Assembly: GCA_037144015.1 (NCBI GenBank)
Contig: JBAWXQ010000002.1
Location: forward strand, 1-46,244
Reading direction: 5' to 3'
From: a bacterium
Lineage (GTDB): Bacteria; Verrucomicrobiota; Kiritimatiellia; RFP12; CAIWXQ01
Length of the DNA stretch: 46,244 nucleotides
The notes beneath the pieces are model-generated. The model worked only from the letters and a program-made list of their open reading frames with translations, had not been told where the DNA came from and did no database searches. Shown here in pieces: positions 1 to 46,244 of this stretch (positions within the stretch are counted from its first letter, which is position 1; every line of letters starts with the position of its first letter). Both the position numbers and the translations under genes were made by a program.

Positions 1-913
1 TCCCCTGCTGTTTCAACGTCAGATTCAACTGTTGACTGGTGAAAACCCCGAAGATCGCCATGCCACCCGCCAGCGCGCCGATGCCGGCGATCAGGTAGAA
101 ATACCAGTAGAATCTGCAGGAGAATGACTCTTTGCCAATCGACTTGATCTTAGCGAAAAAGCCTTCGTACTTCTCTTCTTCCGGCGGAGGAGGATAAGAC
201 CCTTCCTTCACGCGCAGGCACATGATTCCCATGCCAATGAAATAGAGAATGGCCGCACCCGTGATGATCGGACGGAAGTAGGGGACCGAATGCTCGAACA
301 GAAACCAGTTATACACCCCGCTGGCGATGCTGCCCACGATCTTGAAATACCCATTGAAACGGCCCAGCATCTGGGGCGGCACGACATCATTGAAAAGGTA
401 CCAGTACACACAGTTGACGAATTGATCGAAGAATTGGAAGGACACCATAAAGAAGACGATCACCGCGACGGTAAGCGTGGCGGGCGTAAACGTGTGCGCA
501 AACGGCATCACGTGCTGGAGCCAGGCCCCAATCTCCCCGCTCCAGCCGATGCAGGCGAGGCTCAGGGCCTGAAACGGCAGGGTGTACCAGATGAACGGAA
601 TACGCCGGCCACGGGGACTGCGGTAGCGATCGCTCTTGTAACTAACCACGGTCCCCACCGTGATGTCAAAGATTCCCGGGATGGTGGTCATCACCAGGGA
701 CATCAACATGTTGGAGACGCCCAGATCCTTCAACTTCAGGGGCAGGATGTTGGGCAGCACGATCTCCATCATGGAGAAACAGAAATCACCCCACAGCAGC
801 CACCCGAACAGCGCGATCAGCGTCTTCCGCGTGTAGACTAGCGAGCCGCAGCGGTAAGTAGGTGCTGCGGAAGGTGAGGTTTCAGGACTTTGCTCGTGGG
901 GGGCTGCTGTCAA
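1..913 (-). CDS. MFS sugar transporter (3' part runs off the window)
   Basis: Not in the ORF track. Manual translation from TTG at 913 (GGAG 9 nt upstream, in-frame TGA just before) gives ...TYRCGSLVYTRKTLIALFGWLLWGDFCFSMMEIVLP... and ...MAIFGVFTSQQLNLTLKQQG at the window edge. Clear paralogue of the MFS at 7463-9964. Confidence 0.85.
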   Translation of the reverse strand, partial: MTAAPHEQSPETSPSAAPTYRCGSLVYTRKTLIALFGWLLWGDFCFSMMEIVLPNILPLKLKDLGVSNMLMSLVMTTIPGIFDITVGTVVSYKSDRYRSPRGRRIPFIWYTLPFQALSLACIGWSGEIGAWLQHVMPFAHTFTPATLTVAVIVFFMVSFQFFDQFVNCVYWYLFNDVVPPQMLGRFNGYFKIVGSIASGVYNWFLFEHSVPYFRPIITGAAILYFIGMGIMCLRVKEGSYPPPPEEEKYEGFFAKIKSIGKESFSCRFYWYFYLIAGIGALAGGMAIFGVFTSQQLNLTLKQQG

Positions 914-967
914 TTCTTGTCACTCCATTTCATCGAACGCTTGTAACTACTCAGTTACGAATTTCGT

Positions 968-2968
968 TCAAAGTCTGACAATTTCCACGCCAAACGGCTC
1001 GAGCGTGATCTCGGAACCGGCTTTCCCCTTCCCCGGCATCCGGACACTGTTGGCAGGCACGGTCACCTTCTGCCTCTCCTCGGTATGGTTGACCAGAAAG
1101 AGGAGCCGGCGGCCTTTACCTTCGCGCACGGTAGCCTCAACGCCTGCCGGCGGCTCAACCGTCCGCTTCAATCCGCCAAGCCTGCAGACCTCAACCATGA
1201 GACGCTGGTAGAATTCCGGCTCCTTCACAACCGTTCCGATGTAGAAAGCCGATCCCTTTCCAAACTTATTAACGGTTGCCGCGGCATAGCTGTTTGAATA
1301 CCAAGCTCCGTGACGCGCGAGCACGCTGGCCTTGCCGGGAACGATCCAGTCGGCAAACCCCGTTGCGGTAAAGACCCCCTCGACCGGACCACAACCGTTC
1401 ACAGGATAGTCCGCCGCAATGGTCTCGTATTCCGGTATCTCGATGCCAAGAACCTTACGAAGCGCATTGGGCAGTGTTTCCATCGGAATGAGCCCGGTCT
1501 CGTCCTTGACTGCGGTACGCACGTCCGTAACGAGGATGCCTCCGGAACGCACGAAACTCTCGATCCGCTTCGCAACGGGTTCAGGAAGAACATACAGGTG
1601 CGGGGCAACCAGCACGCGATACTTGCTGAAGTCCGCATCCTTGCTGATCACATCCGCGTTGAATCCAAGCTTTTGAAGCGCCACATGATAGCGCAGGAGC
1701 GCATCCGCATACCGCGTGTTGGCAGGATAAGCCGGCTGTGCCTCAAAGGCCCAGATGGAATCGTAGTCATACATGATGGCAACGCCGGGCTTGAGCGTGG
1801 TCCCGGCGAGGTCCGGCCACAACTTGTGGAGTTCACCGGCAGTCTTCGCGGCCTCCTTGTAGCGCCGCCCCGCCTTGCCGTCGTGCCCCAGCAACCCGTG
1901 CCAGTACTGCTCGCGGCCGGCTGTGCAGGAGCGCCAGCGGAACCAGACAATGCCGTCGGCGCCGTGCGCCACCTGGTGCAGCGCGATCTTGCGCAGCTCA
2001 CCCGGACGCAGGTTGCGCTGCATGGCACCCCACCCCAGCGGGCCGGCCGCCGTCTCCATGATCCAGAAGTTCTTCCCGCGCACGCCGCGCATCACGTCCG
2101 CGGCCAGCGCGCAGTCCTGGTTGATAGCCAGGTTCGGCTCGCCCCGCACGGGGTAGTTGTCCCAGGAGACAAAGTCCAGGTCGCGCCCCAGGTCGAAGTA
2201 GTTCACGCTCGACGCCAGTCCCATCAGATTGTGGGTGATGAACTGCTTTGGACAATGCTGACGCAAGATCTTGACTTGTTCATGCTGGAACCGCACGGCG
2301 CTGTCGCTGCAGAAACGCTTCCAGTCCAGATAGAGGCTGGGGTTGTCAAAATCAGATCGCACCGAGATGGGAATCTCGGCCCAATCGCCATAGATGTGGT
2401 TCCAGAAGTGGGTGCCCCACGCACGGTTGAGCTCCTCCAGCGTCTTGTATTTCGCGCGCAGCCAATCCTGGAAGGCGCGGCCACAGAGGTCGCAGTGGCA
2501 CAGGCCCCCGGTGAATTCGTTGTCGGTCTGCCAGCCGATCACATTCGAGTTGCCCGCGTAGTGCTCCGCCATGGCGTGCGTGATGCGCTCGGAGAGCCGG
2601 TTGAACGACCCGCTGGAAAAACAGGCATTCTGGCGGATGCCATAAACGGTCTTCAGCCCGTCCTTGCCGCTGCTGACGGTCTCCGGATACTTGCGGGCCA
2701 CCCAAGGGGGCATGGAAGCCGTGGGCGTGCCGAGGACCACGGAGATGCCATGCCGGCCGAGGATGGCGACCGCCCGGTCCAGCCAGTCGAACTCGTAGCA
2801 CCCCTCCGTCGGCTCCATTCTGGCCCAGGCGAACTCGGCCAAGCGCACGACATTGAAGCCCGCCTTCTGCATCAGCTTCGCATCGGTCTCCCAGCGCGCT
2901 TCGGGCCAGTGCTCGGGATAGTAGTCCGCGCCAATACGAAAGCATCCTGTCGATTCTGTCTTCTTCAT
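968..2968 (-). CDS. Beta-galactosidase, GH42
   Basis: GADYYPEHW, VVRLAEFAW, WQTDNE (acid/base), FWIMET (nucleophile), WFRWR...EQYWHG, CxCxxC Zn site and C-terminal trimerisation domain; no signal peptide. Confidence 0.93.
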   Translation of the reverse strand: MKKTESTGCFRIGADYYPEHWPEARWETDAKLMQKAGFNVVRLAEFAWARMEPTEGCYEFDWLDRAVAILGRHGISVVLGTPTASMPPWVARKYPETVSSGKDGLKTVYGIRQNACFSSGSFNRLSERITHAMAEHYAGNSNVIGWQTDNEFTGGLCHCDLCGRAFQDWLRAKYKTLEELNRAWGTHFWNHIYGDWAEIPISVRSDFDNPSLYLDWKRFCSDSAVRFQHEQVKILRQHCPKQFITHNLMGLASSVNYFDLGRDLDFVSWDNYPVRGEPNLAINQDCALAADVMRGVRGKNFWIMETAAGPLGWGAMQRNLRPGELRKIALHQVAHGADGIVWFRWRSCTAGREQYWHGLLGHDGKAGRRYKEAAKTAGELHKLWPDLAGTTLKPGVAIMYDYDSIWAFEAQPAYPANTRYADALLRYHVALQKLGFNADVISKDADFSKYRVLVAPHLYVLPEPVAKRIESFVRSGGILVTDVRTAVKDETGLIPMETLPNALRKVLGIEIPEYETIAADYPVNGCGPVEGVFTATGFADWIVPGKASVLARHGAWYSNSYAAATVNKFGKGSAFYIGTVVKEPEFYQRLMVEVCRLGGLKRTVEPPAGVEATVREGKGRRLLFLVNHTEERQKVTVPANSVRMPGKGKAGSEITLEPFGVEIVRL

Positions 2969-2999
2969 GCTTCCTCCGTAAGTGCTTACCTTACACCTG

Positions 3000-3083
3000 T
3001 CGGTTGACGCGTACGGGCGACGATTACAGAATACGAAGGGAGTCTCTTAATCGTCCACCGTAATCGTCGCCCGTAATCGTCCG
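3000..3083. repeat. Stand-alone hairpin related to the four-helix-bundle cassette ends
   Basis: Perfect 16-bp inverted repeat TACGGGCGACGATTAC (3012-3027) / GTAATCGTCGCCCGTA (3060-3075); begins TCGGTTGACGCGTACGG exactly as at 40714. Confidence 0.85.
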
Positions 3084-3099
3084 CGGAGCCACCGCGAGT

Positions 3100-3207
3100 T
3101 CACGTTCCAGCGGGGCCGAACATGCGATCAATCTCGCGCCGGGCAATTTCCACCGCGCGCCGGGGTTTCTCCAGGTTGCCGTGCATGGTATACACATCCC
3201 TAACTAC
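3100..3207 (-). pseudogene. C-terminal remnant of a probable URO-D-like/methyltransferase protein
   Basis: Reads VVRDVYTMHGNLEKPRRAVEIARREIDRMFGPAGT*, resembling the end of URO-D-like proteins (D-x-x-T...R-x-x-E-I-A-R); in-frame stop shortly upstream. Confidence 0.4.
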
Positions 3208-3276
3208 TCGGGTAGTCGGAATTCAGAATTCAGTCAAACCGCCGGCCGGTGGCCGGATAGAGCGAGGCATGAGACA

Positions 3277-3330
3277 TCGTCCTCGTCGTCGTCCTCGTCC
3301 TCGAACGGCGAATGTCGAGGACGAGGACGA
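3277..3330. repeat. Hexamer-repeat hairpin (TCGTCC)n / (GGACGA)n
   Basis: TCGTCC TCGTCG TCGTCC TCGTCC TCGA, then perfect 16-bp inverted repeat 3289-3304 / 3315-3330 with a 10-nt loop. Confidence 0.85.
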
Positions 3331-3398
3331 GAGCGACTGGCTCTTAATCGTAACTCTTTGATGACAAATGCGTTGCGCCTCTATAGATGAGCGGACTC

Positions 3399-5702
3399 TC
3401 ACCGGTCCGTAATATCCTCGAATGACGATTCCGGGTCGCCGCACATCCGGTCGCGCTGGTAAAACTGGTCCTTGCCGATCGCCTTGCGGCTCTTCCGCGT
3501 GACAAACAGTTTCACCACCGCACAGTTGATGTAGTCCGGCAGGGGCACCGCGATGAACGTGCCGTCGAACTTGACCGGCACCTCGCGCCACGTCAGGTCA
3601 CCCGGATACATGATGCCAACCTTCCCGACATCGTGCCCGCGCTGTACCCGGAAAAGCGCATACGGGGTTTTGGCGTACTTCATCTGGTCACCGGCATCCA
3701 CGTTCTTATTGATAATGCCCGCGACATATCCATCTGCCACGGTGAAGAGTTTGCCGATCGACCCCTTGGGCGCACGCAGCGGATCCTGCTCGAAACACAG
3801 CACCCGGCGCCCAAACTGCGCGAAGATCGGCAGATACCGCTGATAGAGCACACCTTCCTCATCCGTCGGCTTGTACGAACAGGTCGGGTAGCAGCCGTGC
3901 AGCACGCAGCGGCGCAGGCATTCGTCCGGGCTCATGCCGGAATTCGAGCCCCACATGTAGAAGAGGGGGTTTGCGATGGACGCCCAGAAGAACTTCTCCT
4001 CGTACATGTCGCCATCGCCCTCGAGCAGCTGGCCGTCGCAGTAGCGCATGGAGCGGATGCTCATGGGCTTGTTGGCGAACGACGTGAGGTTCCGCGGCTT
4101 CATGATCTTGGTCTTGATGATGCGCTCGATCTCGTCGTAGCTGTGGTTCATGCTGTAGCAGGGCTTGCCGTTGACCACGGTCGTGCCGTCGTCGTGCGCG
4201 AAGTCGATCTCGTAGTGCCGGAAACAGTCCAGGAAGAAGCCGTCCAGCAGACTGCCGTAGTCGTCGAAGATCTTCCTGGCCGACTCAATGGTGAACTTCC
4301 CGAATGACCAGCGCGGATCGGCGTTCATGTTGTGGCTCATGTACCAGCCGCTGGGCATGGGGGAACCGTCCTCGTTCCTGGCGATGGAGTCGGGGAAGTT
4401 CTTTTCAACATACGGCCGGTAGCCGTCGGTGTAGTTGAAGTACCAGTGGTTGGAAATGCCGTGCTTCTTCAGCGTGGCGAGCCGACGCTTCAGGTCGGCG
4501 CGCTCGTGGTACCAGGAGGCTCGGAAGGCGTCGCCGGCGGAATCGGCGCCGGCCTCGGGCTTGAAGCCGCAGGCGACCAGGCATTCCTCCGCGGTGTGGC
4601 TGGCGATATACTCCTCCGACACCTCGGGCGTAACCTCCTCGGCCTTGCGCCCCTCCGCGACAGCCTGGCGGCGCAGCGCCTGCCAGAGCGCTTCCTTGCT
4701 GCGGGGCCAGCGGTCCTTTCCGTCCTGGTAGTAGTCGCCGTAATGCTCGAAGTGGCCGTGGACCTCAAAGGTCTTGAGTCCGCAGGCGGTCAGCTTTTCG
4801 ACGTGCTCGTCCACATAAGCGGTGCCGCAGAGGAAGGTGCCTTCGCGGTCATAGATGGCCTTGTTGAAGGGATCGAAGAACTCCTGCCAACGTTTGTAGA
4901 CCTGGCCCAGCCCCGGGCGCCAGTCGCCCGCATGGAAGAAGAGCATGACCTTGGTCTTCATCGGACGGTCCTTGACGAGGCCGATGTAGTAGTTCACCGC
5001 CTCAAGCACCGGCGCGGTCCTGGCGTCCTTCGCCATAGAGCCCCAGTTGTAGCACTTCTCCATGTTGTTGAAACCGAACTTGGCCGCGGGCACATTGGCG
5101 TCGATCGGCTCGACCATGGAGTAGCCGACGCCGAGTTGCCGGCTATAGTGGCTGACCATGGGCAGGATGATCTCCTGCTCCGAGACATACGGGATCTGGG
5201 TGTACATGAACTCGAAGGGGGTCATGCCGTCGAAGGCCTGTTCGCCCCACTTGCACGGCGCCCAGACGTTCCAGCCGGCGATGAGCGGGAACATGAAGTA
5301 GACGCGCAGCGACCGGTCGGCCACCTTCTGGTTGTTTTTCCGCGCCGCCACTTCCCAGTGGAAGGAATCCGCCTCCATGCGCAGGGTGACCTTCAGCGTG
5401 AAGGGCGCCCCCTGAAAACGCTTGTCGAATGAAATCGCCTGGCCCCGCTTTTTCAGGTTGCGAACCAGGGGTTTCGATTCCAGGTCGCTGTACATCACGC
5501 GGTCGTGCTCGTCGTAGACCCGGAGGCCGCCGACGTAGCCGGGGATTCCGCCGCGCACCTGCTGAAAAAGGTCTACGTTGTTATTGCGCCAGGTGCAGCC
5601 GCGAATCAGGCCGGTGGTTTTCTCCACGGCAATCCGGGCATCGGCGTTTGCGATGAATACGCAAGTGTCTTTGGAGAGTTGGAACGGTGTCTTGGTTTTC
5701 AT
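3399..5702 (-). CDS. Hypothetical protein, probable glycoside-hydrolase-like (beta-sandwich + TIM barrel)
   Basis: 767 aa with coding-like GC3 bias; aromatic-rich; GFFLDCF motif reminiscent of barrel nucleophile strands; no signal peptide. Family not recognised. Confidence 0.7.
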   Translation of the reverse strand: MKTKTPFQLSKDTCVFIANADARIAVEKTTGLIRGCTWRNNNVDLFQQVRGGIPGYVGGLRVYDEHDRVMYSDLESKPLVRNLKKRGQAISFDKRFQGAPFTLKVTLRMEADSFHWEVAARKNNQKVADRSLRVYFMFPLIAGWNVWAPCKWGEQAFDGMTPFEFMYTQIPYVSEQEIILPMVSHYSRQLGVGYSMVEPIDANVPAAKFGFNNMEKCYNWGSMAKDARTAPVLEAVNYYIGLVKDRPMKTKVMLFFHAGDWRPGLGQVYKRWQEFFDPFNKAIYDREGTFLCGTAYVDEHVEKLTACGLKTFEVHGHFEHYGDYYQDGKDRWPRSKEALWQALRRQAVAEGRKAEEVTPEVSEEYIASHTAEECLVACGFKPEAGADSAGDAFRASWYHERADLKRRLATLKKHGISNHWYFNYTDGYRPYVEKNFPDSIARNEDGSPMPSGWYMSHNMNADPRWSFGKFTIESARKIFDDYGSLLDGFFLDCFRHYEIDFAHDDGTTVVNGKPCYSMNHSYDEIERIIKTKIMKPRNLTSFANKPMSIRSMRYCDGQLLEGDGDMYEEKFFWASIANPLFYMWGSNSGMSPDECLRRCVLHGCYPTCSYKPTDEEGVLYQRYLPIFAQFGRRVLCFEQDPLRAPKGSIGKLFTVADGYVAGIINKNVDAGDQMKYAKTPYALFRVQRGHDVGKVGIMYPGDLTWREVPVKFDGTFIAVPLPDYINCAVVKLFVTRKSRKAIGKDQFYQRDRMCGDPESSFEDITDR

Positions 5703-5762
5703 GGTGCGGTCGGCGTCCTTCCGGTGGAATTATCCACGCGCTACGTGATCCGGTGCGTGCTG

Positions 5763-7466
5763 TTACGTCAACGGGAAAGCGTCGGGGAAAGAGAGATTGG
5801 CAATGGCGCGCTGCCCGGCGGGGCTGGCCCGGAGGCGCGTCAGGTTGCGGATGAAGCGCTCGACATAGCGGGACATCCGCCCCAGCGTGGGCCGGTCCGC
5901 GGGGAAGACCCCGCGCTCGATGCCATACTGCATGAGCAGGTATGAACTCCAGTCGCGCACCAGCAGAATGTATTCGGCGAAGTCCTGGTAGCCGTCGTGG
6001 ATCTCGCCGTAGAGCGCCGACGACATGGCGTCGCGCGCCACCTCCAGCGCCGCGAGGTGGGCGCAGGCGCCGTCATAGGCGGCGTGCTTCATCGCGATCA
6101 GGCCCTCGAGCAGCTCGCGCGTCGGCTTGGCCATGGCGTAGGGGAAGTCGGGCTGGATGAAGCCGTCGAAGGTCCAGTACAGCTTGGTGGTGTGCAGCGA
6201 GGCGAAGGGCATGCGGTTCTGGATGCCGCGGCCCCACTGGATGCCCTCGCTGGCGAGCCGGTCCGCATCGAGCAGGGCGTCGACCACGACCTGCGGCTGC
6301 GGCGCGCCGAACTCCTGCTCCAGCCAGGCCGCCACCAGCGCGGCATCGCTGCGTGCGTCGCCCTTGGCGAGCTGCTCGAGCAGCCAGGTGTTCATGCGTC
6401 CAAGGTTGCCCTTTTCCGGATCGAGGCTGCGGTCGTTGTTCTCGACGTTGATCGGCAGCGACATGTATCCGCTGAGGCGGTGGTCGCGCGCCGCCTCATA
6501 GCCTTGGCGGATGTGCTTGATCTTGCACCACGGCCAGGGCTTCTTGTGGTACATCTCGAAGGATACCTCGATGATCTGCTCGCGCTCGGCCGGATAGCGG
6601 CCGAGCACGTGCGTCAGCGGGCTGCTGTCGTGGATGTCCATGCGTGTCGACTTGTACATCACCGGCACGTCGGCGGGCAGCAGTTTGAACAGCGCCGGCA
6701 GCACCGTCGCCGGGTCGTTGTACGGCTTGCCGACCGGGCAGAGGTAGCGGGTCGCGTCCTTCAGGCCGGTCAGCTCCTCGGCGAGGCGGTGGCCGTCACG
6801 GTAGTATTCCTCGGGGAAGTTGCGCCACCACAGGCGGCAGCAGACCTTGGCGGCGCTGCCCGCCTGGCGGATGCCCTCGCGCGCCGCCGCGATGTTTCTG
6901 GCCAGGCGCTCGGCCACCGGCATCTTCGCCTCGACCATGCACCAGTAGGTGGTGGCGATGTCGCCGGTGGTGATGATGAACATGCCGACCTCGGGGAAGG
7001 CCTCGGCGATCTCGCGGTACTTCGCCTGCATCAGCGTCCAGGTCGCCGGGTTGTCCGGATCGAAGCGGGTGTGCAGGTCGATGGTGCCATCCTGGGTCGG
7101 GCGCCTGTAGATGCCGACGAACTCTGGGTATTCCCGCTCGAAGACCAGGGGCAGCATCGGCTCGTAGAAATGGATGACCGGCTTGAGGCCCAGTGTCAGG
7201 GCGCGGGCGCACATGGCGCGGATGTGCTGGCGCAGCGGCTCGATCCATACGCTGTCGGCGCCATGGCGGATGGCCGCGACCTTGGGATAGGCGTCGAAGT
7301 AGATCGGGAATTCGTCCATGTCGCGGCCGCTGACCGGATCGCGCGCGAACCACAGGTGCGAGCACGGACCGACCGAGTAGATCACGGCCATGTTGGAGCC
7401 CACGCGGGCCGCCTGTTCCAGCGCGGCGGGCGACGGGGCATAATGAATGCGGTATTTGAAGTTCAT
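5763..7466 (-). CDS. Hypothetical protein, remote GH67-like TIM barrel
   Basis: 567 aa; ATGA overlap with the upstream MFS stop; YKSTRMDIHDSSP...QIIEVSFEMY loosely recalls the GH67 K-x-G-P-x-D-F...L-E-x-Q-I-T-Q-E-Y segment. Confidence 0.65.
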   Translation of the reverse strand: MNFKYRIHYAPSPAALEQAARVGSNMAVIYSVGPCSHLWFARDPVSGRDMDEFPIYFDAYPKVAAIRHGADSVWIEPLRQHIRAMCARALTLGLKPVIHFYEPMLPLVFEREYPEFVGIYRRPTQDGTIDLHTRFDPDNPATWTLMQAKYREIAEAFPEVGMFIITTGDIATTYWCMVEAKMPVAERLARNIAAAREGIRQAGSAAKVCCRLWWRNFPEEYYRDGHRLAEELTGLKDATRYLCPVGKPYNDPATVLPALFKLLPADVPVMYKSTRMDIHDSSPLTHVLGRYPAEREQIIEVSFEMYHKKPWPWCKIKHIRQGYEAARDHRLSGYMSLPINVENNDRSLDPEKGNLGRMNTWLLEQLAKGDARSDAALVAAWLEQEFGAPQPQVVVDALLDADRLASEGIQWGRGIQNRMPFASLHTTKLYWTFDGFIQPDFPYAMAKPTRELLEGLIAMKHAAYDGACAHLAALEVARDAMSSALYGEIHDGYQDFAEYILLVRDWSSYLLMQYGIERGVFPADRPTLGRMSRYVERFIRNLTRLRASPAGQRAIANLSFPDAFPLT

Positions 7467-9964
7467 GATGGGGTTTCGGGGTTGTGGTTGTTCGATTCCG
7501 GCGCCTTATATCCCTTGTCGCCGCCGAGTTTCAGCCATTCGCGATAGATGGCCAAGAGCACGGCCGCGTAACCAATGAACCCCACTGCCGTCACGATGTT
7601 GGCGTAGCGGAAGTTGTCGGTCAACAGGGTGCTGCGGGTGACCCAGTCCATGAACATGGCGCCCACGAGCCCGAGCACCACGGCCGAGCCCTGTTTGACC
7701 AGCCCGTTGGCAGAGCACATCTGACCGAACTTATCCTTGGGAAACAGCGAAATCAGAAAAGGCATGCTGGCCGCCCCGACCAGTCCGAAGAATGGCGTTT
7801 TGAAGACCTCGATCCAGACACTCGACTGGTAGTCGCGCATGAAGAAGTATGTCAGGAAGGGCGCGGGGATCAGGACGATCGAGCAGACCATCGTGACGCG
7901 CAGGGCGCCGTAACGGTCCACCAGGGCGCCAAACGGATAGGCCAGCAGAAGCCCGAGCACGCCGAAGAAGCTGGCCATCAGCCCACCTTTGAGCAGGCTG
8001 ACGCCGGCATCGATGTTCCATAGATGAAGGCGCCCTGTGTCGCTGGCGCAGACGATGCGGTTGCCGTGATCCGTCACGGCCAGTGCCGCGACCCCGCTCA
8101 TGTAGCCGGAGAAGGTCTTGAGGGACTGGTCGCCGGCCAGGGGACTGACATCCACCGGATCCCACAGGCGTCCGGAACTGTCCAGACTGCCGCTCACGAG
8201 CAGGTGCAGGTCCGGCTTGTACTGGACGGACGTGATGGCCTGCTTGTGGCCCTTCAGTTCCATCACCCGTTCACCGGTGGCCGCGGACCAGATGCGGAGT
8301 TTGGCGTTGCGGTCATCGCCCCCGTCATCCTGGCCACCGGTCACGATCCATCCGTCCGCAGCAACTACACGGCTGCGCTCGTTCGCTGGAATGTCATACA
8401 GGGATTCGTTCGAGAACACCTCCGTCAAGTAACGAATCGCAGTATTCAGGAACGGGATGGACGTGGGGCCTTGCTTGTGGACCGCGGCGACTTTCTCCAG
8501 GGAAGGGGCGAAGGTGGCAGCGTAGACCGGGTTCGAGGTCGCAATGGTCCGAGCCAGGATGCCGGATGCGGCGTCATACACGCGGAGCTGCCCGTCTACC
8601 CCGCCGGATACCAGATACCGACTGTCGCTGGAAAACACAACGCACCGCACCTCCCCCGCGTGCCCTGTCAGGGTCTCAAGGCAGCGGCCTGATGCCACAT
8701 CCCAGATGCGCACCGTCCCGTCCGCGCTGCCGGATGCCAGCCGGTCGCCGTCAGGGGATTCCGCTACGGTCAGGACGGCGCTGCCCTGTGTGGCCAAATT
8801 GGTCACAAGGGTTCCATCTGCCGCTCGCCACAGGAAGAGCCCGCCCGCACGATCACCTGCCGCGGCCAGGGATCCGTCCGCCGATAGCGCCGTGGCCGTC
8901 ACCGCAGGGCCGGTCGTGCGCAGCGTCCGCAGCGCCGGCAGTTTCGCCCGGCGCACGGCGTCCCAGAACGGCGCAGCGATCTTCTCCGGCCTGCCTTCCC
9001 AGAGCCGCACGCTGCCGTCGACGCCGCCGGAGAGGACGCGCGCGCCGTCCGGCGTCATGGCCGCCGTCGCCGCGCCCGCATGGGCTTCCGACGACGCCAC
9101 GTGTTGACCGAGGTGCAGGCCGAACACGCCGGACCCGCCGCCGGAGCGCGCGAACACCCAGACAAAGGTGGAGAGGTAGATCAAGATGAACATTCGGTGC
9201 GTAAAGCATTCGCGGGCGTACAGTTTCACCTGGTCAAGGAAAGTGGACTTCTCGGTAACATCCGTCACGGGCGGATACTCGCCCTCCTTCACGCGCCAGC
9301 ACATCAGCGAGAAACCCACGAAATAGAGTGCCGCCACGCCCACGTGGATCATGCGCATGTGGGTGAGTTGGTGGGCGGCGATGAGTACGTTGATCAGAAA
9401 GCCGGCCACGGCCCCGACCACGCGGAACAGCCCCATGAACCGGCCCATGAAATGCTCCGGCACCACGTCCGCGAACAGGTACCAGTAGACGGTGTTCACG
9501 AATTCGTTAAAGAACGAGAAGCCGATGACCAGGAAACTGATCAGCAGCATGGCCGTCGTAAAGGGGGAGATCAACCCCCCGCTGGCCACATGCGCCTTGG
9601 CAAAGGAGACGATCTCGTCCGAGTACCCAATAGCGGCGGCGAAGAAACAGAGGAACGGCGTGGTCCAGAGGATGTACGGGATGCGCCGGCCCATCCGGCC
9701 GCGATAGCGGTCGGACTTGAAACTCAGGATCGGGCCGACGATCACCCCGATCAGGTTCGGGATGACGCTGAAGATGATATTGACCTGCACGTTGCTCACG
9801 TGGAAGTTGTCCTGCAGGTAGAGCCCCAGGATGCCGGGACCGCCGATGCTCTCGAAGAGCGTGAAGCAGAAATCGCCCCAGAGCAACCAACCGAACAGCA
9901 TAAACAGCCCAGCCTTGGTGTAGGTCAGGGTGCCGACGCTGTACTTGGGATCTCGGTCGCTCAT
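7463..9964 (-). CDS. MFS transporter with inserted 7-blade WD40 propeller
   Basis: MFS motif SDRYRGRMGRRIPY and GALVDRYG, about 12 hydrophobic segments; seven WD repeats (e.g. SPDGDRLASGSADGTVRIWD, GHAGEV...VYD, GHKQAI...LWD) at about 8007-9105. Confidence 0.9.
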   Translation of the reverse strand: MSDRDPKYSVGTLTYTKAGLFMLFGWLLWGDFCFTLFESIGGPGILGLYLQDNFHVSNVQVNIIFSVIPNLIGVIVGPILSFKSDRYRGRMGRRIPYILWTTPFLCFFAAAIGYSDEIVSFAKAHVASGGLISPFTTAMLLISFLVIGFSFFNEFVNTVYWYLFADVVPEHFMGRFMGLFRVVGAVAGFLINVLIAAHQLTHMRMIHVGVAALYFVGFSLMCWRVKEGEYPPVTDVTEKSTFLDQVKLYARECFTHRMFILIYLSTFVWVFARSGGGSGVFGLHLGQHVASSEAHAGAATAAMTPDGARVLSGGVDGSVRLWEGRPEKIAAPFWDAVRRAKLPALRTLRTTGPAVTATALSADGSLAAAGDRAGGLFLWRAADGTLVTNLATQGSAVLTVAESPDGDRLASGSADGTVRIWDVASGRCLETLTGHAGEVRCVVFSSDSRYLVSGGVDGQLRVYDAASGILARTIATSNPVYAATFAPSLEKVAAVHKQGPTSIPFLNTAIRYLTEVFSNESLYDIPANERSRVVAADGWIVTGGQDDGGDDRNAKLRIWSAATGERVMELKGHKQAITSVQYKPDLHLLVSGSLDSSGRLWDPVDVSPLAGDQSLKTFSGYMSGVAALAVTDHGNRIVCASDTGRLHLWNIDAGVSLLKGGLMASFFGVLGLLLAYPFGALVDRYGALRVTMVCSIVLIPAPFLTYFFMRDYQSSVWIEVFKTPFFGLVGAASMPFLISLFPKDKFGQMCSANGLVKQGSAVVLGLVGAMFMDWVTRSTLLTDNFRYANIVTAVGFIGYAAVLLAIYREWLKLGGDKGYKAPESNNHNPETPS

Positions 9965-12696
9965 TTCTTATCCGTTCCTCTTCTCACCGCCTGGCAATAG
10001 AAGCACGAACAGGCGCCGTTGCGGCCGATGCTGATCATGGGGGTGGCGCGATTGACGGCCACGCTGATGTCGGCCATGGCCCGGGCGGACGCAAAGCAGA
10101 TGGTGCCGTCTCCCAGCGTAGCGGAGCGCATGACCCCCTGCTGCAGAAGGGGATCCGCCATGGTGGCTTGGAAGTGATCCACGTGCCATGGGGCCTGCGG
10201 CAGCGTGACGATGCGGCGGTGCCCGACCGAATCCTTGCGGTGCGCGATCAGCGAAGGCTGCGGGACACTAGTCCAAGCCTCGCCAACATGGAAGATGGTC
10301 GCACTGGTGATGGGGCACAGCAGCAGCACGTCGCCGCCCGCGTCGTATAACTTCCCCCAGAATCCGTCGCGGGCCATCGGCGCCGACTCGGGGTTCGACA
10401 GGCGGGTCAGTGCGCGAGCATCCGGTCCGAGGGCGGCGACCGAGTGCGTCGGGTGCGGGCTGCGGACGACCCCGGGATGCCGGAGGAAATACTCGCTGAC
10501 GGCGCCCACGACCGACCGCGAATGCTGCGGGTCGTAGGGTTCGGCGCCCAGCACGCTGAGCGAGTGCGTCGGAACACATAGGGTTCCCCGTGGGCCCAAC
10601 ACGTCCAGCAACGCCTCCACAAGCGTCTCCGCGCCGCCCGGAATATATCCGAACTGGCTCAGGGACGAATGCACGCACAGGACCGATCCGCGCCGCACGC
10701 CGATGGCCCGGAAGGCGCGGCGCAGTTCAGCCGCCTTCAGGATGGGGCGTAAGTGGGCCTTACCGATCTTGACCAGATAGCGGGTCAGCGCGACGGCCTT
10801 CTTCATTTCGATGACCGCGCCCTGGTCCCGGAGTGTGTCAACCGCCTCCGCGAGCGTTGCTTTACCGCGCAAACGCGAGGCCAACAGCCAGGCCCACGTT
10901 TCCGTGGACCACCCCGGCGCCAGATCGAGGGCCTCCGCCAACTCCGTGCGAGCGGCCGGTGTTACGTGGTCCTCGAAGGAGAGGAAACCGCGGAACGTTA
11001 CCTGGGGAACCAAGACCTCCGCTTCGCGCCGCACACGGTTTCTCTCGGACATCACAACCACTTTTCCCGCGGGCGCCGCGGGCAGCGCGGCGATCACTGA
11101 TTCCAGGCGCTTGCGATCTTCCACCGCGGGCCAGCACCCCGTGGACCGTCGGACCCCCGCTTTGTACACGTCCGCGGGGGTGCGCCAGTCGCCAAACAGG
11201 TCGGGAACCGCCATGCCTCGCCGTAGCGAATCCAATTCCGCTGCGGCCTGTGCCCAGATCGTCGCAGCCTCAGTCGGCTTCACCCGCATGGCCCCGGCGG
11301 CACTTCGCACAAGGCGCCGCGCCAGGTCAATGGCCGCCCGGTTGTCAAACCGCGTGATGGCATGCAGGAAGGCGGTCGCCGCCATCCCCGACCAGCGGAT
11401 GGCGTCCAGGCTAAGGAATGCGGGAACGTCCGCGGAACTGTGGTAGGTTGGCCCTGTCTTCTGCTCGAGCGACACGTGGCCGGGCGCCGGACTGAGGCCG
11501 AGCAAGGCGTCGCTGACGCCGCACGGCCGCGAGCGGATGGGCCTGTTGCCCGTTCGCTTGTCGGCGAGGCGGGCGGCGGCCTCCAGAAGGTACGGCGCGA
11601 AGTGCGACTGCCCTGGAAAGCCACGACCGAGGGTCATGACACTTCCCTGCGTCTCCGGGTCGGGCTCACAGCCGACCATGTCCAGGTTCAGCCCGGCCAG
11701 GAAGCCCGGAACACGCTTTCGACTGTTTAACCACGCCTGCATGCCCCGCACTTCCACGGAAAAGAAGACGCGGATCGCACGCCGGGGCGGCTTGCCACCC
11801 GGTCCGCGCGTCGCGGCTTGCAGCGCGCGCAGGGCCTCGATCGCCACGCCGACTCCCGAGGCATTGTCCTGCGCGCCCGGCTCGTCCAGGTGCGCGCAGA
11901 GGTAGACCTCGGGCTGTCCCTGTCCGAGCGTGGCGGTGACCAGCGGAGCCTTGCCGGCCGCGCGTTCGGCCTGCACCCTTGCCCGCAGGTGAAGAGCCGG
12001 TTCGGTTTGCAGCAGCGCTTTCAGCCGCGCGCCCGCGGCGGGCGACAGGGAGAAGCAGGGCACGCAGGCCCGGTCGGCGTCCATGGGGACAGCATAATTG
12101 ACATAACGGGCCGCCTTGGGGTCATTGTTCGGCATGCAGACGATCACGCCCAGTGCGCCGGAACCGGCCGCCGTTTCGTTGATTTCGGCCGAGCCCATGC
12201 CCGACTCCAGGAACAGAAAGGCGCCGCGCAACCGGCTCTGGACCGACACCGCGTCCGGCGCAGCCACCACCGATCCCTCAACCCAGTCGCCATGTGGCGT
12301 GCCGGGACTATACAGGGCGAGACTCTGGGGAATCTCACCGTAGTCCGCCAACGTTTCCACGCCTTGCCCGGGAATGCGGACCTCCAGACGGGCCTCTGTC
12401 GCGGTCCAGGCCACCGGCATCAGCCAGCCGCCGAACGACGTCTTGCCGTCGGCCGGTATTTCCTCGATCGTGACGCCGTCCAGGCCGGCTTCCCGCAGTT
12501 CACTGGCGACGAATTCAGCGGCGGCACGAACGGCTTTCGCGTCTATCAGCCGCGCGGCTTCCCATAGGCGCCGGATCGTTTCCATGGCGCGTTTGGGCCG
12601 GAATGCCTCCGTGGCGGCAATGGTCTCGGGCGTCAGTGGAATCTGAACGTCTCTTTGCTGCAAACCTTGTTTGCTTTTATTCATATGCTTTTCCAT
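9961..12696 (-). CDS. M28/DUF4910-like peptidase fused to AAC(3)-family N-acetyltransferase
   Basis: M28 motifs CAHLDEPGAQDNASG, LNLDMVG, YHSSAD; AAC(3)/YokD motifs VHSSLSQFG, GTLCVPT, RSPHPTHSVAALG, TIFHVGE. Start may be 12684. Confidence 0.85.
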   Translation of the reverse strand: MEKHMNKSKQGLQQRDVQIPLTPETIAATEAFRPKRAMETIRRLWEAARLIDAKAVRAAAEFVASELREAGLDGVTIEEIPADGKTSFGGWLMPVAWTATEARLEVRIPGQGVETLADYGEIPQSLALYSPGTPHGDWVEGSVVAAPDAVSVQSRLRGAFLFLESGMGSAEINETAAGSGALGVIVCMPNNDPKAARYVNYAVPMDADRACVPCFSLSPAAGARLKALLQTEPALHLRARVQAERAAGKAPLVTATLGQGQPEVYLCAHLDEPGAQDNASGVGVAIEALRALQAATRGPGGKPPRRAIRVFFSVEVRGMQAWLNSRKRVPGFLAGLNLDMVGCEPDPETQGSVMTLGRGFPGQSHFAPYLLEAAARLADKRTGNRPIRSRPCGVSDALLGLSPAPGHVSLEQKTGPTYHSSADVPAFLSLDAIRWSGMAATAFLHAITRFDNRAAIDLARRLVRSAAGAMRVKPTEAATIWAQAAAELDSLRRGMAVPDLFGDWRTPADVYKAGVRRSTGCWPAVEDRKRLESVIAALPAAPAGKVVVMSERNRVRREAEVLVPQVTFRGFLSFEDHVTPAARTELAEALDLAPGWSTETWAWLLASRLRGKATLAEAVDTLRDQGAVIEMKKAVALTRYLVKIGKAHLRPILKAAELRRAFRAIGVRRGSVLCVHSSLSQFGYIPGGAETLVEALLDVLGPRGTLCVPTHSLSVLGAEPYDPQHSRSVVGAVSEYFLRHPGVVRSPHPTHSVAALGPDARALTRLSNPESAPMARDGFWGKLYDAGGDVLLLCPITSATIFHVGEAWTSVPQPSLIAHRKDSVGHRRIVTLPQAPWHVDHFQATMADPLLQQGVMRSATLGDGTICFASARAMADISVAVNRATPMISIGRNGACSCFYCQAVRRGTDKK

Positions 12697-12767
12697 GTCT
12701 CTGTCGATCTGGTAGACGTATCACACAATATGTGCGACGAAAACCATTCTTCTTGTAAGGGCAGAAG

Positions 12768-15700
12768 TCAGTACCACTGCTCCAGCAGTTTGTAAAAGGC
12801 GGCGGAATACGAGGCGGGGGCGTCGGTATAAACATTGCCGGGCGAGTTCGCCAGCACGTTGGAGATCACGGACTGGAAGGCGCCGGTTACGAGATTGGTG
12901 GAGCGCAGGAGCGTGTAGGTGCAGTTGCTCATGCTCGGCCAGTAGAGCACCGTCGACGAACCCGCGGCGCTGTCAATCCGCGCGATCTTCAATGGCTCCG
13001 GCTGTGCTTCGAGTTGCGCCACGAGCCCCGCATGCAGTTGGTAAAGCTTCACCTCGTCCAGCGTGCCGAAGGCGTAGTCCCAGGTGCCCTGCCCGTACGT
13101 GGCGTTCAACGCATCGCGCACGCGGCTGCGGTTCATGCCGCGGCAGGCGCTCCACAGGTTGAGCAGTTCGACGATCTGCTGTGCCTGGCGCATCTGCTTC
13201 ACGCGCCGGCTCATGATCGGCCCGGGGTACGTGCCAAACCCCGGCACGCTCTGGCCGGAATAGACCACACAGGGCGTCGAATCGTCGGCGTTGACCCACT
13301 GCGTGCTGTAGCTATCCCAGTACGGCAGGCCGCCGTTGAAGCCCTGGCACCACTTCTGCAGAAAGGTCCTGGCATTGGCTGTACCCGAACCGGCCACCGG
13401 CGCGCCGAGGCCGTACCAGATCCAATCCTCCTGCTTGTCCGCGTCGAGCCCATACCGGCGATACTTCTTGCTTGGCCAGTGCCAGCCGGCCGCGCCGGCG
13501 CCCATGCAAACGAAGTTGACACGGTTGTCCAGTTCGCCCCAGTGCTGCCCCCAGCGGTCCGAGATGTCGATGCGGAAGTGCCAGAGAACGTTGGTGACCC
13601 CGCTGGCAGCCAACCCGGCGCGCCACATTTCCTGGAAACGCCCTGTGGCCCGGAAATCGTCGGCCGTCTCGTTTTCCTCCAGCACCCACAGCGAGTGCGT
13701 GCTGGCGTAGTCGTACTTGTCGTTCAGGTAGTTCTCGAACGCGGTCTGCGTCCACCCGGCCGCGCTGGCGTGCGCCAGCCAGTTGGACATCACGTTGATC
13801 TGCGCCTGGCGGTACCCGATGGGAAACGCGGTCCGCACATCGGGGCAGGCGGGAAACAGGGTGGTGTAGTTGCCGGCCGAGCGCAGGCCGTCCCAATAGG
13901 CCGGACCCGCGCCGGCGGCATCGAAGCCGTAGGTGGTGTCGAGCATGGACTGCGGCCACATCTCGTTGAAGGTCGTGTAGAAGCGGGTGACGGGCGTGTT
14001 GACTCGGGGACCGGTGTAGCCGTGCGTGGCGTTGAAGGCCGACTGCGCGGCGTTGGTGGTGAAATATCGGCCGTACTTGTTGTCGAACGCCGTCCAGGAC
14101 GACGCCTGAAGGGTCGGGCCGTTGCCGGTGAGGTCCGGGCGGCGGTCGGTGTAGTTGGCGGCCCCGGCATGGTTATAGGCCAACGTGTTGGCCGTGGCGC
14201 GATGCTTGTGGATCGTCTGGAAGTATTGCTGGCAGGTGGCGGTGGTGTCGGCGCCGAAATCCCAGGGGTTGCCGTAGCCGTTGAGATCCACTTCGAATGA
14301 GATGCGGTCGGGGATCGAGACGTTGCTGACGCGCAGTTGTAGTCCGATCCGCACCGGGCTCTCAGCGCCCAGCGCCGCCGCGCTGACGCTCACGGTGCCC
14401 GTGTACACGCCCGCGGCGGTAGCCGGAGGGATGAAGAAGTCGAGGTAAACCGACTGGTATGTGCCGCCGGCGTTGTGGTTGGCGTCCGGGATGTTGAACG
14501 TGGTCGGGAACGGCGCCGCCAGCGGAATGGCTGCCTCCGCATATGCGCTGCCGCCGCTGGCGATGTAGTGCATCTGGAAGCGTTCGATGTTGGGTGAAGC
14601 CGCAATGCTCGCCCCGCCGGTTGCCGTCAGGTCGCTGACCGTGACGCCGACCTCGTTCAGGCTCGCGCCCAAGCGCTGCAGGATCAGTTGCGCGCCCACC
14701 ACCTCGTTGCGGCAGCCGGCCAGGAAGAGGGTGTTGCTCGCGGCGTTCCACACCATGTTGGCTTTTTTGTAATTGTCCGCGCCCGTGCCGGTGTAGCCGT
14801 CTTCGATGGTGTTGCCGGTAGCCGGGTTGATCTGCGCCACTTCGCTCGCGCCGAAATAACGCAGCACTCCGCCGGCGGTGCGAACCGTCTGGCCCGTGGG
14901 GTTTGGCGATGCCAGCCCCCCATCGGCAAGCCGGGGAACATAGGCAGGCGGCGGCAGCGTGAACCGAACCTTGGCCGGTGTGCCGGTGTTGCCCACCGCA
15001 TCGTAGGCCTGCACGAAAAAGGCATAGTTGGTGCCTGGCGTCAGACGTTCGAGCAGCACGCGCTGGGTCGCGCCGGGCGCGCCCGGGCGCGGAATCCGCC
15101 AGCGCTCCGCGTCTGTGGCGGCGGCAAAGACATCGCCAGTGGAGTAGCGGACATGATAGCCAAACGCATTCGCGTCGTCAGGGTCCGACGGCGCCGTGAA
15201 CTGCAGTTCCACAGAGCCGTCTTCCCCTGCCGGCACGGCGGCGAGTCCGCCGACCTGCGCCGGGGCGGTGAAATCCGTGTTGGCGGCGAACTGGATGTAG
15301 AGCCGCGGCTGCAGTGCCGAATTCTGTTCGCGCGTGTAAATCGTGGGATTGCCGGCAAACGCCGAGTGCAGGCGCGGGTCGGTGACGGCCAGGCCGTACT
15401 GGTCCAGGATCAGGGCGTTGACCACGGCCGGGGCCAGGACCATGGCGATCCACGTGTAACTGTTGGTTGTATAGACCCGGAACGTGACCGAGTTGGAAAA
15501 TCCGAAACTGGTCAGGGAACCGTAATTACCGAATGAGGCGGTCGAAAAGTCACTATTGGTGAACGTCCAGTCGGTGCTGGTCGAACGATAGCGCCAACAA
15601 GCGGAAGACTCCGCCCAGTCTGTGTTGATCGTGGCTGCCGCCAGTGACGTCACCAGGTCCGGGTTGGCCCGCGCCAGATGCAGTTCCGCCGCCACCACAC

Positions 15701-15971
15701 GCTGACCACGATAGGCCGAAAGGTTGAACTTCAGCCCGGTCACATCCTGATTCCCCTTGATCCGGATGGCGTTGTTCCCGCCCTTGTTGATCAACCACTC
15801 CTCCTGGCCGGAGGGGCCGGCGAACCAGCAGAACTGGTTGTCCGCGCTGTCCAGAACGGTGGTGATGTCCGCTCCGGGCGGCAGAATGAACCAGGCGTTG
15901 GCCGTGGCCACCGCAAGCAGGAGGCACAGGCCGGACAGCCAGCAGCAACGGAGTTCTTTTCTGGTATACAT
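12768..15971 (-). CDS. Secreted multidomain GH123/DUF4091-like glycoside hydrolase (DNRLRE-like + FN3 + barrel + short C-terminal beta domain)
   Basis: Signal peptide ending ATANA; FN3 (LTPGTNYAFFVQAYDAVGN); RNEVVGAQL, VDLNGYG, FRIDISD, RVKQMRQAQQIVE motifs; paralogue of 17663-20392. Confidence 0.75.
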   Translation of the reverse strand: MYTRKELRCCWLSGLCLLLAVATANAWFILPPGADITTVLDSADNQFCWFAGPSGQEEWLINKGGNNAIRIKGNQDVTGLKFNLSAYRGQRVVAAELHLARANPDLVTSLAAATINTDWAESSACWRYRSTSTDWTFTNSDFSTASFGNYGSLTSFGFSNSVTFRVYTTNSYTWIAMVLAPAVVNALILDQYGLAVTDPRLHSAFAGNPTIYTREQNSALQPRLYIQFAANTDFTAPAQVGGLAAVPAGEDGSVELQFTAPSDPDDANAFGYHVRYSTGDVFAAATDAERWRIPRPGAPGATQRVLLERLTPGTNYAFFVQAYDAVGNTGTPAKVRFTLPPPAYVPRLADGGLASPNPTGQTVRTAGGVLRYFGASEVAQINPATGNTIEDGYTGTGADNYKKANMVWNAASNTLFLAGCRNEVVGAQLILQRLGASLNEVGVTVSDLTATGGASIAASPNIERFQMHYIASGGSAYAEAAIPLAAPFPTTFNIPDANHNAGGTYQSVYLDFFIPPATAAGVYTGTVSVSAAALGAESPVRIGLQLRVSNVSIPDRISFEVDLNGYGNPWDFGADTTATCQQYFQTIHKHRATANTLAYNHAGAANYTDRRPDLTGNGPTLQASSWTAFDNKYGRYFTTNAAQSAFNATHGYTGPRVNTPVTRFYTTFNEMWPQSMLDTTYGFDAAGAGPAYWDGLRSAGNYTTLFPACPDVRTAFPIGYRQAQINVMSNWLAHASAAGWTQTAFENYLNDKYDYASTHSLWVLEENETADDFRATGRFQEMWRAGLAASGVTNVLWHFRIDISDRWGQHWGELDNRVNFVCMGAGAAGWHWPSKKYRRYGLDADKQEDWIWYGLGAPVAGSGTANARTFLQKWCQGFNGGLPYWDSYSTQWVNADDSTPCVVYSGQSVPGFGTYPGPIMSRRVKQMRQAQQIVELLNLWSACRGMNRSRVRDALNATYGQGTWDYAFGTLDEVKLYQLHAGLVAQLEAQPEPLKIARIDSAAGSSTVLYWPSMSNCTYTLLRSTNLVTGAFQSVISNVLANSPGNVYTDAPASYSAAFYKLLEQWY

Positions 15972-15974
15972 GAA

Positions 15975-17405
15975 CTACTTACGCTGCTCCAGCACCTCGC
16001 CGACTAGACCCCACAGCAATGTGCCTTGCACGATGCTGCTGGATGGGCAGGCTGGCAGCGGATAGCCGTCGAGTTCCAGCACAGCATCCGGATACTGCCA
16101 TGGGGCGGGAATCCACACAACACCCGCCGGTATCTGGGTAGCGGTTGTCATCATGGCCGCATTACCGTTGGTACTCGTCTGGGTTCCGCCCGCTTGCGGC
16201 GGCTCTGCCTGCGGTGCCACGCCTGGCGTGGCCAGCTGGGGATGCCGGGGAGTCTGGCCCGGACCGTAGAGGCTCACTGCCGCTATGGGGTTCCCCATTT
16301 TTGCCGCGCGTTCGACCTCGCTGGTCGGCCAGTCGAATGCGCCAAGCCAGAGCACCCCATCGCCCTTTTCAACCGTGAGCGCGGCCCGGCGCCAGCGCCA
16401 ACTGCGCTGAACCAGCATCCAGTTCGGCAGTTCCTTCGGGAACCGTACCTCGCTTGCCAGCAGGTGCGATTCCACCATGGTATACACCCCATGGTCCGCC
16501 GGCACATCCGCCAGCAGCCTGGCGGCGGCTCGCACCTGGGGCGCCGAGGCCGCACAGGCCAGGACCTGTCCCCTCAGGATCTGCAGGTAACGCCGACCCA
16601 GCACCCCGACATCAATCGGCCGCACCGTGATATCGTCATGGAACTTGATCGCCTGGTATTGCTTCTCCCACGCCTCGTAGCCCGGGATCGCCCCGCTGGG
16701 CCAGATGCCGGGCGTCTTGTTCTGGCGCGTGCAGGCGGCGATCAGTTCGGACGTGAAGGCCCACGCGTGGACCGCCGTGACCATCCCGGCGTAATCACCG
16801 TAACGGCGGCCGTCGGCGGTGGCGAACGACGTCTCCTGCGGCAAGTCCGTGTCGATGAAGAAGAACCGCTCGGCGGGCAGGCGTTTCCGCAAGGCCTCCA
16901 CGGAGCGCCGGCAGGCGAGCCAGCGGCTCGAACCGAAGAACACCACCGTGTCGCCCTCGAACATCAGGTGGCCGAGCTCGTCGAACAGAATGATGCCCGG
17001 ATCCACATTGCGGTGCATGGCATAGAGGACCACCGACTTCTCCGGCACTTCGCCCCACGTGACTTGGGAGCCATTATGGTTCTGCTTGAAGGGCCCGACC
17101 CGCTTCAGTCCAATCAAACCGCCCGCGCGATAGAAGAGCTCATCGGTCGCACAGCCATCGCCCGCCGCATACAGATCCCCGCCGGCAATCCAGCGCCGGG
17201 CGGCACCCTCGGCGGCCTTGCTGATTTCCGGCAGCAGGCTTTCGGCGTGTGCGATGGCCTGTTCCATCTGCGCCATGCCTTGTTGCAGAGATCGCGAAGC
17301 CGTCGGCGGCGGGGCCGGGCTTGCCAGAGGATCCACTCCCGCCGCGGCAGCACCTGCGGGCGCGACGACGGCAAGACATAGGGCAAACAGCAGATAAAAT
17401 TTCAT
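15975..17405 (-). CDS. Secreted tandem SIS (sugar isomerase)-domain protein
   Basis: Start moved to MKFYLLFALCLAVVAPAGA (signal peptide); ELFYRAGGL, SHLLASEV and DAVLELDGYPLPACPSSSI match UPF0309-type SIS motifs. Confidence 0.7.
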   Translation of the reverse strand: MKFYLLFALCLAVVAPAGAAAAGVDPLASPAPPPTASRSLQQGMAQMEQAIAHAESLLPEISKAAEGAARRWIAGGDLYAAGDGCATDELFYRAGGLIGLKRVGPFKQNHNGSQVTWGEVPEKSVVLYAMHRNVDPGIILFDELGHLMFEGDTVVFFGSSRWLACRRSVEALRKRLPAERFFFIDTDLPQETSFATADGRRYGDYAGMVTAVHAWAFTSELIAACTRQNKTPGIWPSGAIPGYEAWEKQYQAIKFHDDITVRPIDVGVLGRRYLQILRGQVLACAASAPQVRAAARLLADVPADHGVYTMVESHLLASEVRFPKELPNWMLVQRSWRWRRAALTVEKGDGVLWLGAFDWPTSEVERAAKMGNPIAAVSLYGPGQTPRHPQLATPGVAPQAEPPQAGGTQTSTNGNAAMMTTATQIPAGVVWIPAPWQYPDAVLELDGYPLPACPSSSIVQGTLLWGLVGEVLEQRK

Positions 17406-17662
17406 GTGTTCAGTTCCCACTCGTCGTACATCGCGGCAATGTTCGCGTAGAGGCTCTTGCAAAATTTTTCTTCGCCGGACGCGGCACCTACTGTGCCCGA
17501 AACCGATACGCTAGCAAATACAGCCGTGCTTTGTCTTTCAAAATACCCCCCCCGTTTCCCGATTGTGTGCGGGAGGAGCGGCAGGTTATGCTGCGGTCGC
17601 AGGTGGCCCTATGACGGGGCTACCTGAGTCGTTACGAATAATGAAAAAGTGGAGGCTGGGCG

Positions 17663-20392
17663 ATGACTGGCATACCCCGAACTGTTTCCTGTCCGTCAGT
17701 TGCTTCCACCACAATTACCTACGCCTGGGCCGGGCATCGGCACGAGTCCTGCGGCGGACGGGATGTCATTGGTCTGCGCGGTCTTTCCGAGATAGCCTTG
17801 TTGAAATTTGACCTTACCGCGATTGAGAGTATGCACCCGGTTGACGCAATTCTGCGCCTGCATCGTCCGGATGGCGCGCCCGGCGCGCTACCGGTTGTCG
17901 GCATCTCCACGATCCGAGCCGAATGGCATCCCGGCACCGCCAAGGATTACACACTCGATCCCGGTGCCTCCTCTTACGAATGGGCGCAAACCTGCGCCGA
18001 TTCCGCCGGGTGTGTACCATGGGCCGGCGCGGGAACAGCCATAACCGATGTCGCTTTCGGCAATGCGGGTTCCCGACGGACAGTCGTGGCTTTGCCGAAC
18101 CGGGGCGAACCGGACGAAAATGGCTGGTGGAGCATTCCGGTTCCAGGAAAACTTGTGGCACAGATGCAAACAGGGTTCGCCTGCGGGCTGGTGTTGATGG
18201 ATGAAAAAGGCCAGCGTGAGGTCAGAACAAGACCCCACTCGGTACATTCGGATTTTCCCCCTATGCTTGAAGTTGCGGCCGAGAAGCGCGGCGAGTCCTC
18301 CAAGCCGCCGCCCCTTGTAGCAGACTCACTCCGGCTCGCAGAAAACGGAGTTGTTCTGCTGGGTCAGCTGCAGAAGGCATTCGAACCGGCATTTGAGGTT
18401 TATGCTGAGTTCAATGATACTCCGCTGGAACTCTGGAGGTTGCCCTCTGTACCGGAGGAGTCTTCGTTCGGCCGAATCGATCTCTCCGGCATAACCGGAA
18501 AAGGCGGTGTACTGCGTGTTCAGTACGCAGCGATGGATGGCTCCAGGGGCGAACCGACATGGATCGCGGTACCCGCAAGCGTCACCGAACAGACGGAGTC
18601 TTTTGAGCCGCCTGAGGTTCCGTCGTACGAATTTCCTGCGCCGGATGTGGCGGTGGCGGTGCTTTTTCCGGGCGAGTCTCTTGACGAGGACGGCCTGAGT
18701 TTATCTGGCTCAAAGAGGCCGGCGATCTGGATCGACGGCCTGAGCCGGACGCTTTCTCTACAGGCCTTTCGCGGGGAGATACTGGATCTGAACATAGCAG
18801 GCCCGGGCGGAGCCGCGATCCATGTGCATGCACCCGGCTGGATTGAGACGACAATCGAAGCGGCGCGCTATGTCCTGCCGGGCCATGAAGGCGGGCGGCG
18901 TGTTCCCGATAGACTTGAGCCAGAAGGGCGCTTCGATCCAGGTGTCAAGGTAGGCCTTGTTGTTGTTGATCTGCTGATCCCGAAAACGGCCGTGCCCGGA
19001 AAGGCGCTTGTTGAAGTGCGAGTTGCCGGACGGGTTGTGCCGGTTGAGATCGAGGTGCTTGATGCAACGCTTGGCGATGCATTGGGTTTCGTTGTTGATC
19101 TGAACTCCTATGGACGCTTCGCAAGGTACTACGGGTTGAAAGTTGACGCCCCCGAGGAAGAGGAGATACAGCTGGCCTACCATCGTCTTGCGCACCGGCA
19201 TCGCTGCAACTTCAACGTACTCCCCTATACACAGATGGGCGATGTGTATCCGGACTGTGCCCCGGCGTTCAATGCCGAAGGGAGAATTGCAGACTGGCGC
19301 GGCTACGATGAGAGGAACGGTCCCCTTCTTGATGGCTCGGCTTTTGCCGGGTTGCCTCGTGCCGGAACGCCGGTGGCGATGTTTTATCTGCCGCTTTTCG
19401 AGGATTGGCCTGGCACCATGGAGCGTGATTACAGGGATCACGTTCCGATGGGCAATACAAAGGAAGAGTGGTTCGCGGCGCTGGCTGAGCACGCGATACG
19501 CGCGCGGCCGATCGCACAGGCATTTGCCCCGGGTTACGCAGGGCGGCTGGAGTGCGTCGCACGCGACTTTGCCGCGCATCTTCTTGAACGCGGCTGGACA
19601 AAGCCGGCCTACATCTCGTACTGGAACAACAAGCACCTTTACAAGGAACCCGCGCGAATCGAAGGACCCAACAAAATAACGCGGCAGACACGGGGCACGT
19701 CATGGTGGTGCCTGGACGAGCCGGTCACACGAGACGATTTTCTAGCGCTGAAATACTTTGGCGACCTCTGCCGGAAGGGTTTTGCCGCCGGCGGAGGCGG
19801 GCGCATGGATATACGCTATTGCATCGACATCTCCCGGCCGCAGTGGGATTTTGGTGAAATAGCCGGCACGCGCGACATGTTCCGCATCAGCTCCGAGTTT
19901 TTCCGGTTCAGGAAACTCGTCCGTCAGCGGCTTAGAGAGGGAACGTCGATCATCAATTACGGTGGCGCGCACTCACCTGCTGAGTTGCCGATGCACGAGA
20001 CACTATGGTGCTGGCGCGGGGCCTTGCTCGGCGCGGAGGGCGTGCTGCCTTGGTCGGCCACTCCCATGGAGGGTTTCAGCAACATGGACTGGCTGGAGGT
20101 CGCCGACCGCCTCTCGGTGCTGTGCCCGTCGGCGTACAAGCCCGGATCACCATGGGTCCTGCCAACGCTCCGGTTAAAGGCTTTCCGCCGCGGACAGCAG
20201 GACGCAGAGTTCCTGCTCGCGTGGAGCCGGAAGAACCCGAGGGCTTTCCCTGCCGTACTCGGCGTGTTGGCTCCGGATGGAGCGCCTGCCGGCCCGGAAG
20301 ATGCCGCCGTGCCGGTTCGCTTCAAGGATCCGTCGCCTCAAGTTATCGAAGCCTGCCGTTGCAAACTGCGTCGCAAGGCTGCCGGATGTTGA
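17663..20392 (+). CDS. GH123/DUF4091-like protein with N-terminal DNRLRE-like domain
   Basis: GGAGG RBS at 17651; LLKFDL, VDLNSYG, FYLPLFEDWP, WWCLDEP, IDISRPQW, LKAFRRGQQDAE; only plus-strand gene; no signal peptide. Confidence 0.75.
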   Translation: MTGIPRTVSCPSVASTTITYAWAGHRHESCGGRDVIGLRGLSEIALLKFDLTAIESMHPVDAILRLHRPDGAPGALPVVGISTIRAEWHPGTAKDYTLDPGASSYEWAQTCADSAGCVPWAGAGTAITDVAFGNAGSRRTVVALPNRGEPDENGWWSIPVPGKLVAQMQTGFACGLVLMDEKGQREVRTRPHSVHSDFPPMLEVAAEKRGESSKPPPLVADSLRLAENGVVLLGQLQKAFEPAFEVYAEFNDTPLELWRLPSVPEESSFGRIDLSGITGKGGVLRVQYAAMDGSRGEPTWIAVPASVTEQTESFEPPEVPSYEFPAPDVAVAVLFPGESLDEDGLSLSGSKRPAIWIDGLSRTLSLQAFRGEILDLNIAGPGGAAIHVHAPGWIETTIEAARYVLPGHEGGRRVPDRLEPEGRFDPGVKVGLVVVDLLIPKTAVPGKALVEVRVAGRVVPVEIEVLDATLGDALGFVVDLNSYGRFARYYGLKVDAPEEEEIQLAYHRLAHRHRCNFNVLPYTQMGDVYPDCAPAFNAEGRIADWRGYDERNGPLLDGSAFAGLPRAGTPVAMFYLPLFEDWPGTMERDYRDHVPMGNTKEEWFAALAEHAIRARPIAQAFAPGYAGRLECVARDFAAHLLERGWTKPAYISYWNNKHLYKEPARIEGPNKITRQTRGTSWWCLDEPVTRDDFLALKYFGDLCRKGFAAGGGGRMDIRYCIDISRPQWDFGEIAGTRDMFRISSEFFRFRKLVRQRLREGTSIINYGGAHSPAELPMHETLWCWRGALLGAEGVLPWSATPMEGFSNMDWLEVADRLSVLCPSAYKPGSPWVLPTLRLKAFRRGQQDAEFLLAWSRKNPRAFPAVLGVLAPDGAPAGPEDAAVPVRFKDPSPQVIEACRCKLRRKAAGC

Positions 20393-20410
20393 GCAGGTCC
20401 GAGCCACGGC

Positions 20411-20700
20411 TCAACGACCCGATCCCTGACAGCACATCACCGTTCCGTCCTGCAGGGAGATGAACACCTTGCCTTTGGCCACGGCAAGGCCGTCAAAGGC
20501 CGGGGCCGCCGGCAGTTCCAATCTGCTGAGCAGCGAACCGTCGCGCGCTGAGAGGGCAAAGAGATATCCGCCGGGCGAACCGGGCAGGCTGCAGGCCGCC
20601 AGAACCACCGCGCCGCCGGGCTGGATCCCGGAACCGGAGGTCCCTGCCGTCTCCACCGGCGTGTTCTTCTTCTGCCACGCCGCGCCGGCCGCCTCGTCAT
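20411..20700 (-). pseudogene. C-terminal remnant of a PQQ-binding-like beta-propeller protein
   Basis: ...GYLFALSARDGSLLSRLELPAAPAFDGLAVAKGKVFISLQDGTVMCC is the typical tail of large PVC PQQ-like propeller proteins; the N-terminal bulk is absent. Confidence 0.65.
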
Positions 20701-20933
20701 TCCCGCCGGGTACGTGCGCGCCGCCTCAACCACCCGCATCAGGTAGTCGCGATCCATCGGCGTCGGATGGTGCGGGGACAACGCGCGGAACGTGAAGGGC
20801 AAAACAGCGTGCATAGTTGGGTCGGTCTTTCCCGGGGCAAGTGCGCTGGGGACCGGGGGCATCCCGAACTGCCCCCAGTCGGTGACCACTGCGAAGCTTC
20901 ACCATCGGCATGGCGCACACGGCCCACCCCGGG

Positions 20934-23108
20934 TTACTCCCTGTCCCGAATTACAAATCGTGTCTGTTTCAGTGCGCGTCCCCAGGCCCGCCCTGCGATA
21001 GCCATACCCGTGCCATTCCAATGCACGCCGTCGTCCGCAATAAACTGCTTCCGGTCGCCGGCGGCCTGAATGCTTTCAAAAATATGCGCCACCGGCACCT
21101 GAATCTTACGGCCAAGCTCCATAACCGCGCGGTTGTAGTCGGCTTCCGGCGTGGATGCCGGGTCCGCAAAGCCGCGCGGCGGAATCGTTCCCAGCAGCGC
21201 GACCGTGCCGTTCTCATCGCACATCTTGACGATGGCCGCAAGGTCCTCCATGGCCGCAGCATTATCGGCGGGCGACTTTCCGTTGTTGGTCCCGAAAAGC
21301 AGGCAGAGATACTCGGGATTTTCCTCCTTCAGAATCCTGGCGATGTTATCCTTGCCGAACCCCGTGCGCATGGATGGATAGCCGAAGGCCTTCACGCTGA
21401 GGTTGAGGAACGCCGCCTGGACTGCCGGACGATACGAGGTTGCATAGGTGAGTGAGTCGCCAAACAACACCACACGCCCCTTGCGCACTTTGCCGAGACC
21501 CGAGGAATGCACCGCACGGACATGGGCGGCATATCCCGGGCGATCAGTCTCTTCAACCGCAGCAGCAACAACAGCGGCCGCTGCGGCTTTCACCGTCACG
21601 GGCTCGCTCCACGGCCCGATGTTCTCCTCAAAATCCACGGCCAGCACGCGGTACCGGCACTTGCCAGCCGGCGCGCCGCGATCCAGAAAGGCCGTGCCAC
21701 AAGTCTCCCCGACCTTTACAAACGCGCCTCCAGCATCCGCCCTGGCAATCGCGTACACCATGGGCATAACATTGTCCGGCGCCGCGGTCCACGTCAGTTG
21801 AACGCCGTCCGCCACCGGCAAAGCCTTCAGACTTCCAACCGCACCCGGCGGCGTCGCATCCACGCCGCGATAGAGCACAACGTTGTCGATCATGAAACCG
21901 GCGCCCGCCGCGATACGGTCAGGACCAAAGAAACGGATGCCCCCGTAAGCCGTCTTGCCACCAACCACGCTTTCGTGTCCCTGCGAGTTATAGCGGAACT
22001 GATCAAGGTAATACAGTACCGGAACCCACTCTCCCTCGCTCAAGTCACGGTACGCATGGGAGGTGGTGTTGTCCTTCGATATCTTGTCCGAGACGTTGAT
22101 CATGACGACGGGAATCCCACGAGTTTTCATATGGAAAGCAAGCCGCAGACCGGCAGAACCGGCGACATTCAGAGGAAGTTGCGCACCCGCGAAATCGCCC
22201 TTGCAGATCACCTGCAGCGCCCGGCCGTCGACCCCGCCTTCCGCCAGCGCCACCGTGGCGCCGCCATCGCCAGCCCATCCTTCGACCGCGTTGGAGAACG
22301 ACTGCTTGCGGTAGATCGTCACGCCGCCGGCATCCACACCCGTCTCGGCGGTTGCCGGCGGAGGCGCAGGCTTCTCGCGCATCCGTGTGACCCCATCCTC
22401 CCGCCGCGGAACCGCCACCCCGGTCACCAGGCCGAACTCATCCGGGCTGTCGAATTTCGTCGAGTTCATGATGGCCCATGAATACTCCAGCAGCGGCGCG
22501 GCGCCGCGCGGCTGGCGCGAACGATAGAGGTTCATCGTCCAGGTCTGCCCCTCCCCCACGTAGGCGTCGAGTTCCTTCAGGGGCACGCGGAAGGTGGCGG
22601 TCCATGACTTGCCCTTGTCCACGGAACAGCGCACCTCGGCGGTGCTGTCCCAGGTCAGCTCTGAATCTCGATAGTCGGCCAGCGTGCCGAGTGAATTGAC
22701 GGAGAAATGCCGGTATGGCATCTCGGGGTCAGCTCGCAGGAAAAACTCAAACGAATCATCCTGCCACACGTCTCCATCGCGCGCGGTTGCCTTCATCACC
22801 ATGCCGTCGGTGTCCGGTTCATCGCCATGTACCCCGATATAGACATGCGTGCCATCGAAGAGCAGCCGAGCCCAGGTCTTGTGGGCCACCGGTTCGCCGG
22901 AGGTGCAGCCCCCCATCGAAAGCAGCGCGCCTTTGGACCAGATAGGATCGGCCATGGTCCCATCCAGCGCCGGCCCCTTTTCCACCATCACCGCCGCGGC
23001 CCGACCACGCGCCACAACCTCATCCGCCACCGCCGGCAAGTCCAGACCAAGTCCAACAAAAAACAGCATCGCTAACGTCACGACTCTCGATCTTTCCCGT
23101 TTCATCAT
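20934..23108 (-). CDS. Secreted CBM9-like + FN3 + SGNH/GDSL hydrolase
   Basis: AGGAG RBS before MMKRER; signal peptide; CBM9-like PALDG...DGDVWQDDSFEFFL; SGNH blocks FGDSLT, FGTNN, DGVH. Confidence 0.85.
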   Translation of the reverse strand: MMKRERSRVVTLAMLFFVGLGLDLPAVADEVVARGRAAAVMVEKGPALDGTMADPIWSKGALLSMGGCTSGEPVAHKTWARLLFDGTHVYIGVHGDEPDTDGMVMKATARDGDVWQDDSFEFFLRADPEMPYRHFSVNSLGTLADYRDSELTWDSTAEVRCSVDKGKSWTATFRVPLKELDAYVGEGQTWTMNLYRSRQPRGAAPLLEYSWAIMNSTKFDSPDEFGLVTGVAVPRREDGVTRMREKPAPPPATAETGVDAGGVTIYRKQSFSNAVEGWAGDGGATVALAEGGVDGRALQVICKGDFAGAQLPLNVAGSAGLRLAFHMKTRGIPVVMINVSDKISKDNTTSHAYRDLSEGEWVPVLYYLDQFRYNSQGHESVVGGKTAYGGIRFFGPDRIAAGAGFMIDNVVLYRGVDATPPGAVGSLKALPVADGVQLTWTAAPDNVMPMVYAIARADAGGAFVKVGETCGTAFLDRGAPAGKCRYRVLAVDFEENIGPWSEPVTVKAAAAAVVAAAVEETDRPGYAAHVRAVHSSGLGKVRKGRVVLFGDSLTYATSYRPAVQAAFLNLSVKAFGYPSMRTGFGKDNIARILKEENPEYLCLLFGTNNGKSPADNAAAMEDLAAIVKMCDENGTVALLGTIPPRGFADPASTPEADYNRAVMELGRKIQVPVAHIFESIQAAGDRKQFIADDGVHWNGTGMAIAGRAWGRALKQTRFVIRDRE

Positions 23109-23199
23109 CGCAATTCTCCTGACTCTTGAGCCTCTTTTGAAGGTGCGATTTGGTCCAAGTCCTGCCGCCATCGGCAGAATCCATCTGTATCATGCTGAA

Positions 23200-24117
23200 C
23201 TACTTAGCCAAGTCAATAACCTTGGTCTTGACCTCGGTCAGTTTCTGAACGGCAGCCCAGCAGCGCAGGAGATAGCCGCACTGGGCGAGGTTTTCGGGCG
23301 TGGCAGGCCCCCCGGCCTGTTCGCCGGTGAAGTGAATGCCGTCGCCGCTGATCAGCTTGGTCTTCCAGTTGTTGGGGGCGCGCGTCACGAATTCGCCGTA
23401 GAGATCAACCATCGGGATCTTCTTCGCGCGGGCCAGGGTCACAAAGGCCTCGTTGTACTTGCGGATGAATTCGTTGCGGGCATCATTCGCGCCCGGCGGC
23501 ACCAGTTGCAGGACCGGGACCGTACCGTTGGCCAAAATCGTGTCCACAATCGTCGCCATGTCCTTGGCCACAGCCTCCACCGGCCGACTGGCCGTGGCAT
23601 CGTTGGCGCCAAGCAGAACAAATGCAACCTGGGGTTTGAATTTTTCAAGAATGGCCTTGAGCGGAGGCATACCGCGCTTGCCACCAGCAATATACTCGTC
23701 CGTCCGGATGCCGCTGGCCGCCGTCTCGGAACGCCCGCCAGCCGGGTGATCCATCCGCGCCAGATACCAGCCGTCCGTGTTGTCGCGCTTGCCCGCATGC
23801 GACCAGACCAACGTAGCCTTGTCCTCGGCCGTCCCGTCCGGGGCGCCGGAGAAGGCCCATTTCGTGGATTGGTTGGCATAGCTCAACGAATCGCCCAACT
23901 GCAGCACCACGCCCTCCACGTTCTTGCCCTTGCCCTGCTTGACCACCTTGGCCATGGGGCCTGCCCAGTCCCAGTCTTCTTTGATCACGGCGGTCTTGGG
24001 GTTGCCCTGCGCCTGAGCCGTGGCAGGGGCCAGCATCGGCAGCGCGCAGGATAGAACTGCCAATGACGCGAGGAGGTGGTTTCGACGCAGGGTTCCGTGA
24101 CGAATCGGTGTATTCAT
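23200..24117 (-). CDS. Secreted SGNH/GDSL hydrolase
   Basis: Signal peptide; LGDSLS, LGAND, DGIH blocks. Confidence 0.88.
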   Translation of the reverse strand: MNTPIRHGTLRRNHLLASLAVLSCALPMLAPATAQAQGNPKTAVIKEDWDWAGPMAKVVKQGKGKNVEGVVLQLGDSLSYANQSTKWAFSGAPDGTAEDKATLVWSHAGKRDNTDGWYLARMDHPAGGRSETAASGIRTDEYIAGGKRGMPPLKAILEKFKPQVAFVLLGANDATASRPVEAVAKDMATIVDTILANGTVPVLQLVPPGANDARNEFIRKYNEAFVTLARAKKIPMVDLYGEFVTRAPNNWKTKLISGDGIHFTGEQAGGPATPENLAQCGYLLRCWAAVQKLTEVKTKVIDLAK

Positions 24118-24135
24118 GGCGTTGTTTCCTTTTTT

Positions 24136-24183
24136 GCGAGATTGTGACGAAAGATTATGACGAAAGATTAGGGTGAAAGGTTA
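24136..24183. repeat. Left arm of repeat-built inverted repeat (GACGAAAGATTA units)
   Basis: TGACGAAAGATTA TGACGAAAGATTA GGGTGAAAGGTTA; inverse of 24600-24638. Confidence 0.75.
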
Positions 24184-24257
24184 AACTTGCTGTGGTCAGA
24201 TCGCTCCAGCGCAGGCGCGCTGCAAAGCGTCGCCTGCCGCTGTCCGGCCTGTTATTT
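24180..24257 (-). other. Degenerate attC-like site
   Basis: Minus strand: AAATAAC overlapping the stop codon ... central hairpin (24207-24242, with bulged bases) ... GTTTAAC; 78 bp. Confidence 0.4.
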
Positions 24258-24569
24258 GACTGAAGAGTCGAGGATCTCGCCCGCCTGGCTGAACGTGATC
24301 TGCCTGCCTTTGGGCTGACCGAGGTTGAAGTTGTACACCCAATGCAGGTTCCCGTTGCTGTACCAGTTGACATACGGCCCGTGCAGTTGGCCATTGGCAT
24401 AGGTCTTGATCTCGATCAGTTGGCCGTTCGAGTTCTTCACCTGCCAAACGCCTGTGTAGTCCTTAGGAGGTTCCAGTGTGGTGGCTGTTTGGACTGTCGC
24501 CCTGCATCCGGCCAGAAACACCACAGCGGCACACAACATGATCGCAACCACATGAACTGATCTTCTCAT
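24252..24569 (-). CDS. Small lipoprotein with MORN-variant repeat (YwqK-antitoxin-like)
   Basis: Lipobox LAGC; YANGQLHGPYVNWYSNG...FNLGQPKG; GAGGAG RBS; visibly lower GC than neighbours. Confidence 0.8.
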   Translation of the reverse strand: MRRSVHVVAIMLCAAVVFLAGCRATVQTATTLEPPKDYTGVWQVKNSNGQLIEIKTYANGQLHGPYVNWYSNGNLHWVYNFNLGQPKGRQITFSQAGEILDSSVK

Positions 24570-24599
24570 CTCCTCACCATTCCTTTCTTTTGCCGAACC

Positions 24600-24638
24600 T
24601 AATCTTACCCCTAATCTTTCGCTGTAATCTGTCGAATC
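24600..24638. repeat. Right arm of repeat-built inverted repeat (TAATCTTTCG units)
   Basis: TAATCTTACCCCTAATCTTTCGCTGTAATCTGTCGAATC; its reverse complement aligns to 24148-24183. Confidence 0.75.
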
Positions 24639-24649
24639 CTACCTTTTCC

Positions 24650-27406
24650 TCATTCCACTCTCAACGTTCCAAACTTCACCGGCTGGTGGCTGCTGCCCTC
24701 GGTCAGCGACCACTGCGAACTTTCACCGTCGGCATTGCGTACACGGCCGGCGTTAAAGCCAATCTCGGCACCCGGCTTGGGTTGCCCCATCAGGCCCAGC
24801 GTGGCCCATGGAATGCGGACCTCTACGGCCCACCCCTCTGGCGTGCGCTTGGCAGCGGCAGTCCAGTCCCCATTCCACGCCTTGTCGCCGTTGCGGCCGT
24901 CGTAGAGCATGCCGCCGGCAGAAACCGCGAAGTGGCGCTCCTCGCCGCTGCCCTTGACCGGCTCCACAAAAAACTCGATGCAGTCATCCTGCCAGACCTG
25001 ATCCGCGTCACGAGCATCTGCTTTGGCCACGATCGACTCCGGCTTCGGTTCCGGGCAGATGGCTGACAAGAACAGCGCATCCGGCCCCGCCAACGCAAGA
25101 ACCCGGGTGGCAACCTCCGATGCTCCGCTGCCGTTCTCCTTTTGAAACCCTGCGATCACGCCAGCCATCTTCCACGCCGCCTCGTCCGGCGCGCCGTTCG
25201 GTGTTCCGATTGCGGCACTCCGCGGCAGGGCTGCTTTCGGCCGCGCCGGGAGCGCCACCGTCAGTTTCGGCAGCAACGTCTCCGGCTGCATCATCGCCTG
25301 CGCTTCGATGCGTGAGATGACGGTCTTACCATCCGGAGCCACCACCACGATCGCGGGTACGCCCTCGACCCCGAACTCTGCCACTTTCTTTGGATACCGC
25401 TCCGCATCCACCTTCACCACCAGCATCTCGCCCAGAGCCTTGACCACGCGATCGTCCTTGAACGTGGTGGCCTCAACTTTCTTGCAGATGCCGCAGGTCT
25501 GCATGTAGAAGCGCATGACCAGCGGACGTTTCGTCAGCGCGGCCTGCTGCAGCGCCTGCTCAAGATCTTCGCCGGGCCGCGGGGCATAGGTCGGCGCCGG
25601 AGCCGCGCCGCGATAGGCAATCACCAGGGCCGGACGGAACGGGTAGTCGCCCTGCTCGCTGGACGCAATAGAACCACCGCCCATACCGCGCATCTGAAGC
25701 AAGATGCCGTAATTCGGCCGCGTCCCGGCTTGCCAGGCCTTGACCAGATCGGTCAGGACCAGGTCTACGAACCGAACGAGTTCGTTTCTGGCTTTGTCAG
25801 GGTAGCCGCGCATGGCTGTCGTGCTGCCGGCCGGTTTTGCATCCCGGTCAATCCCTTCACCCGCCGCGCCCTCCTGTGCCCACTTCTCAGAACGGAGTTT
25901 TCCACGGAAACGCGGACCGAACCAGCAGGCATAGCCATCCGGATTGTCCTGACACTCGTTCCAGGGCCGGCATAGGGCGTACGCCTCGAGGGTGTCGTTG
26001 GTTCCATAGGGTGCCCCCCCTTCGCCGCCACCGATCAGCGTCAGACGCAACCGCGCTCCGAGGATCGCAGTCTCCTTCGGCACGCCGGACAGGTCGAAGC
26101 GCAGGAGCGACCGGTTATCCGCGTAGTTCCACGGGCGGACACCGACGTAGAGCGCCGCATCCGTGCCGGTGTTGGCGTGACGCGCATCCCAGTCGCGGTT
26201 GTTCGGCAGCAACGTCGTGTCGGTCGCGGCGGCCGGAATCACGCGCTCCCCGTCGCGCAGCGTCGCGCGCTCGGCGGCGGTGTCAGCCCGGCGCAGGGTT
26301 GCGAATGTGGCATCAGGGAACTGCTGTTGCAAGGCCGAAAAGGCGGGATCGGCTACCGGGTTCGTCTCGAACGGATTCTCCACGGTCACCGGCCACACAA
26401 AATCCGCGCAACCGCCGAGTTCAGGCACCCGCAGCATGCGCACCACCACCTCGTGCGCGCCCGAAGGCACGCGGGAGGGCAGGATCATCTGCGGTGCAAA
26501 CCCGCCCGCACAGGGGCAGGAGTCACCGAACGGGATGATCTCCCGGAGTTGCCGCGTCGCGGGATCAAGGACGCGCAGCAGGACGATGGGGTATCCGGCC
26601 TTGCCCCAGCGGTTGTCCCGCACGGCCGCGGCCAGGGACGGGAACTTCGACCCGTAAAAGCGCAACTGCGCCCCCTCGGGCGTTCCGTGCAGCGCAAGCC
26701 ACACCGACGCGGCGACATTTTCGCCGGCCTTCCAGGTCCCGAGCGCTTCGCCCGCATGCTTGCCGTTCACGGTTGGGATCGGCTCGCCGCCGAACTTGTA
26801 CACCGGAGCGGTCGCAAGCGAACTGCCCCACAGGAGCTTGAGTTCACCAGGCAGGAGCCCGACATCGTAACTCAGCGCGGGTGAGGACATTCTGAAGGCG
26901 GAGTCGTACTCGATCACATCGGGTTTGTACACACCGGCAAAGCGGAAGGAGTAGACATGGTCGGAGCCGATCTCCTTGACGTTTTCCACCAGATAGCGTT
27001 CGTGCCGATCCTTTTCCTCCGTCCGCTTGGCCGGCTCGTTGCTCCAGAAGAAGCGCTCGCCCTCCTCGCCCAGAACGCCATTCAGGTTGGTGTCGGCGTA
27101 GAGTGTGTCATAGCCCTTGCCTGTGCCCTCCGACTCGTCCCACGCCAGGGTCATCACGGAACTCCGGCCGTTACCCAGGACAAAGATGCAGTAACGCACG
27201 TTGGCGGAGACATAGGCGGGTTCCTTCGGGCGTTTGCGCGGAACCCATGCCAGATCCGGCGGAATGAATGACGTCACGCGCGGGTACTCGGTCGGCGCGG
27301 CAGGGGCCAGCATCGGCATCAGGCAGGCTAGGGCTGTCAATGACAGGACGAATCGGTTTCGTCGGGGGGATTGATGCGTTTTGTTGTGCCGAATGGGCAT
27401 ATTCAC
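24650..27406 (-). CDS. Secreted multidomain protein: DNRLRE + thioredoxin-like (CGIC) + CBM9-like
   Basis: GTG start after AAGGA; signal peptide; RSLLRFDLSGVP (DNRLRE); FYMQTCGICKK...GVEGVPAI (Trx); DQVWQDDCIEFFV...GWAVEVRIPW (CBM9-like). Confidence 0.8.
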   Translation of the reverse strand: MNMPIRHNKTHQSPRRNRFVLSLTALACLMPMLAPAAPTEYPRVTSFIPPDLAWVPRKRPKEPAYVSANVRYCIFVLGNGRSSVMTLAWDESEGTGKGYDTLYADTNLNGVLGEEGERFFWSNEPAKRTEEKDRHERYLVENVKEIGSDHVYSFRFAGVYKPDVIEYDSAFRMSSPALSYDVGLLPGELKLLWGSSLATAPVYKFGGEPIPTVNGKHAGEALGTWKAGENVAASVWLALHGTPEGAQLRFYGSKFPSLAAAVRDNRWGKAGYPIVLLRVLDPATRQLREIIPFGDSCPCAGGFAPQMILPSRVPSGAHEVVVRMLRVPELGGCADFVWPVTVENPFETNPVADPAFSALQQQFPDATFATLRRADTAAERATLRDGERVIPAAATDTTLLPNNRDWDARHANTGTDAALYVGVRPWNYADNRSLLRFDLSGVPKETAILGARLRLTLIGGGEGGAPYGTNDTLEAYALCRPWNECQDNPDGYACWFGPRFRGKLRSEKWAQEGAAGEGIDRDAKPAGSTTAMRGYPDKARNELVRFVDLVLTDLVKAWQAGTRPNYGILLQMRGMGGGSIASSEQGDYPFRPALVIAYRGAAPAPTYAPRPGEDLEQALQQAALTKRPLVMRFYMQTCGICKKVEATTFKDDRVVKALGEMLVVKVDAERYPKKVAEFGVEGVPAIVVVAPDGKTVISRIEAQAMMQPETLLPKLTVALPARPKAALPRSAAIGTPNGAPDEAAWKMAGVIAGFQKENGSGASEVATRVLALAGPDALFLSAICPEPKPESIVAKADARDADQVWQDDCIEFFVEPVKGSGEERHFAVSAGGMLYDGRNGDKAWNGDWTAAAKRTPEGWAVEVRIPWATLGLMGQPKPGAEIGFNAGRVRNADGESSQWSLTEGSSHQPVKFGTLRVE

Positions 27407-27435
27407 GTTGCGTTTTCCTTTGTGTACGTGGTTCG

Positions 27436-30291
27436 TCATGGGTTCACGACAATGTCAAGTTCCTGGATGCCTTCGAGCGACGCCAACTCCGGCATGGCCA
27501 TGGTCCGGCCATTGATGCGCACGAAATCACTCTTCCGCTGACGCGCAGGCCGGATCGTCAACGTCAAGGGGATGCAACGATATCCCCCACCGGGACATGC
27601 CGCATGGATGACGCGCCGGAGCGTCAATCCGCTTTTCAGTTCAGCCGGCAGACGCGGCGTGACGCGCAACGCCGGGCGCCGGTCGTCGTGCAGCGCCAGT
27701 TCAAGCCCGGCAATATCCTGCAGGAACTCGACGATCCAGTCCGTTGACCCCGACAGACCGAAGTACATTCCCTTGCCGAAGTGCGGATCCGCCGCATCCG
27801 AGGCGTACGAGGTCGATGGCATCTCGAACGGTCCGGCCAGGGAGGCGTCGCGCATGGCCGAAACGATCGGCTTGAACTGCAACCAGGCGCGATCGGCCTC
27901 ACCGGGTGTGAGCATCCGGAATCGGTGCATCATCATCTGTCCGTGATGATACTCGCCATTTTCCGCGCAGCCCGCGGGCACGATGCCCATGCGACCGACC
28001 AGTCGCCGTGCGACCTCATCGTTGGAGACCGGCGGTTCGATCAGGCGTAGTCCGAGTTTCGGGTCGAACAGCAGGCGATCGCAAGTGTCCAACAGGCGCG
28101 CAGCTTTCCCCGCGGCGTCCGCGACCGGGGTCAGGTAGTCCCGTTCCACTTGCAGGAGGCGCATTCCGTAGGCCTGGGCCGTCAGATCCCGGCGTCGCGC
28201 GCCGTCGAAATCCGACCCGCTCATCGATCCCAGCGTGTAGCCATGAGCCCCCCGCGCGTAGTCGGGCAGCGACCCATCGGCGCGGCATTCGTGGATCGTC
28301 GTGATGAAGCCGGCATTCGTCCCATCCTCCCATGCAACCCGCATCAAGTTGCGCCGAATCGATTCGGCCAGGCGCCGCAGGCGCGGCAAGGCCGCCACCG
28401 GCCCCTCCCCGGCCGCTGCCATCGCCCGTGGCGCCTCCAGCAAGTCAATGGAGTTTACGAGGGCCAGGAAGACGTGGGCGCTGAGGCGCACCTGCACGCC
28501 CCGCCCCATGCCGCGCGTCGTGGCATCGCCGACCACCGACGTTCCGAACATGTCCAGCGGGTCGCACCAGTCCCCATACATCGCCTGCACCAGGCCGTAG
28601 GGAGAATCTCCGACCTGGCGCCCATACGCATCGAAGATCCCCACCAGCACATCGGCCACGCGCTGGCGCCGCTCGCCGCCCACGAGCCCGGATGTTTCGG
28701 GCGTTTCGGGACTTGTCAACCGGCCCGTCGTTACCGGTTCGTTCAGGATCGCCGTGTCCCCTGTTTCGCGCACATACAGATTGAGCGAGTCCACGAGCCA
28801 CACCGCGCTGTCGTTGTAGGGCCGGTTGTCGTTCCTGACCTCGACCGAACGGTCGTCCCAGCGGCTGGGATACTGCCGCGGGAACATGCCGTGCAGCTTT
28901 TCGACGCGCGTCAGCGGCGTTGTCCAGCGATGGTCGTCCGGCACGGTGTCGTACATGAACCCGAGCGCATGCACCAGGTCGGCGCGCACCGTTCCGGGAT
29001 CCTCTTTCATCTTCGGCCACATGTCCTGGGCGCGATCGCGCGTGCCCAGTTCGATGCCCTGCGCCATCTTCGCCCCGTGTGCGCGGCAGTTCTCGTATAA
29101 CTCCGCCACGCCCGTCCAAAGCGAACGCGCGTATTCCGCCATCACCCGCTGCCCCGGCAGTTCGATCGCAAAGGCCGGCTGCGACCGTTTGGCGGTGGCG
29201 CGAGCCGCATCCCGAAGCGTCCGCGCGACGCCCGGCGTCCGCGCGACCAGGCCGGCCGCGGCGGTCTTGAACGCCTTCGCGACGCGCGGGTAGTCCGGAT
29301 ACAAACATCCGCTTTGCCGGCGGAACCGCGCACACAAATCGGGGTCGGTCACGTAGAGCAGTTCCTGGAGCAGGCACGTGGACCGGCCGGGCGCGAGTTG
29401 CAGCGCGAAGCGATTTGCCGCGATCGTCGCGATCGAGAACCGGTTCAGTCGTGCCCCCGCCCCATCCCGCAGCCGCCCTTCGCGCACGGCCGCAGGCGAG
29501 CGCACGCTGCAGGCGGAATCGCCCACAAACGCAGTGTAATCGCACGTAGCCTCGCGCGCCCGCAGGCCGGCGACGAGTGCGCTGGAGACCCGCTTGGGCT
29601 GCATGATGTCGGTGTACGGCACCGACGCGGAAACGATCGTTTCCAGCGGCGACACCGGCATCCCGGTGTCGTACCAGATCTCCTTGTTGTACACGAACCG
29701 CTGCGTCCCATGCAGATTGAAGAAACTCCAGAGGTCGCCCGCCAGCGCCTTGCGGCCCGTGTTGCGAAGATAGAGCAGCCGCAGCAGCGCCGGACCAGTC
29801 GGCGTCGCGATAAGCTGGAATTTTACCGCGCTGCGGAACGCAATTCCCGGCAGAAACGTAACGTCCGCACAAAACCACATCGCGCGGCAGGGATCGCCGA
29901 GTTTGACCACGCGGAAGGCCGCCGGTTCAATCCCGCAACCGTCGCGCGGGCTGACGAGCGACGCGACGACCGACCGACGACCGTCAGGAACCCGCAACCA
30001 TAAATTATTCGAAGGCACGCCGGTCTCCCGCTTCTCGGTGGCGTCGAAATGGCCTGACAACACAGAAACATCCATGCCGCCTGCCAGTTTGACATCGAAA
30101 GCGATCGAGCCGTTGGACATAAATGTCGCCTTGCCCGAACCCGCCGTGCTGACCAGAACCGACGGGCACCCGTCCGGCTGACCGTCATAGATCACCTCAC
30201 CGCCGGGGCCGTATCCCCCCAGTTTGTGGACACGCGCGTCCGGTTCCAGGCTCAGTATCCGCTCGGCTTCGGTGACAAAAGTCTTGTTCAT
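27436..30291 (-). CDS. Divergent GH94-like glycoside phosphorylase
   Basis: GTRDRAQD, GDWCDPLD, ENGEYHH, LSGSTDW correspond to GH94 GFRD..QD, DWND, ENG..F.H, LTGS..W. Confidence 0.75.
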   Translation of the reverse strand: MNKTFVTEAERILSLEPDARVHKLGGYGPGGEVIYDGQPDGCPSVLVSTAGSGKATFMSNGSIAFDVKLAGGMDVSVLSGHFDATEKRETGVPSNNLWLRVPDGRRSVVASLVSPRDGCGIEPAAFRVVKLGDPCRAMWFCADVTFLPGIAFRSAVKFQLIATPTGPALLRLLYLRNTGRKALAGDLWSFFNLHGTQRFVYNKEIWYDTGMPVSPLETIVSASVPYTDIMQPKRVSSALVAGLRAREATCDYTAFVGDSACSVRSPAAVREGRLRDGAGARLNRFSIATIAANRFALQLAPGRSTCLLQELLYVTDPDLCARFRRQSGCLYPDYPRVAKAFKTAAAGLVARTPGVARTLRDAARATAKRSQPAFAIELPGQRVMAEYARSLWTGVAELYENCRAHGAKMAQGIELGTRDRAQDMWPKMKEDPGTVRADLVHALGFMYDTVPDDHRWTTPLTRVEKLHGMFPRQYPSRWDDRSVEVRNDNRPYNDSAVWLVDSLNLYVRETGDTAILNEPVTTGRLTSPETPETSGLVGGERRQRVADVLVGIFDAYGRQVGDSPYGLVQAMYGDWCDPLDMFGTSVVGDATTRGMGRGVQVRLSAHVFLALVNSIDLLEAPRAMAAAGEGPVAALPRLRRLAESIRRNLMRVAWEDGTNAGFITTIHECRADGSLPDYARGAHGYTLGSMSGSDFDGARRRDLTAQAYGMRLLQVERDYLTPVADAAGKAARLLDTCDRLLFDPKLGLRLIEPPVSNDEVARRLVGRMGIVPAGCAENGEYHHGQMMMHRFRMLTPGEADRAWLQFKPIVSAMRDASLAGPFEMPSTSYASDAADPHFGKGMYFGLSGSTDWIVEFLQDIAGLELALHDDRRPALRVTPRLPAELKSGLTLRRVIHAACPGGGYRCIPLTLTIRPARQRKSDFVRINGRTMAMPELASLEGIQELDIVVNP

Positions 30292-30294
30292 CCT

Positions 30295-33200
30295 TTAACC
30301 CTTCTGAGGTTTCATCAACATGACCGATTTACGTTCAGCATTCCGAATATCATCGACTGGTGACTGCTGCCGCCAGTCGGCGACCACTGCTGCACCCAGC
30401 ATACGGAAATTCTTGTGCACCTCACGCCGCATCTCATCGGGCGAGCCGCGGCTTAAAACCGTGATCAGGTCGTTTGACCCATAGTATGCCAGGCGATCGC
30501 CAAAGTCGCGCTTGAACCCGCTGACTTCCATCCCGCGCAGATGGGTGGTTTTGAAAATCGGGGCGTACGTGATATGCGCAATGATCGCCGGCCCCTTCTC
30601 CCATGCCACATTGACGCGGCAACCCGTGGCCACTTCGCGAATGCGGACCGTCCACGTTCCGGCCATGTCGTTCAGGGCCAGCGGAAGCTCGAAACTGCCG
30701 CCCGCAACGCCGCAGGCAACATTGGCGCGGTAGGGCAGCCGCTCCTTGCCGTCAGGACCGATAAAGGCCAGATGGTAGACGTACGTCTCCATGCCCGCAC
30801 CGGCAAAGGGCGCGATGACCAGCTGGTCATGTTCGACCTTCGCCGTGAAGGGCTGCAGCGGTCCGGGGAAGACGGCAAAAATACTCGGCATATACGGGTC
30901 GAGTTGGAAGTCGTGCGTGTCCGCGGCGCCCAGTGTCTTCCCGGCGCGGATGTCCACCCAGTGAGCGGTCATCGGATGGGCGGGTGGGACACCCGCCCCC
31001 ACGGCCTTGGGTGAACCGGTCTTCGTGGCGGCAGGCGTCCCGCCTGCCGTTTCCGCTGCCACGGTCGGCCCGGACGCCAGACTCATGGTGAGCTCCTCAG
31101 GTTTTTCGAACCGCTTGTTGGTCGTGTAGTCGGTCTCGCCCAGTTCGTGGACGAACAGTTGCGGGTTGCGCTGCACCGCGATGATTCGCGCCTGGCCGTT
31201 GCGCCACTGCGTCACTTCCACGCCGGTGAGCGGCTTTCCATCCGGCCCCGCGACTGCCGGCGTCTGGCGCGCGCCGCCGAGGCCCTGGAGCAGATGGCGT
31301 CCGAGCAGTTCCTTCATGTCGGCCTCGGCGTGCCCGTGGCGCATGCGCAGGTGGTAGTACTCCAGCAGGTCGGTATCGAGCAGCACCACGCGCGGGTTGT
31401 CCGGCTTCGCAAACAGGCTGGACAGCGCGGGCGATTCGAGTTTCCGGCAATGCCCGTCGTACAGGCCGGGGGTCGTGTCGGCGATGACCGTGCCGCCGGC
31501 GGCGACAAAGTCGGCGATGGCCTTGGCTTCCGCCGCCGAGAGCGCCAGAATCTCCGGCAGCAGCAGGACCTTGAAACCCTCACCGGTCTTGGGGTCGTAG
31601 ACCTTCAACTGGCCCAGGGCCACCTGCTCGGGGCAGAGCATGCGCCACTGGAATCCGTTGTCCTCGATCAATTTGATCCAGCTCTCGCGCAGACGAAAGT
31701 AGCGGCTCTGCTTACGTTCCGACCAGGATTGCCGGTTGATCCAGTCCTTGCCGGCTGGTTTCACCTCGCGCAGCCAGTGCATCCGCAGATTGGCCTGGCT
31801 GTGGTAGAGCGCGATGGGGTCGTCGACGCGGCGGCTGGCGATCCGCAGCTTGCCGATCCCGCCGGTGAGTTCCTCGTACAGCGGCTTGGCCTCGAGCGCG
31901 CGCGGGCTGTACTGGCCCTTGTCGTCCACGTAGTCGGACGCGTCGTCCCACACCAGCGCCATGCGGTCGCCGTGCAGGAAGAGATAGTAGAGGTTATGCA
32001 GTTCCCAGTTGCCGCCCCCGAAGGTGCAGTGGATGCCGATGACGTTGGGGTTGAAGCTGCGCAGGAATTCGTAGTTGCTGCCGATGGCGTAGTTCTCCAT
32101 CACGTCCAGCGACTGCGTGAGTTTCCAGAAATCCCACCCGCCCACGGGCGAGGGCCCCTGCCCGCCGCCCATGCCGATGCGGGCCGTCGAATCCACAGCC
32201 TTGACGGCTTTGCCGGCGCGCGCATAGGCATTGCACAGGACCGTATCCATGAAATCCTTGTGATCGGCCCAAGCGGCATAGTTCTCGTTGGTGCGCGCGA
32301 AGATCTCGTCCGTGGTCGCCCCGCGGACCGATTCCCAGTCCGTGAACGTGCTGCCCCATTCCGCGTTCAACGCCTCCAGCGTCGGATAGCGCTCCTTGAG
32401 CCAGACGCGGAAAGCCGCCTGGCAGTCGGGGCTGAAACAGAAATCGAAGGGCGATGCCTGGTTGGCGATGCCGGTTTCGTCTGCCACGGTGTAGAACCAG
32501 GGCCGGTAATCACGGTTGATCTTGGCCGCGCTGGTGAACATCTGGTCGATCAGCCGCGTGGTCAGGTGATTGCTCAGGCAGGGGTTGCGCTCCAGCACCC
32601 GCCGGTCGGTGCGGTCCGCGAAGAACGCCTTGCGGGCCTGCTCGAAATAGAAGGTCTTGTTGTCGTTGTCGGACATCCACATGTGGTACGGGGCAAAGAT
32701 CAACGTGCCGGTGGTCTCCACGTACCAGCGGTAGTTGGCGTCGGTGAACCAGTCGGGCGCCGTGGGGTTGTTGCCGTTCCATTGGCTGCCGGACAGGTAC
32801 ATCTCCTGCAGGAATGGCAACCGCGCGGGATTGTGCCGTTGCCAGATGGCGCAGACATAGTCGTCCCAGACCGGACTGGGCCGATAGATGAAACTGGCCG
32901 TGGCCGTCTGTGGCGCGCTCTCACCGCCGGTCACCGACAGGCTCAGGGAGTGCCGCATGACCTGCACGGCCGGGACGGCAATCGTGAAGGGAATGCGGGT
33001 CACGCGCGCGGTGGAGTCGTTGGTCACCCGTGGGGGCGGGCTTCCAGCCCGTCCCATCTGCTCCTCGTTGTCCACCAGCAGCCGGCCGAACGAGTCGGTC
33101 ACGCGGATGGCCAGTTTGGCGCTGGCCGGGTTGACGGCCCGCGACAGCAGCAGCGTACCCGTCACCGATGTCCCCCGTTCAAAGGCGCCGGCGGAGAGTT

Positions 33201-33330
33201 GGATGCTGGCATCCGCCATGCCGAAGGCCCGGAAGTGCCCCACGCCTTCCTGGGCAAAGCCGGCACAAGCCGCCGCCAGAACCACCATTCCCGCCACCCA
33301 CCGTTGCGCGAGTCTCGCGGCTGCCTTCAT
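30295..33330 (-). CDS. Secreted GH42-like beta-galactosidase (trimerisation-domain protein) with a foreign C-terminal tail
   Basis: AGGAG RBS before MKAAAR; signal peptide; VADETG, FRVWLKERYPTLEALNAEWG, KVLLLPEILALS...FVAAGGTVIAD; tail derived from a URO-D gene. Confidence 0.8.
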   Translation of the reverse strand: MKAAARLAQRWVAGMVVLAAACAGFAQEGVGHFRAFGMADASIQLSAGAFERGTSVTGTLLLSRAVNPASAKLAIRVTDSFGRLLVDNEEQMGRAGSPPPRVTNDSTARVTRIPFTIAVPAVQVMRHSLSLSVTGGESAPQTATASFIYRPSPVWDDYVCAIWQRHNPARLPFLQEMYLSGSQWNGNNPTAPDWFTDANYRWYVETTGTLIFAPYHMWMSDNDNKTFYFEQARKAFFADRTDRRVLERNPCLSNHLTTRLIDQMFTSAAKINRDYRPWFYTVADETGIANQASPFDFCFSPDCQAAFRVWLKERYPTLEALNAEWGSTFTDWESVRGATTDEIFARTNENYAAWADHKDFMDTVLCNAYARAGKAVKAVDSTARIGMGGGQGPSPVGGWDFWKLTQSLDVMENYAIGSNYEFLRSFNPNVIGIHCTFGGGNWELHNLYYLFLHGDRMALVWDDASDYVDDKGQYSPRALEAKPLYEELTGGIGKLRIASRRVDDPIALYHSQANLRMHWLREVKPAGKDWINRQSWSERKQSRYFRLRESWIKLIEDNGFQWRMLCPEQVALGQLKVYDPKTGEGFKVLLLPEILALSAAEAKAIADFVAAGGTVIADTTPGLYDGHCRKLESPALSSLFAKPDNPRVVLLDTDLLEYYHLRMRHGHAEADMKELLGRHLLQGLGGARQTPAVAGPDGKPLTGVEVTQWRNGQARIIAVQRNPQLFVHELGETDYTTNKRFEKPEELTMSLASGPTVAAETAGGTPAATKTGSPKAVGAGVPPAHPMTAHWVDIRAGKTLGAADTHDFQLDPYMPSIFAVFPGPLQPFTAKVEHDQLVIAPFAGAGMETYVYHLAFIGPDGKERLPYRANVACGVAGGSFELPLALNDMAGTWTVRIREVATGCRVNVAWEKGPAIIAHITYAPIFKTTHLRGMEVSGFKRDFGDRLAYYGSNDLITVLSRGSPDEMRREVHKNFRMLGAAVVADWRQQSPVDDIRNAERKSVMLMKPQKG
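30391..30588 (-). pseudogene. Internally deleted URO-D-family fragment fused in frame to the GH42-like gene
   Basis: AIIAHITYAPIFKTTHLRGME|VSGFKRDFGDRLAYYGSNDLITVLSRGSP...KNFRMLGA aligns to two separated segments of the 37065-38123 protein. Confidence 0.85.
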
Positions 33331-33350
33331 TTCCAGAGTCTCCTTTCGCA

Positions 33351-34901
33351 TTAAAGTGCCTCCAGTCGCGGACCGGGCAAGCCCGTGTCGTAGCTCAGCA
33401 GGTTTTTTTCATCGCACTCGATGCCACGATGGCGGTTGCCCTTGCTGTAGTGCCAGGTTGCGGGCGGCGCGTCCGGGCGCCACGGGCGGCGATGCCAGCA
33501 GATGCCGCGGAAGGGGTCGCGGGTCTCATTCATCCAGGCGATCAGCCGGTCGTGCAAGGCATCGCGCGCCGCGCGGTTGGCGGTGGACTCGATGAGATTC
33601 CGCATTTCGTGCGGGTCGCTGGTGAGGTCATACAACTCGTCCGTCCCCAGGAGGTTTAGCACGAGTTTGTAGCGGCCATCGCAGACGGCCCGCACCGGCT
33701 CAAAGCCGCCGAAACCATCGTGGTCGGTTTCGTAGCGGCCGTATTCCATGAAGACCGCTTCGGCGAGGCGCCGGGTCGGGTCGCGGACCGCGGGCAGGAT
33801 GCTCGATCCTTCCAGCGTGTCGGGCAGCGGCAGCCCGAAAAACTCCAGCACGGTCGGCGTCAGGCTGATGTGCGATACCGGGTGCGGGGACACCGCGCCC
33901 GCCGGCGCATGGCCGGGCCAGCGCACGATGAACGGCACGCGGGTAATTTCGTCGTACATCGCCGGCCCCTTGATGTGGAGACGGTGCGACAAGGCCATGT
34001 GCCCGTGGTCCGACGTGTAGGCCACCAGCGCGTCCGGGCACGCCTGGTCCACAACCTCAAGAACCCGCCCGATCTCGTGATCCACAAACTCGTTACTCCC
34101 GAAGAAGGCTGGATGCCGGTAGGCCAGATTCGCGACGTCCCTGCCGCGCGTGGCTACTTCCGCCCAGACCCGGTGATGCTCCGGCTTGTCCGCGAGATCG
34201 TCCTGGAGATTTGGTCCGCCCGGGAAGGTGTAGTCCTGATAGCGATCGCTGTATGCCTTGGGGCAGAGGCAGGGCCCATGCGGCTCGTCGTACGACACCA
34301 CGAGGAAGAAGTCCTGGTCAACATGGCGGCGGATGAAATCCAGTGCCCGGTCGGAGCAGCGGTGAGCGAAGGTGAAGTCGGCCGGAATGCCCTCCGCCAC
34401 CGTCTCCTCCCGGCGGGAGCGGACCCGGTCTTCGGGAGAGAGCTCCTCGAGGTAGTTACGCATGTCGTACCAGACGGCCGGATCCCAGCCCGCCGGCGCC
34501 TTCCCCGTGCCAAAGTAGTCGGTGTTGTCGAGGTGCCACTTGCCGATGTAGGCCGCGTGGATGCCGGCCGCGGTCAGGCGCTCGCCGACGCTCCGCACGC
34601 CCTGGCCCAGCGGCAGGTTGTTGGACCAGCAGCCGTTGCTGTGAGGCCAGATGCCGGTGAAGAGCGCCGCCCGCGCCGGGGTGCACAGCGGCTGGCAGTC
34701 GTACGCGCGTTCGAACCGGACGCCGCCGGCAGCCAGGCGATCGAGGTTGGGCGTGGCCAACCCGGTCTGCCGGTAGGCGTTCACCATGTCCCAGCGCTGG
34801 CTGTCGGTCATGATCACGACCGCCTGCCGGCGGCCGTTGGGGGCATGATAAGTTGTACTACTTGCCATGATTGATCTTCTGTTTTCAGCCATCTCGCTCA
34901 T
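33351..34901 (-). CDS. Sulfatase (S1 family, YidJ-like)
   Basis: CTPARAALFTG (CxPxR), GKWHLD..DYFGTG, SYDEPH, YTSDHG; resembles E. coli YidJ; no signal peptide. Start may be 34868. Confidence 0.92.
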   Translation of the reverse strand: MSEMAENRRSIMASSTTYHAPNGRRQAVVIMTDSQRWDMVNAYRQTGLATPNLDRLAAGGVRFERAYDCQPLCTPARAALFTGIWPHSNGCWSNNLPLGQGVRSVGERLTAAGIHAAYIGKWHLDNTDYFGTGKAPAGWDPAVWYDMRNYLEELSPEDRVRSRREETVAEGIPADFTFAHRCSDRALDFIRRHVDQDFFLVVSYDEPHGPCLCPKAYSDRYQDYTFPGGPNLQDDLADKPEHHRVWAEVATRGRDVANLAYRHPAFFGSNEFVDHEIGRVLEVVDQACPDALVAYTSDHGHMALSHRLHIKGPAMYDEITRVPFIVRWPGHAPAGAVSPHPVSHISLTPTVLEFFGLPLPDTLEGSSILPAVRDPTRRLAEAVFMEYGRYETDHDGFGGFEPVRAVCDGRYKLVLNLLGTDELYDLTSDPHEMRNLIESTANRAARDALHDRLIAWMNETRDPFRGICWHRRPWRPDAPPATWHYSKGNRHRGIECDEKNLLSYDTGLPGPRLEAL

Positions 34902-34904
34902 GCG

Positions 34905-36932
34905 CTACTTGTTTATCATGCGATAGTCCAGATGGCGCGGCGGCGGGAAGGACCCACGCACCTTGGCCCGGAGGGCGTCGTCGCAGGGGATGCCCTCGGC
35001 CTTCGCCACACATTTCGCCTTGTAGGCGAACCAGACATCCGCCGTCCAGCGGTCCCCCTCGCGCGCGTCTTCGAGAAGGGTCTCGTCCGCAATCAGACCG
35101 GCCGCCACATCGAGTTGGTCCAACTCGACCGCCGCCCACAACCGGAGCATGCGCACGCGGCTGCGGGTCCGGGTGGCCGCCGGAGCGGACTCGACCACCG
35201 CCAGGCACTCGGCCGGCTGGTGGCGCGCCACCAGATGCGTGGCGTATTCGACCGTCAGCCGCCAGTCGTCCGGAGCCAGGCGGGTGGCGCGCCGGTAGAA
35301 GTCCGCGGCTTCCTCAGGGCGGTCCTCGAGCGCCGATAGGCAGGCCAGATTGCGCAGCGCCCATACCGTCTCGGCCTGACGGAGCGATTGCTCCCAGGCC
35401 GAACGGGCCTCGGCGCGCCGGTCCTGCGCCAGGTGCATCACCCCCAACTGCAGCAGGGCGGCCCAGTGCCGTCCGCCGCCGGCGCCCAGCGACGCCTCAA
35501 GCCGTTCCCGCCACGGCTCCCCGGTCTGGTACGACACCGGCGCCTGCGTCGGCGCAGCGGTCGGGTAGACGCCTTTCTCCAGCAGTTCGACCCAGGGCGC
35601 CTGTTCCGGCCCGAGCGAGGCGTCATCGAAGATCAACGCGGGACCGCAGAACGGCTGCTCGCCGGCGCGCTCGCGCCGCCGCCGCTCCAAAGCGCCCCAA
35701 CCGCTGCCCCGCCGCACGACCGTCTCCGGCGCGGCCAGCGCCATCGGGCGCGTTTCCTCCAGCATCCGCTCCAGATCCGGCTGCGCGGCGTGCCGCGTCA
35801 CGCGCGACTCGGCCTGCCGCACCGCCGCCGGCCAGTCCGCGCCGTGCGCGACGCTCGCCTCGGTCTCCATCAGGCCGTACGCCTCAAGCCACTCGAAGGC
35901 CGCGCCGCCGGGAAGCGGCCGACACGATCCCTGGGTGCGCTCCAGTCCCGCCTGGATCTCGATGTATTCGTGCCCCGGCGTATTCAGGAATTCCTGCCAG
36001 TGTTTGCAGGCCGGAAGTTGCCCCCACACAAACAGCTTCCGGCCCCGCAATCCGCCCGTGGAGGTCTGGAACAGGCCGCGTCCTTCCGCATCCAGCGCCG
36101 CGATCCAGGGCTGGCGATCCGGCGGAATGAAGTAGAAGTCGTCATTGCCGATGGGGATGTGCTTCGGATACGAGCGGTCCACGCCGGCGTGTCTGGGATG
36201 CCCGAGCAGGCTGAGTCGGCCGGTGTCGTAGGAGAAGTGCAGCAGGGAGTCGGCGGGCACCAGCACGCGCCCGCCGGGGTGTTCGGGCACCGCGATGTTC
36301 GACCACCAGTACACCGGCACCGTGCGCTCGTCCGGGTTGCGCAAGGCGACTCGCACCAGCAGCACCTCGCTGCCGTCGGGCAGGAAGCAGTCGATCTGGT
36401 AAGCCAGGCCGCGGACCCGCTCGTACTCGTACAGGCGCAGTACCGGCGTGCCGTTCGGGAGCTTGGCGCGGGCGGCGAAAAGGGGCTCGCACGTGAACGG
36501 TGTGTGGCCGGGCCAGCAGAAATTCCATTCCACGCCGCCGCTGAACCAGGCGACGCGCAGCCCCAGGTGGCCGGGCTGAAAGACCGGGTTGCGGAAGAGC
36601 AGTTCGCGCCCGTTGGGCTTGTGGACCAGCGAGCACAGCCGCCCGCCCAGTTCCAGCAGGAAGGTGGCCCGCAGCGTCTCGTTCTCCAGCACCGCCACAT
36701 CAAAGGCGCGGGGCGCACGCTGGCGGGACAGATCGTCCTGCAACCGGTACGGCAGACAGTGCCTGGGCACCCCGTACCCGAGATAGCGCGCTTCCTCGGG
36801 CGGAATAGCCGGGTCGATCTTCACCGTGTCGGGTGCGTTGGGGGGCGGGGGCACCCCAAACTGCGGGTGCGGACTCTCCGGCCCGATTCCGCCAGCCGGC
36901 ATGGTGAAGGTTTCAAAACGTAACTCGCTCAT
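34905..36932 (-). CDS. DUF5107 domain + TPR protein
   Basis: Start moved to MSELRFE (AAGGAAG RBS); VLENETLRATFLLELGGRL, AWFSGGVEWN, YWWSN, GRKLFVWG, YIEIQAG; C-terminal TPR-like helices. Confidence 0.85.
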   Translation of the reverse strand: MSELRFETFTMPAGGIGPESPHPQFGVPPPPNAPDTVKIDPAIPPEEARYLGYGVPRHCLPYRLQDDLSRQRAPRAFDVAVLENETLRATFLLELGGRLCSLVHKPNGRELLFRNPVFQPGHLGLRVAWFSGGVEWNFCWPGHTPFTCEPLFAARAKLPNGTPVLRLYEYERVRGLAYQIDCFLPDGSEVLLVRVALRNPDERTVPVYWWSNIAVPEHPGGRVLVPADSLLHFSYDTGRLSLLGHPRHAGVDRSYPKHIPIGNDDFYFIPPDRQPWIAALDAEGRGLFQTSTGGLRGRKLFVWGQLPACKHWQEFLNTPGHEYIEIQAGLERTQGSCRPLPGGAAFEWLEAYGLMETEASVAHGADWPAAVRQAESRVTRHAAQPDLERMLEETRPMALAAPETVVRRGSGWGALERRRRERAGEQPFCGPALIFDDASLGPEQAPWVELLEKGVYPTAAPTQAPVSYQTGEPWRERLEASLGAGGGRHWAALLQLGVMHLAQDRRAEARSAWEQSLRQAETVWALRNLACLSALEDRPEEAADFYRRATRLAPDDWRLTVEYATHLVARHQPAECLAVVESAPAATRTRSRVRMLRLWAAVELDQLDVAAGLIADETLLEDAREGDRWTADVWFAYKAKCVAKAEGIPCDDALRAKVRGSFPPPRHLDYRMINK

Positions 36933-37004
36933 GTCTTCCTTATCAGCAGAATCTTTACACCATGCTCCCCGTCCCGGGCGGTAACCACTTCGTCGGCGGG
37001 TATT

Positions 37005-37035
37005 TCGAGGACGACGGACGAGGACGAACGAACGA
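37005..37035. repeat. Degenerate single arm of the (GGACGA)n repeat family
   Basis: TCGAGGACGACGGACGAGGACGAACGAACGA, compare 3315-3330; intergenic once the DUF5107 start is corrected. Confidence 0.6.
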
Positions 37036-37064
37036 TGCGTCATCGTATTTACGACGGCGTGTAC

Positions 37065-38123
37065 TTAGGCATAGGTGCACTCCCGCCAGGCTGTTTCGTA
37101 CATCGCCAGGATGTTCGCGAGCGGTACGTCCGGCTGGATATAGGTGTGGCCGGGGCCGACGATGAACCCGCCGTTTGCGCCGAGGATGCGGAAGTTCTTC
37201 AGCACCTCGGCGCGCACGTCGGCCGGCGATCCGCGGCTCAGCACGGTGATAAGATCGATCGAGCCGTAAAAGGTCAGCCGATCGCCGAAGTCGCGCTTGA
37301 GCCCCTCTACGGCCATGCCGGCCGCCGAGGTCTGGATGGGTTCGAGAATGTCCACGCCCGCATCAATCACGTCTGCCAGCAGCGGTCGTACCGCGCCGCA
37401 GGTGTGAAGAAGAAACTTCTTCCCGTGCCGGTGTACGATGCCGGCCATCTGCGCCAGGTACGGTTTGATGTGCTGCCGGAACATGGCGGGCGACAGGAGC
37501 GGCCCCAGGGCGGTGCAGAAGTCGTCGGCGATGTAATAGATGTCGAAATCGTCCCGTGCCTCGCGGCAGAGCCGCTCCAGCGCAGGGATGAGGTAGCCCA
37601 TGATTCTGCCGATAATTGCCGTCGCCAGTTCCGGCTGCAGCGCGAGGTCGGTCATGAACGCTTCCATGCCGCGCATGTGGGTGGCTTTGAAGAACGGCGC
37701 ATGCGTGATGTGGGCGATGATCGCCTTGTCGGGGGTTGCCGCGCGCACCGCGCGCAGGGTCTCGAACGAAAGCTCATCGGGTGTGGGCCAGTCGTAGGCT
37801 TCGATCTCCGCCACGGTCTCCCGGTTCGCAAGAGGGTAGACGCAGTACTCGCTGTACGTCCCGCCGGTGTAGGCCTGCTCCTTGGATCCGATGCCCCAGA
37901 AATCATAGCTGACGTCGCCTTCGGTGCGGATGCGCGGATCGTGGTGATCGGCGCCGACCAGGCGGGTGTCGACGTGCAGGGCGTCCCACACCGCATCGCG
38001 GGAGGCGACGCCGAAATGCTGCTGCAGGGAGGCAATCACTTCCTTCTCCGCGTCGAAGGTGATCGGCACCCGGTCCGGAGTCCGGTGCGCGATGGCTGCC
38101 AGGACGCGTTCGCGGCTGTTCAT
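37065..38123 (-). CDS. Uroporphyrinogen decarboxylase / MtaA-CmuA family protein
   Basis: MNSRERVLAAIAHRTPDRVP start after GGAGG; MRGME, IADDF, LHTCG, LKRDFGDRLTFYGSID, QPDVPLANILAMYE. Confidence 0.9.
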   Translation of the reverse strand: MNSRERVLAAIAHRTPDRVPITFDAEKEVIASLQQHFGVASRDAVWDALHVDTRLVGADHHDPRIRTEGDVSYDFWGIGSKEQAYTGGTYSEYCVYPLANRETVAEIEAYDWPTPDELSFETLRAVRAATPDKAIIAHITHAPFFKATHMRGMEAFMTDLALQPELATAIIGRIMGYLIPALERLCREARDDFDIYYIADDFCTALGPLLSPAMFRQHIKPYLAQMAGIVHRHGKKFLLHTCGAVRPLLADVIDAGVDILEPIQTSAAGMAVEGLKRDFGDRLTFYGSIDLITVLSRGSPADVRAEVLKNFRILGANGGFIVGPGHTYIQPDVPLANILAMYETAWRECTYA

Positions 38124-38144
38124 GGTTCCTCCCGCCTTCCCGAT

Positions 38145-38158
38145 CCTTGCATGCAAGG
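38145..38158. promoter_or_regulatory. Perfect 14-bp palindrome, possible operator
   Basis: CCTTGCATGCAAGG, about 20 bp upstream of the URO-D start. Confidence 0.3.
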
Positions 38159-38203
38159 CCCCATTTCGTACTTCGGTTGCCCCGAAGACGGTCGGCCCGG
38201 TTC

Positions 38204-40597
38204 CTATCCCATCTCGACAACCACCTGAATGACATTCGCCCCCGGCTGATGCGGAATGAGCGTGCCCGGCACGCGCACGCCGTCCACACGCACCTGCCGT
38301 ACACCCTTCATCACGCCATCCGGATTGCGCACGGTGATACGGTAGGTCACGCCACGGAAGACACGTGTGATCTCGAACCGCTTCCATGCGCGCGGGACGC
38401 AGGGGTCAATCCGCAGCCCGTCGAACTCAGGGCGGCAGCCGATGATGTGCTGCAGTGCGCCGATGGCCATCCAGGCGGCGGAGCCGGTGAGCCAGGCATT
38501 GCGACCGCGGCCAACGATGTGGAAGGGCGGCTGCGACACGAACTGGCACATCACATAGGGCTCGACCTCGTGCCGCTCGGCGGCGCGGCTCTTGCCGGCG
38601 GCGCAGAGGCGCTTGAAGTATTCCAACGCCTTGTCGCCGCGCCCCAGCGTCGCCTCGGCGGCAACCATCCAACTCGCCGCGTGGTGGAAGACCGAACCGT
38701 TTTCCTTGATGCCCGGAGGATAGATGCCGGCCGAGCCGATCTCCTCCATATCGAAGCGCGCGAAGGGGCGGTCCATGATCCTGTGCCCGTACGGGCTGCC
38801 CAGCCGCTGCTCCACATTGTCCAGTGCCTTGCGGGCCCGCGGGCCGGTGGCATAGCCGGCCATGACAGCCCAGGGTTGCGGTTCCAGGAAAATACGCCCG
38901 TATTCCGGCGTGCGTTTGGACCCGAGGACCAGACCATCCGTCTTGATCAGCCGCTTGTACCAGGCGCCATCCCAGCCGGACGTGTTGATGCGGCGGCCAA
39001 CCTCCGCGTAGCGGCGTTCCAGGGTGCGCGCATAGGCGGTGTCGCCGCGCCGACGGGCCAGTTCCAGTAAGGCATGCGTGGAGGCGCCATAGAGCGCCGA
39101 CGTGAACACGCTCTCGCTCTTGCGGTCGCCGGGGTTGAGCGAGTCGTTCCAGTCCGCGGCGCCGATTTGCAGCAGACCGTGTTTGCCGCGCAGGCGGAAC
39201 GCCAGATCGTTACAGCGCTGCAGGTGTTCGTACACCGTTCCCTTTGCCTTGGAGAGCGCATAAGGCAGAACCTTGTCCAGGAACGCGAGGTCGCCCGTCT
39301 CTTTGACATATTGATTCACGGTCATGGCCGGCCAGTTGTGATCGTCGTAAAACCCGTTGGCGCCCCAGGACCTGGTCAGCGGGTTGAAGTCGTGGCAGGC
39401 CGAGCCGTCCTCACGGATCGCGGAGATGATCTTTTCGATCATCTCCCGCGCGACTTCAGGGAAGGCGTGGGTGAGCCCCATCTGGTCCTGCGAAGAATCG
39501 CGGAAGCCGATCGAGCGGCCAATGCCCCACTCGTAGGATGAGATCGAACGCGACAGGCGCATGGTCACGGCGGACTGGTACTGCACGAAGCCGTTAACAA
39601 GCGTGTCAAACTCAGGATCCGGGGTGTGGACGACGAAGCGCGAGAGGCGCACGTCCCACCCGGCCTTGAGCGCCGCGAAGGCGCGATCCACTTTCTGCAG
39701 CGTGTCGTAGCGGCGGGCATCCTGCCGCCACGTCCGGTCGCTCGCGCTGATGCCGGTGCGGTAGGCGATGCGCTTGCTCTGGCCCGGCTTGAGCGTGAAA
39801 CGATGTTCGAGCGAGCCGATCGGGTAGCCGCCGTTCTCGCAGTAGTTGGTCGAGCGGCCGGCCTCAACCGCGGCCGGATTGCGCTCGTCGCGGTAGCGGC
39901 CGATAAACCGGTCGCGGTCGCCGTTGTAGCCGTACGGCTTCTCCGAACTGACATGATAACCGCAGTTCTGCACGAAATGCATGTCGTGCAGGCCGGAGCC
40001 GACATCGTTGTAGCTGTAGTGGAGGATGGCGCCATTTTCATGCCGCTGGCGGGAGACGTTCGGGCAGTTGTCGATGTTCATGAGGTCGCGCATGGCGCCC
40101 CAGAAGGCGAACTCGGCGTAGCTGAAGGTCGAGAGCCGGCGCGTCTTGCGCGAGAGGTTGGTCACCGTCAGATCCCAGATCTCCAGCCGCCCCTCGGGCG
40201 GCACGAAGTACGTGATCTCCGTGCGGATGCCCTCATGTTCCATGGCGATGACGGAGTACCCGGTTCCCACGCGGCAGGTGTAGCGGCAGTCGCTGACGGG
40301 CATGTGCACGGGCGCCCAGGTGCTCGACCAGTATTTGCCGGAATCGCGGTCCCGCAGGTACACATAGCGTCCCGGCCGGTCGTACGGCACGTTCTGGTAG
40401 CGGTAGCGCAGCAGGCGGTAGACGCGCGGGTCGGTGTCGTAGCTCACCCCGCCGCCGGTGTTGGAGATCATGGCGACGTAGCTGCCATTCATCAGGTAGT
40501 TGAACCACGGGCGCGGCGTGTCCGGCCGCGTGATCACGTACTCGCGGGTCTGAGGGTCGAAGTAGCCGTAAGGGCCTTTGGCAGTCGGATTCATCAT
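38204..40597 (-). CDS. GH94 glycoside phosphorylase (cellobiose-phosphorylase-like)
   Basis: YGYFD...EYVITRPDTPRPW, RYRYQNVP, GIGRSIGFRDSSQD, ADWNDSL, YPPGIKENG, WLTGSAAW; AAGGAG RBS before 40597. Confidence 0.92.
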   Translation of the reverse strand: MMNPTAKGPYGYFDPQTREYVITRPDTPRPWFNYLMNGSYVAMISNTGGGVSYDTDPRVYRLLRYRYQNVPYDRPGRYVYLRDRDSGKYWSSTWAPVHMPVSDCRYTCRVGTGYSVIAMEHEGIRTEITYFVPPEGRLEIWDLTVTNLSRKTRRLSTFSYAEFAFWGAMRDLMNIDNCPNVSRQRHENGAILHYSYNDVGSGLHDMHFVQNCGYHVSSEKPYGYNGDRDRFIGRYRDERNPAAVEAGRSTNYCENGGYPIGSLEHRFTLKPGQSKRIAYRTGISASDRTWRQDARRYDTLQKVDRAFAALKAGWDVRLSRFVVHTPDPEFDTLVNGFVQYQSAVTMRLSRSISSYEWGIGRSIGFRDSSQDQMGLTHAFPEVAREMIEKIISAIREDGSACHDFNPLTRSWGANGFYDDHNWPAMTVNQYVKETGDLAFLDKVLPYALSKAKGTVYEHLQRCNDLAFRLRGKHGLLQIGAADWNDSLNPGDRKSESVFTSALYGASTHALLELARRRGDTAYARTLERRYAEVGRRINTSGWDGAWYKRLIKTDGLVLGSKRTPEYGRIFLEPQPWAVMAGYATGPRARKALDNVEQRLGSPYGHRIMDRPFARFDMEEIGSAGIYPPGIKENGSVFHHAASWMVAAEATLGRGDKALEYFKRLCAAGKSRAAERHEVEPYVMCQFVSQPPFHIVGRGRNAWLTGSAAWMAIGALQHIIGCRPEFDGLRIDPCVPRAWKRFEITRVFRGVTYRITVRNPDGVMKGVRQVRVDGVRVPGTLIPHQPGANVIQVVVEMG

Positions 40598-40713
40598 GGA
40601 CTCCTTTGACATCACTCCGTTCTGTCAGAGTTGACAGTACGTCTACTTCTCTAACACTTGTCTTTGCAAGGGGTTGGCGGTCTCTCCGCCTTCTCCCCCC
40701 TTTCCTGTCCATT

Positions 40714-40800
40714 TCGGTTGACGCGTACGGCGACGCTTACGGTGAACGTTGGGGAGGATCTCCCCTCGTAATCCGTACGCGTCGCCGTGCGCGTCAACCG
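40714..40800. repeat. Long hairpin A downstream of the four-helix-bundle gene
   Basis: CGGTTGACGCGTACGGCGACGCTTACGG...GGGGAG-GAT-CTCCCC...CCGTACGCGTCGCCGTGCGCGTCAACCG; 6-nt ACGnnn periodicity. Confidence 0.9.
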
Positions 40801-40803
40801 GCT

Positions 40804-41559
40804 CTACCCGTGATGGTCATTACTCTTCTTGTTGCTCGCGCACCACGCGTGAAGCATCGATACGATCCTCGCTTGCATGGCTTTGCCGTCTACCACGCGA
40901 GAGGCGGTCATCTCACCGCGTGCAACCATCAGGTCGAGCGAGAGGAGGGTTTGGAAGGCATGTTCTTCAGCCAACTTCATGAACCGATTCTGATCCGCGA
41001 CACTCGACCGCCCATGGCCTTCGGCTATGTTCAGAACCGTGCCTGTGGTGCTCTCGTCCAGCTTTCGTCTTCTCCTCCTCTGTGCCAACTTCTCCAGAAG
41101 GCCGTGAGTCCACCGCACGGACTCCACAGAAACCCTGTACATATCAAGTTCCATAAACGGGAACCTCGGACTGCCGTATGAGGCAGATTCCTCGCGGACC
41201 TGGCCAACGCGTGCTCGCTTCAGTCCAAGCAGCATTCCACGTATTCGCCATAGTCTACCCATGCAGGCTGCATAAGCGTCTTCGTTGATGGCGCTCTTGG
41301 CCATGCACACATCCAGCGAAGCTGCGCACTCGTGCGCGGAGGCGATGGACACGTCCAACCAGGCTGAACGCTGCGCCGAATCGGGGGCATGCACGTTCGC
41401 TTGCATGAAATTCACCCCAATGCTCTCCATCGCTCTGTCCAGATGGTCAAACACCGCGATCGGCTGCTCAGCGCCTGAAATGATGTCGCCGCATTGGCCG
41501 GCGACCTCCAGATAGACTCTGTAGAGGTCAAGGCGCTCGTGAGATAACTCCGTTTGCAT
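40804..41559 (-). CDS. Tandem (two-domain) four-helix-bundle protein, 23S rRNA IVP / TIGR02436-like
   Basis: Two repeats: HERLDLYR...HLDRAMESIGVNFMQA...SAHECAASLD and FMELDMYR...KLDESTTGTVLNIAEGHGR; VREESASY linker; lower GC. Confidence 0.85.
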   Translation of the reverse strand: MQTELSHERLDLYRVYLEVAGQCGDIISGAEQPIAVFDHLDRAMESIGVNFMQANVHAPDSAQRSAWLDVSIASAHECAASLDVCMAKSAINEDAYAACMGRLWRIRGMLLGLKRARVGQVREESASYGSPRFPFMELDMYRVSVESVRWTHGLLEKLAQRRRRRKLDESTTGTVLNIAEGHGRSSVADQNRFMKLAEEHAFQTLLSLDLMVARGEMTASRVVDGKAMQARIVSMLHAWCASNKKSNDHHG

Positions 41560-41583
41560 ATCTTCGTCCTTTTCGCACTGCCG

Positions 41584-41688
41584 TCGGTTGACGCTTACGG
41601 CGACGCATACGGATCACGATCCGACTTCGCCAAGGGGGGCAGAGGGGGGAAGTCGTCCACCATAAGCGTCGCCGTACGCGTCAACCGA
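41584..41688. repeat. Long hairpin B upstream of the four-helix-bundle gene
   Basis: TCGGTTGACGCTTACGGCGACGCATACGG ... CCATAAGCGTCGCCGTACGCGTCAACCGA; arms are an inverted copy of those of hairpin A. Confidence 0.9.
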
Positions 41689-41729
41689 TTCCCGCTTTCA
41701 CCTTTTCATAGAACTCTTGACAGTACCCA

Positions 41730-44700
41730 TCACTCGCCACCCTTTCGGGCGGCGGACATGCGCATCACGGGGACGCCGACGGGAACGCGCCGTTCGGCCG
41801 TGTAGTTGCGTTCTCCATACCGCCGGGCCTGGTCATAATAGGAGACCTCGACATAGCCGCCGGCCACCACGGGCAGGGCATTGTTCGTTGCGTCACGCTC
41901 TTCGTCCGGCAGCACTTCGACGGTGTCGACGCTCCCCTCGAAAACGCCGCTGCTGACCTCGGTCTCGCGCAAATAACCGACCAGTGCCTGACCCGCGCTG
42001 CTTGCAAACTTCACCTTGATTTGATTGCGGACGTGTGGATCGGTATTCATGTCGGCATCGGCGATGCGCACGCCCAGCGGTTCTCCCGGGATGATCGCCG
42101 CCAGGGATTCCGCGGTCTTGCCGGGTTTCACGGCGGTGATCGCCGCGTCCGATCCCAGCAGGACCAGGTCGCCCCAGACGCTCGGGGTCATGGACGCCTG
42201 CTTGCCGAGTTCCGTGGTCCACCAGAAATAGGCATTGTCGCCGTTGTCGGTGCTGTAGTCGAAGGCGATGATCCGGCCCGGCGTCAGGTTCGGCTTCCGC
42301 AAGCGGGCCACCGGCATGAAGATTTCGACCTGGTAGCCCCGGGGATTCGCGGTGCGCTTCATGGCCATGCGGGGAGCTTCAGGCGCGGTGTTGTTGGCGC
42401 GAAACAGTTCGGTGCGGGTCCCCGGCATGATCATCTCCCCTCCCATTATTCCCGGCTCGCGGCGGGACCCCAGGGGCCAGAACCAGAACTGCTGCTGGTC
42501 CTCCTGGCGGATATCGCTGCGGCGATTGCTGAGATCGAACCACAGTTCCAGGCAATCGCCCTCCCAGAAGTTCTTCCGGTCGATGTTGGTATCGTCCTCA
42601 TCGTCCACCATCTGGTAGGCGAAGTAGAACCCGCTGTAGTCCCATTGCACCATGATATAGCGGTTGGTCTCCCAGGCCGCGGGAATGGGCTTGCTCCAGT
42701 GGGCCTTTTCGATGACGCCGCGGAGCGCGAACGGCCGCACGCCCGCCCATTCGGCCAGGTCGCCATCGATGGTCGGCGGGTTGGTCGCGAACGGCGCCCC
42801 GCCGTAGGCGAACGTCTTGAACTCGGGCGGCGCCAGCGTACGTTCGGCCTTAACCAGGGCATTGGTCGGCGCCTGCGTTCGGTCGCGGCGGGAGCCGACC
42901 AGGATGAGCGACGGCCGATTCGACGCGATCTCGGCGGTGGCGACCGAGATCGCATTGGTCAGCGACGGCGCCAGCAGCACGACCTCCTTCACCTCGCGCC
43001 CCTGGATCACCGTCTCGAGGTTCTTGCGGTATTCCGAGGGATTCTCCAGGAATCCGCGGCTGCGGCGGCTGCTCACGCCGGCCTTCAGCGTCTGCCCAAG
43101 TCTGGCCAGGTTGTCGCTCATGCCCGCGATTAACGTCTCGCGCCCGCCGGTCGAGAGGGAGCGCATCGCGCCGCCCCTTGCGTCCGCCATCCGCTGGCGC
43201 AGGGAGTCGGTCTGGCTCTCGCCGAACGACTCGGCGCCCGGCAGGCGGAGCGAGGATTTCGCGCTAACACTGAGGGCGCTCTGCGTGCCGGCCTTGAGCG
43301 ACTTGGCGAGCGAGTTTTCCAGCGCCTGGCCGACCGCGTCCATGCCGGTGTCGTCCCCGGCGGATTCGGCAGCCTGCGCGCCCGTCGTCTCCGGGCCCTT
43401 CTTCTTCCGGTTCTTTATCTTTCCTTTGCTTGCGCCATCCTTCGGCGTGCCGCCAGAGGCCTCAGCCTCGTCGCCGCTCGTTTCGTTTGCATCCGCGTTG
43501 TCTTCGGCGGCCAGTTTCCGGCGCACGGCGTCCGGCTTGACACCAAACTGCTTCGCCGTCTGCCCCATCATCTCGGCGAAGGCGTTGTCGAGCAGATTGG
43601 ATTCGCTCCCCGTGAGGAGTAGATCGGCGGCCTGCTGACCCACGCGCCTGACGAAGCTTTCGTCCTTCTCCATTCCCTTCCTGGCGAGCACCTTCCCCAC
43701 CAGGTCCTCGGCCTTGGCGCGGAACTCGGTGGCGACTTTCTCGCGCAGCGCCTGGCGCACGAACTCGCGCGTTTTCTCCCGCAACGCCGGATCCTCGGTA
43801 AGGGCGGCATCCACGGTCTCGACGAAATTGCTTTCGAAGCGCTGGGCCGCGCCGCCCAGGAGGTTTTTTTCGCTCGCGATCTGGCGCGACAGGTCGGAAA
43901 GGCGGTTGGTGGCGGCCACCATGTCGCGCTGCGCGATGGAGATCTCCATACGCCCCGGCCGCGGTCCGGATTGGGGGACCTGCGGGTCAGCGGGTTTCGC
44001 TGTCAAGGCGTCGGCAGCGTGCGTCACCGCCGTTTCGCCCGTATCGCGGACATCCTTCGCCGTCTGCTCGATCGCGCGGCTGGTCTGCGTCTCGGACCCC
44101 TTGTCGGCGGCCGCGGCGGCCTTCGCCAGGTGAGCCTGCGCGGTATTCAGCGTCTTCATGATCGCATCCATGCTGCCGCGCGCCGTGCCGGCGGACTTGA
44201 CTTCTTCAGCCGTCGGCCCGCCGATCATGCTTGAGAGTTCGCTGCGCGTGCGCGTCAGGTCGTTTACGAGGTTGGAGATCGCGGCGCGGCTCTGTGCGCT
44301 GGACTGCAGGGCCGCCGCGATGCTGTTGGCGGCTGTCAGATCCTTGGCCCGTTGCACGGGCCCGGCCACAACCGCATCGGTCTGGCGGGCCGCCGCGGCG
44401 AGCGCGTCGGCGACCGGCTTCTCGGCCTTGTCGGCCAGTGGCGCGGCTGTGCCGCGCAGATCCCGGGCCGCGCCATCGAGCGCGGTGCGGATCGCCTCCT
44501 GCGCCTCCGTTGCGCCCGTCCGGGCGGCCGAGGCTTCGCGCTGGGCGGCGCGCCGGCCGGCATCGGCCTGGAGCGAAACCGCCGCGACCGCCTGGGCGTT
44601 CGCCATGGCCTTGTCCAGAAGGTTTGTCGCGTTACTCGCGGCTGTGAGCGCCGCGGCCGCAGCCTTGGCCACGGCGGCATTGGTGCTGGCGGCAGCGGTC

Positions 44701-45875
44701 GTGAGCGACTTGGCCGAGTCGGCGACCGCGCGGGCGCTGTCCGCCAGAGCGGAGGCGGCCTTCTCGGAGGCCGTGGCGGCTTTGGCGGGGTCATTGCCCT
44801 GGAGAGACGCGGATGCGGCCTTGACCGCGTCATTGGCGGTCTTCGCGGCCGCGGCCGCGGCGGCGAACCCGGCTTTGGCGTTAGCCGCCTGGGCCTGCCC
44901 GGCCTGGGTCGCGGCTTCCTGGAGCGCCGCCAGCGCGCCGGCCAGCGACTTCTCGACATTGGCCTGGGCACCGGCCGCCTCCTTGAGTCGTGCATCGCTT
45001 TTTGCGGCGCTCTCGTCGGCTGCGGCCTTGGCGGCGAGATCCTTGTCCAGCGCGGCGGTCTGGCGCGCCGCCTCGGCGGCCGCCCGCAGGGCCTTCTCCA
45101 CGCTGGCATCGGCCTTGGCGGCGGCGTCCGCGCGCTTGCGGTTCTCGCCCAGCGTCCGCGCGAGATCCTCGCCAATGGCCGCGCTCTGGGTTTTGGCCTG
45201 GTCGATCTGCTGTTGCGCCTGTGTCAGGCCAGTGGTTGCGGCGGTGAGTTCCTTCTGGCGGCGGGCGCGCTCCTCGGCCAGGAGTTTATCCACCTCGCCG
45301 CGCGCCTTTTGGCTTTCCGCCTGGCTCATGAGTTCGCGGGTCTTCTGGTTGAACTCCGGCAGGGTCGCGGCGACACCGGACAACACCTGCGCGGCGATCT
45401 CGTCTTTGGTCTGGTCGCCCAGTTCGGCCATCAGCGCGTCGATCGCGGTTTCCCGCAGGCCGCGCATGGCCGCCTCCAGGTCGGCCGGCGTCAACTCCGA
45501 CAGGTTCTTCATGGCGAGTTCGGATGCGCTGGCCTCGATGTTCGTCTGCAGGGCGGCCAGCGAGTTGGTCCAGAACGATTCGAACGTGGCGGGCGCCAGA
45601 TCGCCGGCCGCCCTGCGAATATCCTCCTTGAGCGCCTTGGCCAACTCCTTCCTGACCTCCTCGCGGGCCGCTTCCTGCGCGATCTTCTCCGCGGCCCGTT
45701 GTTTCATGAGCATGACCTGCTCATCCGAAACCGGTTCCTCCTGCTTGCGAAACAGACCGAGAAGGGAGGGAACAACGATCATCCCCACCAGCGCCACGTG
45801 CAGGACAATCGAGATGCCGATGAACACCCGCAAGGGCGTGCTCATGACGGGGCGGGTTGGTTTGTCAGGGCTCAT
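41730..45875 (-). CDS. Giant TonB/TolA-like membrane-anchored coiled-coil protein with C-terminal CBM9-like domain
   Basis: N-terminal TM with S22/H26/I33/S37 (SHLS spacing); long Ala-rich helical region; PPTIDGDLAEW...FWEGDCLELWFD...GYQVEIFMP; directly downstream of exbD. Confidence 0.8.
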   Translation of the reverse strand: MSPDKPTRPVMSTPLRVFIGISIVLHVALVGMIVVPSLLGLFRKQEEPVSDEQVMLMKQRAAEKIAQEAAREEVRKELAKALKEDIRRAAGDLAPATFESFWTNSLAALQTNIEASASELAMKNLSELTPADLEAAMRGLRETAIDALMAELGDQTKDEIAAQVLSGVAATLPEFNQKTRELMSQAESQKARGEVDKLLAEERARRQKELTAATTGLTQAQQQIDQAKTQSAAIGEDLARTLGENRKRADAAAKADASVEKALRAAAEAARQTAALDKDLAAKAAADESAAKSDARLKEAAGAQANVEKSLAGALAALQEAATQAGQAQAANAKAGFAAAAAAAKTANDAVKAASASLQGNDPAKAATASEKAASALADSARAVADSAKSLTTAAASTNAAVAKAAAAALTAASNATNLLDKAMANAQAVAAVSLQADAGRRAAQREASAARTGATEAQEAIRTALDGAARDLRGTAAPLADKAEKPVADALAAAARQTDAVVAGPVQRAKDLTAANSIAAALQSSAQSRAAISNLVNDLTRTRSELSSMIGGPTAEEVKSAGTARGSMDAIMKTLNTAQAHLAKAAAAADKGSETQTSRAIEQTAKDVRDTGETAVTHAADALTAKPADPQVPQSGPRPGRMEISIAQRDMVAATNRLSDLSRQIASEKNLLGGAAQRFESNFVETVDAALTEDPALREKTREFVRQALREKVATEFRAKAEDLVGKVLARKGMEKDESFVRRVGQQAADLLLTGSESNLLDNAFAEMMGQTAKQFGVKPDAVRRKLAAEDNADANETSGDEAEASGGTPKDGASKGKIKNRKKKGPETTGAQAAESAGDDTGMDAVGQALENSLAKSLKAGTQSALSVSAKSSLRLPGAESFGESQTDSLRQRMADARGGAMRSLSTGGRETLIAGMSDNLARLGQTLKAGVSSRRSRGFLENPSEYRKNLETVIQGREVKEVVLLAPSLTNAISVATAEIASNRPSLILVGSRRDRTQAPTNALVKAERTLAPPEFKTFAYGGAPFATNPPTIDGDLAEWAGVRPFALRGVIEKAHWSKPIPAAWETNRYIMVQWDYSGFYFAYQMVDDEDDTNIDRKNFWEGDCLELWFDLSNRRSDIRQEDQQQFWFWPLGSRREPGIMGGEMIMPGTRTELFRANNTAPEAPRMAMKRTANPRGYQVEIFMPVARLRKPNLTPGRIIAFDYSTDNGDNAYFWWTTELGKQASMTPSVWGDLVLLGSDAAITAVKPGKTAESLAAIIPGEPLGVRIADADMNTDPHVRNQIKVKFASSAGQALVGYLRETEVSSGVFEGSVDTVEVLPDEERDATNNALPVVAGGYVEVSYYDQARRYGERNYTAERRVPVGVPVMRMSAARKGGE

Positions 45876-45878
45876 GTT

Positions 45879-46244
45879 TTACAGCTTCTGCTCCGGTTCG
45901 CCCGGTTCGACTTGGAAACTCACCTGTTCCACGCCGGCGTTGATCACCGCATTCCAAACCTGAACGATGCGCTCGTATCTCGCGGCGCCATCGCCGACAA
46001 TCACCACCGTGGGCTTCTTCTTGGCGGCCTCGCACGTCTTCAGGTACGTCGTTAGGTCCGTGACCAGATCCGGAATCCGGCGGTAGCGCTCTTCCTTGCT
46101 GCCGGCCTTGTTCTTGAGCACGTACCCCTCCGCGGTGACAGTGATCAGGTGGGCATCCTCGATGTTGATGGACTGTGTGGCGGCGGCCCGCGGGATATCC
46201 ACTGCCAGACCCTCCTTCAACGTCGGCGCGGTGATCATAAATAT
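45879..46244 (-). CDS. exbD: Biopolymer transport protein ExbD/TolR (5' end outside the window)
   Basis: IFMITAP...LAVDIPRA, VVIVGDGAARYERIVQVWNAVINAGVEQVSF. Confidence 0.9.
   Translation of the reverse strand: MFMITAPTLKEGLAVDIPRAAATQSINIEDAHLITVTAEGYVLKNKAGSKEERYRRIPDLVTDLTTYLKTCEAAKKKPTVVIVGDGAARYERIVQVWNAVINAGVEQVSFQVEPGEPEQKL

Follow-up and report, generated by a model that had tools for sequence, protein, structure and literature searches.

The 833-residue protein described here is a 12-helix MFS transporter with a complete seven-bladed WD40 propeller in the loop between TM7 and TM8. Its gene lies in the window, the whole stretch of DNA analysed (46,244 nucleotides). The gene is real and intact, and the transporter core retains its invariant motifs.

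Architecture and integrity of the protein

Both parts of the protein are recognised by Pfam profiles. WD40 (PF00400) matches with an E value of 1.4e-43 and 145.9 bits against a cut-off of 27, and MFS_1 (PF07690) with an E value of 4.1e-14 and 52.7 bits against a cut-off of 33.4. The PF07690 match is split into two stretches, one on each side of the WD40 region. The AlphaFold2 model, built on an alignment of 77 rows, has a pLDDT of 91.9 and a pTM of 0.90. In this model the helices TM1 to TM7 extend to residue 283, followed by 28 strands (288–650) and then by TM8 from residue 657. The model and hydropathy together give the 12 TM helices of an MFS protein, in a 6+6 arrangement with a long cytoplasmic TM6-TM7 loop. 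TM7 is modelled as two helices (257–272 and 279–283), with the kink at a Gly-rich stretch. Motif A of the MFS has a D-R-x-x-x-G-R-R-like sequence located between TM2 and TM3, and its residues D85, R88, G92, R93, and R94 are invariant here in 77 of 77 aligned rows.

The 28 strands form seven four-stranded blades in which the order d-a-b-c occurs seven times, giving a velcro-closed propeller where the first strand d completes the last blade; this description of closure, like the definitions of the faces used below, follows PMC3419727. The propeller is therefore complete with seven repeats, as had been claimed from the sequence. Its bounds (Table 1) replace the 8007–9105 given previously, corresponding to residues 287–653. 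The similarity to solved WD40 domains is close, with a Foldseek TMt of 0.91 to 5yzv_B and VIA Z scores of 39–41 at an rmsd of about 2 A over 284–292 residues. PkwA of Thermomonospora curvata (5yzv), WDR5, and WDR61 likewise have seven blades, velcro closure, and WD40 repeats (Z of 39–40 against 5yzv, 3ow8, and 5m23). The propellers of these proteins are soluble or C-terminal, however, whereas this one is periplasmic and internal, interrupting a polytopic membrane protein, and its two bottom-face insertions add about 80 extra residues in all.

Table 1. Positions in the window of the MFS-WD40 gene, its parts, and the genes discussed with it
Feature	Position	Strand	Extent	Remarks
MFS transporter with inserted WD40 propeller, whole gene	7463..9964	(-)	833 aa	4-nt overlap with each neighbour, upstream and downstream
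MFS N-half	9116..9964	(-)	residues 1-283	TM1-TM6, cytoplasmic loop 6-7, kinked TM7
Seven-bladed WD40 propeller	7997..9115	(-)	residues 284-656 (373 residues)	in periplasmic TM7-TM8 loop
MFS C-half	7466..7996	(-)	residues 657-833	TM8-TM12 and cytoplasmic tail
First blade insertion	8936..8995	(-)	residues 324-343	c-d (bottom) loop after blade 1
Second blade insertion	8375..8491	(-)	residues 492-530	a-b (bottom) loop of blade 5, helix 504-516
Family motif F-x-N-E-S-L-Y	8396..8416	(-)	residues 517-523	inside blade-5 insertion
Downstream gene	5763..7466	(-)	567 aa	4-nt overlap; GH67/GH138-like fold
Upstream gene	9961..12696	(-)	911 aa	4-nt overlap; M28 peptidase-like and AAC(3)-like acetyltransferase domains
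Insert-less paralogue, same MFS family	2..913	(-)		41% identity over residues 5-288

The metagenome-assembled genome to which the window belongs is fragmented (440 contigs) and the insert has a higher GC content than the rest of the gene (0.69 versus 0.61), both of which would fit an assembly chimera or pseudogene, in which an MFS gene has been misjoined to, or broken by, a WD40 gene. Such a difference in GC is, however, the expectation for hydrophobic helices compared with a soluble domain, and the gene is a single open frame with zero stops. Both junctions, on which the earlier reading depended, are bridged without indels by independent contigs from other sequencing runs: the N-junction by runs of three studies (X2, X3, and X6) and the C-junction by runs of two (X2 and X6). 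There is a second MFS-WD40 copy in the same genome, and 51 relatives span the whole protein, 50 of them aligned with the same insertion point. The probability of an artefact is therefore negligible.

A family with a single insertion point

The 51 full-length relatives, found in NCBI, JGI, ENA, and Logan assemblies, have query coverage of at least 97% and identities of 39–76%. The insertion point is identical in the 50 that were aligned. The TM7-TM8 loop is 360–465 residues long in 51 of 51 insert-bearing proteins, compared to 6–7 residues in 26 of 26 insert-less relatives, and in a tree made from the MFS-only columns one branch splits the 51 insert-bearing from the 26 insert-less rows (SH-aLRT 95). 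On this comparison of sequences, the MFS-WD40 architecture is shown to be a conserved family trait with a single insertion point. Together with the Pfam matches and the AlphaFold2 model, the 51-member alignment bears out the proposal in the earlier note that a WD40 propeller interrupts a 12-TM MFS at TM7-TM8. The insert-less paralogue within the window had been used there as an internal control. It does show TM7, but the contig start cuts the gene after 304 aa, leaving just the beginning of the TM8 region. As a control it is therefore incomplete, and the 26 insert-less relatives are the appropriate one.

The family comprises at least 64 clusters at 90% identity, with one-, two-, and three-propeller forms, all in the same loop. 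It is rare, two phylum samples having yielded it in 1 of 300 and 1 of 400 genomes, and the MFS-WD40 records are named as Planctomycetota and Verrucomicrobiota. All four genomes found with the architecture carry two copies. Existing annotations are solely ‘MFS transporter’ or ‘WD40 repeat protein’. No published description of the architecture was found, in agreement with the earlier impression that it was uncharacterised, but with a family of this size the protein is not unique; the supplementary lists of prokaryotic WD40 proteins in PMC5587647 might include members. The combination of MFS and WD40 was absent among the cluster rows listed from the ESM Atlas (clusters of at least 50 members), so the family is not large there. 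Likewise, no PDB chain covering both the MFS and a propeller was among the matches listed from a profile search (best 60 of 889) or from fold searches. A 221-aa junction-spanning search of a library of 1.84 billion representatives recovered only P0034, P0011, and P0021 end-to-end among the 150 matches listed, which were swamped by giant multi-WD40 proteins and hence give no family count. Two candidate members were rejected: L048, taken for a long form, is two tandem insert-less genes, and a 692-aa frame on contig C31 encodes an MFS extended at its N- and C-termini, with no loop insert. A sister group has about 490 aa of repeats in another outward loop, TM3-TM4; elsewhere such repeats belong to large proteins carrying Calx-beta, SLH, or dockerin domains.

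The SLC45/plant sucrose transporters (AtSUC1, PDB 8bb6) and the GPH symporters (MFS_2, TC 2.A.2) are distant relatives of the MFS core and are sugar-related, as is the genomic context here. SUC1 was the sole match of an insert-less family member to PDB sequences (E 4.3e-05), and the best NCBIfam match was TIGR01301 GPH_sucrose (E 1.9e-07). PF13347 is recorded for many relatives, and the nearest ESM Atlas clusters among those listed are named SLC45 or MFS_2. Insert-less protein P0069 scores far short of the curated cut-offs, with 30.3 bits against 511 for TIGR01301 and 17.1 against 231 for TIGR00792, and the paralogue in the window scores 25.5 bits with PF13347, where the cut-off is 27. For the 833-residue protein (P0001), PF13347 was absent among the 25 of 43 families listed. 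As judged by the TIGR00792, TIGR01301, and PF13347 models, the protein is a distant relative of the GPH/sucrose symporters and not a member of them. No SLC45, sucrose, or GPH transporter is known to have a folded domain in the TM7-TM8 loop.

Folded domains on the outer face of an MFS protein, as here, are present in mammalian PepT1/2, between TM9 and TM10 and extracellular, and in SLC22, between TM1 and TM2; these are eukaryotic and differ in both loop and fold. The closest analogue is SV2A (also SV2B and SV2C), in which the large folded domain LD4 occupies the same non-cytoplasmic loop as the propeller, that from TM7 to TM8. As set out in PMC11026379, TM7 of SV2A runs directly into LD4, and LD4 is the binding site for a protein ligand. 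SV2A is eukaryotic, however, and LD4 is a beta-helix, whereas the insert here is a WD40 propeller, and LD4 is linked to TM8 by a flexible loop, whereas both links here are 4–6 residues. The likeness is one of design and not of family membership, and homology between the inserts is not expected.

Location and orientation of the propeller

The predicted inside segments contain 22 K+R residues, compared to 6 in the five short outside loops. This charge distribution, together with MFS topology, places the propeller in the periplasm. The earlier note had placed the TM7-TM8 loop on this side, which is supported by the charges, motif A, and the 12 helices. A cytoplasmic propeller would require an inverted or non-canonical topology, with TM7 not spanning the membrane. 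Characterised bacterial WD40 domains are mostly within cytoplasmic signalling proteins and the TM7 helix is broken in the model, both of which would suit this arrangement. It is, however, very improbable. The 6–7-residue TM7-TM8 link of the insert-less relatives demands a membrane-spanning hairpin, the positive-inside count is 22 to 6, the motif-A-like loops that follow TM2 and TM8 would be on the wrong side, and the model is of a normal 6+6 MFS. Bacterial WD40 domains in cytoplasmic signalling proteins are also covered in PMC5587647.

The propeller is joined to TM7 by 4 residues and to TM8 by 6 in the AlphaFold2 model, and the propeller and transporter are confidently modelled as one rigid body, as the pTM indicates. 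Contact between the two is suggested by strand order, linker length, and pTM. In this arrangement the bottom face, with the F-x-NESLY insertion, is probably towards the periplasmic surface of the transporter, and the top face would point into the periplasm.

Conservation within the propeller is on the bottom face and in blades 5–7, adjoining the transporter. Pairwise identity is 0.44 for blades 5–7 and 0.37 for blades 1–4, versus 0.53 for the MFS. Every letter of F-x-N-E-S-L-Y other than x is conserved at 0.8 or above in 51 proteins, and an A-x-D-Q motif in a c-d loop is also conserved; this motif and the bottom-face insertion both adjoin the junction. Two amphipathic blade insertions had been described previously and both exist, but only that at residues 492–530 is helical and a family feature. 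The insertion at residues 324–343 is lineage-specific, with a mean majority frequency of 0.18, and is non-helical in the model. The predicted top-face hot-spots are variable and mostly A/G/S/T in blades 1–4, and conserved but small (A, T, S) in blades 5–7, a pattern that, from the sequences, is not typical of a conserved protein-binding face. There are 31 clade-specific MFS positions, of which 7 are in outward loops and 4 at the junctions. The outward-loop excess is modest and the sequences are related, making these positions only suggestive of co-adaptation.

Several of these features are those of a gating or regulatory cap, in which the propeller would be seated directly at the periplasmic end of TM7, with its conserved bottom-face elements shutting or adjusting the outward-facing vestibule. 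Its role would be to control access or the transport cycle, perhaps on a signal from the periplasm, rather than capture. The features in question are the short linkers, the conserved bottom-face insertion and A-x-D-Q motif at the junction, the clade-specific residues in the outward loops of both MFS halves, the pTM of 0.90, and the kink of TM7 at a Gly-rich stretch. Gating by the outer half of TM7 is a feature of sugar porters. Such a role is nonetheless rather doubtful, as two- and three-propeller forms in the same loop are hard to explain by gating alone and a rigid body bridging both MFS halves would hinder the rocker-switch movement.

Genomic context and possible role

The 833-aa gene lies in a glycan-breakdown operon. 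GH42, GH94, sulfatase, GDSL, CBM9, and GH123-like genes are found in its context, and glycan or sulfatase genes adjoin MFS-WD40 copies at two other loci. The downstream 567-aa protein, a cytoplasmic GH67/GH138-like neighbour, has no signal peptide by eye and no Pfam or NCBIfam family. The upstream 911-aa protein has a 52%-identical paralogue on contig C4, encoded upstream of the other MFS-WD40 copy. The loci compared (the window, C4, two G253 loci, G301, and G312) have no neighbouring gene that is common to them all. Those of the window that recur at the C4 locus of the same genome are the 911-aa, 767-aa, 951-aa, and GH42-like genes only. The two G253 loci and G312 have none of them, and G301 has only a GH42-like match. 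A conserved neighbour as the partner of the propeller was therefore rejected, recurrence being confined to the genome's own C4 locus, bar the match at G301. In a promoter scan, promoter-like sites were no commoner than in shuffled sequence (3 versus 3.3).

The reading preferred here, although it is tentative and somewhat short of probable, is that the propeller is a capture or docking module, mounted rigidly on the periplasmic side of an oligosaccharide:proton symporter. The transporter would be a symporter-like MFS of a freshwater bacterium, with a canonical WD40 propeller spliced into the short periplasmic TM7-TM8 hairpin loop. The bottom face, including the blade-5 F-x-NESLY insertion, would be seated on the periplasmic surface of the transporter with the top face outward, and what the propeller holds at the transporter mouth would be either a glycan fragment or a periplasmic partner specific to the lineage. 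Exported enzymes of the same gene cluster may release products that are imported through the MFS-WD40 transporter and then broken down by cytoplasmic glycosidases encoded beside its gene. The two- and three-propeller forms in the same loop and the TM3-TM4 repeats of the sister group suggest a binding-module theme. Capture and docking, the two roles that the earlier note had put forward as possible, are complicated by the conservation of the bottom face and blades 5–7, the variable top face, and the lack of a conserved neighbour.

A more specific possibility, which is unlikely, is that the propeller is a substrate receptor, which would bind a glycan fragment, or else the enzyme releasing that fragment, and pass it on to the MFS cavity beneath. 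TRAP/TTT-type transporters, which depend on a separate periplasmic substrate-binding protein of the DctP or TctC type, would be a functional analogy. The propeller would then be one case of a wider habit among these MFS sugar importers of placing extracytoplasmic binding modules in outward loops. If so, the protein would combine a secondary transporter with its own counterpart of a periplasmic binding protein, one that can be enlarged to two or three propellers, and the gain of outward-loop modules by these importers would be hitherto unrecognised.

The propeller could instead bind no ligand and have a structural or positional role, in folding, stability, oligomerisation, or placement in the envelope through contact with the wall or outer membrane or through pairing of paralogues. 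The two copies in all four genomes, the variable outward surface, and the multi-propeller forms, which could be spacers, are compatible with this. It is nevertheless quite unlikely, since the copy pairs do not form two consistent ancient clades, with one pair being a recent tandem duplicate, and a propeller is evidently dispensable to the insert-less relatives, one of which is in the same operon. An obligate heterodimer of two ancient paralogues was rejected for want of a consistent two-clade pairing in the tree.

The usual view of bacterial MFS transporters is of minimal machines that are self-contained. It is chiefly in animal proteins, among them SV2, the function of which is itself still debated, that folded domains are known within the outward loops. 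With a rigid propeller at the periplasmic mouth, a conserved bacterial family would offer a tractable way to study the gain of a receptor or docking function by a secondary transporter, and a route to how the glycan degraders of these phyla couple periplasmic breakdown to import. An apparently rigid, natural 40-kDa soluble domain on a 50-kDa MFS would also be a built-in fiducial for cryo-EM. The MFS-WD40 design, rare and uncharacterised, may provide a simple transporter with a capture or docking domain of its own.

The propeller insertion

The gene at 7463–9964 (minus strand) is a single open frame of 833 codons. Its product matches MFS_1 in two stretches, one at each end of the protein (Pfam, 52.7 bits against a cut-off of 33.4), with WD40 repeats between them (145.9 bits, cut-off 27). 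In the AlphaFold2 model (mean pLDDT 91.9, pTM 0.90) helices TM1 to TM6 and a cytoplasmic loop are followed by a kinked TM7 (257–272 and 279–283), by 28 beta-strands within residues 288–650 that make up seven four-stranded blades, and by TM8, which starts at 657, with helices continuing to TM12. A complete seven-bladed propeller between TM7 and TM8, read from the sequence in the earlier note, is present in the model, and the limits given there (8007–9105) differ by a few codons from those in the table. Residues ~282–654 resemble solved seven-bladed WD40 domains, with Foldseek matching 5yzv_B (TMt 0.91) and VIA-align superpositions on 2ymu, 3ow8, 5m23 and 5yzv giving Z of 39–41 and an rmsd of ~2 Å over 284–292 residues. 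No chain among the listed Foldseek matches in the PDB covers both the MFS and the propeller (TMq ≤0.33), and the best 60 of 889 matches in a PDB profile search are all soluble WD40 proteins, none combining the two.

The query was aligned with 50 full-length relatives and 26 relatives lacking the insert, drawn from NCBI, JGI, ENA and Logan assemblies. All 51 insert-bearing rows have 360–465 residues at one identical point, where the 26 insert-less rows each have 6 or 7. Four metagenome runs from freshwater or lakes, the likely source sample being excluded, supplied Logan contigs that were mapped on the gene. Both junctions are covered by contigs of other runs: the N-junction (~9112) in X2, X3 and X6, which come from three studies, and the C-junction (~8002) in X2 and X6. 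No indels are reported in the contigs placed on the gene. The shared insertion point and the junction-spanning contigs make a chimera or pseudogene very unlikely, and an artefact of this kind has a negligible probability and is nearly excluded. The presence of the propeller in the MFS gene is confirmed. The paralogue at 2–913, named in the earlier note as an internal control, is consistent with this and is incomplete, since the contig start cuts it after 304 residues, leaving TM7 and just the first residues of the TM8 region. Judged from the alignment, the real control for a short TM7–TM8 loop is the set of 26 insert-less relatives.

Topology, orientation and conservation

Hydropathy gives the 6+6 helix pattern expected for an MFS protein. 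K+R number 22 in the predicted cytoplasmic segments and 6 in the five short loops facing outwards. All 77 rows share an invariant arginine-rich loop after TM2 (D85, R88, G92, R93, R94) and an invariant D683 after TM8. MFS loops after TM2 and TM8 face the cytoplasm. A link of 6–7 residues, as in the insert-less relatives, allows a TM7–TM8 membrane hairpin on the outer side only. From this hairpin and the topology evidence, the periplasmic location of the propeller proposed in the earlier note is well supported. A cytoplasmic propeller would demand a broken MFS fold and is highly improbable, to the point of being nearly excluded. Conservation of the transporter core is 0.70 and 0.58 with the insert and 0.65 and 0.55 without it; this equal conservation argues for a working transporter.

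The strand order of the modelled propeller is d-a-b-c seven times, the first strand completing the last blade. By the standard definition (PMC3419727), loops d-a and b-c make up the top face of a WD40 domain, and loops a-b and c-d its bottom face. Starting with strand d and ending with strand c, the propeller has both termini on its bottom face. The linkers are 4 residues to TM7 (284–287) and 6 residues to TM8 (651–656). The bottom face would therefore rest against TM7 and TM8 at their periplasmic ends, with the top face pointing into the periplasm. Two amphipathic blade insertions had been described in the earlier note. Both exist, in bottom-face loops: residues 492–530 (a-b loop, blade 5) contain a helix (504–516) and the family motif F-x-N-E-S-L-Y, and residues 324–343 (c-d loop) are neither conserved (0.18) nor helical.

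Mean pairwise identity among the 51 proteins is 0.53 in the MFS, 0.44 in blades 5–7 and 0.37 in blades 1–4. Conservation within the propeller is highest in blade 6 at G-H-K-x-A (d-a loop, 0.87) and at Y-K, where strand a ends; in A-x-D-Q, on the c-d loop preceding blade 7; in G-Y-T, on the d-a loop of blade 7; and in F-x-NESLY. Top-face hot spots, placed by the definition in PMC3419727, are variable and mainly A/G/S/T in blades 1–4, with R at the R1 position of blade 3 in 22/51 and N at that of blade 4 in 23/51. Those of blades 5–7 are conserved (P479 40/51, A576 45/51, T626 42/51, S641 44/51) and small except for one Tyr (Y481, 39/51). There are 31 clade-specific MFS positions, at which the insert-bearing proteins are conserved (≥0.85) and the insert-less ones differ; 7 fall in outward loops 1–2, 3–4 and 5–6, and another 4 at the junctions. 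The excess, a modest one among related sequences, may hint that the outer face has co-adapted.

Distribution and neighbouring genes

The family search scored 7999 candidates. Among the best 120 of 1302 matches, 51 have a query coverage of ≥97% (39–76% identity, 817–929 aa), six are truncated and seven are longer. By BLAST, the TM7–TM8 loop of six of the longer proteins (1088–1382 aa) contains either two propellers (P0015, P0029) or three (P0020, P0021, P0027, P0028); in the seventh, P0064, the propeller comes with a large extra segment. The relatives are named 'MFS transporter' (Planctomycetota, Verrucomicrobiota, 'bacterium') or 'WD40 repeat protein' at source, and one locus is in a MAG titled Victivallis vadensis. 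A related group within the same MFS family (P0097, P0120, P0280, P0283, P0298, P0302) instead carries ~490 residues in the outward TM3–TM4 loop; their homologues are repeats from large proteins in which Calx-beta, SLH or dockerin domains also occur.

In a quick IQ-TREE of MFS-only columns one branch (SH-aLRT 95) parts the 51 insert-bearing proteins from the nearest 26 insert-less proteins returned by the search, and a full-length FastTree agrees. A single gain, or a single loss, of the propeller would be enough. With a junction-spanning query of 221 residues (E ≤1e-20; just 7 candidates scored in some genomes), two samples of other genomes each gave one genome with the architecture, one among 300 from the window's phylum and one among 400 from the phylum of G301, to which a locus titled Planctomycetota had led. 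The architecture is absent from the ESM Atlas cluster rows among the matches listed. By these searches the architecture is rare.

Each of the four genomes with the architecture has exactly two copies, on separate contigs in the window's genome (C2 and C4) and in G253 (C133 and C459), and in tandem in G301 (C5) and G312 (C56). In the full-length FastTree the copies of a pair are not consistently divided between two ancient clades, and the pairs do not reflect a consistent ancient duplication. In the G301 assembly frame breaks interrupt both copies (L098 6940–9454, 3 breaks; 10071–12564, 1 break), as a result of either sequencing error or decay. The window's genome also has a third MFS-family paralogue (contig C31, L005 685–2718, minus strand, 677 aa) without a loop insert, with an N-terminal extension of ~130 residues containing a hydrophobic segment and with extra C-terminal hydrophobic segments.

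The gene overlaps each neighbour by 4 nt inside a long minus-strand array. By Pfam the window encodes two GH42, two GH94, a sulfatase, two GDSL esterases, and CBM9, CBM96 and GH123-like proteins. Signal peptides were seen by eye in the GH123-like, 495-aa, GDSL, CBM and second GH42-like proteins; the genes directly flanking the transporter are without one. Neither the 567-aa protein encoded downstream nor the 767-aa protein has a match in Pfam, NCBIfam or a PDB sequence search. The former is modelled confidently (AlphaFold2 pLDDT 92.2), with a fold like that of GH67 alpha-glucuronidases and of BP0997, a GH138 enzyme (E 3.5e-11 to 6.5e-11, TMq 0.51–0.58, about 12% identity); it has 90 relatives, mostly of 563–571 aa, and is a candidate for an unclassified glycoside hydrolase family. 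The 911-aa fusion directly upstream may, speculatively, target amino sugars in the glycan that is imported. Its 52%-identical paralogue (L090 4856–7531, minus strand) lies upstream of the second MFS-WD40 copy, on C4, which also adjoins paralogues of the 767-aa and GH94-like genes. One G253 copy is preceded by a GntR/LacI-type regulator, an FGE-sulfatase protein and an uncharacterised exported protein. The modules of the exported 929-aa protein are an unusual mix within a glycan cluster.

Coordinates of the propeller insert and of selected genes in the window
Feature	Residues	Window position	Strand	Basis or content
Propeller insert	284–656	7997–9115	-	alignment and model
767-aa protein		3399–5702	-	56%-identical paralogue in C4 locus
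567-aa protein, downstream gene		5763–7466	-	fold match only
911-aa fusion, directly upstream of MFS-WD40 gene		9961–12696	-	M28 peptidase-like and AAC(3)-like N-acetyltransferase domains
Exported 929-aa protein		24650–27439	-	thioredoxin-like, CBM96 and CBM9 modules

This glycan-gene context points to the transporter as an importer of glycan fragments. An insert-less family member matches SUC1 (8bb6) at E 4.3e-05 in a PDB sequence search and TIGR01301 at 30 bits, far under the cut-off; the MFS core is a distant relative of sucrose/SLC45-type symporters.

Role of the propeller

A full-text literature search for MFS with WD40 or beta-propeller returned nothing describing this architecture, and the terms MFS, major facilitator, transporter and periplasm never occur in the main text of a systematic study of prokaryotic WD40 proteins (PMC5587647). 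The nearest design analogue is SV2A, whose LD4 domain likewise separates TM7 from TM8 and serves to bind a protein ligand (PMC11026379). The two are alike in having the insert in the TM7–TM8 loop on the non-cytoplasmic side; however, LD4 is a beta-helix rather than a WD40 propeller, and SV2A belongs to a different kingdom.

A gating or regulatory cap would agree with such tight linkers and with the conservation of bottom-face elements. The multi-propeller forms do not fit such a cap, which is rather unlikely. A structural or positional role would agree with the variable surface and the two-copies pattern, and is improbable. The preferred reading, held tentatively and at a little under an even chance, is that of a capture or docking module. 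It is favoured by the use of propellers in general as scaffolds for binding, by the expansions to two and three propellers, and by the sister group with other extracytoplasmic repeats in a different outward loop. The bland, variable top face counts against it, as does the lack of a conserved neighbour gene at the loci compared. The interpretation in the earlier note is partly supported: the location is well founded, and capture or docking is a candidate role.

The MFS-WD40 protein is a rare, conserved and uncharacterised domain architecture. It is an intact, conserved MFS transporter whose periplasmic propeller, rigid in the model, is attached to TM7 and TM8 at their outer ends and may serve as a built-in capture or docking module at the transporter mouth.

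Follow-up and report, generated by a model that had tools for sequence, protein, structure and literature searches.

The window, a 46,244-nt stretch of DNA from a bacterium of the phylum Verrucomicrobiota, features a tandem-duplicated PF05635 (S23p/Avd-like) gene that is enclosed by inverted repeat arrays. It is probably (about 0.55) a selfish gene cassette of the intervening sequence (IVS) type that is located outside of rRNA and that encodes a self-associating protein which would bind the arrays of its own element. This reading rests on the anatomy of the cassette, the association of gene and arrays, the co-inheritance of protein and arms, the differing contexts of the homologues, and a paralogous cassette (C22) between rsmA and mutS. 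The gene would travel as a unit with inverted arrays of ~12-nt units on both sides, and in the window each array has doubled back on itself as a local hairpin, so that four arms result. The gene-plus-arrays layout recurs in many bacterial phyla and points to a widespread, little-described selfish cassette.

The cassette consists of the gene for a 251-aa tandem PF05635 four-helix-bundle protein (40804-41559, minus strand) between two strong hairpins (Table 1), and no transposase or recombinase is found inside it. The neighbours are a GH94 phosphorylase gene and the gene for a 1381-aa CBM9 protein, and the site is not in a 23S rRNA helix. An earlier sequence-only reading had placed the cassette in a protein-coding operon; the neighbours are indeed protein-coding, and the operon amounts to just same-strand neighbours.

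Table 1. Features of the cassette and of a solo hairpin in the window (positions in nt of the window; TRF, tandem repeat call).
Feature	Position	Strand	Remarks
Outer arm R2	41653..41688	none	5' end of the cassette in sense (minus-strand) RNA; complementary to L1 (33/35) and L2
Right-hairpin loop	41620..41652	none	G/C-run-rich
Inner arm L2	41584..41619	none	12-nt units GACGCATACGGC, 1.9 copies; TRF 41590-41612, period 12
N-terminal four-helix bundle	41215..41559	minus	Residues 1-115; helices 11-29, 35-56, 62-87 and 93-115 (AlphaFold2)
Linker	41161..41214	minus	Residues 116-133; conserved V-R-E-E..Y motif; pLDDT low at 127-129
C-terminal four-helix bundle	40804..41160	minus	Residues 134-251; motif LNIAEGHGR; best PF05635 stretch 139-237; stop codon 40804-40806
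Inner arm R1	40766..40800	none	12-nt units CCGTACGCGTCG; TRF 40773-40795
Left-hairpin loop	40749..40765	none	
Outer arm L1	40714..40748	none	12-nt units GACGCGTACGGC; TRF 40720-40742
Solo hairpin of the cassette's family, no gene enclosed	3000..3086		-44.4 kcal/mol, z -6.1; TRF 3048-3082, period 13

An inverted-repeat comparison of the window revealed that all four hairpin arms are mutually complementary. The outer pair (40714-40748 and 41654-41688) matches over 35 nt with 94% complementarity (33/35, the count given in the sequence-only reading) and the inner pair (40766-40800 and 41585-41619) over 35 nt with 89%. Within the left hairpin the arms 40715-40753 and 40762-40800 are 82% complementary over 39 nt, and within the right hairpin the arms 41584-41619 and 41653-41688 are 83% complementary over 36 nt. 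One palindrome present twice makes all four arm pairings follow automatically, which suits a very improbable alternative where hairpins of a generic REP-like kind, with a role in termination or mRNA stabilization, stand between genes and by chance on both sides of an unrelated small gene. Against this, a consensus scan of 40500-41900 found no intrinsic-terminator-like site; it found no sigma-70-like promoter either. The window contains 4 copies of a 22-nt arm motif where 0.01 would be expected, a count reached in 0 of 100 shuffles. The local hairpins fold with -62.9 and -64.7 kcal/mol (z -9.2 and -10.1), and none of 200 shuffles folds as well. The arm repeat period determined by TRF is 12 nt (unit GACGCGTACGGC, 1.9 copies). 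The 6-nt periodicity noted earlier persists as a half-unit, an ACG every 6 nt that is seen by eye, and is not the TRF period. No Rfam match was obtained in the window. A 10-nt direct repeat, TTGACAGTAC, is located at 40631 and 41719, outside both hairpins; no comparable repeat is visible at the paralogous C22 cassette, and a target-site duplication is not established. Two further readings were set aside on inspection: integron attC sites, since there is no integrase, the hairpins stand on both sides and the flanks are housekeeping genes, and a CRISPR-like locus, since the units are 12 nt long and there are no spacers.

Two stretches of the 251-aa protein match PF05635 (E 4.7e-13, 49.7 bits, cut-off 33.8), and two match TIGR02436 (45.9 bits, cut-off 24). 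PF05635 is the sole Pfam family that it matches at E <= 0.01; it does not belong to the Y1 (IS200-like) transposases, and no known catalytic motif was found in it. The AlphaFold2 model (pLDDT 91, pTM 0.89) features two four-helix bundles, and a Foldseek comparison of each bundle with solved structures gave a TMt of 0.90 for 2GSC (rmsd 1.3), 0.86 for 2RLD, and 0.84 for Avd (4DWL), with E-values that are all > 0.001 because each target spans just half of the query. The sequence identity to Avd is 13%. The family assignment, the likeness to Avd and the internal tandem duplication that had been read from the letters are thus supported. A model of self-association scored 0.73, versus 0.00 for the best of 3 controls, with the C-domain (160-237) packed head to tail against the N-domain (13-56); the runs share at least 66% of contacts and the partner pLDDT is at least 82. 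In calibration, 20 of 30 proteins with structures solved as pairs of one chain passed the mark, as did 1 of 23 solved as single chains. The pass may reflect memory of the solved homopentamers of the family (2GSC, 2RLD, 4DWL). Ring closure was not seen with three modelled copies. The protein may form a ring or a filament by head-to-tail self-association. Such an assembly would read the arrays of its own element, with about one bundle per 6-7 nt, on a target that could be the DNA or the transcript.

The minimum free energy (MFE) fold of the full sense RNA pairs outer arm with outer arm (35 bp) and inner with inner (33 bp). The long-range pairs have predicted energies of -72.3 and -65.7 kcal/mol, versus about -55 per local pair, and the competition between local and long-range folds that the sequence-only reading proposed is therefore real in silico. 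If transcription reads through the cassette, a stem of ~70 bp could be closed around the ORF by the outer and inner arms, and RNase III may cut this stem as it does in the intervening sequences of 23S rRNA. A bare structural role is the basis of an unlikely alternative, namely that the arms act only as RNA structure, an mRNA counterpart of the rRNA IVS that is cut by RNase III or a stem that hides the RBS, with a protein whose job is unrelated (e.g., defence) and involves no arm binding. The stronger long-range pairing suits this alternative, as does the finding that both outer-arm mismatches in the window cassette are G-U in the sense strand. Additionally, the upstream neighbour is co-oriented with the gene in 41 of 50 loci, and the upstream arrays of single-domain relatives look mostly purine-rich and SD-like on visual inspection and stop 0-40 nt short of the start codon. 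The RNase III cutting of the Coxiella IVS stem (PMC4990558) also fits. Across the family, however, an excess of G-U over A-C in arm mismatches is absent (153 vs 150 in 53 loci; 34 vs 36 in 49 loci) and transversions outnumber transitions (372 vs 78). Pairing in sense RNA is therefore not visibly selected, and of the mRNA-intervening role suggested earlier the in-silico fold is the part that stands. In one double-domain clade (L052, L063, L105, L117, L125) a pyrimidine-rich array lies upstream, so the orientation of the gene within the arms is not fixed. Many homologue loci carry arrays in plain inverted order without local hairpins, and a family-specific repeat period is not needed by a bare stem; these three features all count against a purely structural role.

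The cassette reading is supported by the association of arrays with the gene across genomes, a check that the sequence-only reading had called for. Flanking inverted repeats were found at 42 of 53 double-domain homologue loci versus 3 of 108 control ORFs of the same loci (1 of 42 for non-adjacent control ORFs). This count covers 56 (L070-L125) of 80 loci from named assemblies, 3 of which were dropped for flanks that were too short; L126-L149 were left out as short matches of mostly single-domain length. An inverted-repeat score of at least 15 was reached in 13 of 27 single-domain PF05635 loci versus 0 of 31 controls, and in 19 of 28 loci of PDDEXK_3 genes versus 0 of 37 controls, each set being the 30 best-scoring loci less 3 and 2, respectively, with flanks that were too short. 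The score is below 15 in 11 of 53 double-domain and 14 of 27 single-domain loci. Among order-level homologues it is at least 15 in 15 of 17 testable loci. ORFs and control ORFs are longest-ORF calls made with no gene finder. The order-level and named-assembly sets overlap, and identical ORFs were counted once in the period, mismatch and covariation analyses. Gene and arms co-vary, with a Spearman coefficient of 0.23 between protein identity and flank 7-mer sharing, a value that 0 of 500 permutations attain. Visual inspection showed arrays on the flanks of the gene in 6 of 6 cultured organisms with names, which belong to four further phyla (Nostoc punctiforme, Anabaena cylindrica, Euhalothece, Bernardetia, Treponema saccharophilum and Chlorohelix), and every such gene in the source genome has arrays in its flanks. 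At the cut-offs used, PF05635 was detected in 98 and PDDEXK_3 in 74 of 151 genomes searched from the source phylum. A literature search that left the supplementary tables of PMC4679880 and PMC10053308 outside its scope found no published account of the gene-array association.

The source genome also holds what a chance placement of generic hairpins would draw on: 864 hairpins of many families and ~113 segments flanked by inverted repeats. Many of the 20 ORFs that were picked from these segments and scanned are ordinary genes (peptidase C1, EamA, amidase_3, URO-D, AraC), some with the same hairpin family on both sides, so repeat flanking is not exclusive to the PF05635 family in this genome. 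Chance is opposed by the enrichment in all three gene sets and by the recurrence of the layout in the six named organisms. Furthermore, the arms of the C22 and C161 cassettes are private to those cassettes; the C22 arms, which occur nowhere else in the genome, are thus not a generic repeat.

The repeat period appears to track the architecture of the protein, as judged from three gene lineages, each of which may just inherit its unit length. TRF detects a repeat in 102 of 132 double-domain flanks, 54 of them with a 12-nt and 13 with a 13-nt period, versus 31 of 84 control flanks, just 6 of which have period 12/13. Of the 45 single-domain PF05635 flanks with a repeat, 17 have 7-nt and 15 have 14-nt units, and among the 25 such PDDEXK_3 flanks it is 9 in 11, 8 in 4 and 10 in 3. 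One bundle per 6-7 nt would account for 7-nt units at single-domain genes and composite units of 12-13 nt for the tandem protein. The binding of the protein to its own hairpins that the sequence-only reading proposed gains indirect support from these periods and from the modelled self-association. The periods bear on a further alternative, somewhat less probable than RNA structure alone, in which the arrays are DNA-level ends or recombination sites for a host or trans-encoded recombinase, or for homologous recombination between dispersed copies, and the four-helix-bundle gene is cargo. Three unrelated or differently built protein families that each keep their own period are hard to explain in this way. 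Mere cargo is also not expected to co-vary with the arms or to be there at as many as 42 of 53 loci. The cassette has no linked recombinase, and some arm families are private to one cassette. The symmetric arms, the strand-neutral mismatch pattern and the flips of gene orientation within the arms between clades do fit DNA-level ends.

Dispersed copies of the arms also fit DNA-level ends. The CGGTTGACG family has ~30 solo sites in the genome, and CTTTGTCGCGAG palindromes occur gene-less at 27 sites and equal both arms of loaded cassettes in other genomes. The arm family of the window cassette has 44 arm matches at ~30 sites. The solo hairpin at position 3000 belongs to this family by arm match and fold, as had been proposed, and carries the GACGCGTACGG arm variant, which is confined to this contig. 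The arrays reported at 24136-24638 do have the same unit type; these 13-nt arrays (24139-24640) enclose an ORF that is not a four-helix-bundle gene, which again suits DNA-level ends. The arrays at 3277 and 37005, which had been grouped with the cassette, turned out to be a different family (CGAGGA/TCGTCC, 6 nt).

Mobility is part of the selfish cassette reading. The C22 paralogue lies within the 936 nt that separate rsmA and mutS in the source genome, and in the related genomes G024 and G019 the two genes abut or overlap; this comparison covered 15 of the 29 loci retrieved. By comparison of these sequences, the C22 cassette looks like an insertion between rsmA and mutS. Eight homologues with 58-62% identity have no neighbour in common with the window. 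None of 40 relatives carries a close orthologue of the GH94 neighbour (the best reaches 40% identity), which left no orthologous site in which to look for an empty counterpart of the window cassette. The claim of a mobile element thus gains from C22, and for the window copy neither an empty site nor an excised or inverted form turned up in the contigs of four DNA runs, which are short, with no listed contig spanning the whole stretch. The left junction is at the same place in contigs from three other studies' runs, a point against the cassette reading. At the right junction (41688) no listed contig extends 31 letters to either side, as the contigs stop within the outer arm. In one X4 contig, 40800 is joined to 41575 on the opposite strand. 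In one X3 contig, 22 other letters separate 41619 from 40773, with an 18-nt loop motif that is absent from the source genome. Both contigs are taken for further members of the hairpin family or for assembly across inverted repeats, and not for inversion or excision.

The nearest known counterpart is the IVS of 23S rRNA that carries an S23p ORF, which was reportedly described by Ralph and McClelland in 1993. In Coxiella, RNase III cuts the 28-bp terminal stem of the IVS, and tandem GACAGAT heptamers precede the start codon of S23p (PMC4990558). The same protein family (PF05635) is encoded in the IVS of Coxiella, Leptospira, Xanthomonas and Brucella, and the IVS and the window cassette share an ORF enclosed by complementary termini able to form a long stem (in the window, by in-silico fold), short tandem units just upstream of the ORF (variable in number in the IVS), and the view of them as selfish, possibly once-mobile elements without a transposase. 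The IVS sits in helix 45 of 23S rRNA, whereas the window cassette sits between protein-coding genes, encodes a tandem-duplicate protein, has 12-nt-unit arms folded as local hairpins, and has dispersed solo copies. RNase III cutting is a feature of the Coxiella IVS and a prediction for the window cassette.

Other systems share single aspects of the cassette. Avd is an oligomeric nucleic-acid-binding scaffold that is encoded beside the RNA on which it acts. It has the same fold as each domain of the window protein and is the accessory protein of diversity-generating retroelements (DGRs; PMC10053308). Unlike in a DGR, the two immediate neighbours of the cassette have no reverse transcriptase match and contain glycoside-hydrolase or CBM9 domains only. 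REPIN-RAYT systems, reportedly described by Nunvar in 2010 and by Bertels and Rainey in 2011, resemble the cassette in having a single-copy gene flanked by its own palindromic repeat family with dispersed intergenic copies, several gene-repeat pairs per genome, and gene and repeat that co-diversify. They differ in that their gene encodes a Y1 transposase, unlike that of the window cassette, whose product has no known catalytic site, that the arms of the cassette are tandem arrays and not single REP units, and that some arm families (e.g., C22) have no dispersed copies. Correia/nemis elements of Neisseria are miniature inverted-repeat elements that are cut by RNase III. They share dispersal, hairpin formation, inverted ends and transcription within operons with the cassette, and, unlike it, they carry no gene and no periodic arrays and do have defined terminal repeats with a target duplication. 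The cyanobacterial STRR heptanucleotide tandem repeats are said to have been reported by Mazel in 1990, and the single-domain-gene arrays in Nostoc, Anabaena and Euhalothece are of this STRR/TAACTGA-like kind. Intergenic TAACTGA direct repeats occur in Beggiatoaceae, Cyanobacteria and Bacteroidetes (PMC4679880). These repeats share with the arrays short tandem 7-nt intergenic units that are mostly just upstream of start codons, and they are described as direct repeats before many kinds of genes, whereas the window unit is 12 nt. In the text of PMC4679880, four-helix-bundle genes have 0 occurrences and a mirrored downstream array is unmentioned.

A wider generalization is offered tentatively and is less probable than the cassette reading itself. 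IVS proteins (PF05635 bundles, the tandem form and PDDEXK_3/GxxExxY nucleases) could be sequence-specific partners of the intergenic short tandem arrays of many phyla (STRR-like heptamers, 9-mers and 12-mers), each polymerizing along its own array and helping to maintain or spread it. This would be a REPIN-RAYT-like symbiosis without a transposase, for which the rRNA IVS would be just one landing site. To our knowledge, the function of PF05635 and PDDEXK_3 proteins has not been known since rRNA intervening sequences were first described. The family-specific repeat architecture provides a concrete hypothesis, that the protein reads its own tandem array, and with the arrays at hand, binding, structure and processing could be studied directly in organisms that grow in culture, Nostoc punctiforme among them. 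If true, the hypothesis could explain the origin of heptamer families (cyanobacterial STRR, TAACTGA) and of many REP-like hairpins.

In Anabaena cylindrica an array-flanked gene is located between cas2 and cas1. For annotation, insertion near cas loci may produce an apparent link of these genes to CRISPR loci.

The occurrence of the tandem four-helix-bundle gene within repeat arrays is real, and its first interpretation is partly supported. The window is one complete contig (46,244 nt) of a metagenome-assembled genome, G000, of 3.22 Mb in 440 contigs (65.7% G+C, 89% complete). Profile searches gave two matches each to PF05635 and TIGR02436 for the 251-aa protein, and its AlphaFold2 model (pLDDT 91) features a linker joining two four-helix bundles. 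Superposition of the single bundles gave TMt 0.90 for Xcc0516 (2GSC), 0.86 for BT_0352 (2RLD) and 0.84 for Avd (4DWL), which supports the sequence-only reading of an internally duplicated, Avd-like protein of the family known from 23S rRNA intervening sequences. The nearest named relatives of the gene in the species-representative collection are labeled Kiritimatiellae, and some Victivallales or Verrucomicrobia.

Coordinates of the cassette gene, its neighbors and other repeat-bounded genes of G000 (C numbers are contigs of this genome)
Feature	Location	Strand	Remark
Tandem four-helix-bundle ORF	window 40804-41559	minus	251 aa
GH94 phosphorylase gene	window 38204-40615	minus	neighbor of cassette ORF
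CBM9 protein gene	window 41730-45875	minus	1381 aa; neighbor of cassette ORF
Lipoprotein-like ORF inside the 24139-24640 arrays	window 24255-24572	minus	106 aa; weak MORN_2 match, E 1.8e-5, below cut-off
Winged-helix genes bounded by TCTCACACnTnnAnnGTGTGAGA-type palindromes	C11:3305-3955, C11:20628-21314, C40:12135-12784, C318:39-830

The gene is enclosed by two hairpins, and their four arms pair as had been claimed, with 33 of 35 positions complementary in the outer pair, 89% in the inner pair and 82-83% in the two local hairpins. Any palindrome that is present twice gives all four pairings automatically. The arm motif occurs four times in the window versus 0.01 expected, and the local hairpins are much more stable than shuffled sequences (z -9.2 and -10.1). 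The 6-nt rhythm noted earlier is present, but it is half of the 12-nt arm unit determined by TRF. The minimum-energy fold of the sense RNA (40700-41700) features outer-outer (35 bp) and inner-inner (33 bp) pairing instead of the local hairpins, and both mismatches in the outer arms of this copy are G-U. Family-wide, where an upstream and a downstream arm mismatch, neither strand is favored (153 of G-U type versus 150 of A-C type; 34 versus 36 in a second count), thus sense-RNA pairing is under no visible selection. The predicted fold agrees with the proposed competition of local and long-range pairing; the mismatch counts lend no support to an mRNA-intervening element. A 10-nt direct repeat (TTGACAGTAC), a candidate target duplication, is located outside both hairpins, at 40631-40640 on the left side (74 nt away) and at 41719-41728 on the right side (31 nt away).

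The genome contains 864 hairpins with a stem of at least 18 bp, many made of tandem units, and ~113 segments that have inverted repeats of 26 nt or longer at their two ends. Twenty ORFs chosen from these segments were scanned and many are ordinary (peptidase C1, EamA, pseudouridine synthase, amidase_3, URO-D, AraC, sirohaem synthase), therefore repeat-flanked genes are in themselves nothing special in this genome. Full-length homologues of the tandem protein (31-61% identity) are present in 23 of the 151 searched genomes of the order, and 519 relatives are found in the species-representative collection. Flanks were scored by the best ungapped inverted repeat between the 250 nt upstream and the 250 nt downstream of the gene, with a threshold of at least 15. 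This score is reached at 15 of 17 testable order-level loci, and, among named assemblies, at 42 of the 53 loci that could be tested versus 3 of 108 other ORFs at those loci and 1 of 42 non-adjacent controls; the association of arms with the family across genomes, set beforehand as a test, is borne out by these counts. The arm sequence varies by locus, yet nearly all arms are tandem arrays. TRF found a repeat in 102 of 132 tandem-gene flanks (period 12 in 54, 13 in 13, multiples in ~19) and in 31 of 84 control flanks, where the periods are scattered. The loose cores GACGA and GACAA, repeated at least four times, each occur at 19 of 61 loci versus 0 of 47 background stretches. Sharing of flank 7-mers correlates with protein identity (Spearman 0.23, reached by 0 of 500 permutations). 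The closest homologues (58-62% identity) feature arms like those of the window cassette (TCGGTTnACG...ACGGCGACG type) and have no neighboring gene in common with the window. Gene orientation within the arms varies by clade, and neighbors are co-oriented upstream at 41 of 50 loci and downstream at 34 of 49, which is not clearly higher than for adjacent bacterial genes generally.

All PF05635 genes of this genome have periodic inverted arrays in their flanks. The same holds for two genes that encode a four-helix bundle fused to a cysteine-rich C-terminal extension (contigs C48 and C6), and for the two full-length PDDEXK_3 (GxxExxY) genes. Among the 30 best-scoring loci sampled for each family, single-domain PF05635 genes across the phylum score at least 15 at 13 of 27 loci versus 0 of 31 controls, and PDDEXK_3 genes at 19 of 28 versus 0 of 37. 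The single-domain arrays have period 7 in 17 and period 14 in 15 of 45 repeat-bearing flanks, and the PDDEXK_3 arrays, with the core CAC(A/G)GA, have period 9 in 11, 8 in 4 and 10 in 3 of 25. The period therefore follows the protein: single bundles go with ~7 nt, the tandem protein with 12-13 nt and the nuclease family with ~9 nt; the match comprises three lineages only, so shared descent could explain it. Inspection by eye of named cultured organisms revealed GTCGGAG/GTCGGAA upstream of the gene and mirror arrays downstream in Nostoc punctiforme PCC 73102, TTAGTGA x17 in Bernardetia and CTGGTCA x13 in Euhalothece, as well as arrays in Treponema saccharophilum, Anabaena cylindrica and Chlorohelix. 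In A. cylindrica PCC 7122 (pANACY.01, 155585-155932; locus L262) AGTAAAA heptamer arrays accompany a four-helix-bundle gene located between cas2 and cas1. Insertions like this one may explain why a figure legend in PMC10910872 counts '23S rRNA IVP' with the CRISPR-linked proteins. On a Chlorohelix plasmid (L264) a single-domain four-helix-bundle gene has a helicase-related gene on one side and an N-6 DNA methylase gene on the other. A further copy in G000 (C161:4943-5332) is flanked by GAGTGGA heptamer arrays; the upstream DNA reads through into a stretch that, by eye, resembles the terminal part of a specificity subunit of a restriction-modification system.

The closest known system is the S23p-bearing 23S rRNA intervening sequence, which has the protein family, enclosing complementary termini and tandem units in common with the cassette. 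The cassette lacks its defining location, however; its protein is duplicated, its arrays have 12-nt units, and solo hairpins are dispersed in the genome. It is a known S23p/intervening-sequence kind in altered form, outside 23S rRNA. REPIN-RAYT pairs are alike in logic, but the cassette has no Y1 transposase. Heptamer repeats that precede start codons have already been described, in a paper without mention of four-helix-bundle genes (PMC4679880). A search of the openly readable literature found no description of the gene-array association.

A three-copy model of the protein has a self-association score of 0.73 (best control 0.00). In calibration, 20 of 30 proteins solved as pairs of the same chain came up to the mark, as did 1 of 23 solved as single chains. 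Contacts agree between runs by at least 66%, with pLDDT of at least 82; the C-domain touches the N-domain of the next copy and the ring stays unclosed at three copies. The model supports head-to-tail self-association, although the score may reflect solved homopentamers of this family that the predictor had learned. The favored reading is a cassette whose protein would bind its own arrays, on DNA or transcript, since a chain or ring of bundles, each reading one short unit, would explain both the 7-nt and the 12-13-nt period as well as composite units of two unlike halves. An RNase III-sensitive stem is a plausible added step, in analogy to Coxiella, whose element has a 28-bp terminal stem, is excised by RNase III and features GACAGAT heptamers ahead of the ORF (PMC4990558).

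The second tandem gene of the genome (C22, 6869-7630) has arms of CTTAATCG units, which have no other occurrence in the genome, and its cassette sits within a 936-nt gap separating rsmA from mutS. In the related genomes G024 and G019 the rsmA stop abuts or overlaps the mutS start; 15 of 29 loci were inspected, and rsmA is at most 1.5 kb away in four of those. The comparison reads as an insertion of the C22 cassette between rsmA and mutS, with deletion in the other lineage as the alternative. In genome G007 (locus L181) a TCTCACACnTnnAnnGTGTGAGA-type palindrome lies beside a coding stretch in this same gap. Gene-less palindromes of CTTTGTCGCGAG units, found at 27 sites of G000, are perfect or near-perfect, loop-free and made of three units plus their complement (e.g., C73:3700-3771, C219:1-72, C289:3093-3164). 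Loaded tandem cassettes from other genomes (L052, L117, L125) have arms that, joined centrally, are the same type of palindrome; therefore the gene occupies the palindrome apex, as in an intervening sequence. No gene with CTTTGTCGCGAG-type arms was found in this 89%-complete assembly. For the window's own cassette no empty site was found, and its left junction is bridged at the same place in contigs from three other studies (X3 39945-41278, X4 40603-40927, X6 40566-40799).

The arm family of the window cassette has 44 arm hits at ~30 genome sites, including the hairpin at 3000-3086, rightly taken for a solo copy. The arrays at 3277 and 37005, reported as similar, belong to a second family of 6-nt TCGTCC/CGAGGA units (3262-3336 and 37006-37031) that is unrelated in sequence to the arms; at 3277-3331 these units fold into a hairpin (-38.8 kcal/mol, z -3.95), whereas 37006-37027 is a single array. 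The arrays placed at 24136-24638 are inverted 13-nt arrays (AGATTAnGnCGAA, ~3 units per side; 24139-24183 and 24590-24640) with no other occurrence in the genome. Their unit type does match the arms of tandem cassettes elsewhere (L104, L123), but the enclosed ORF is not a four-helix bundle, and cargo exchange may have placed it there. Additionally, this genome has ~190-aa genes that encode two winged-helix (ArsR/MarR-type) domains and lie, each of them, between near-perfect palindromes.

Follow-up and report, generated by a model that had tools for sequence, protein, structure and literature searches.

For many years, to our knowledge, no proteins other than TonB and TolA were recognized as carrying proton-motive energy from ExbBD- and TolQR-type motors to the outer envelope, and both use a Ser-x3-His pattern in the transmembrane helix for docking on the ExbB/TolQ pentamer. 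A class of vWA-headed 'motor-driven force transducers' was added in 2025, in which a TolA/TonB-type helix with its His is encoded next to tolQR-like genes and which also occurs in PVC bacteria (Mol Biol Evol 2025; PMC12204202). Here we describe a further family, represented by a giant gene near the end of a contig (JBAWXQ010000002.1) from a bacterium of the class Kiritimatiellia, where the window, meaning the whole stretch of DNA analyzed, is 46,244 nucleotides long. The new element is a head with a carbohydrate-binding fold, borne on a stalk of exceptional length. We propose that the giant protein is probably a TonB/TolA-type periplasmic force transducer with a new class of head and with a proposed function in glycan handling. 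There is good support for a transducer of the TonB/TolA kind in which the head has been exchanged; the role in glycan capture is a plausible inference.

The vWA-headed proteins resemble the giant protein in having a conserved-His helix of the TolA/TonB type beside tolQR-like genes and a head that is not that of TonB. They differ in that the head of the giant protein is formed by a CBM9 and an Ig-like domain, its stalk has ∼1000 rather than ∼100 residues, and its gene module has neither the TPR gene nor the pair of tolR genes. The term 'CBM' is absent from the text of the 2025 paper (PMC12204202), whose supplements, outside that search, might list more types of head, and no paper that links CBM9 to ExbD, TolQ, or TolA came up in a literature search. 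The genome also has its own copy of a vWA-type transducer (C13, with a weak VWA_2 match).

The giant gene and its membrane anchor

The giant gene (41730-45875, minus strand) encodes 1381 amino acids plus a stop, and its ATG follows the TAA of exbD after 3 nt ('aac'), just as the original prediction had read it, a spacing that suggests co-translation. A second in-frame ATG corresponds to M11 and is where database gene calls start (P0002, 1371 aa), in which case the gap becomes 33 nt and the numbering shifts by 10, with the anchor motif unaffected. Homologues of the protein numbered 22, and the family as a whole, which spans four PVC phyla, comprises 139 representative clusters at E ≤ 1e-30, a number that rises to 623 when the threshold is relaxed to E ≤ 1e-3, its proteins being 709-1584 aa long (1226-1522 aa among close relatives). 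Within its own class it is sparse and patchy, full-length matches being present in 4 of the 121 genomes sampled, the source genome included.

The transmembrane anchor (residues 17-39; 45759-45827, minus strand) contains all four of the residues that had been singled out as an SHLS motif of the kind that couples TonB and TolA to their motors, namely S22 (45810-45812), H26 (45798-45800), I33, and S37. The first two are the ones that stand up across the family. Of the members that begin with M, 99 show the anchor clearly; the His is present in 95 of these and missing from four, 90 of the 95 have Ser at position −4, and the last Ser of the supposed motif (+11, S37) is found in only 11 of the 95, all of them close relatives. 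The motif of the family reads F(-8)-x3-S(-4)-x3-H-x6-hydrophobic-x2-P(+10), with a hydrophobic residue at +7. Conservation of the His, on which the original prediction hinged, is also seen in the first homologue set (17 of 18), and in alignment A3, the rows of which were picked for having the motif, no column other than H26 is invariant over residues 1-200. H26 is the single residue whose mutation should uncouple the giant protein.

The cytoplasmic part of the protein is ∼16 residues long and lacks an output domain, which makes the sensing of a glycan, put forward originally as an alternative to pulling on it, unlikely, and on these grounds a sensor was rejected as a reading. A secreted adhesin was also rejected, since the helix that contains the His is an anchor and conserved as such.

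The adjoining motor and the Tol systems

The exbD/tolR-like gene of the window (45879-46244, minus strand; 121 codons plus stop; Pfam ExbD, E = 8e-12) is the 3′ part of a gene cut by the contig end, and its first 53 codons, including the transmembrane Asp in 'PMVDVML', are found at C131:1-160, the contigs overlapping by 55 nt. The exbB gene sought upstream is indeed there, directly before exbD (C131:174-938), and the order exbB-exbD-giant is contiguous on a single contig of a close relative (L087), which has an ExbB of 90% identity and an unbroken ExbD of 156 aa, with which the two halves of the split ExbD show 87 and 95% identity. Profiles made from the copies in the genome itself recovered the motor genes beside other homologues, of which tblastn alone had missed many. 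ExbBD adjoins the giant gene, either upstream or downstream, in 13 of 31 loci from the Kiritimatiellia, Lentisphaerota, Verrucomicrobiota, and Planctomycetota, and this holds for all loci that have enough flank and heads at least 44% identical. In Cerasicoccus maritimus NBRC 105382, for example, the giant homologue (L022:8246-11101) is followed by exbB-exbD. The other 18 loci have no ExbBD in the fetched flank, 10 of them being from one Planctomycetaceae MAG that is rich in paralogues.

These loci bear on the possibility that the giant protein is a passive inner-membrane tether or scaffold, such as a periplasmic lectin that hangs from a long leash and would keep glycans or enzymes near the membrane, with no energetic coupling and with the helix as a mere anchor. 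The 18 loci without an adjacent motor are consistent with such a tether, as is the highly variable length of the stalk (709-1584 aa for proteins of the family), and the contact between the giant protein and the motor is a predicted one. However, a plain anchor would not readily account for a polar His midway along the helix in nearly all members, with Ser at −4 in most, and both the 3-nt gap to exbD and the adjacency of motor genes, which survives changes in gene order in four phyla, argue for coupling. We regard a passive tether as quite unlikely, and a transducer that docks on the adjoining motor is the reading we prefer.

Which motor this is has a bearing on a second alternative. The TolA protein of the E. 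coli Tol-Pal system is like the giant protein in its Ser-x3-His helix, in the position of its gene after a pair that, for the giant gene, is putatively of tolQ/tolR type, and in its long Ala-rich helical periplasmic domain. The motor next to the giant gene scores best as TolQ/TolR, both below the equivalog cut-offs. Among the NCBIfam models ExbB matches TolQ (TIGR02796) at 183 bits (cut-off 221) vs 119 for ExbB and, of the seven ExbB-like genes in the genome, matches TolQ best, and ExbD, as the 121-aa fragment, matches TolR (TIGR02801) at 60.2 bits (cut-off 127) vs ∼20 for ExbD. In the ExbB tree the protein of the window groups with the Tol-linked ExbB of the relative G039 (94/91, on a long branch), and the giant-linked ExbB proteins are not one clade; in the ExbD tree 14 of the 23 branches are open.

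The scores and the ExbB grouping, together with a stalk that is like domain II of TolA in composition, favor the view that the giant protein is a TolA paralogue in envelope maintenance, in which the head would grip a structural component (peptidoglycan, or an outer-membrane lipoprotein or its glycan) and serve tethering or constriction of the outer membrane and not nutrient capture. In the source genome a tolA-like gene with a weak TonB_2 match directly precedes tolB-pal-pal on C207, and this contig ends before any tolQR, so that one shared motor is possible. That separate tolA-like gene nevertheless argues against such a paralogue, and so does G039, in which tolQ-tolR-tolB form one cluster and giant-exbB-exbD another. 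The giant protein also differs from TolA in having no TolA/TonB_2 C-terminal domain and a stalk that is ∼4 times longer and variable in length, and tolB and pal are absent after its gene, a PF05635 gene and then a GH94 gene being there instead. Scores below the equivalog cut-offs, a catabolic gene context, and a patchy distribution (4/121 genomes of the class) that is ill-suited to a core envelope function point in the same direction, and we consider a role of this kind unlikely. Even if the ligand were structural, the motor type would have been reused with interchangeable heads.

The stalk and the head

After the anchor the giant protein continues with a conserved helical region (residues 40-200; 45276-45758, minus strand) in which W102 and L140 are nearly invariant in the consensus of alignments A1, A2, and A3. 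Next comes a stalk (residues 201-640; 43956-45275, minus strand) that varies in length and is rich in Ala (33%), with few prolines, and then a conserved helical and disordered region (residues 641-1022; 42810-43955, minus strand) delimited by an AF2 model (m94c9300bf6cc) and the A2 consensus, with a charged linker at about residues 790-830. The AF2 model, which covers residues 640-1381, has helices with pLDDT 56-81 to about residue 760 and low confidence beyond, with helices and low-confidence linkers as far as about residue 1010, and a search of the ESM Atlas with residues 640-1029 gave no usable match. Over residues 45-1030 the Ala content is 23%, and the ∼950-residue Ala-rich helical stalk of the original prediction is borne out.

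TonB has in common with the giant protein the anchor motif, the linkage to ExbBD, and the three-part layout of anchor, spacer, and head, but the spacer of the giant protein is not proline-rich as in TonB (28 Pro in residues 41-1040), and TonB_C is absent. A Pfam scan of the giant protein at E ≤ 1 finds CBM9_1 alone, with no TonB_C (PF03544) and no TolA, in agreement with the claim that it does not end in a TonB C-terminal domain, and an NCBIfam scan gives no match, a TolA/TonB_2-type domain III being absent. The one TonB_C of the genome belongs to a canonical TonB encoded with ExbBD and a TonB-dependent transporter (C155). No TonB-dependent transporter was found among the window ORFs scanned, the three to four such genes of the genome lying outside the window.

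The head begins with a CBM9-fold domain (residues 1023-1241; 42153-42809, minus strand), close to where such a domain had been placed from the sequence (about 42160-42780). Its assignment is based on Pfam CBM9_1 (27.4 bits, cut-off 23.4, residues 1068-1240), on Foldseek (1i82_A, E = 1.9e-10), on a VIA comparison of the AF2 model (pLDDT 82 for the head) with the CBM9 of T. maritima (1i82_A; Z 19.8, rmsd 2.5 Å, 181 of 189 residues, 20% identity), and on an HMM alignment to 1i82 that gives a match at the sequence level (E = 9.5e-7). The further beta domain of the original prediction is also found, as an Ig-like beta-sandwich (residues 1242-1368; 41772-42152, minus strand) with a 'D-x-D-M-N-x-D' motif, which matches the S-layer protein of N. 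maritimus (8c8k_A) both in structure (VIA Z 14.7, rmsd 2.0 Å, 115 residues) and in sequence (E = 1.1e-7). Among the other fold matches of the head are 2ivf_C (Z 11.5) and 7b04_C (Z 11.2), and these raise the idea that the CBM9/DOMON fold, like that of the ethylbenzene dehydrogenase and nitrite oxidoreductase gamma subunits, binds haem or another cofactor and that the giant protein is a redox or electron-transfer component. The match to a true CBM9 is, however, far better, and redox partners are absent from the conserved gene module, which makes a haem-binding head extremely unlikely.

The CBM9 modules of xylanases (TmCBM9-2, 1i82; CkCBM9.3, 7nwo) share with this domain the fold, the Pfam family (PF06452), an equivalent of Trp71, and the Glu in 'W-E-x-D-x-x-E', and the conserved residues of the giant domain include W1104, E1110, and the run 'FWFWP' (1130-1134). 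The aromatic clamp of TmCBM9-2 is made up of Trp71 and Trp175, and a clamp-less CBM9 bound none of the natural carbohydrates tested (PMC8280721). W1104 aligns with Trp71 and Ser1228 with Trp175 in the HMM alignment, in which the loop alignment is uncertain. The giant domain differs further from the xylanase modules in that it is not on an enzyme and has the 'FWFWP' run near the site. Of the sugar-binding head that was originally suggested, the CBM9 fold and a CAZyme context are found, but only one of the two clamp Trp residues has a counterpart in that alignment, and carbohydrate binding by the head is less sure and putative.

Carbohydrate-active neighbors and a proposed mechanism

Immediately downstream of the giant gene is a gene for a 251-aa protein of the 23S rRNA-intervening-sequence family (40804-41559, minus strand; Pfam PF05635), which is not conserved beside the giant homologues. 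Next is a GH94 phosphorylase-like gene (38204-40615, minus strand; Pfam GH94, 369 bits), the first CAZyme of a co-directional cluster that is headed by the giant gene and reaches to about nt 970, with GH94, sulfatase, GH42-like, GH94-like, Trx+CBM9_1+CBM96, two GDSL esterase, GH123-like, and GH42 genes all on the same strand. The second CBM9_1 domain of the window (24653-27439) is only remotely like the giant head (E = 0.13). The four strong GH123-like paralogues of the genome are all on C160-C131-C2, and their homologues adjoin the giant gene in L044 and L032, with a GH123_cat gene in L037. Neighbors of homologues were checked singly, the picking of longest ORFs in GC-rich loci being prone to select antisense ORFs, and no outer-membrane component conserved beside the giant gene was found among them. 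The CAZyme context favors a glycan-related role of the giant protein, but PVC genomes are rich in CAZymes and part of this context could be due to chance.

In the mechanism that we propose, proton flow through an ExbB5-ExbD2 motor would move the anchor and put tension on the stalk, the lectin-type head would hold its ligand, a glycan or glycoconjugate, either within the periplasm or at the outer membrane, and the motor would pull on, release, or reposition it. The likeliest job would be the energized capture or handling of a polysaccharide substrate, to which the long same-strand cluster of glycoside hydrolases, sulfatase, and esterases and the recurring GH123-like neighbors point, and this is the weakest step of the scheme. 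The original idea that a motor-driven pull on glycans could stand in for SusC/D fits the ExbBD-linked anchor and the CBM9 head but is not matched by an outer-membrane partner among the neighbors, and it is still conjectural. Its strongest form, a proton-driven 'winch' in which the motor reels in the stalk (∼150 nm at most, at full extension) after the lectin head has seized a glycan chain on or outside the outer membrane, seems to us improbable; if true, PVC bacteria, which as far as is known lack SusC/D, would gain an energized route for bringing large glycans into the periplasm. As part of the same improbable reading, the members from Planctomycetota, with their conserved LamG-tailed secreted partner of ∼870 aa, might belong to the dextran-binding fiber and crateriform apparatus described earlier (PMC5394234). 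More generally, the giant family, within its CAZyme clusters, is a candidate component for the uptake of large polysaccharides by PVC bacteria. The DNA stretch itself occurs in freshwater or lake metagenomes (eight DNA runs), with no RNA run listed, and among cultured bacteria the giant family is represented in Cerasicoccus maritimus NBRC 105382.

The giant gene, its motor genes and its architecture

The giant gene (41730..45875, minus strand) is an ORF of 1381 aa that starts 3 nt after the stop codon of exbD (Pfam ExbD, E 8e-12), as originally noted. The window is the complete contig C2 of a 3.2-Mb MAG (440 contigs, 89% complete) and its end interrupts exbD, the 5' part of which was recovered on a second contig, C131, that shares 55 nt with the end of the window. 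On C131, and on the same strand, are found a gene for a secreted 936-aa protein that is distantly GH123-like, followed by exbB (254 aa, MotA/ExbB family, Pfam 119.6 bits) and the first 53 codons of exbD, including that for the transmembrane Asp. The expected upstream exbB partner is therefore present, and the gene order is matched by L087, one metagenome contig of 9.2 kb that comes from a close relative and on which exbB (90% identity), an unbroken exbD of 156 aa (87% and 95% identity to the two parts of the split gene) and the giant gene have the identical order. Because these genes are on one contig in L087, the C131/C2 junction is not an assembly accident. The conserved module comprises only these three genes, with the flanking genes differing even among close relatives. 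The closest public relative of the giant gene is in a Kiritimatiellia MAG (head 85% identical), and the window DNA is present in sequencing runs from freshwater or lake metagenomes.

The giant protein has a short basic tail (residues 1-16), a hydrophobic helix (17-39) containing S22, H26, I33 and S37, and an Ala-rich stretch (45-1030) that has few prolines and is 23% Ala overall and 33% Ala in residues 201-640. The AF2 model of residues 640-1381 has moderate-confidence helices to residue ~760, then low-confidence helices and linkers to ~1010, and no additional globular domain before the head. Both the composition and the helices modelled between residues 640 and ~1010 bear out the proposed Ala-rich helical stalk. 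The stalk is not a fixed ruler, since close relatives differ in its length (proteins of 1226-1522 aa). As a single straight helix its 990 residues (0.15 nm each) would extend for a calculated ~150 nm. An ordinary periplasm would be far too narrow for this length, which leaves folding back, an enlarged periplasm or outward extension as ways to accommodate it.

CBM9_1 was the sole Pfam match to the giant protein (27.4 bits, cut-off 23.4; residues 1068-1240), which had no match in NCBIfam. The AF2 model of the head (residues 990-1381, 22 sequences; pLDDT 82, pTM 0.79) contains two domains, and these correspond to the CBM9-like and further beta domains that had been predicted. Residues 1023-1241 resemble CBM9-2 of T. 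maritima (1i82_A; Foldseek E 1.9e-10; VIA Z 19.8, rmsd 2.5 A, 181/189 residues), with DOMON-type haem subunits scoring well below CBM9 (2ivf_C, Z 11.5; 7b04_C, Z 11.2), and we would say from the modelled fold and the Pfam match that the head is a CBM9. Residues 1242-1368 form an Ig-like sandwich nearest to a repeat of a Nitrosopumilus S-layer protein (8c8k_A, Z 14.7), which it also matches in sequence (E 1.1e-7). The same type of Ig-like domain occurs in 15-32 tandem copies in the very large proteins P0025 (6140 aa), P0027, P0039, P0062 and P0157, which share only this domain with the giant protein and look like proteins of the surface or S-layer type.

The sugar in TmCBM9-2 is clamped by Trp71 and Trp175, and CkCBM9.1, a CBM9 without the clamp, is described as binding none of the natural carbohydrates tested (PMC8280721). 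HMM alignment to 1i82 places an invariant Trp (W1104) at the Trp71 position, with a neighboring Glu (E1110) and a Gln retained, and Ser1228 at the Trp175 position, while an FWFWP run specific to the giant family (residues 1130-1134) is on the next strand. Judged by these aligned residues, it is possible that the head binds glycan through an altered site.

The anchor motif and motor linkage across the family

A search with the head against 1.84 billion representatives gave 623 matches at E<=1e-3 and 139 at E<=1e-30, and nearly all of the matches listed are proteins of 700-1600 aa that have it at their very C-terminus. The anchor was surveyed in the 120 members that have 700 aa or more, leaving out seven multi-repeat giants that matched only by the Ig-like domain. 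An initial Met and a clear hydrophobic helix are present in 99 of the 120, and these comprise the anchor set, in which Ser-x3-His is found in 90, His with Ala at −4 in five, and no His in four. Most of the remaining 21 are truncated, and S-x3-H is retained by six of the 21, in a weaker helix. Around the His the profile has Phe at −8 (62/95), Ser at −4 (90/95), a hydrophobic or aromatic residue at +7 and Pro at +10 (43/95). TolA and TonB are described as docking on their motors via an SHLS-type motif (PMC12204202), and the SHLS-type spacing originally proposed for the giant protein thus holds for the Ser-His pair and the hydrophobic position but not for the last Ser (+11), which is conserved in only 11/95. 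In one family member (L032:7433-11107), which has an N-terminal zinc-ribbon-like segment, the helix His is replaced by Gly, and the gene nevertheless comes after exbB-exbD-exbD and a LamG gene.

Profiles made from the ExbB and ExbD copies of this genome were used to search 31 homologue loci, and both motor genes adjoin the giant gene in 13 of these. They precede it in L018, L019, L021, L030, L079 (G099) and L087, as well as in L032 with one gene between, and they follow it in L020, L022, L025, L038, L040 and L078 (G039). The motor-linked loci are from Kiritimatiellia, Lentisphaerota, Verrucomicrobiota, including the cultured Cerasicoccus maritimus NBRC 105382, and Planctomycetota, together with one bin labelled Alcaligenaceae. 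No motor was found within the fetched flank of the other 18 loci, ten of which (L026, L029, L031, L033, L034, L036, L037, L041, L042 and L044) are from one Planctomycetaceae MAG rich in giant-family paralogues. Multiple TonBs can share one motor, an arrangement that these paralogues may parallel. Most of the ten keep a Ser/Ala-x3-His helix after an Arg-rich WRRKWRR N-terminal tail. In a class sample of 121 genomes, nine had some match at E<=1e-10 and only four a head-wide match (this genome, G025, G039 and G099), and the giant family is an accessory trait with a patchy distribution over the PVC phyla.

Relation to Tol, TonB and vWA-type systems

Of the seven ExbB-like proteins that the genome encodes, the giant-linked ExbB is the top TolQ match (TIGR02796, 183 bits, below the cut-off of 221; ExbB model, 119), and the ExbD fragment best matches TolR (60 bits versus about 20 for ExbD). 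In the ExbB tree the giant-linked ExbB is placed with a Tol-linked one from the relative G039 (94/91, long branch), most other giant-linked ExbBs being placed elsewhere, while the ExbD tree gave no resolved grouping. That the giant protein is simply the TolA of this organism was nevertheless rejected, because contig C207 (= L066, 1401-5142) encodes a TolA-like protein (277 aa, Pro-rich, weak TonB_2 match) directly ahead of tolB-like, two pal-like and tatC genes, and because in G039 the giant-exbB-exbD cluster stands apart from a tolQ-tolR-tolB cluster. The start of the tolA-like gene is ~195 nt from the upstream end of C207, which leaves its motor genes out of view. The genome also contains a canonical TBDT-ExbB-ExbD-TonB cluster on C155 and a set on C13 (from L067:1412-2878 = G000:C13:21411-22877, up to C13:28903) encoding a TPR protein (961 aa), a 443-aa protein, a TolQ-like protein, two TolR-like proteins and a 488-aa protein that contains an SFALH helix and matches VWA_2 weakly. 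The C13 set is of the vWA-headed force-transducer class described in PMC12204202.

The giant protein belongs to neither the TonB nor the TolA family since the defining head domains of both are absent, and it thus differs from both in its head while by analogy it would resemble both in its mode of working. As with TonB/TolA and the vWA class, the anchor helix would dock on the ExbB pentamer, and proton flow would put tension on the stalk and hence on whatever the head holds; that this is a nutrient polysaccharide is the least certain part of the proposal. The concept of a head-swapped transducer is already in print for the vWA class in PMC12204202, the text of which, supplements aside, does not contain the term CBM, and our literature search found no paper connecting CBM9 with ExbD, TolQ or TolA. 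In Planctomycetes, dextran-binding fibres at crateriform structures and connections between the outer and cytoplasmic membranes are described in PMC5394234, and nothing was found that links the giant family to either structure as reported there. Energised capture of glycans in PVC bacteria is a role for which the giant family is a candidate that can be tested.

Glycan-related gene context

Downstream of the giant gene the window is one long same-strand cluster, in the order GH94, URO-D-like, DUF5107/TPR, sulfatase, GH42-like, GH94-like, a Trx+CBM9_1+CBM96 protein, two GDSL esterases, GH123-like, M28+N-acetyltransferase and WD40+MFS ORFs, and GH42. Between the giant gene and GH94 is the gene for a 251-aa member of the 23S rRNA-intervening-sequence family (40804-41559, minus strand; two matched stretches). 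The 929-aa protein with CBM96, thioredoxin-like and CBM9_1 domains (24653-27439, minus strand) has a CBM9_1 whose resemblance to the transducer head is no more than remote (E 0.13). A profile of the 936-aa GH123-like protein found four strong copies of this secreted family in the genome, all of them close to the motor-transducer module on C160-C131-C2, which are linked contigs (window 12771-15971, minus, and 17645-20389, plus; L065:1214-4024, minus; G000:C160:1815-6035, minus). The same profile found a homologue adjoining the giant gene in L044 (32% identity, 963 aa) and another at one end of the L032 locus, and a GH123_cat gene immediately follows the giant gene in L037. Three further families recur close to giant-gene homologues, with DUF5107/TPR immediately before exbB in L087, a GDSL esterase before exbB in L018 and an N-acetyltransferase upstream of exbB in L019. 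Although PVC genomes are rich in CAZymes, so that part of it could be chance, this gene context favours a role in glycan use.

In nine Planctomycetota loci the giant-family gene adjoins that for a conserved secreted ~870-aa protein with a C-terminal LamG (ConA-like lectin) domain (L044:5256-7877, L026:1928-4621, L032:4827-7427 and six further loci), which is a candidate partner in the Planctomycetota branch and for which the genome of the window yielded no homologue. The 833-codon ORF at 7466-9964 (minus strand) has WD40 repeats and, after them, a match to MFS transporters, which could reflect a true fusion or the joint reading of two genes. WD40 proteins also adjoin giant-gene homologues in L018 and L023.
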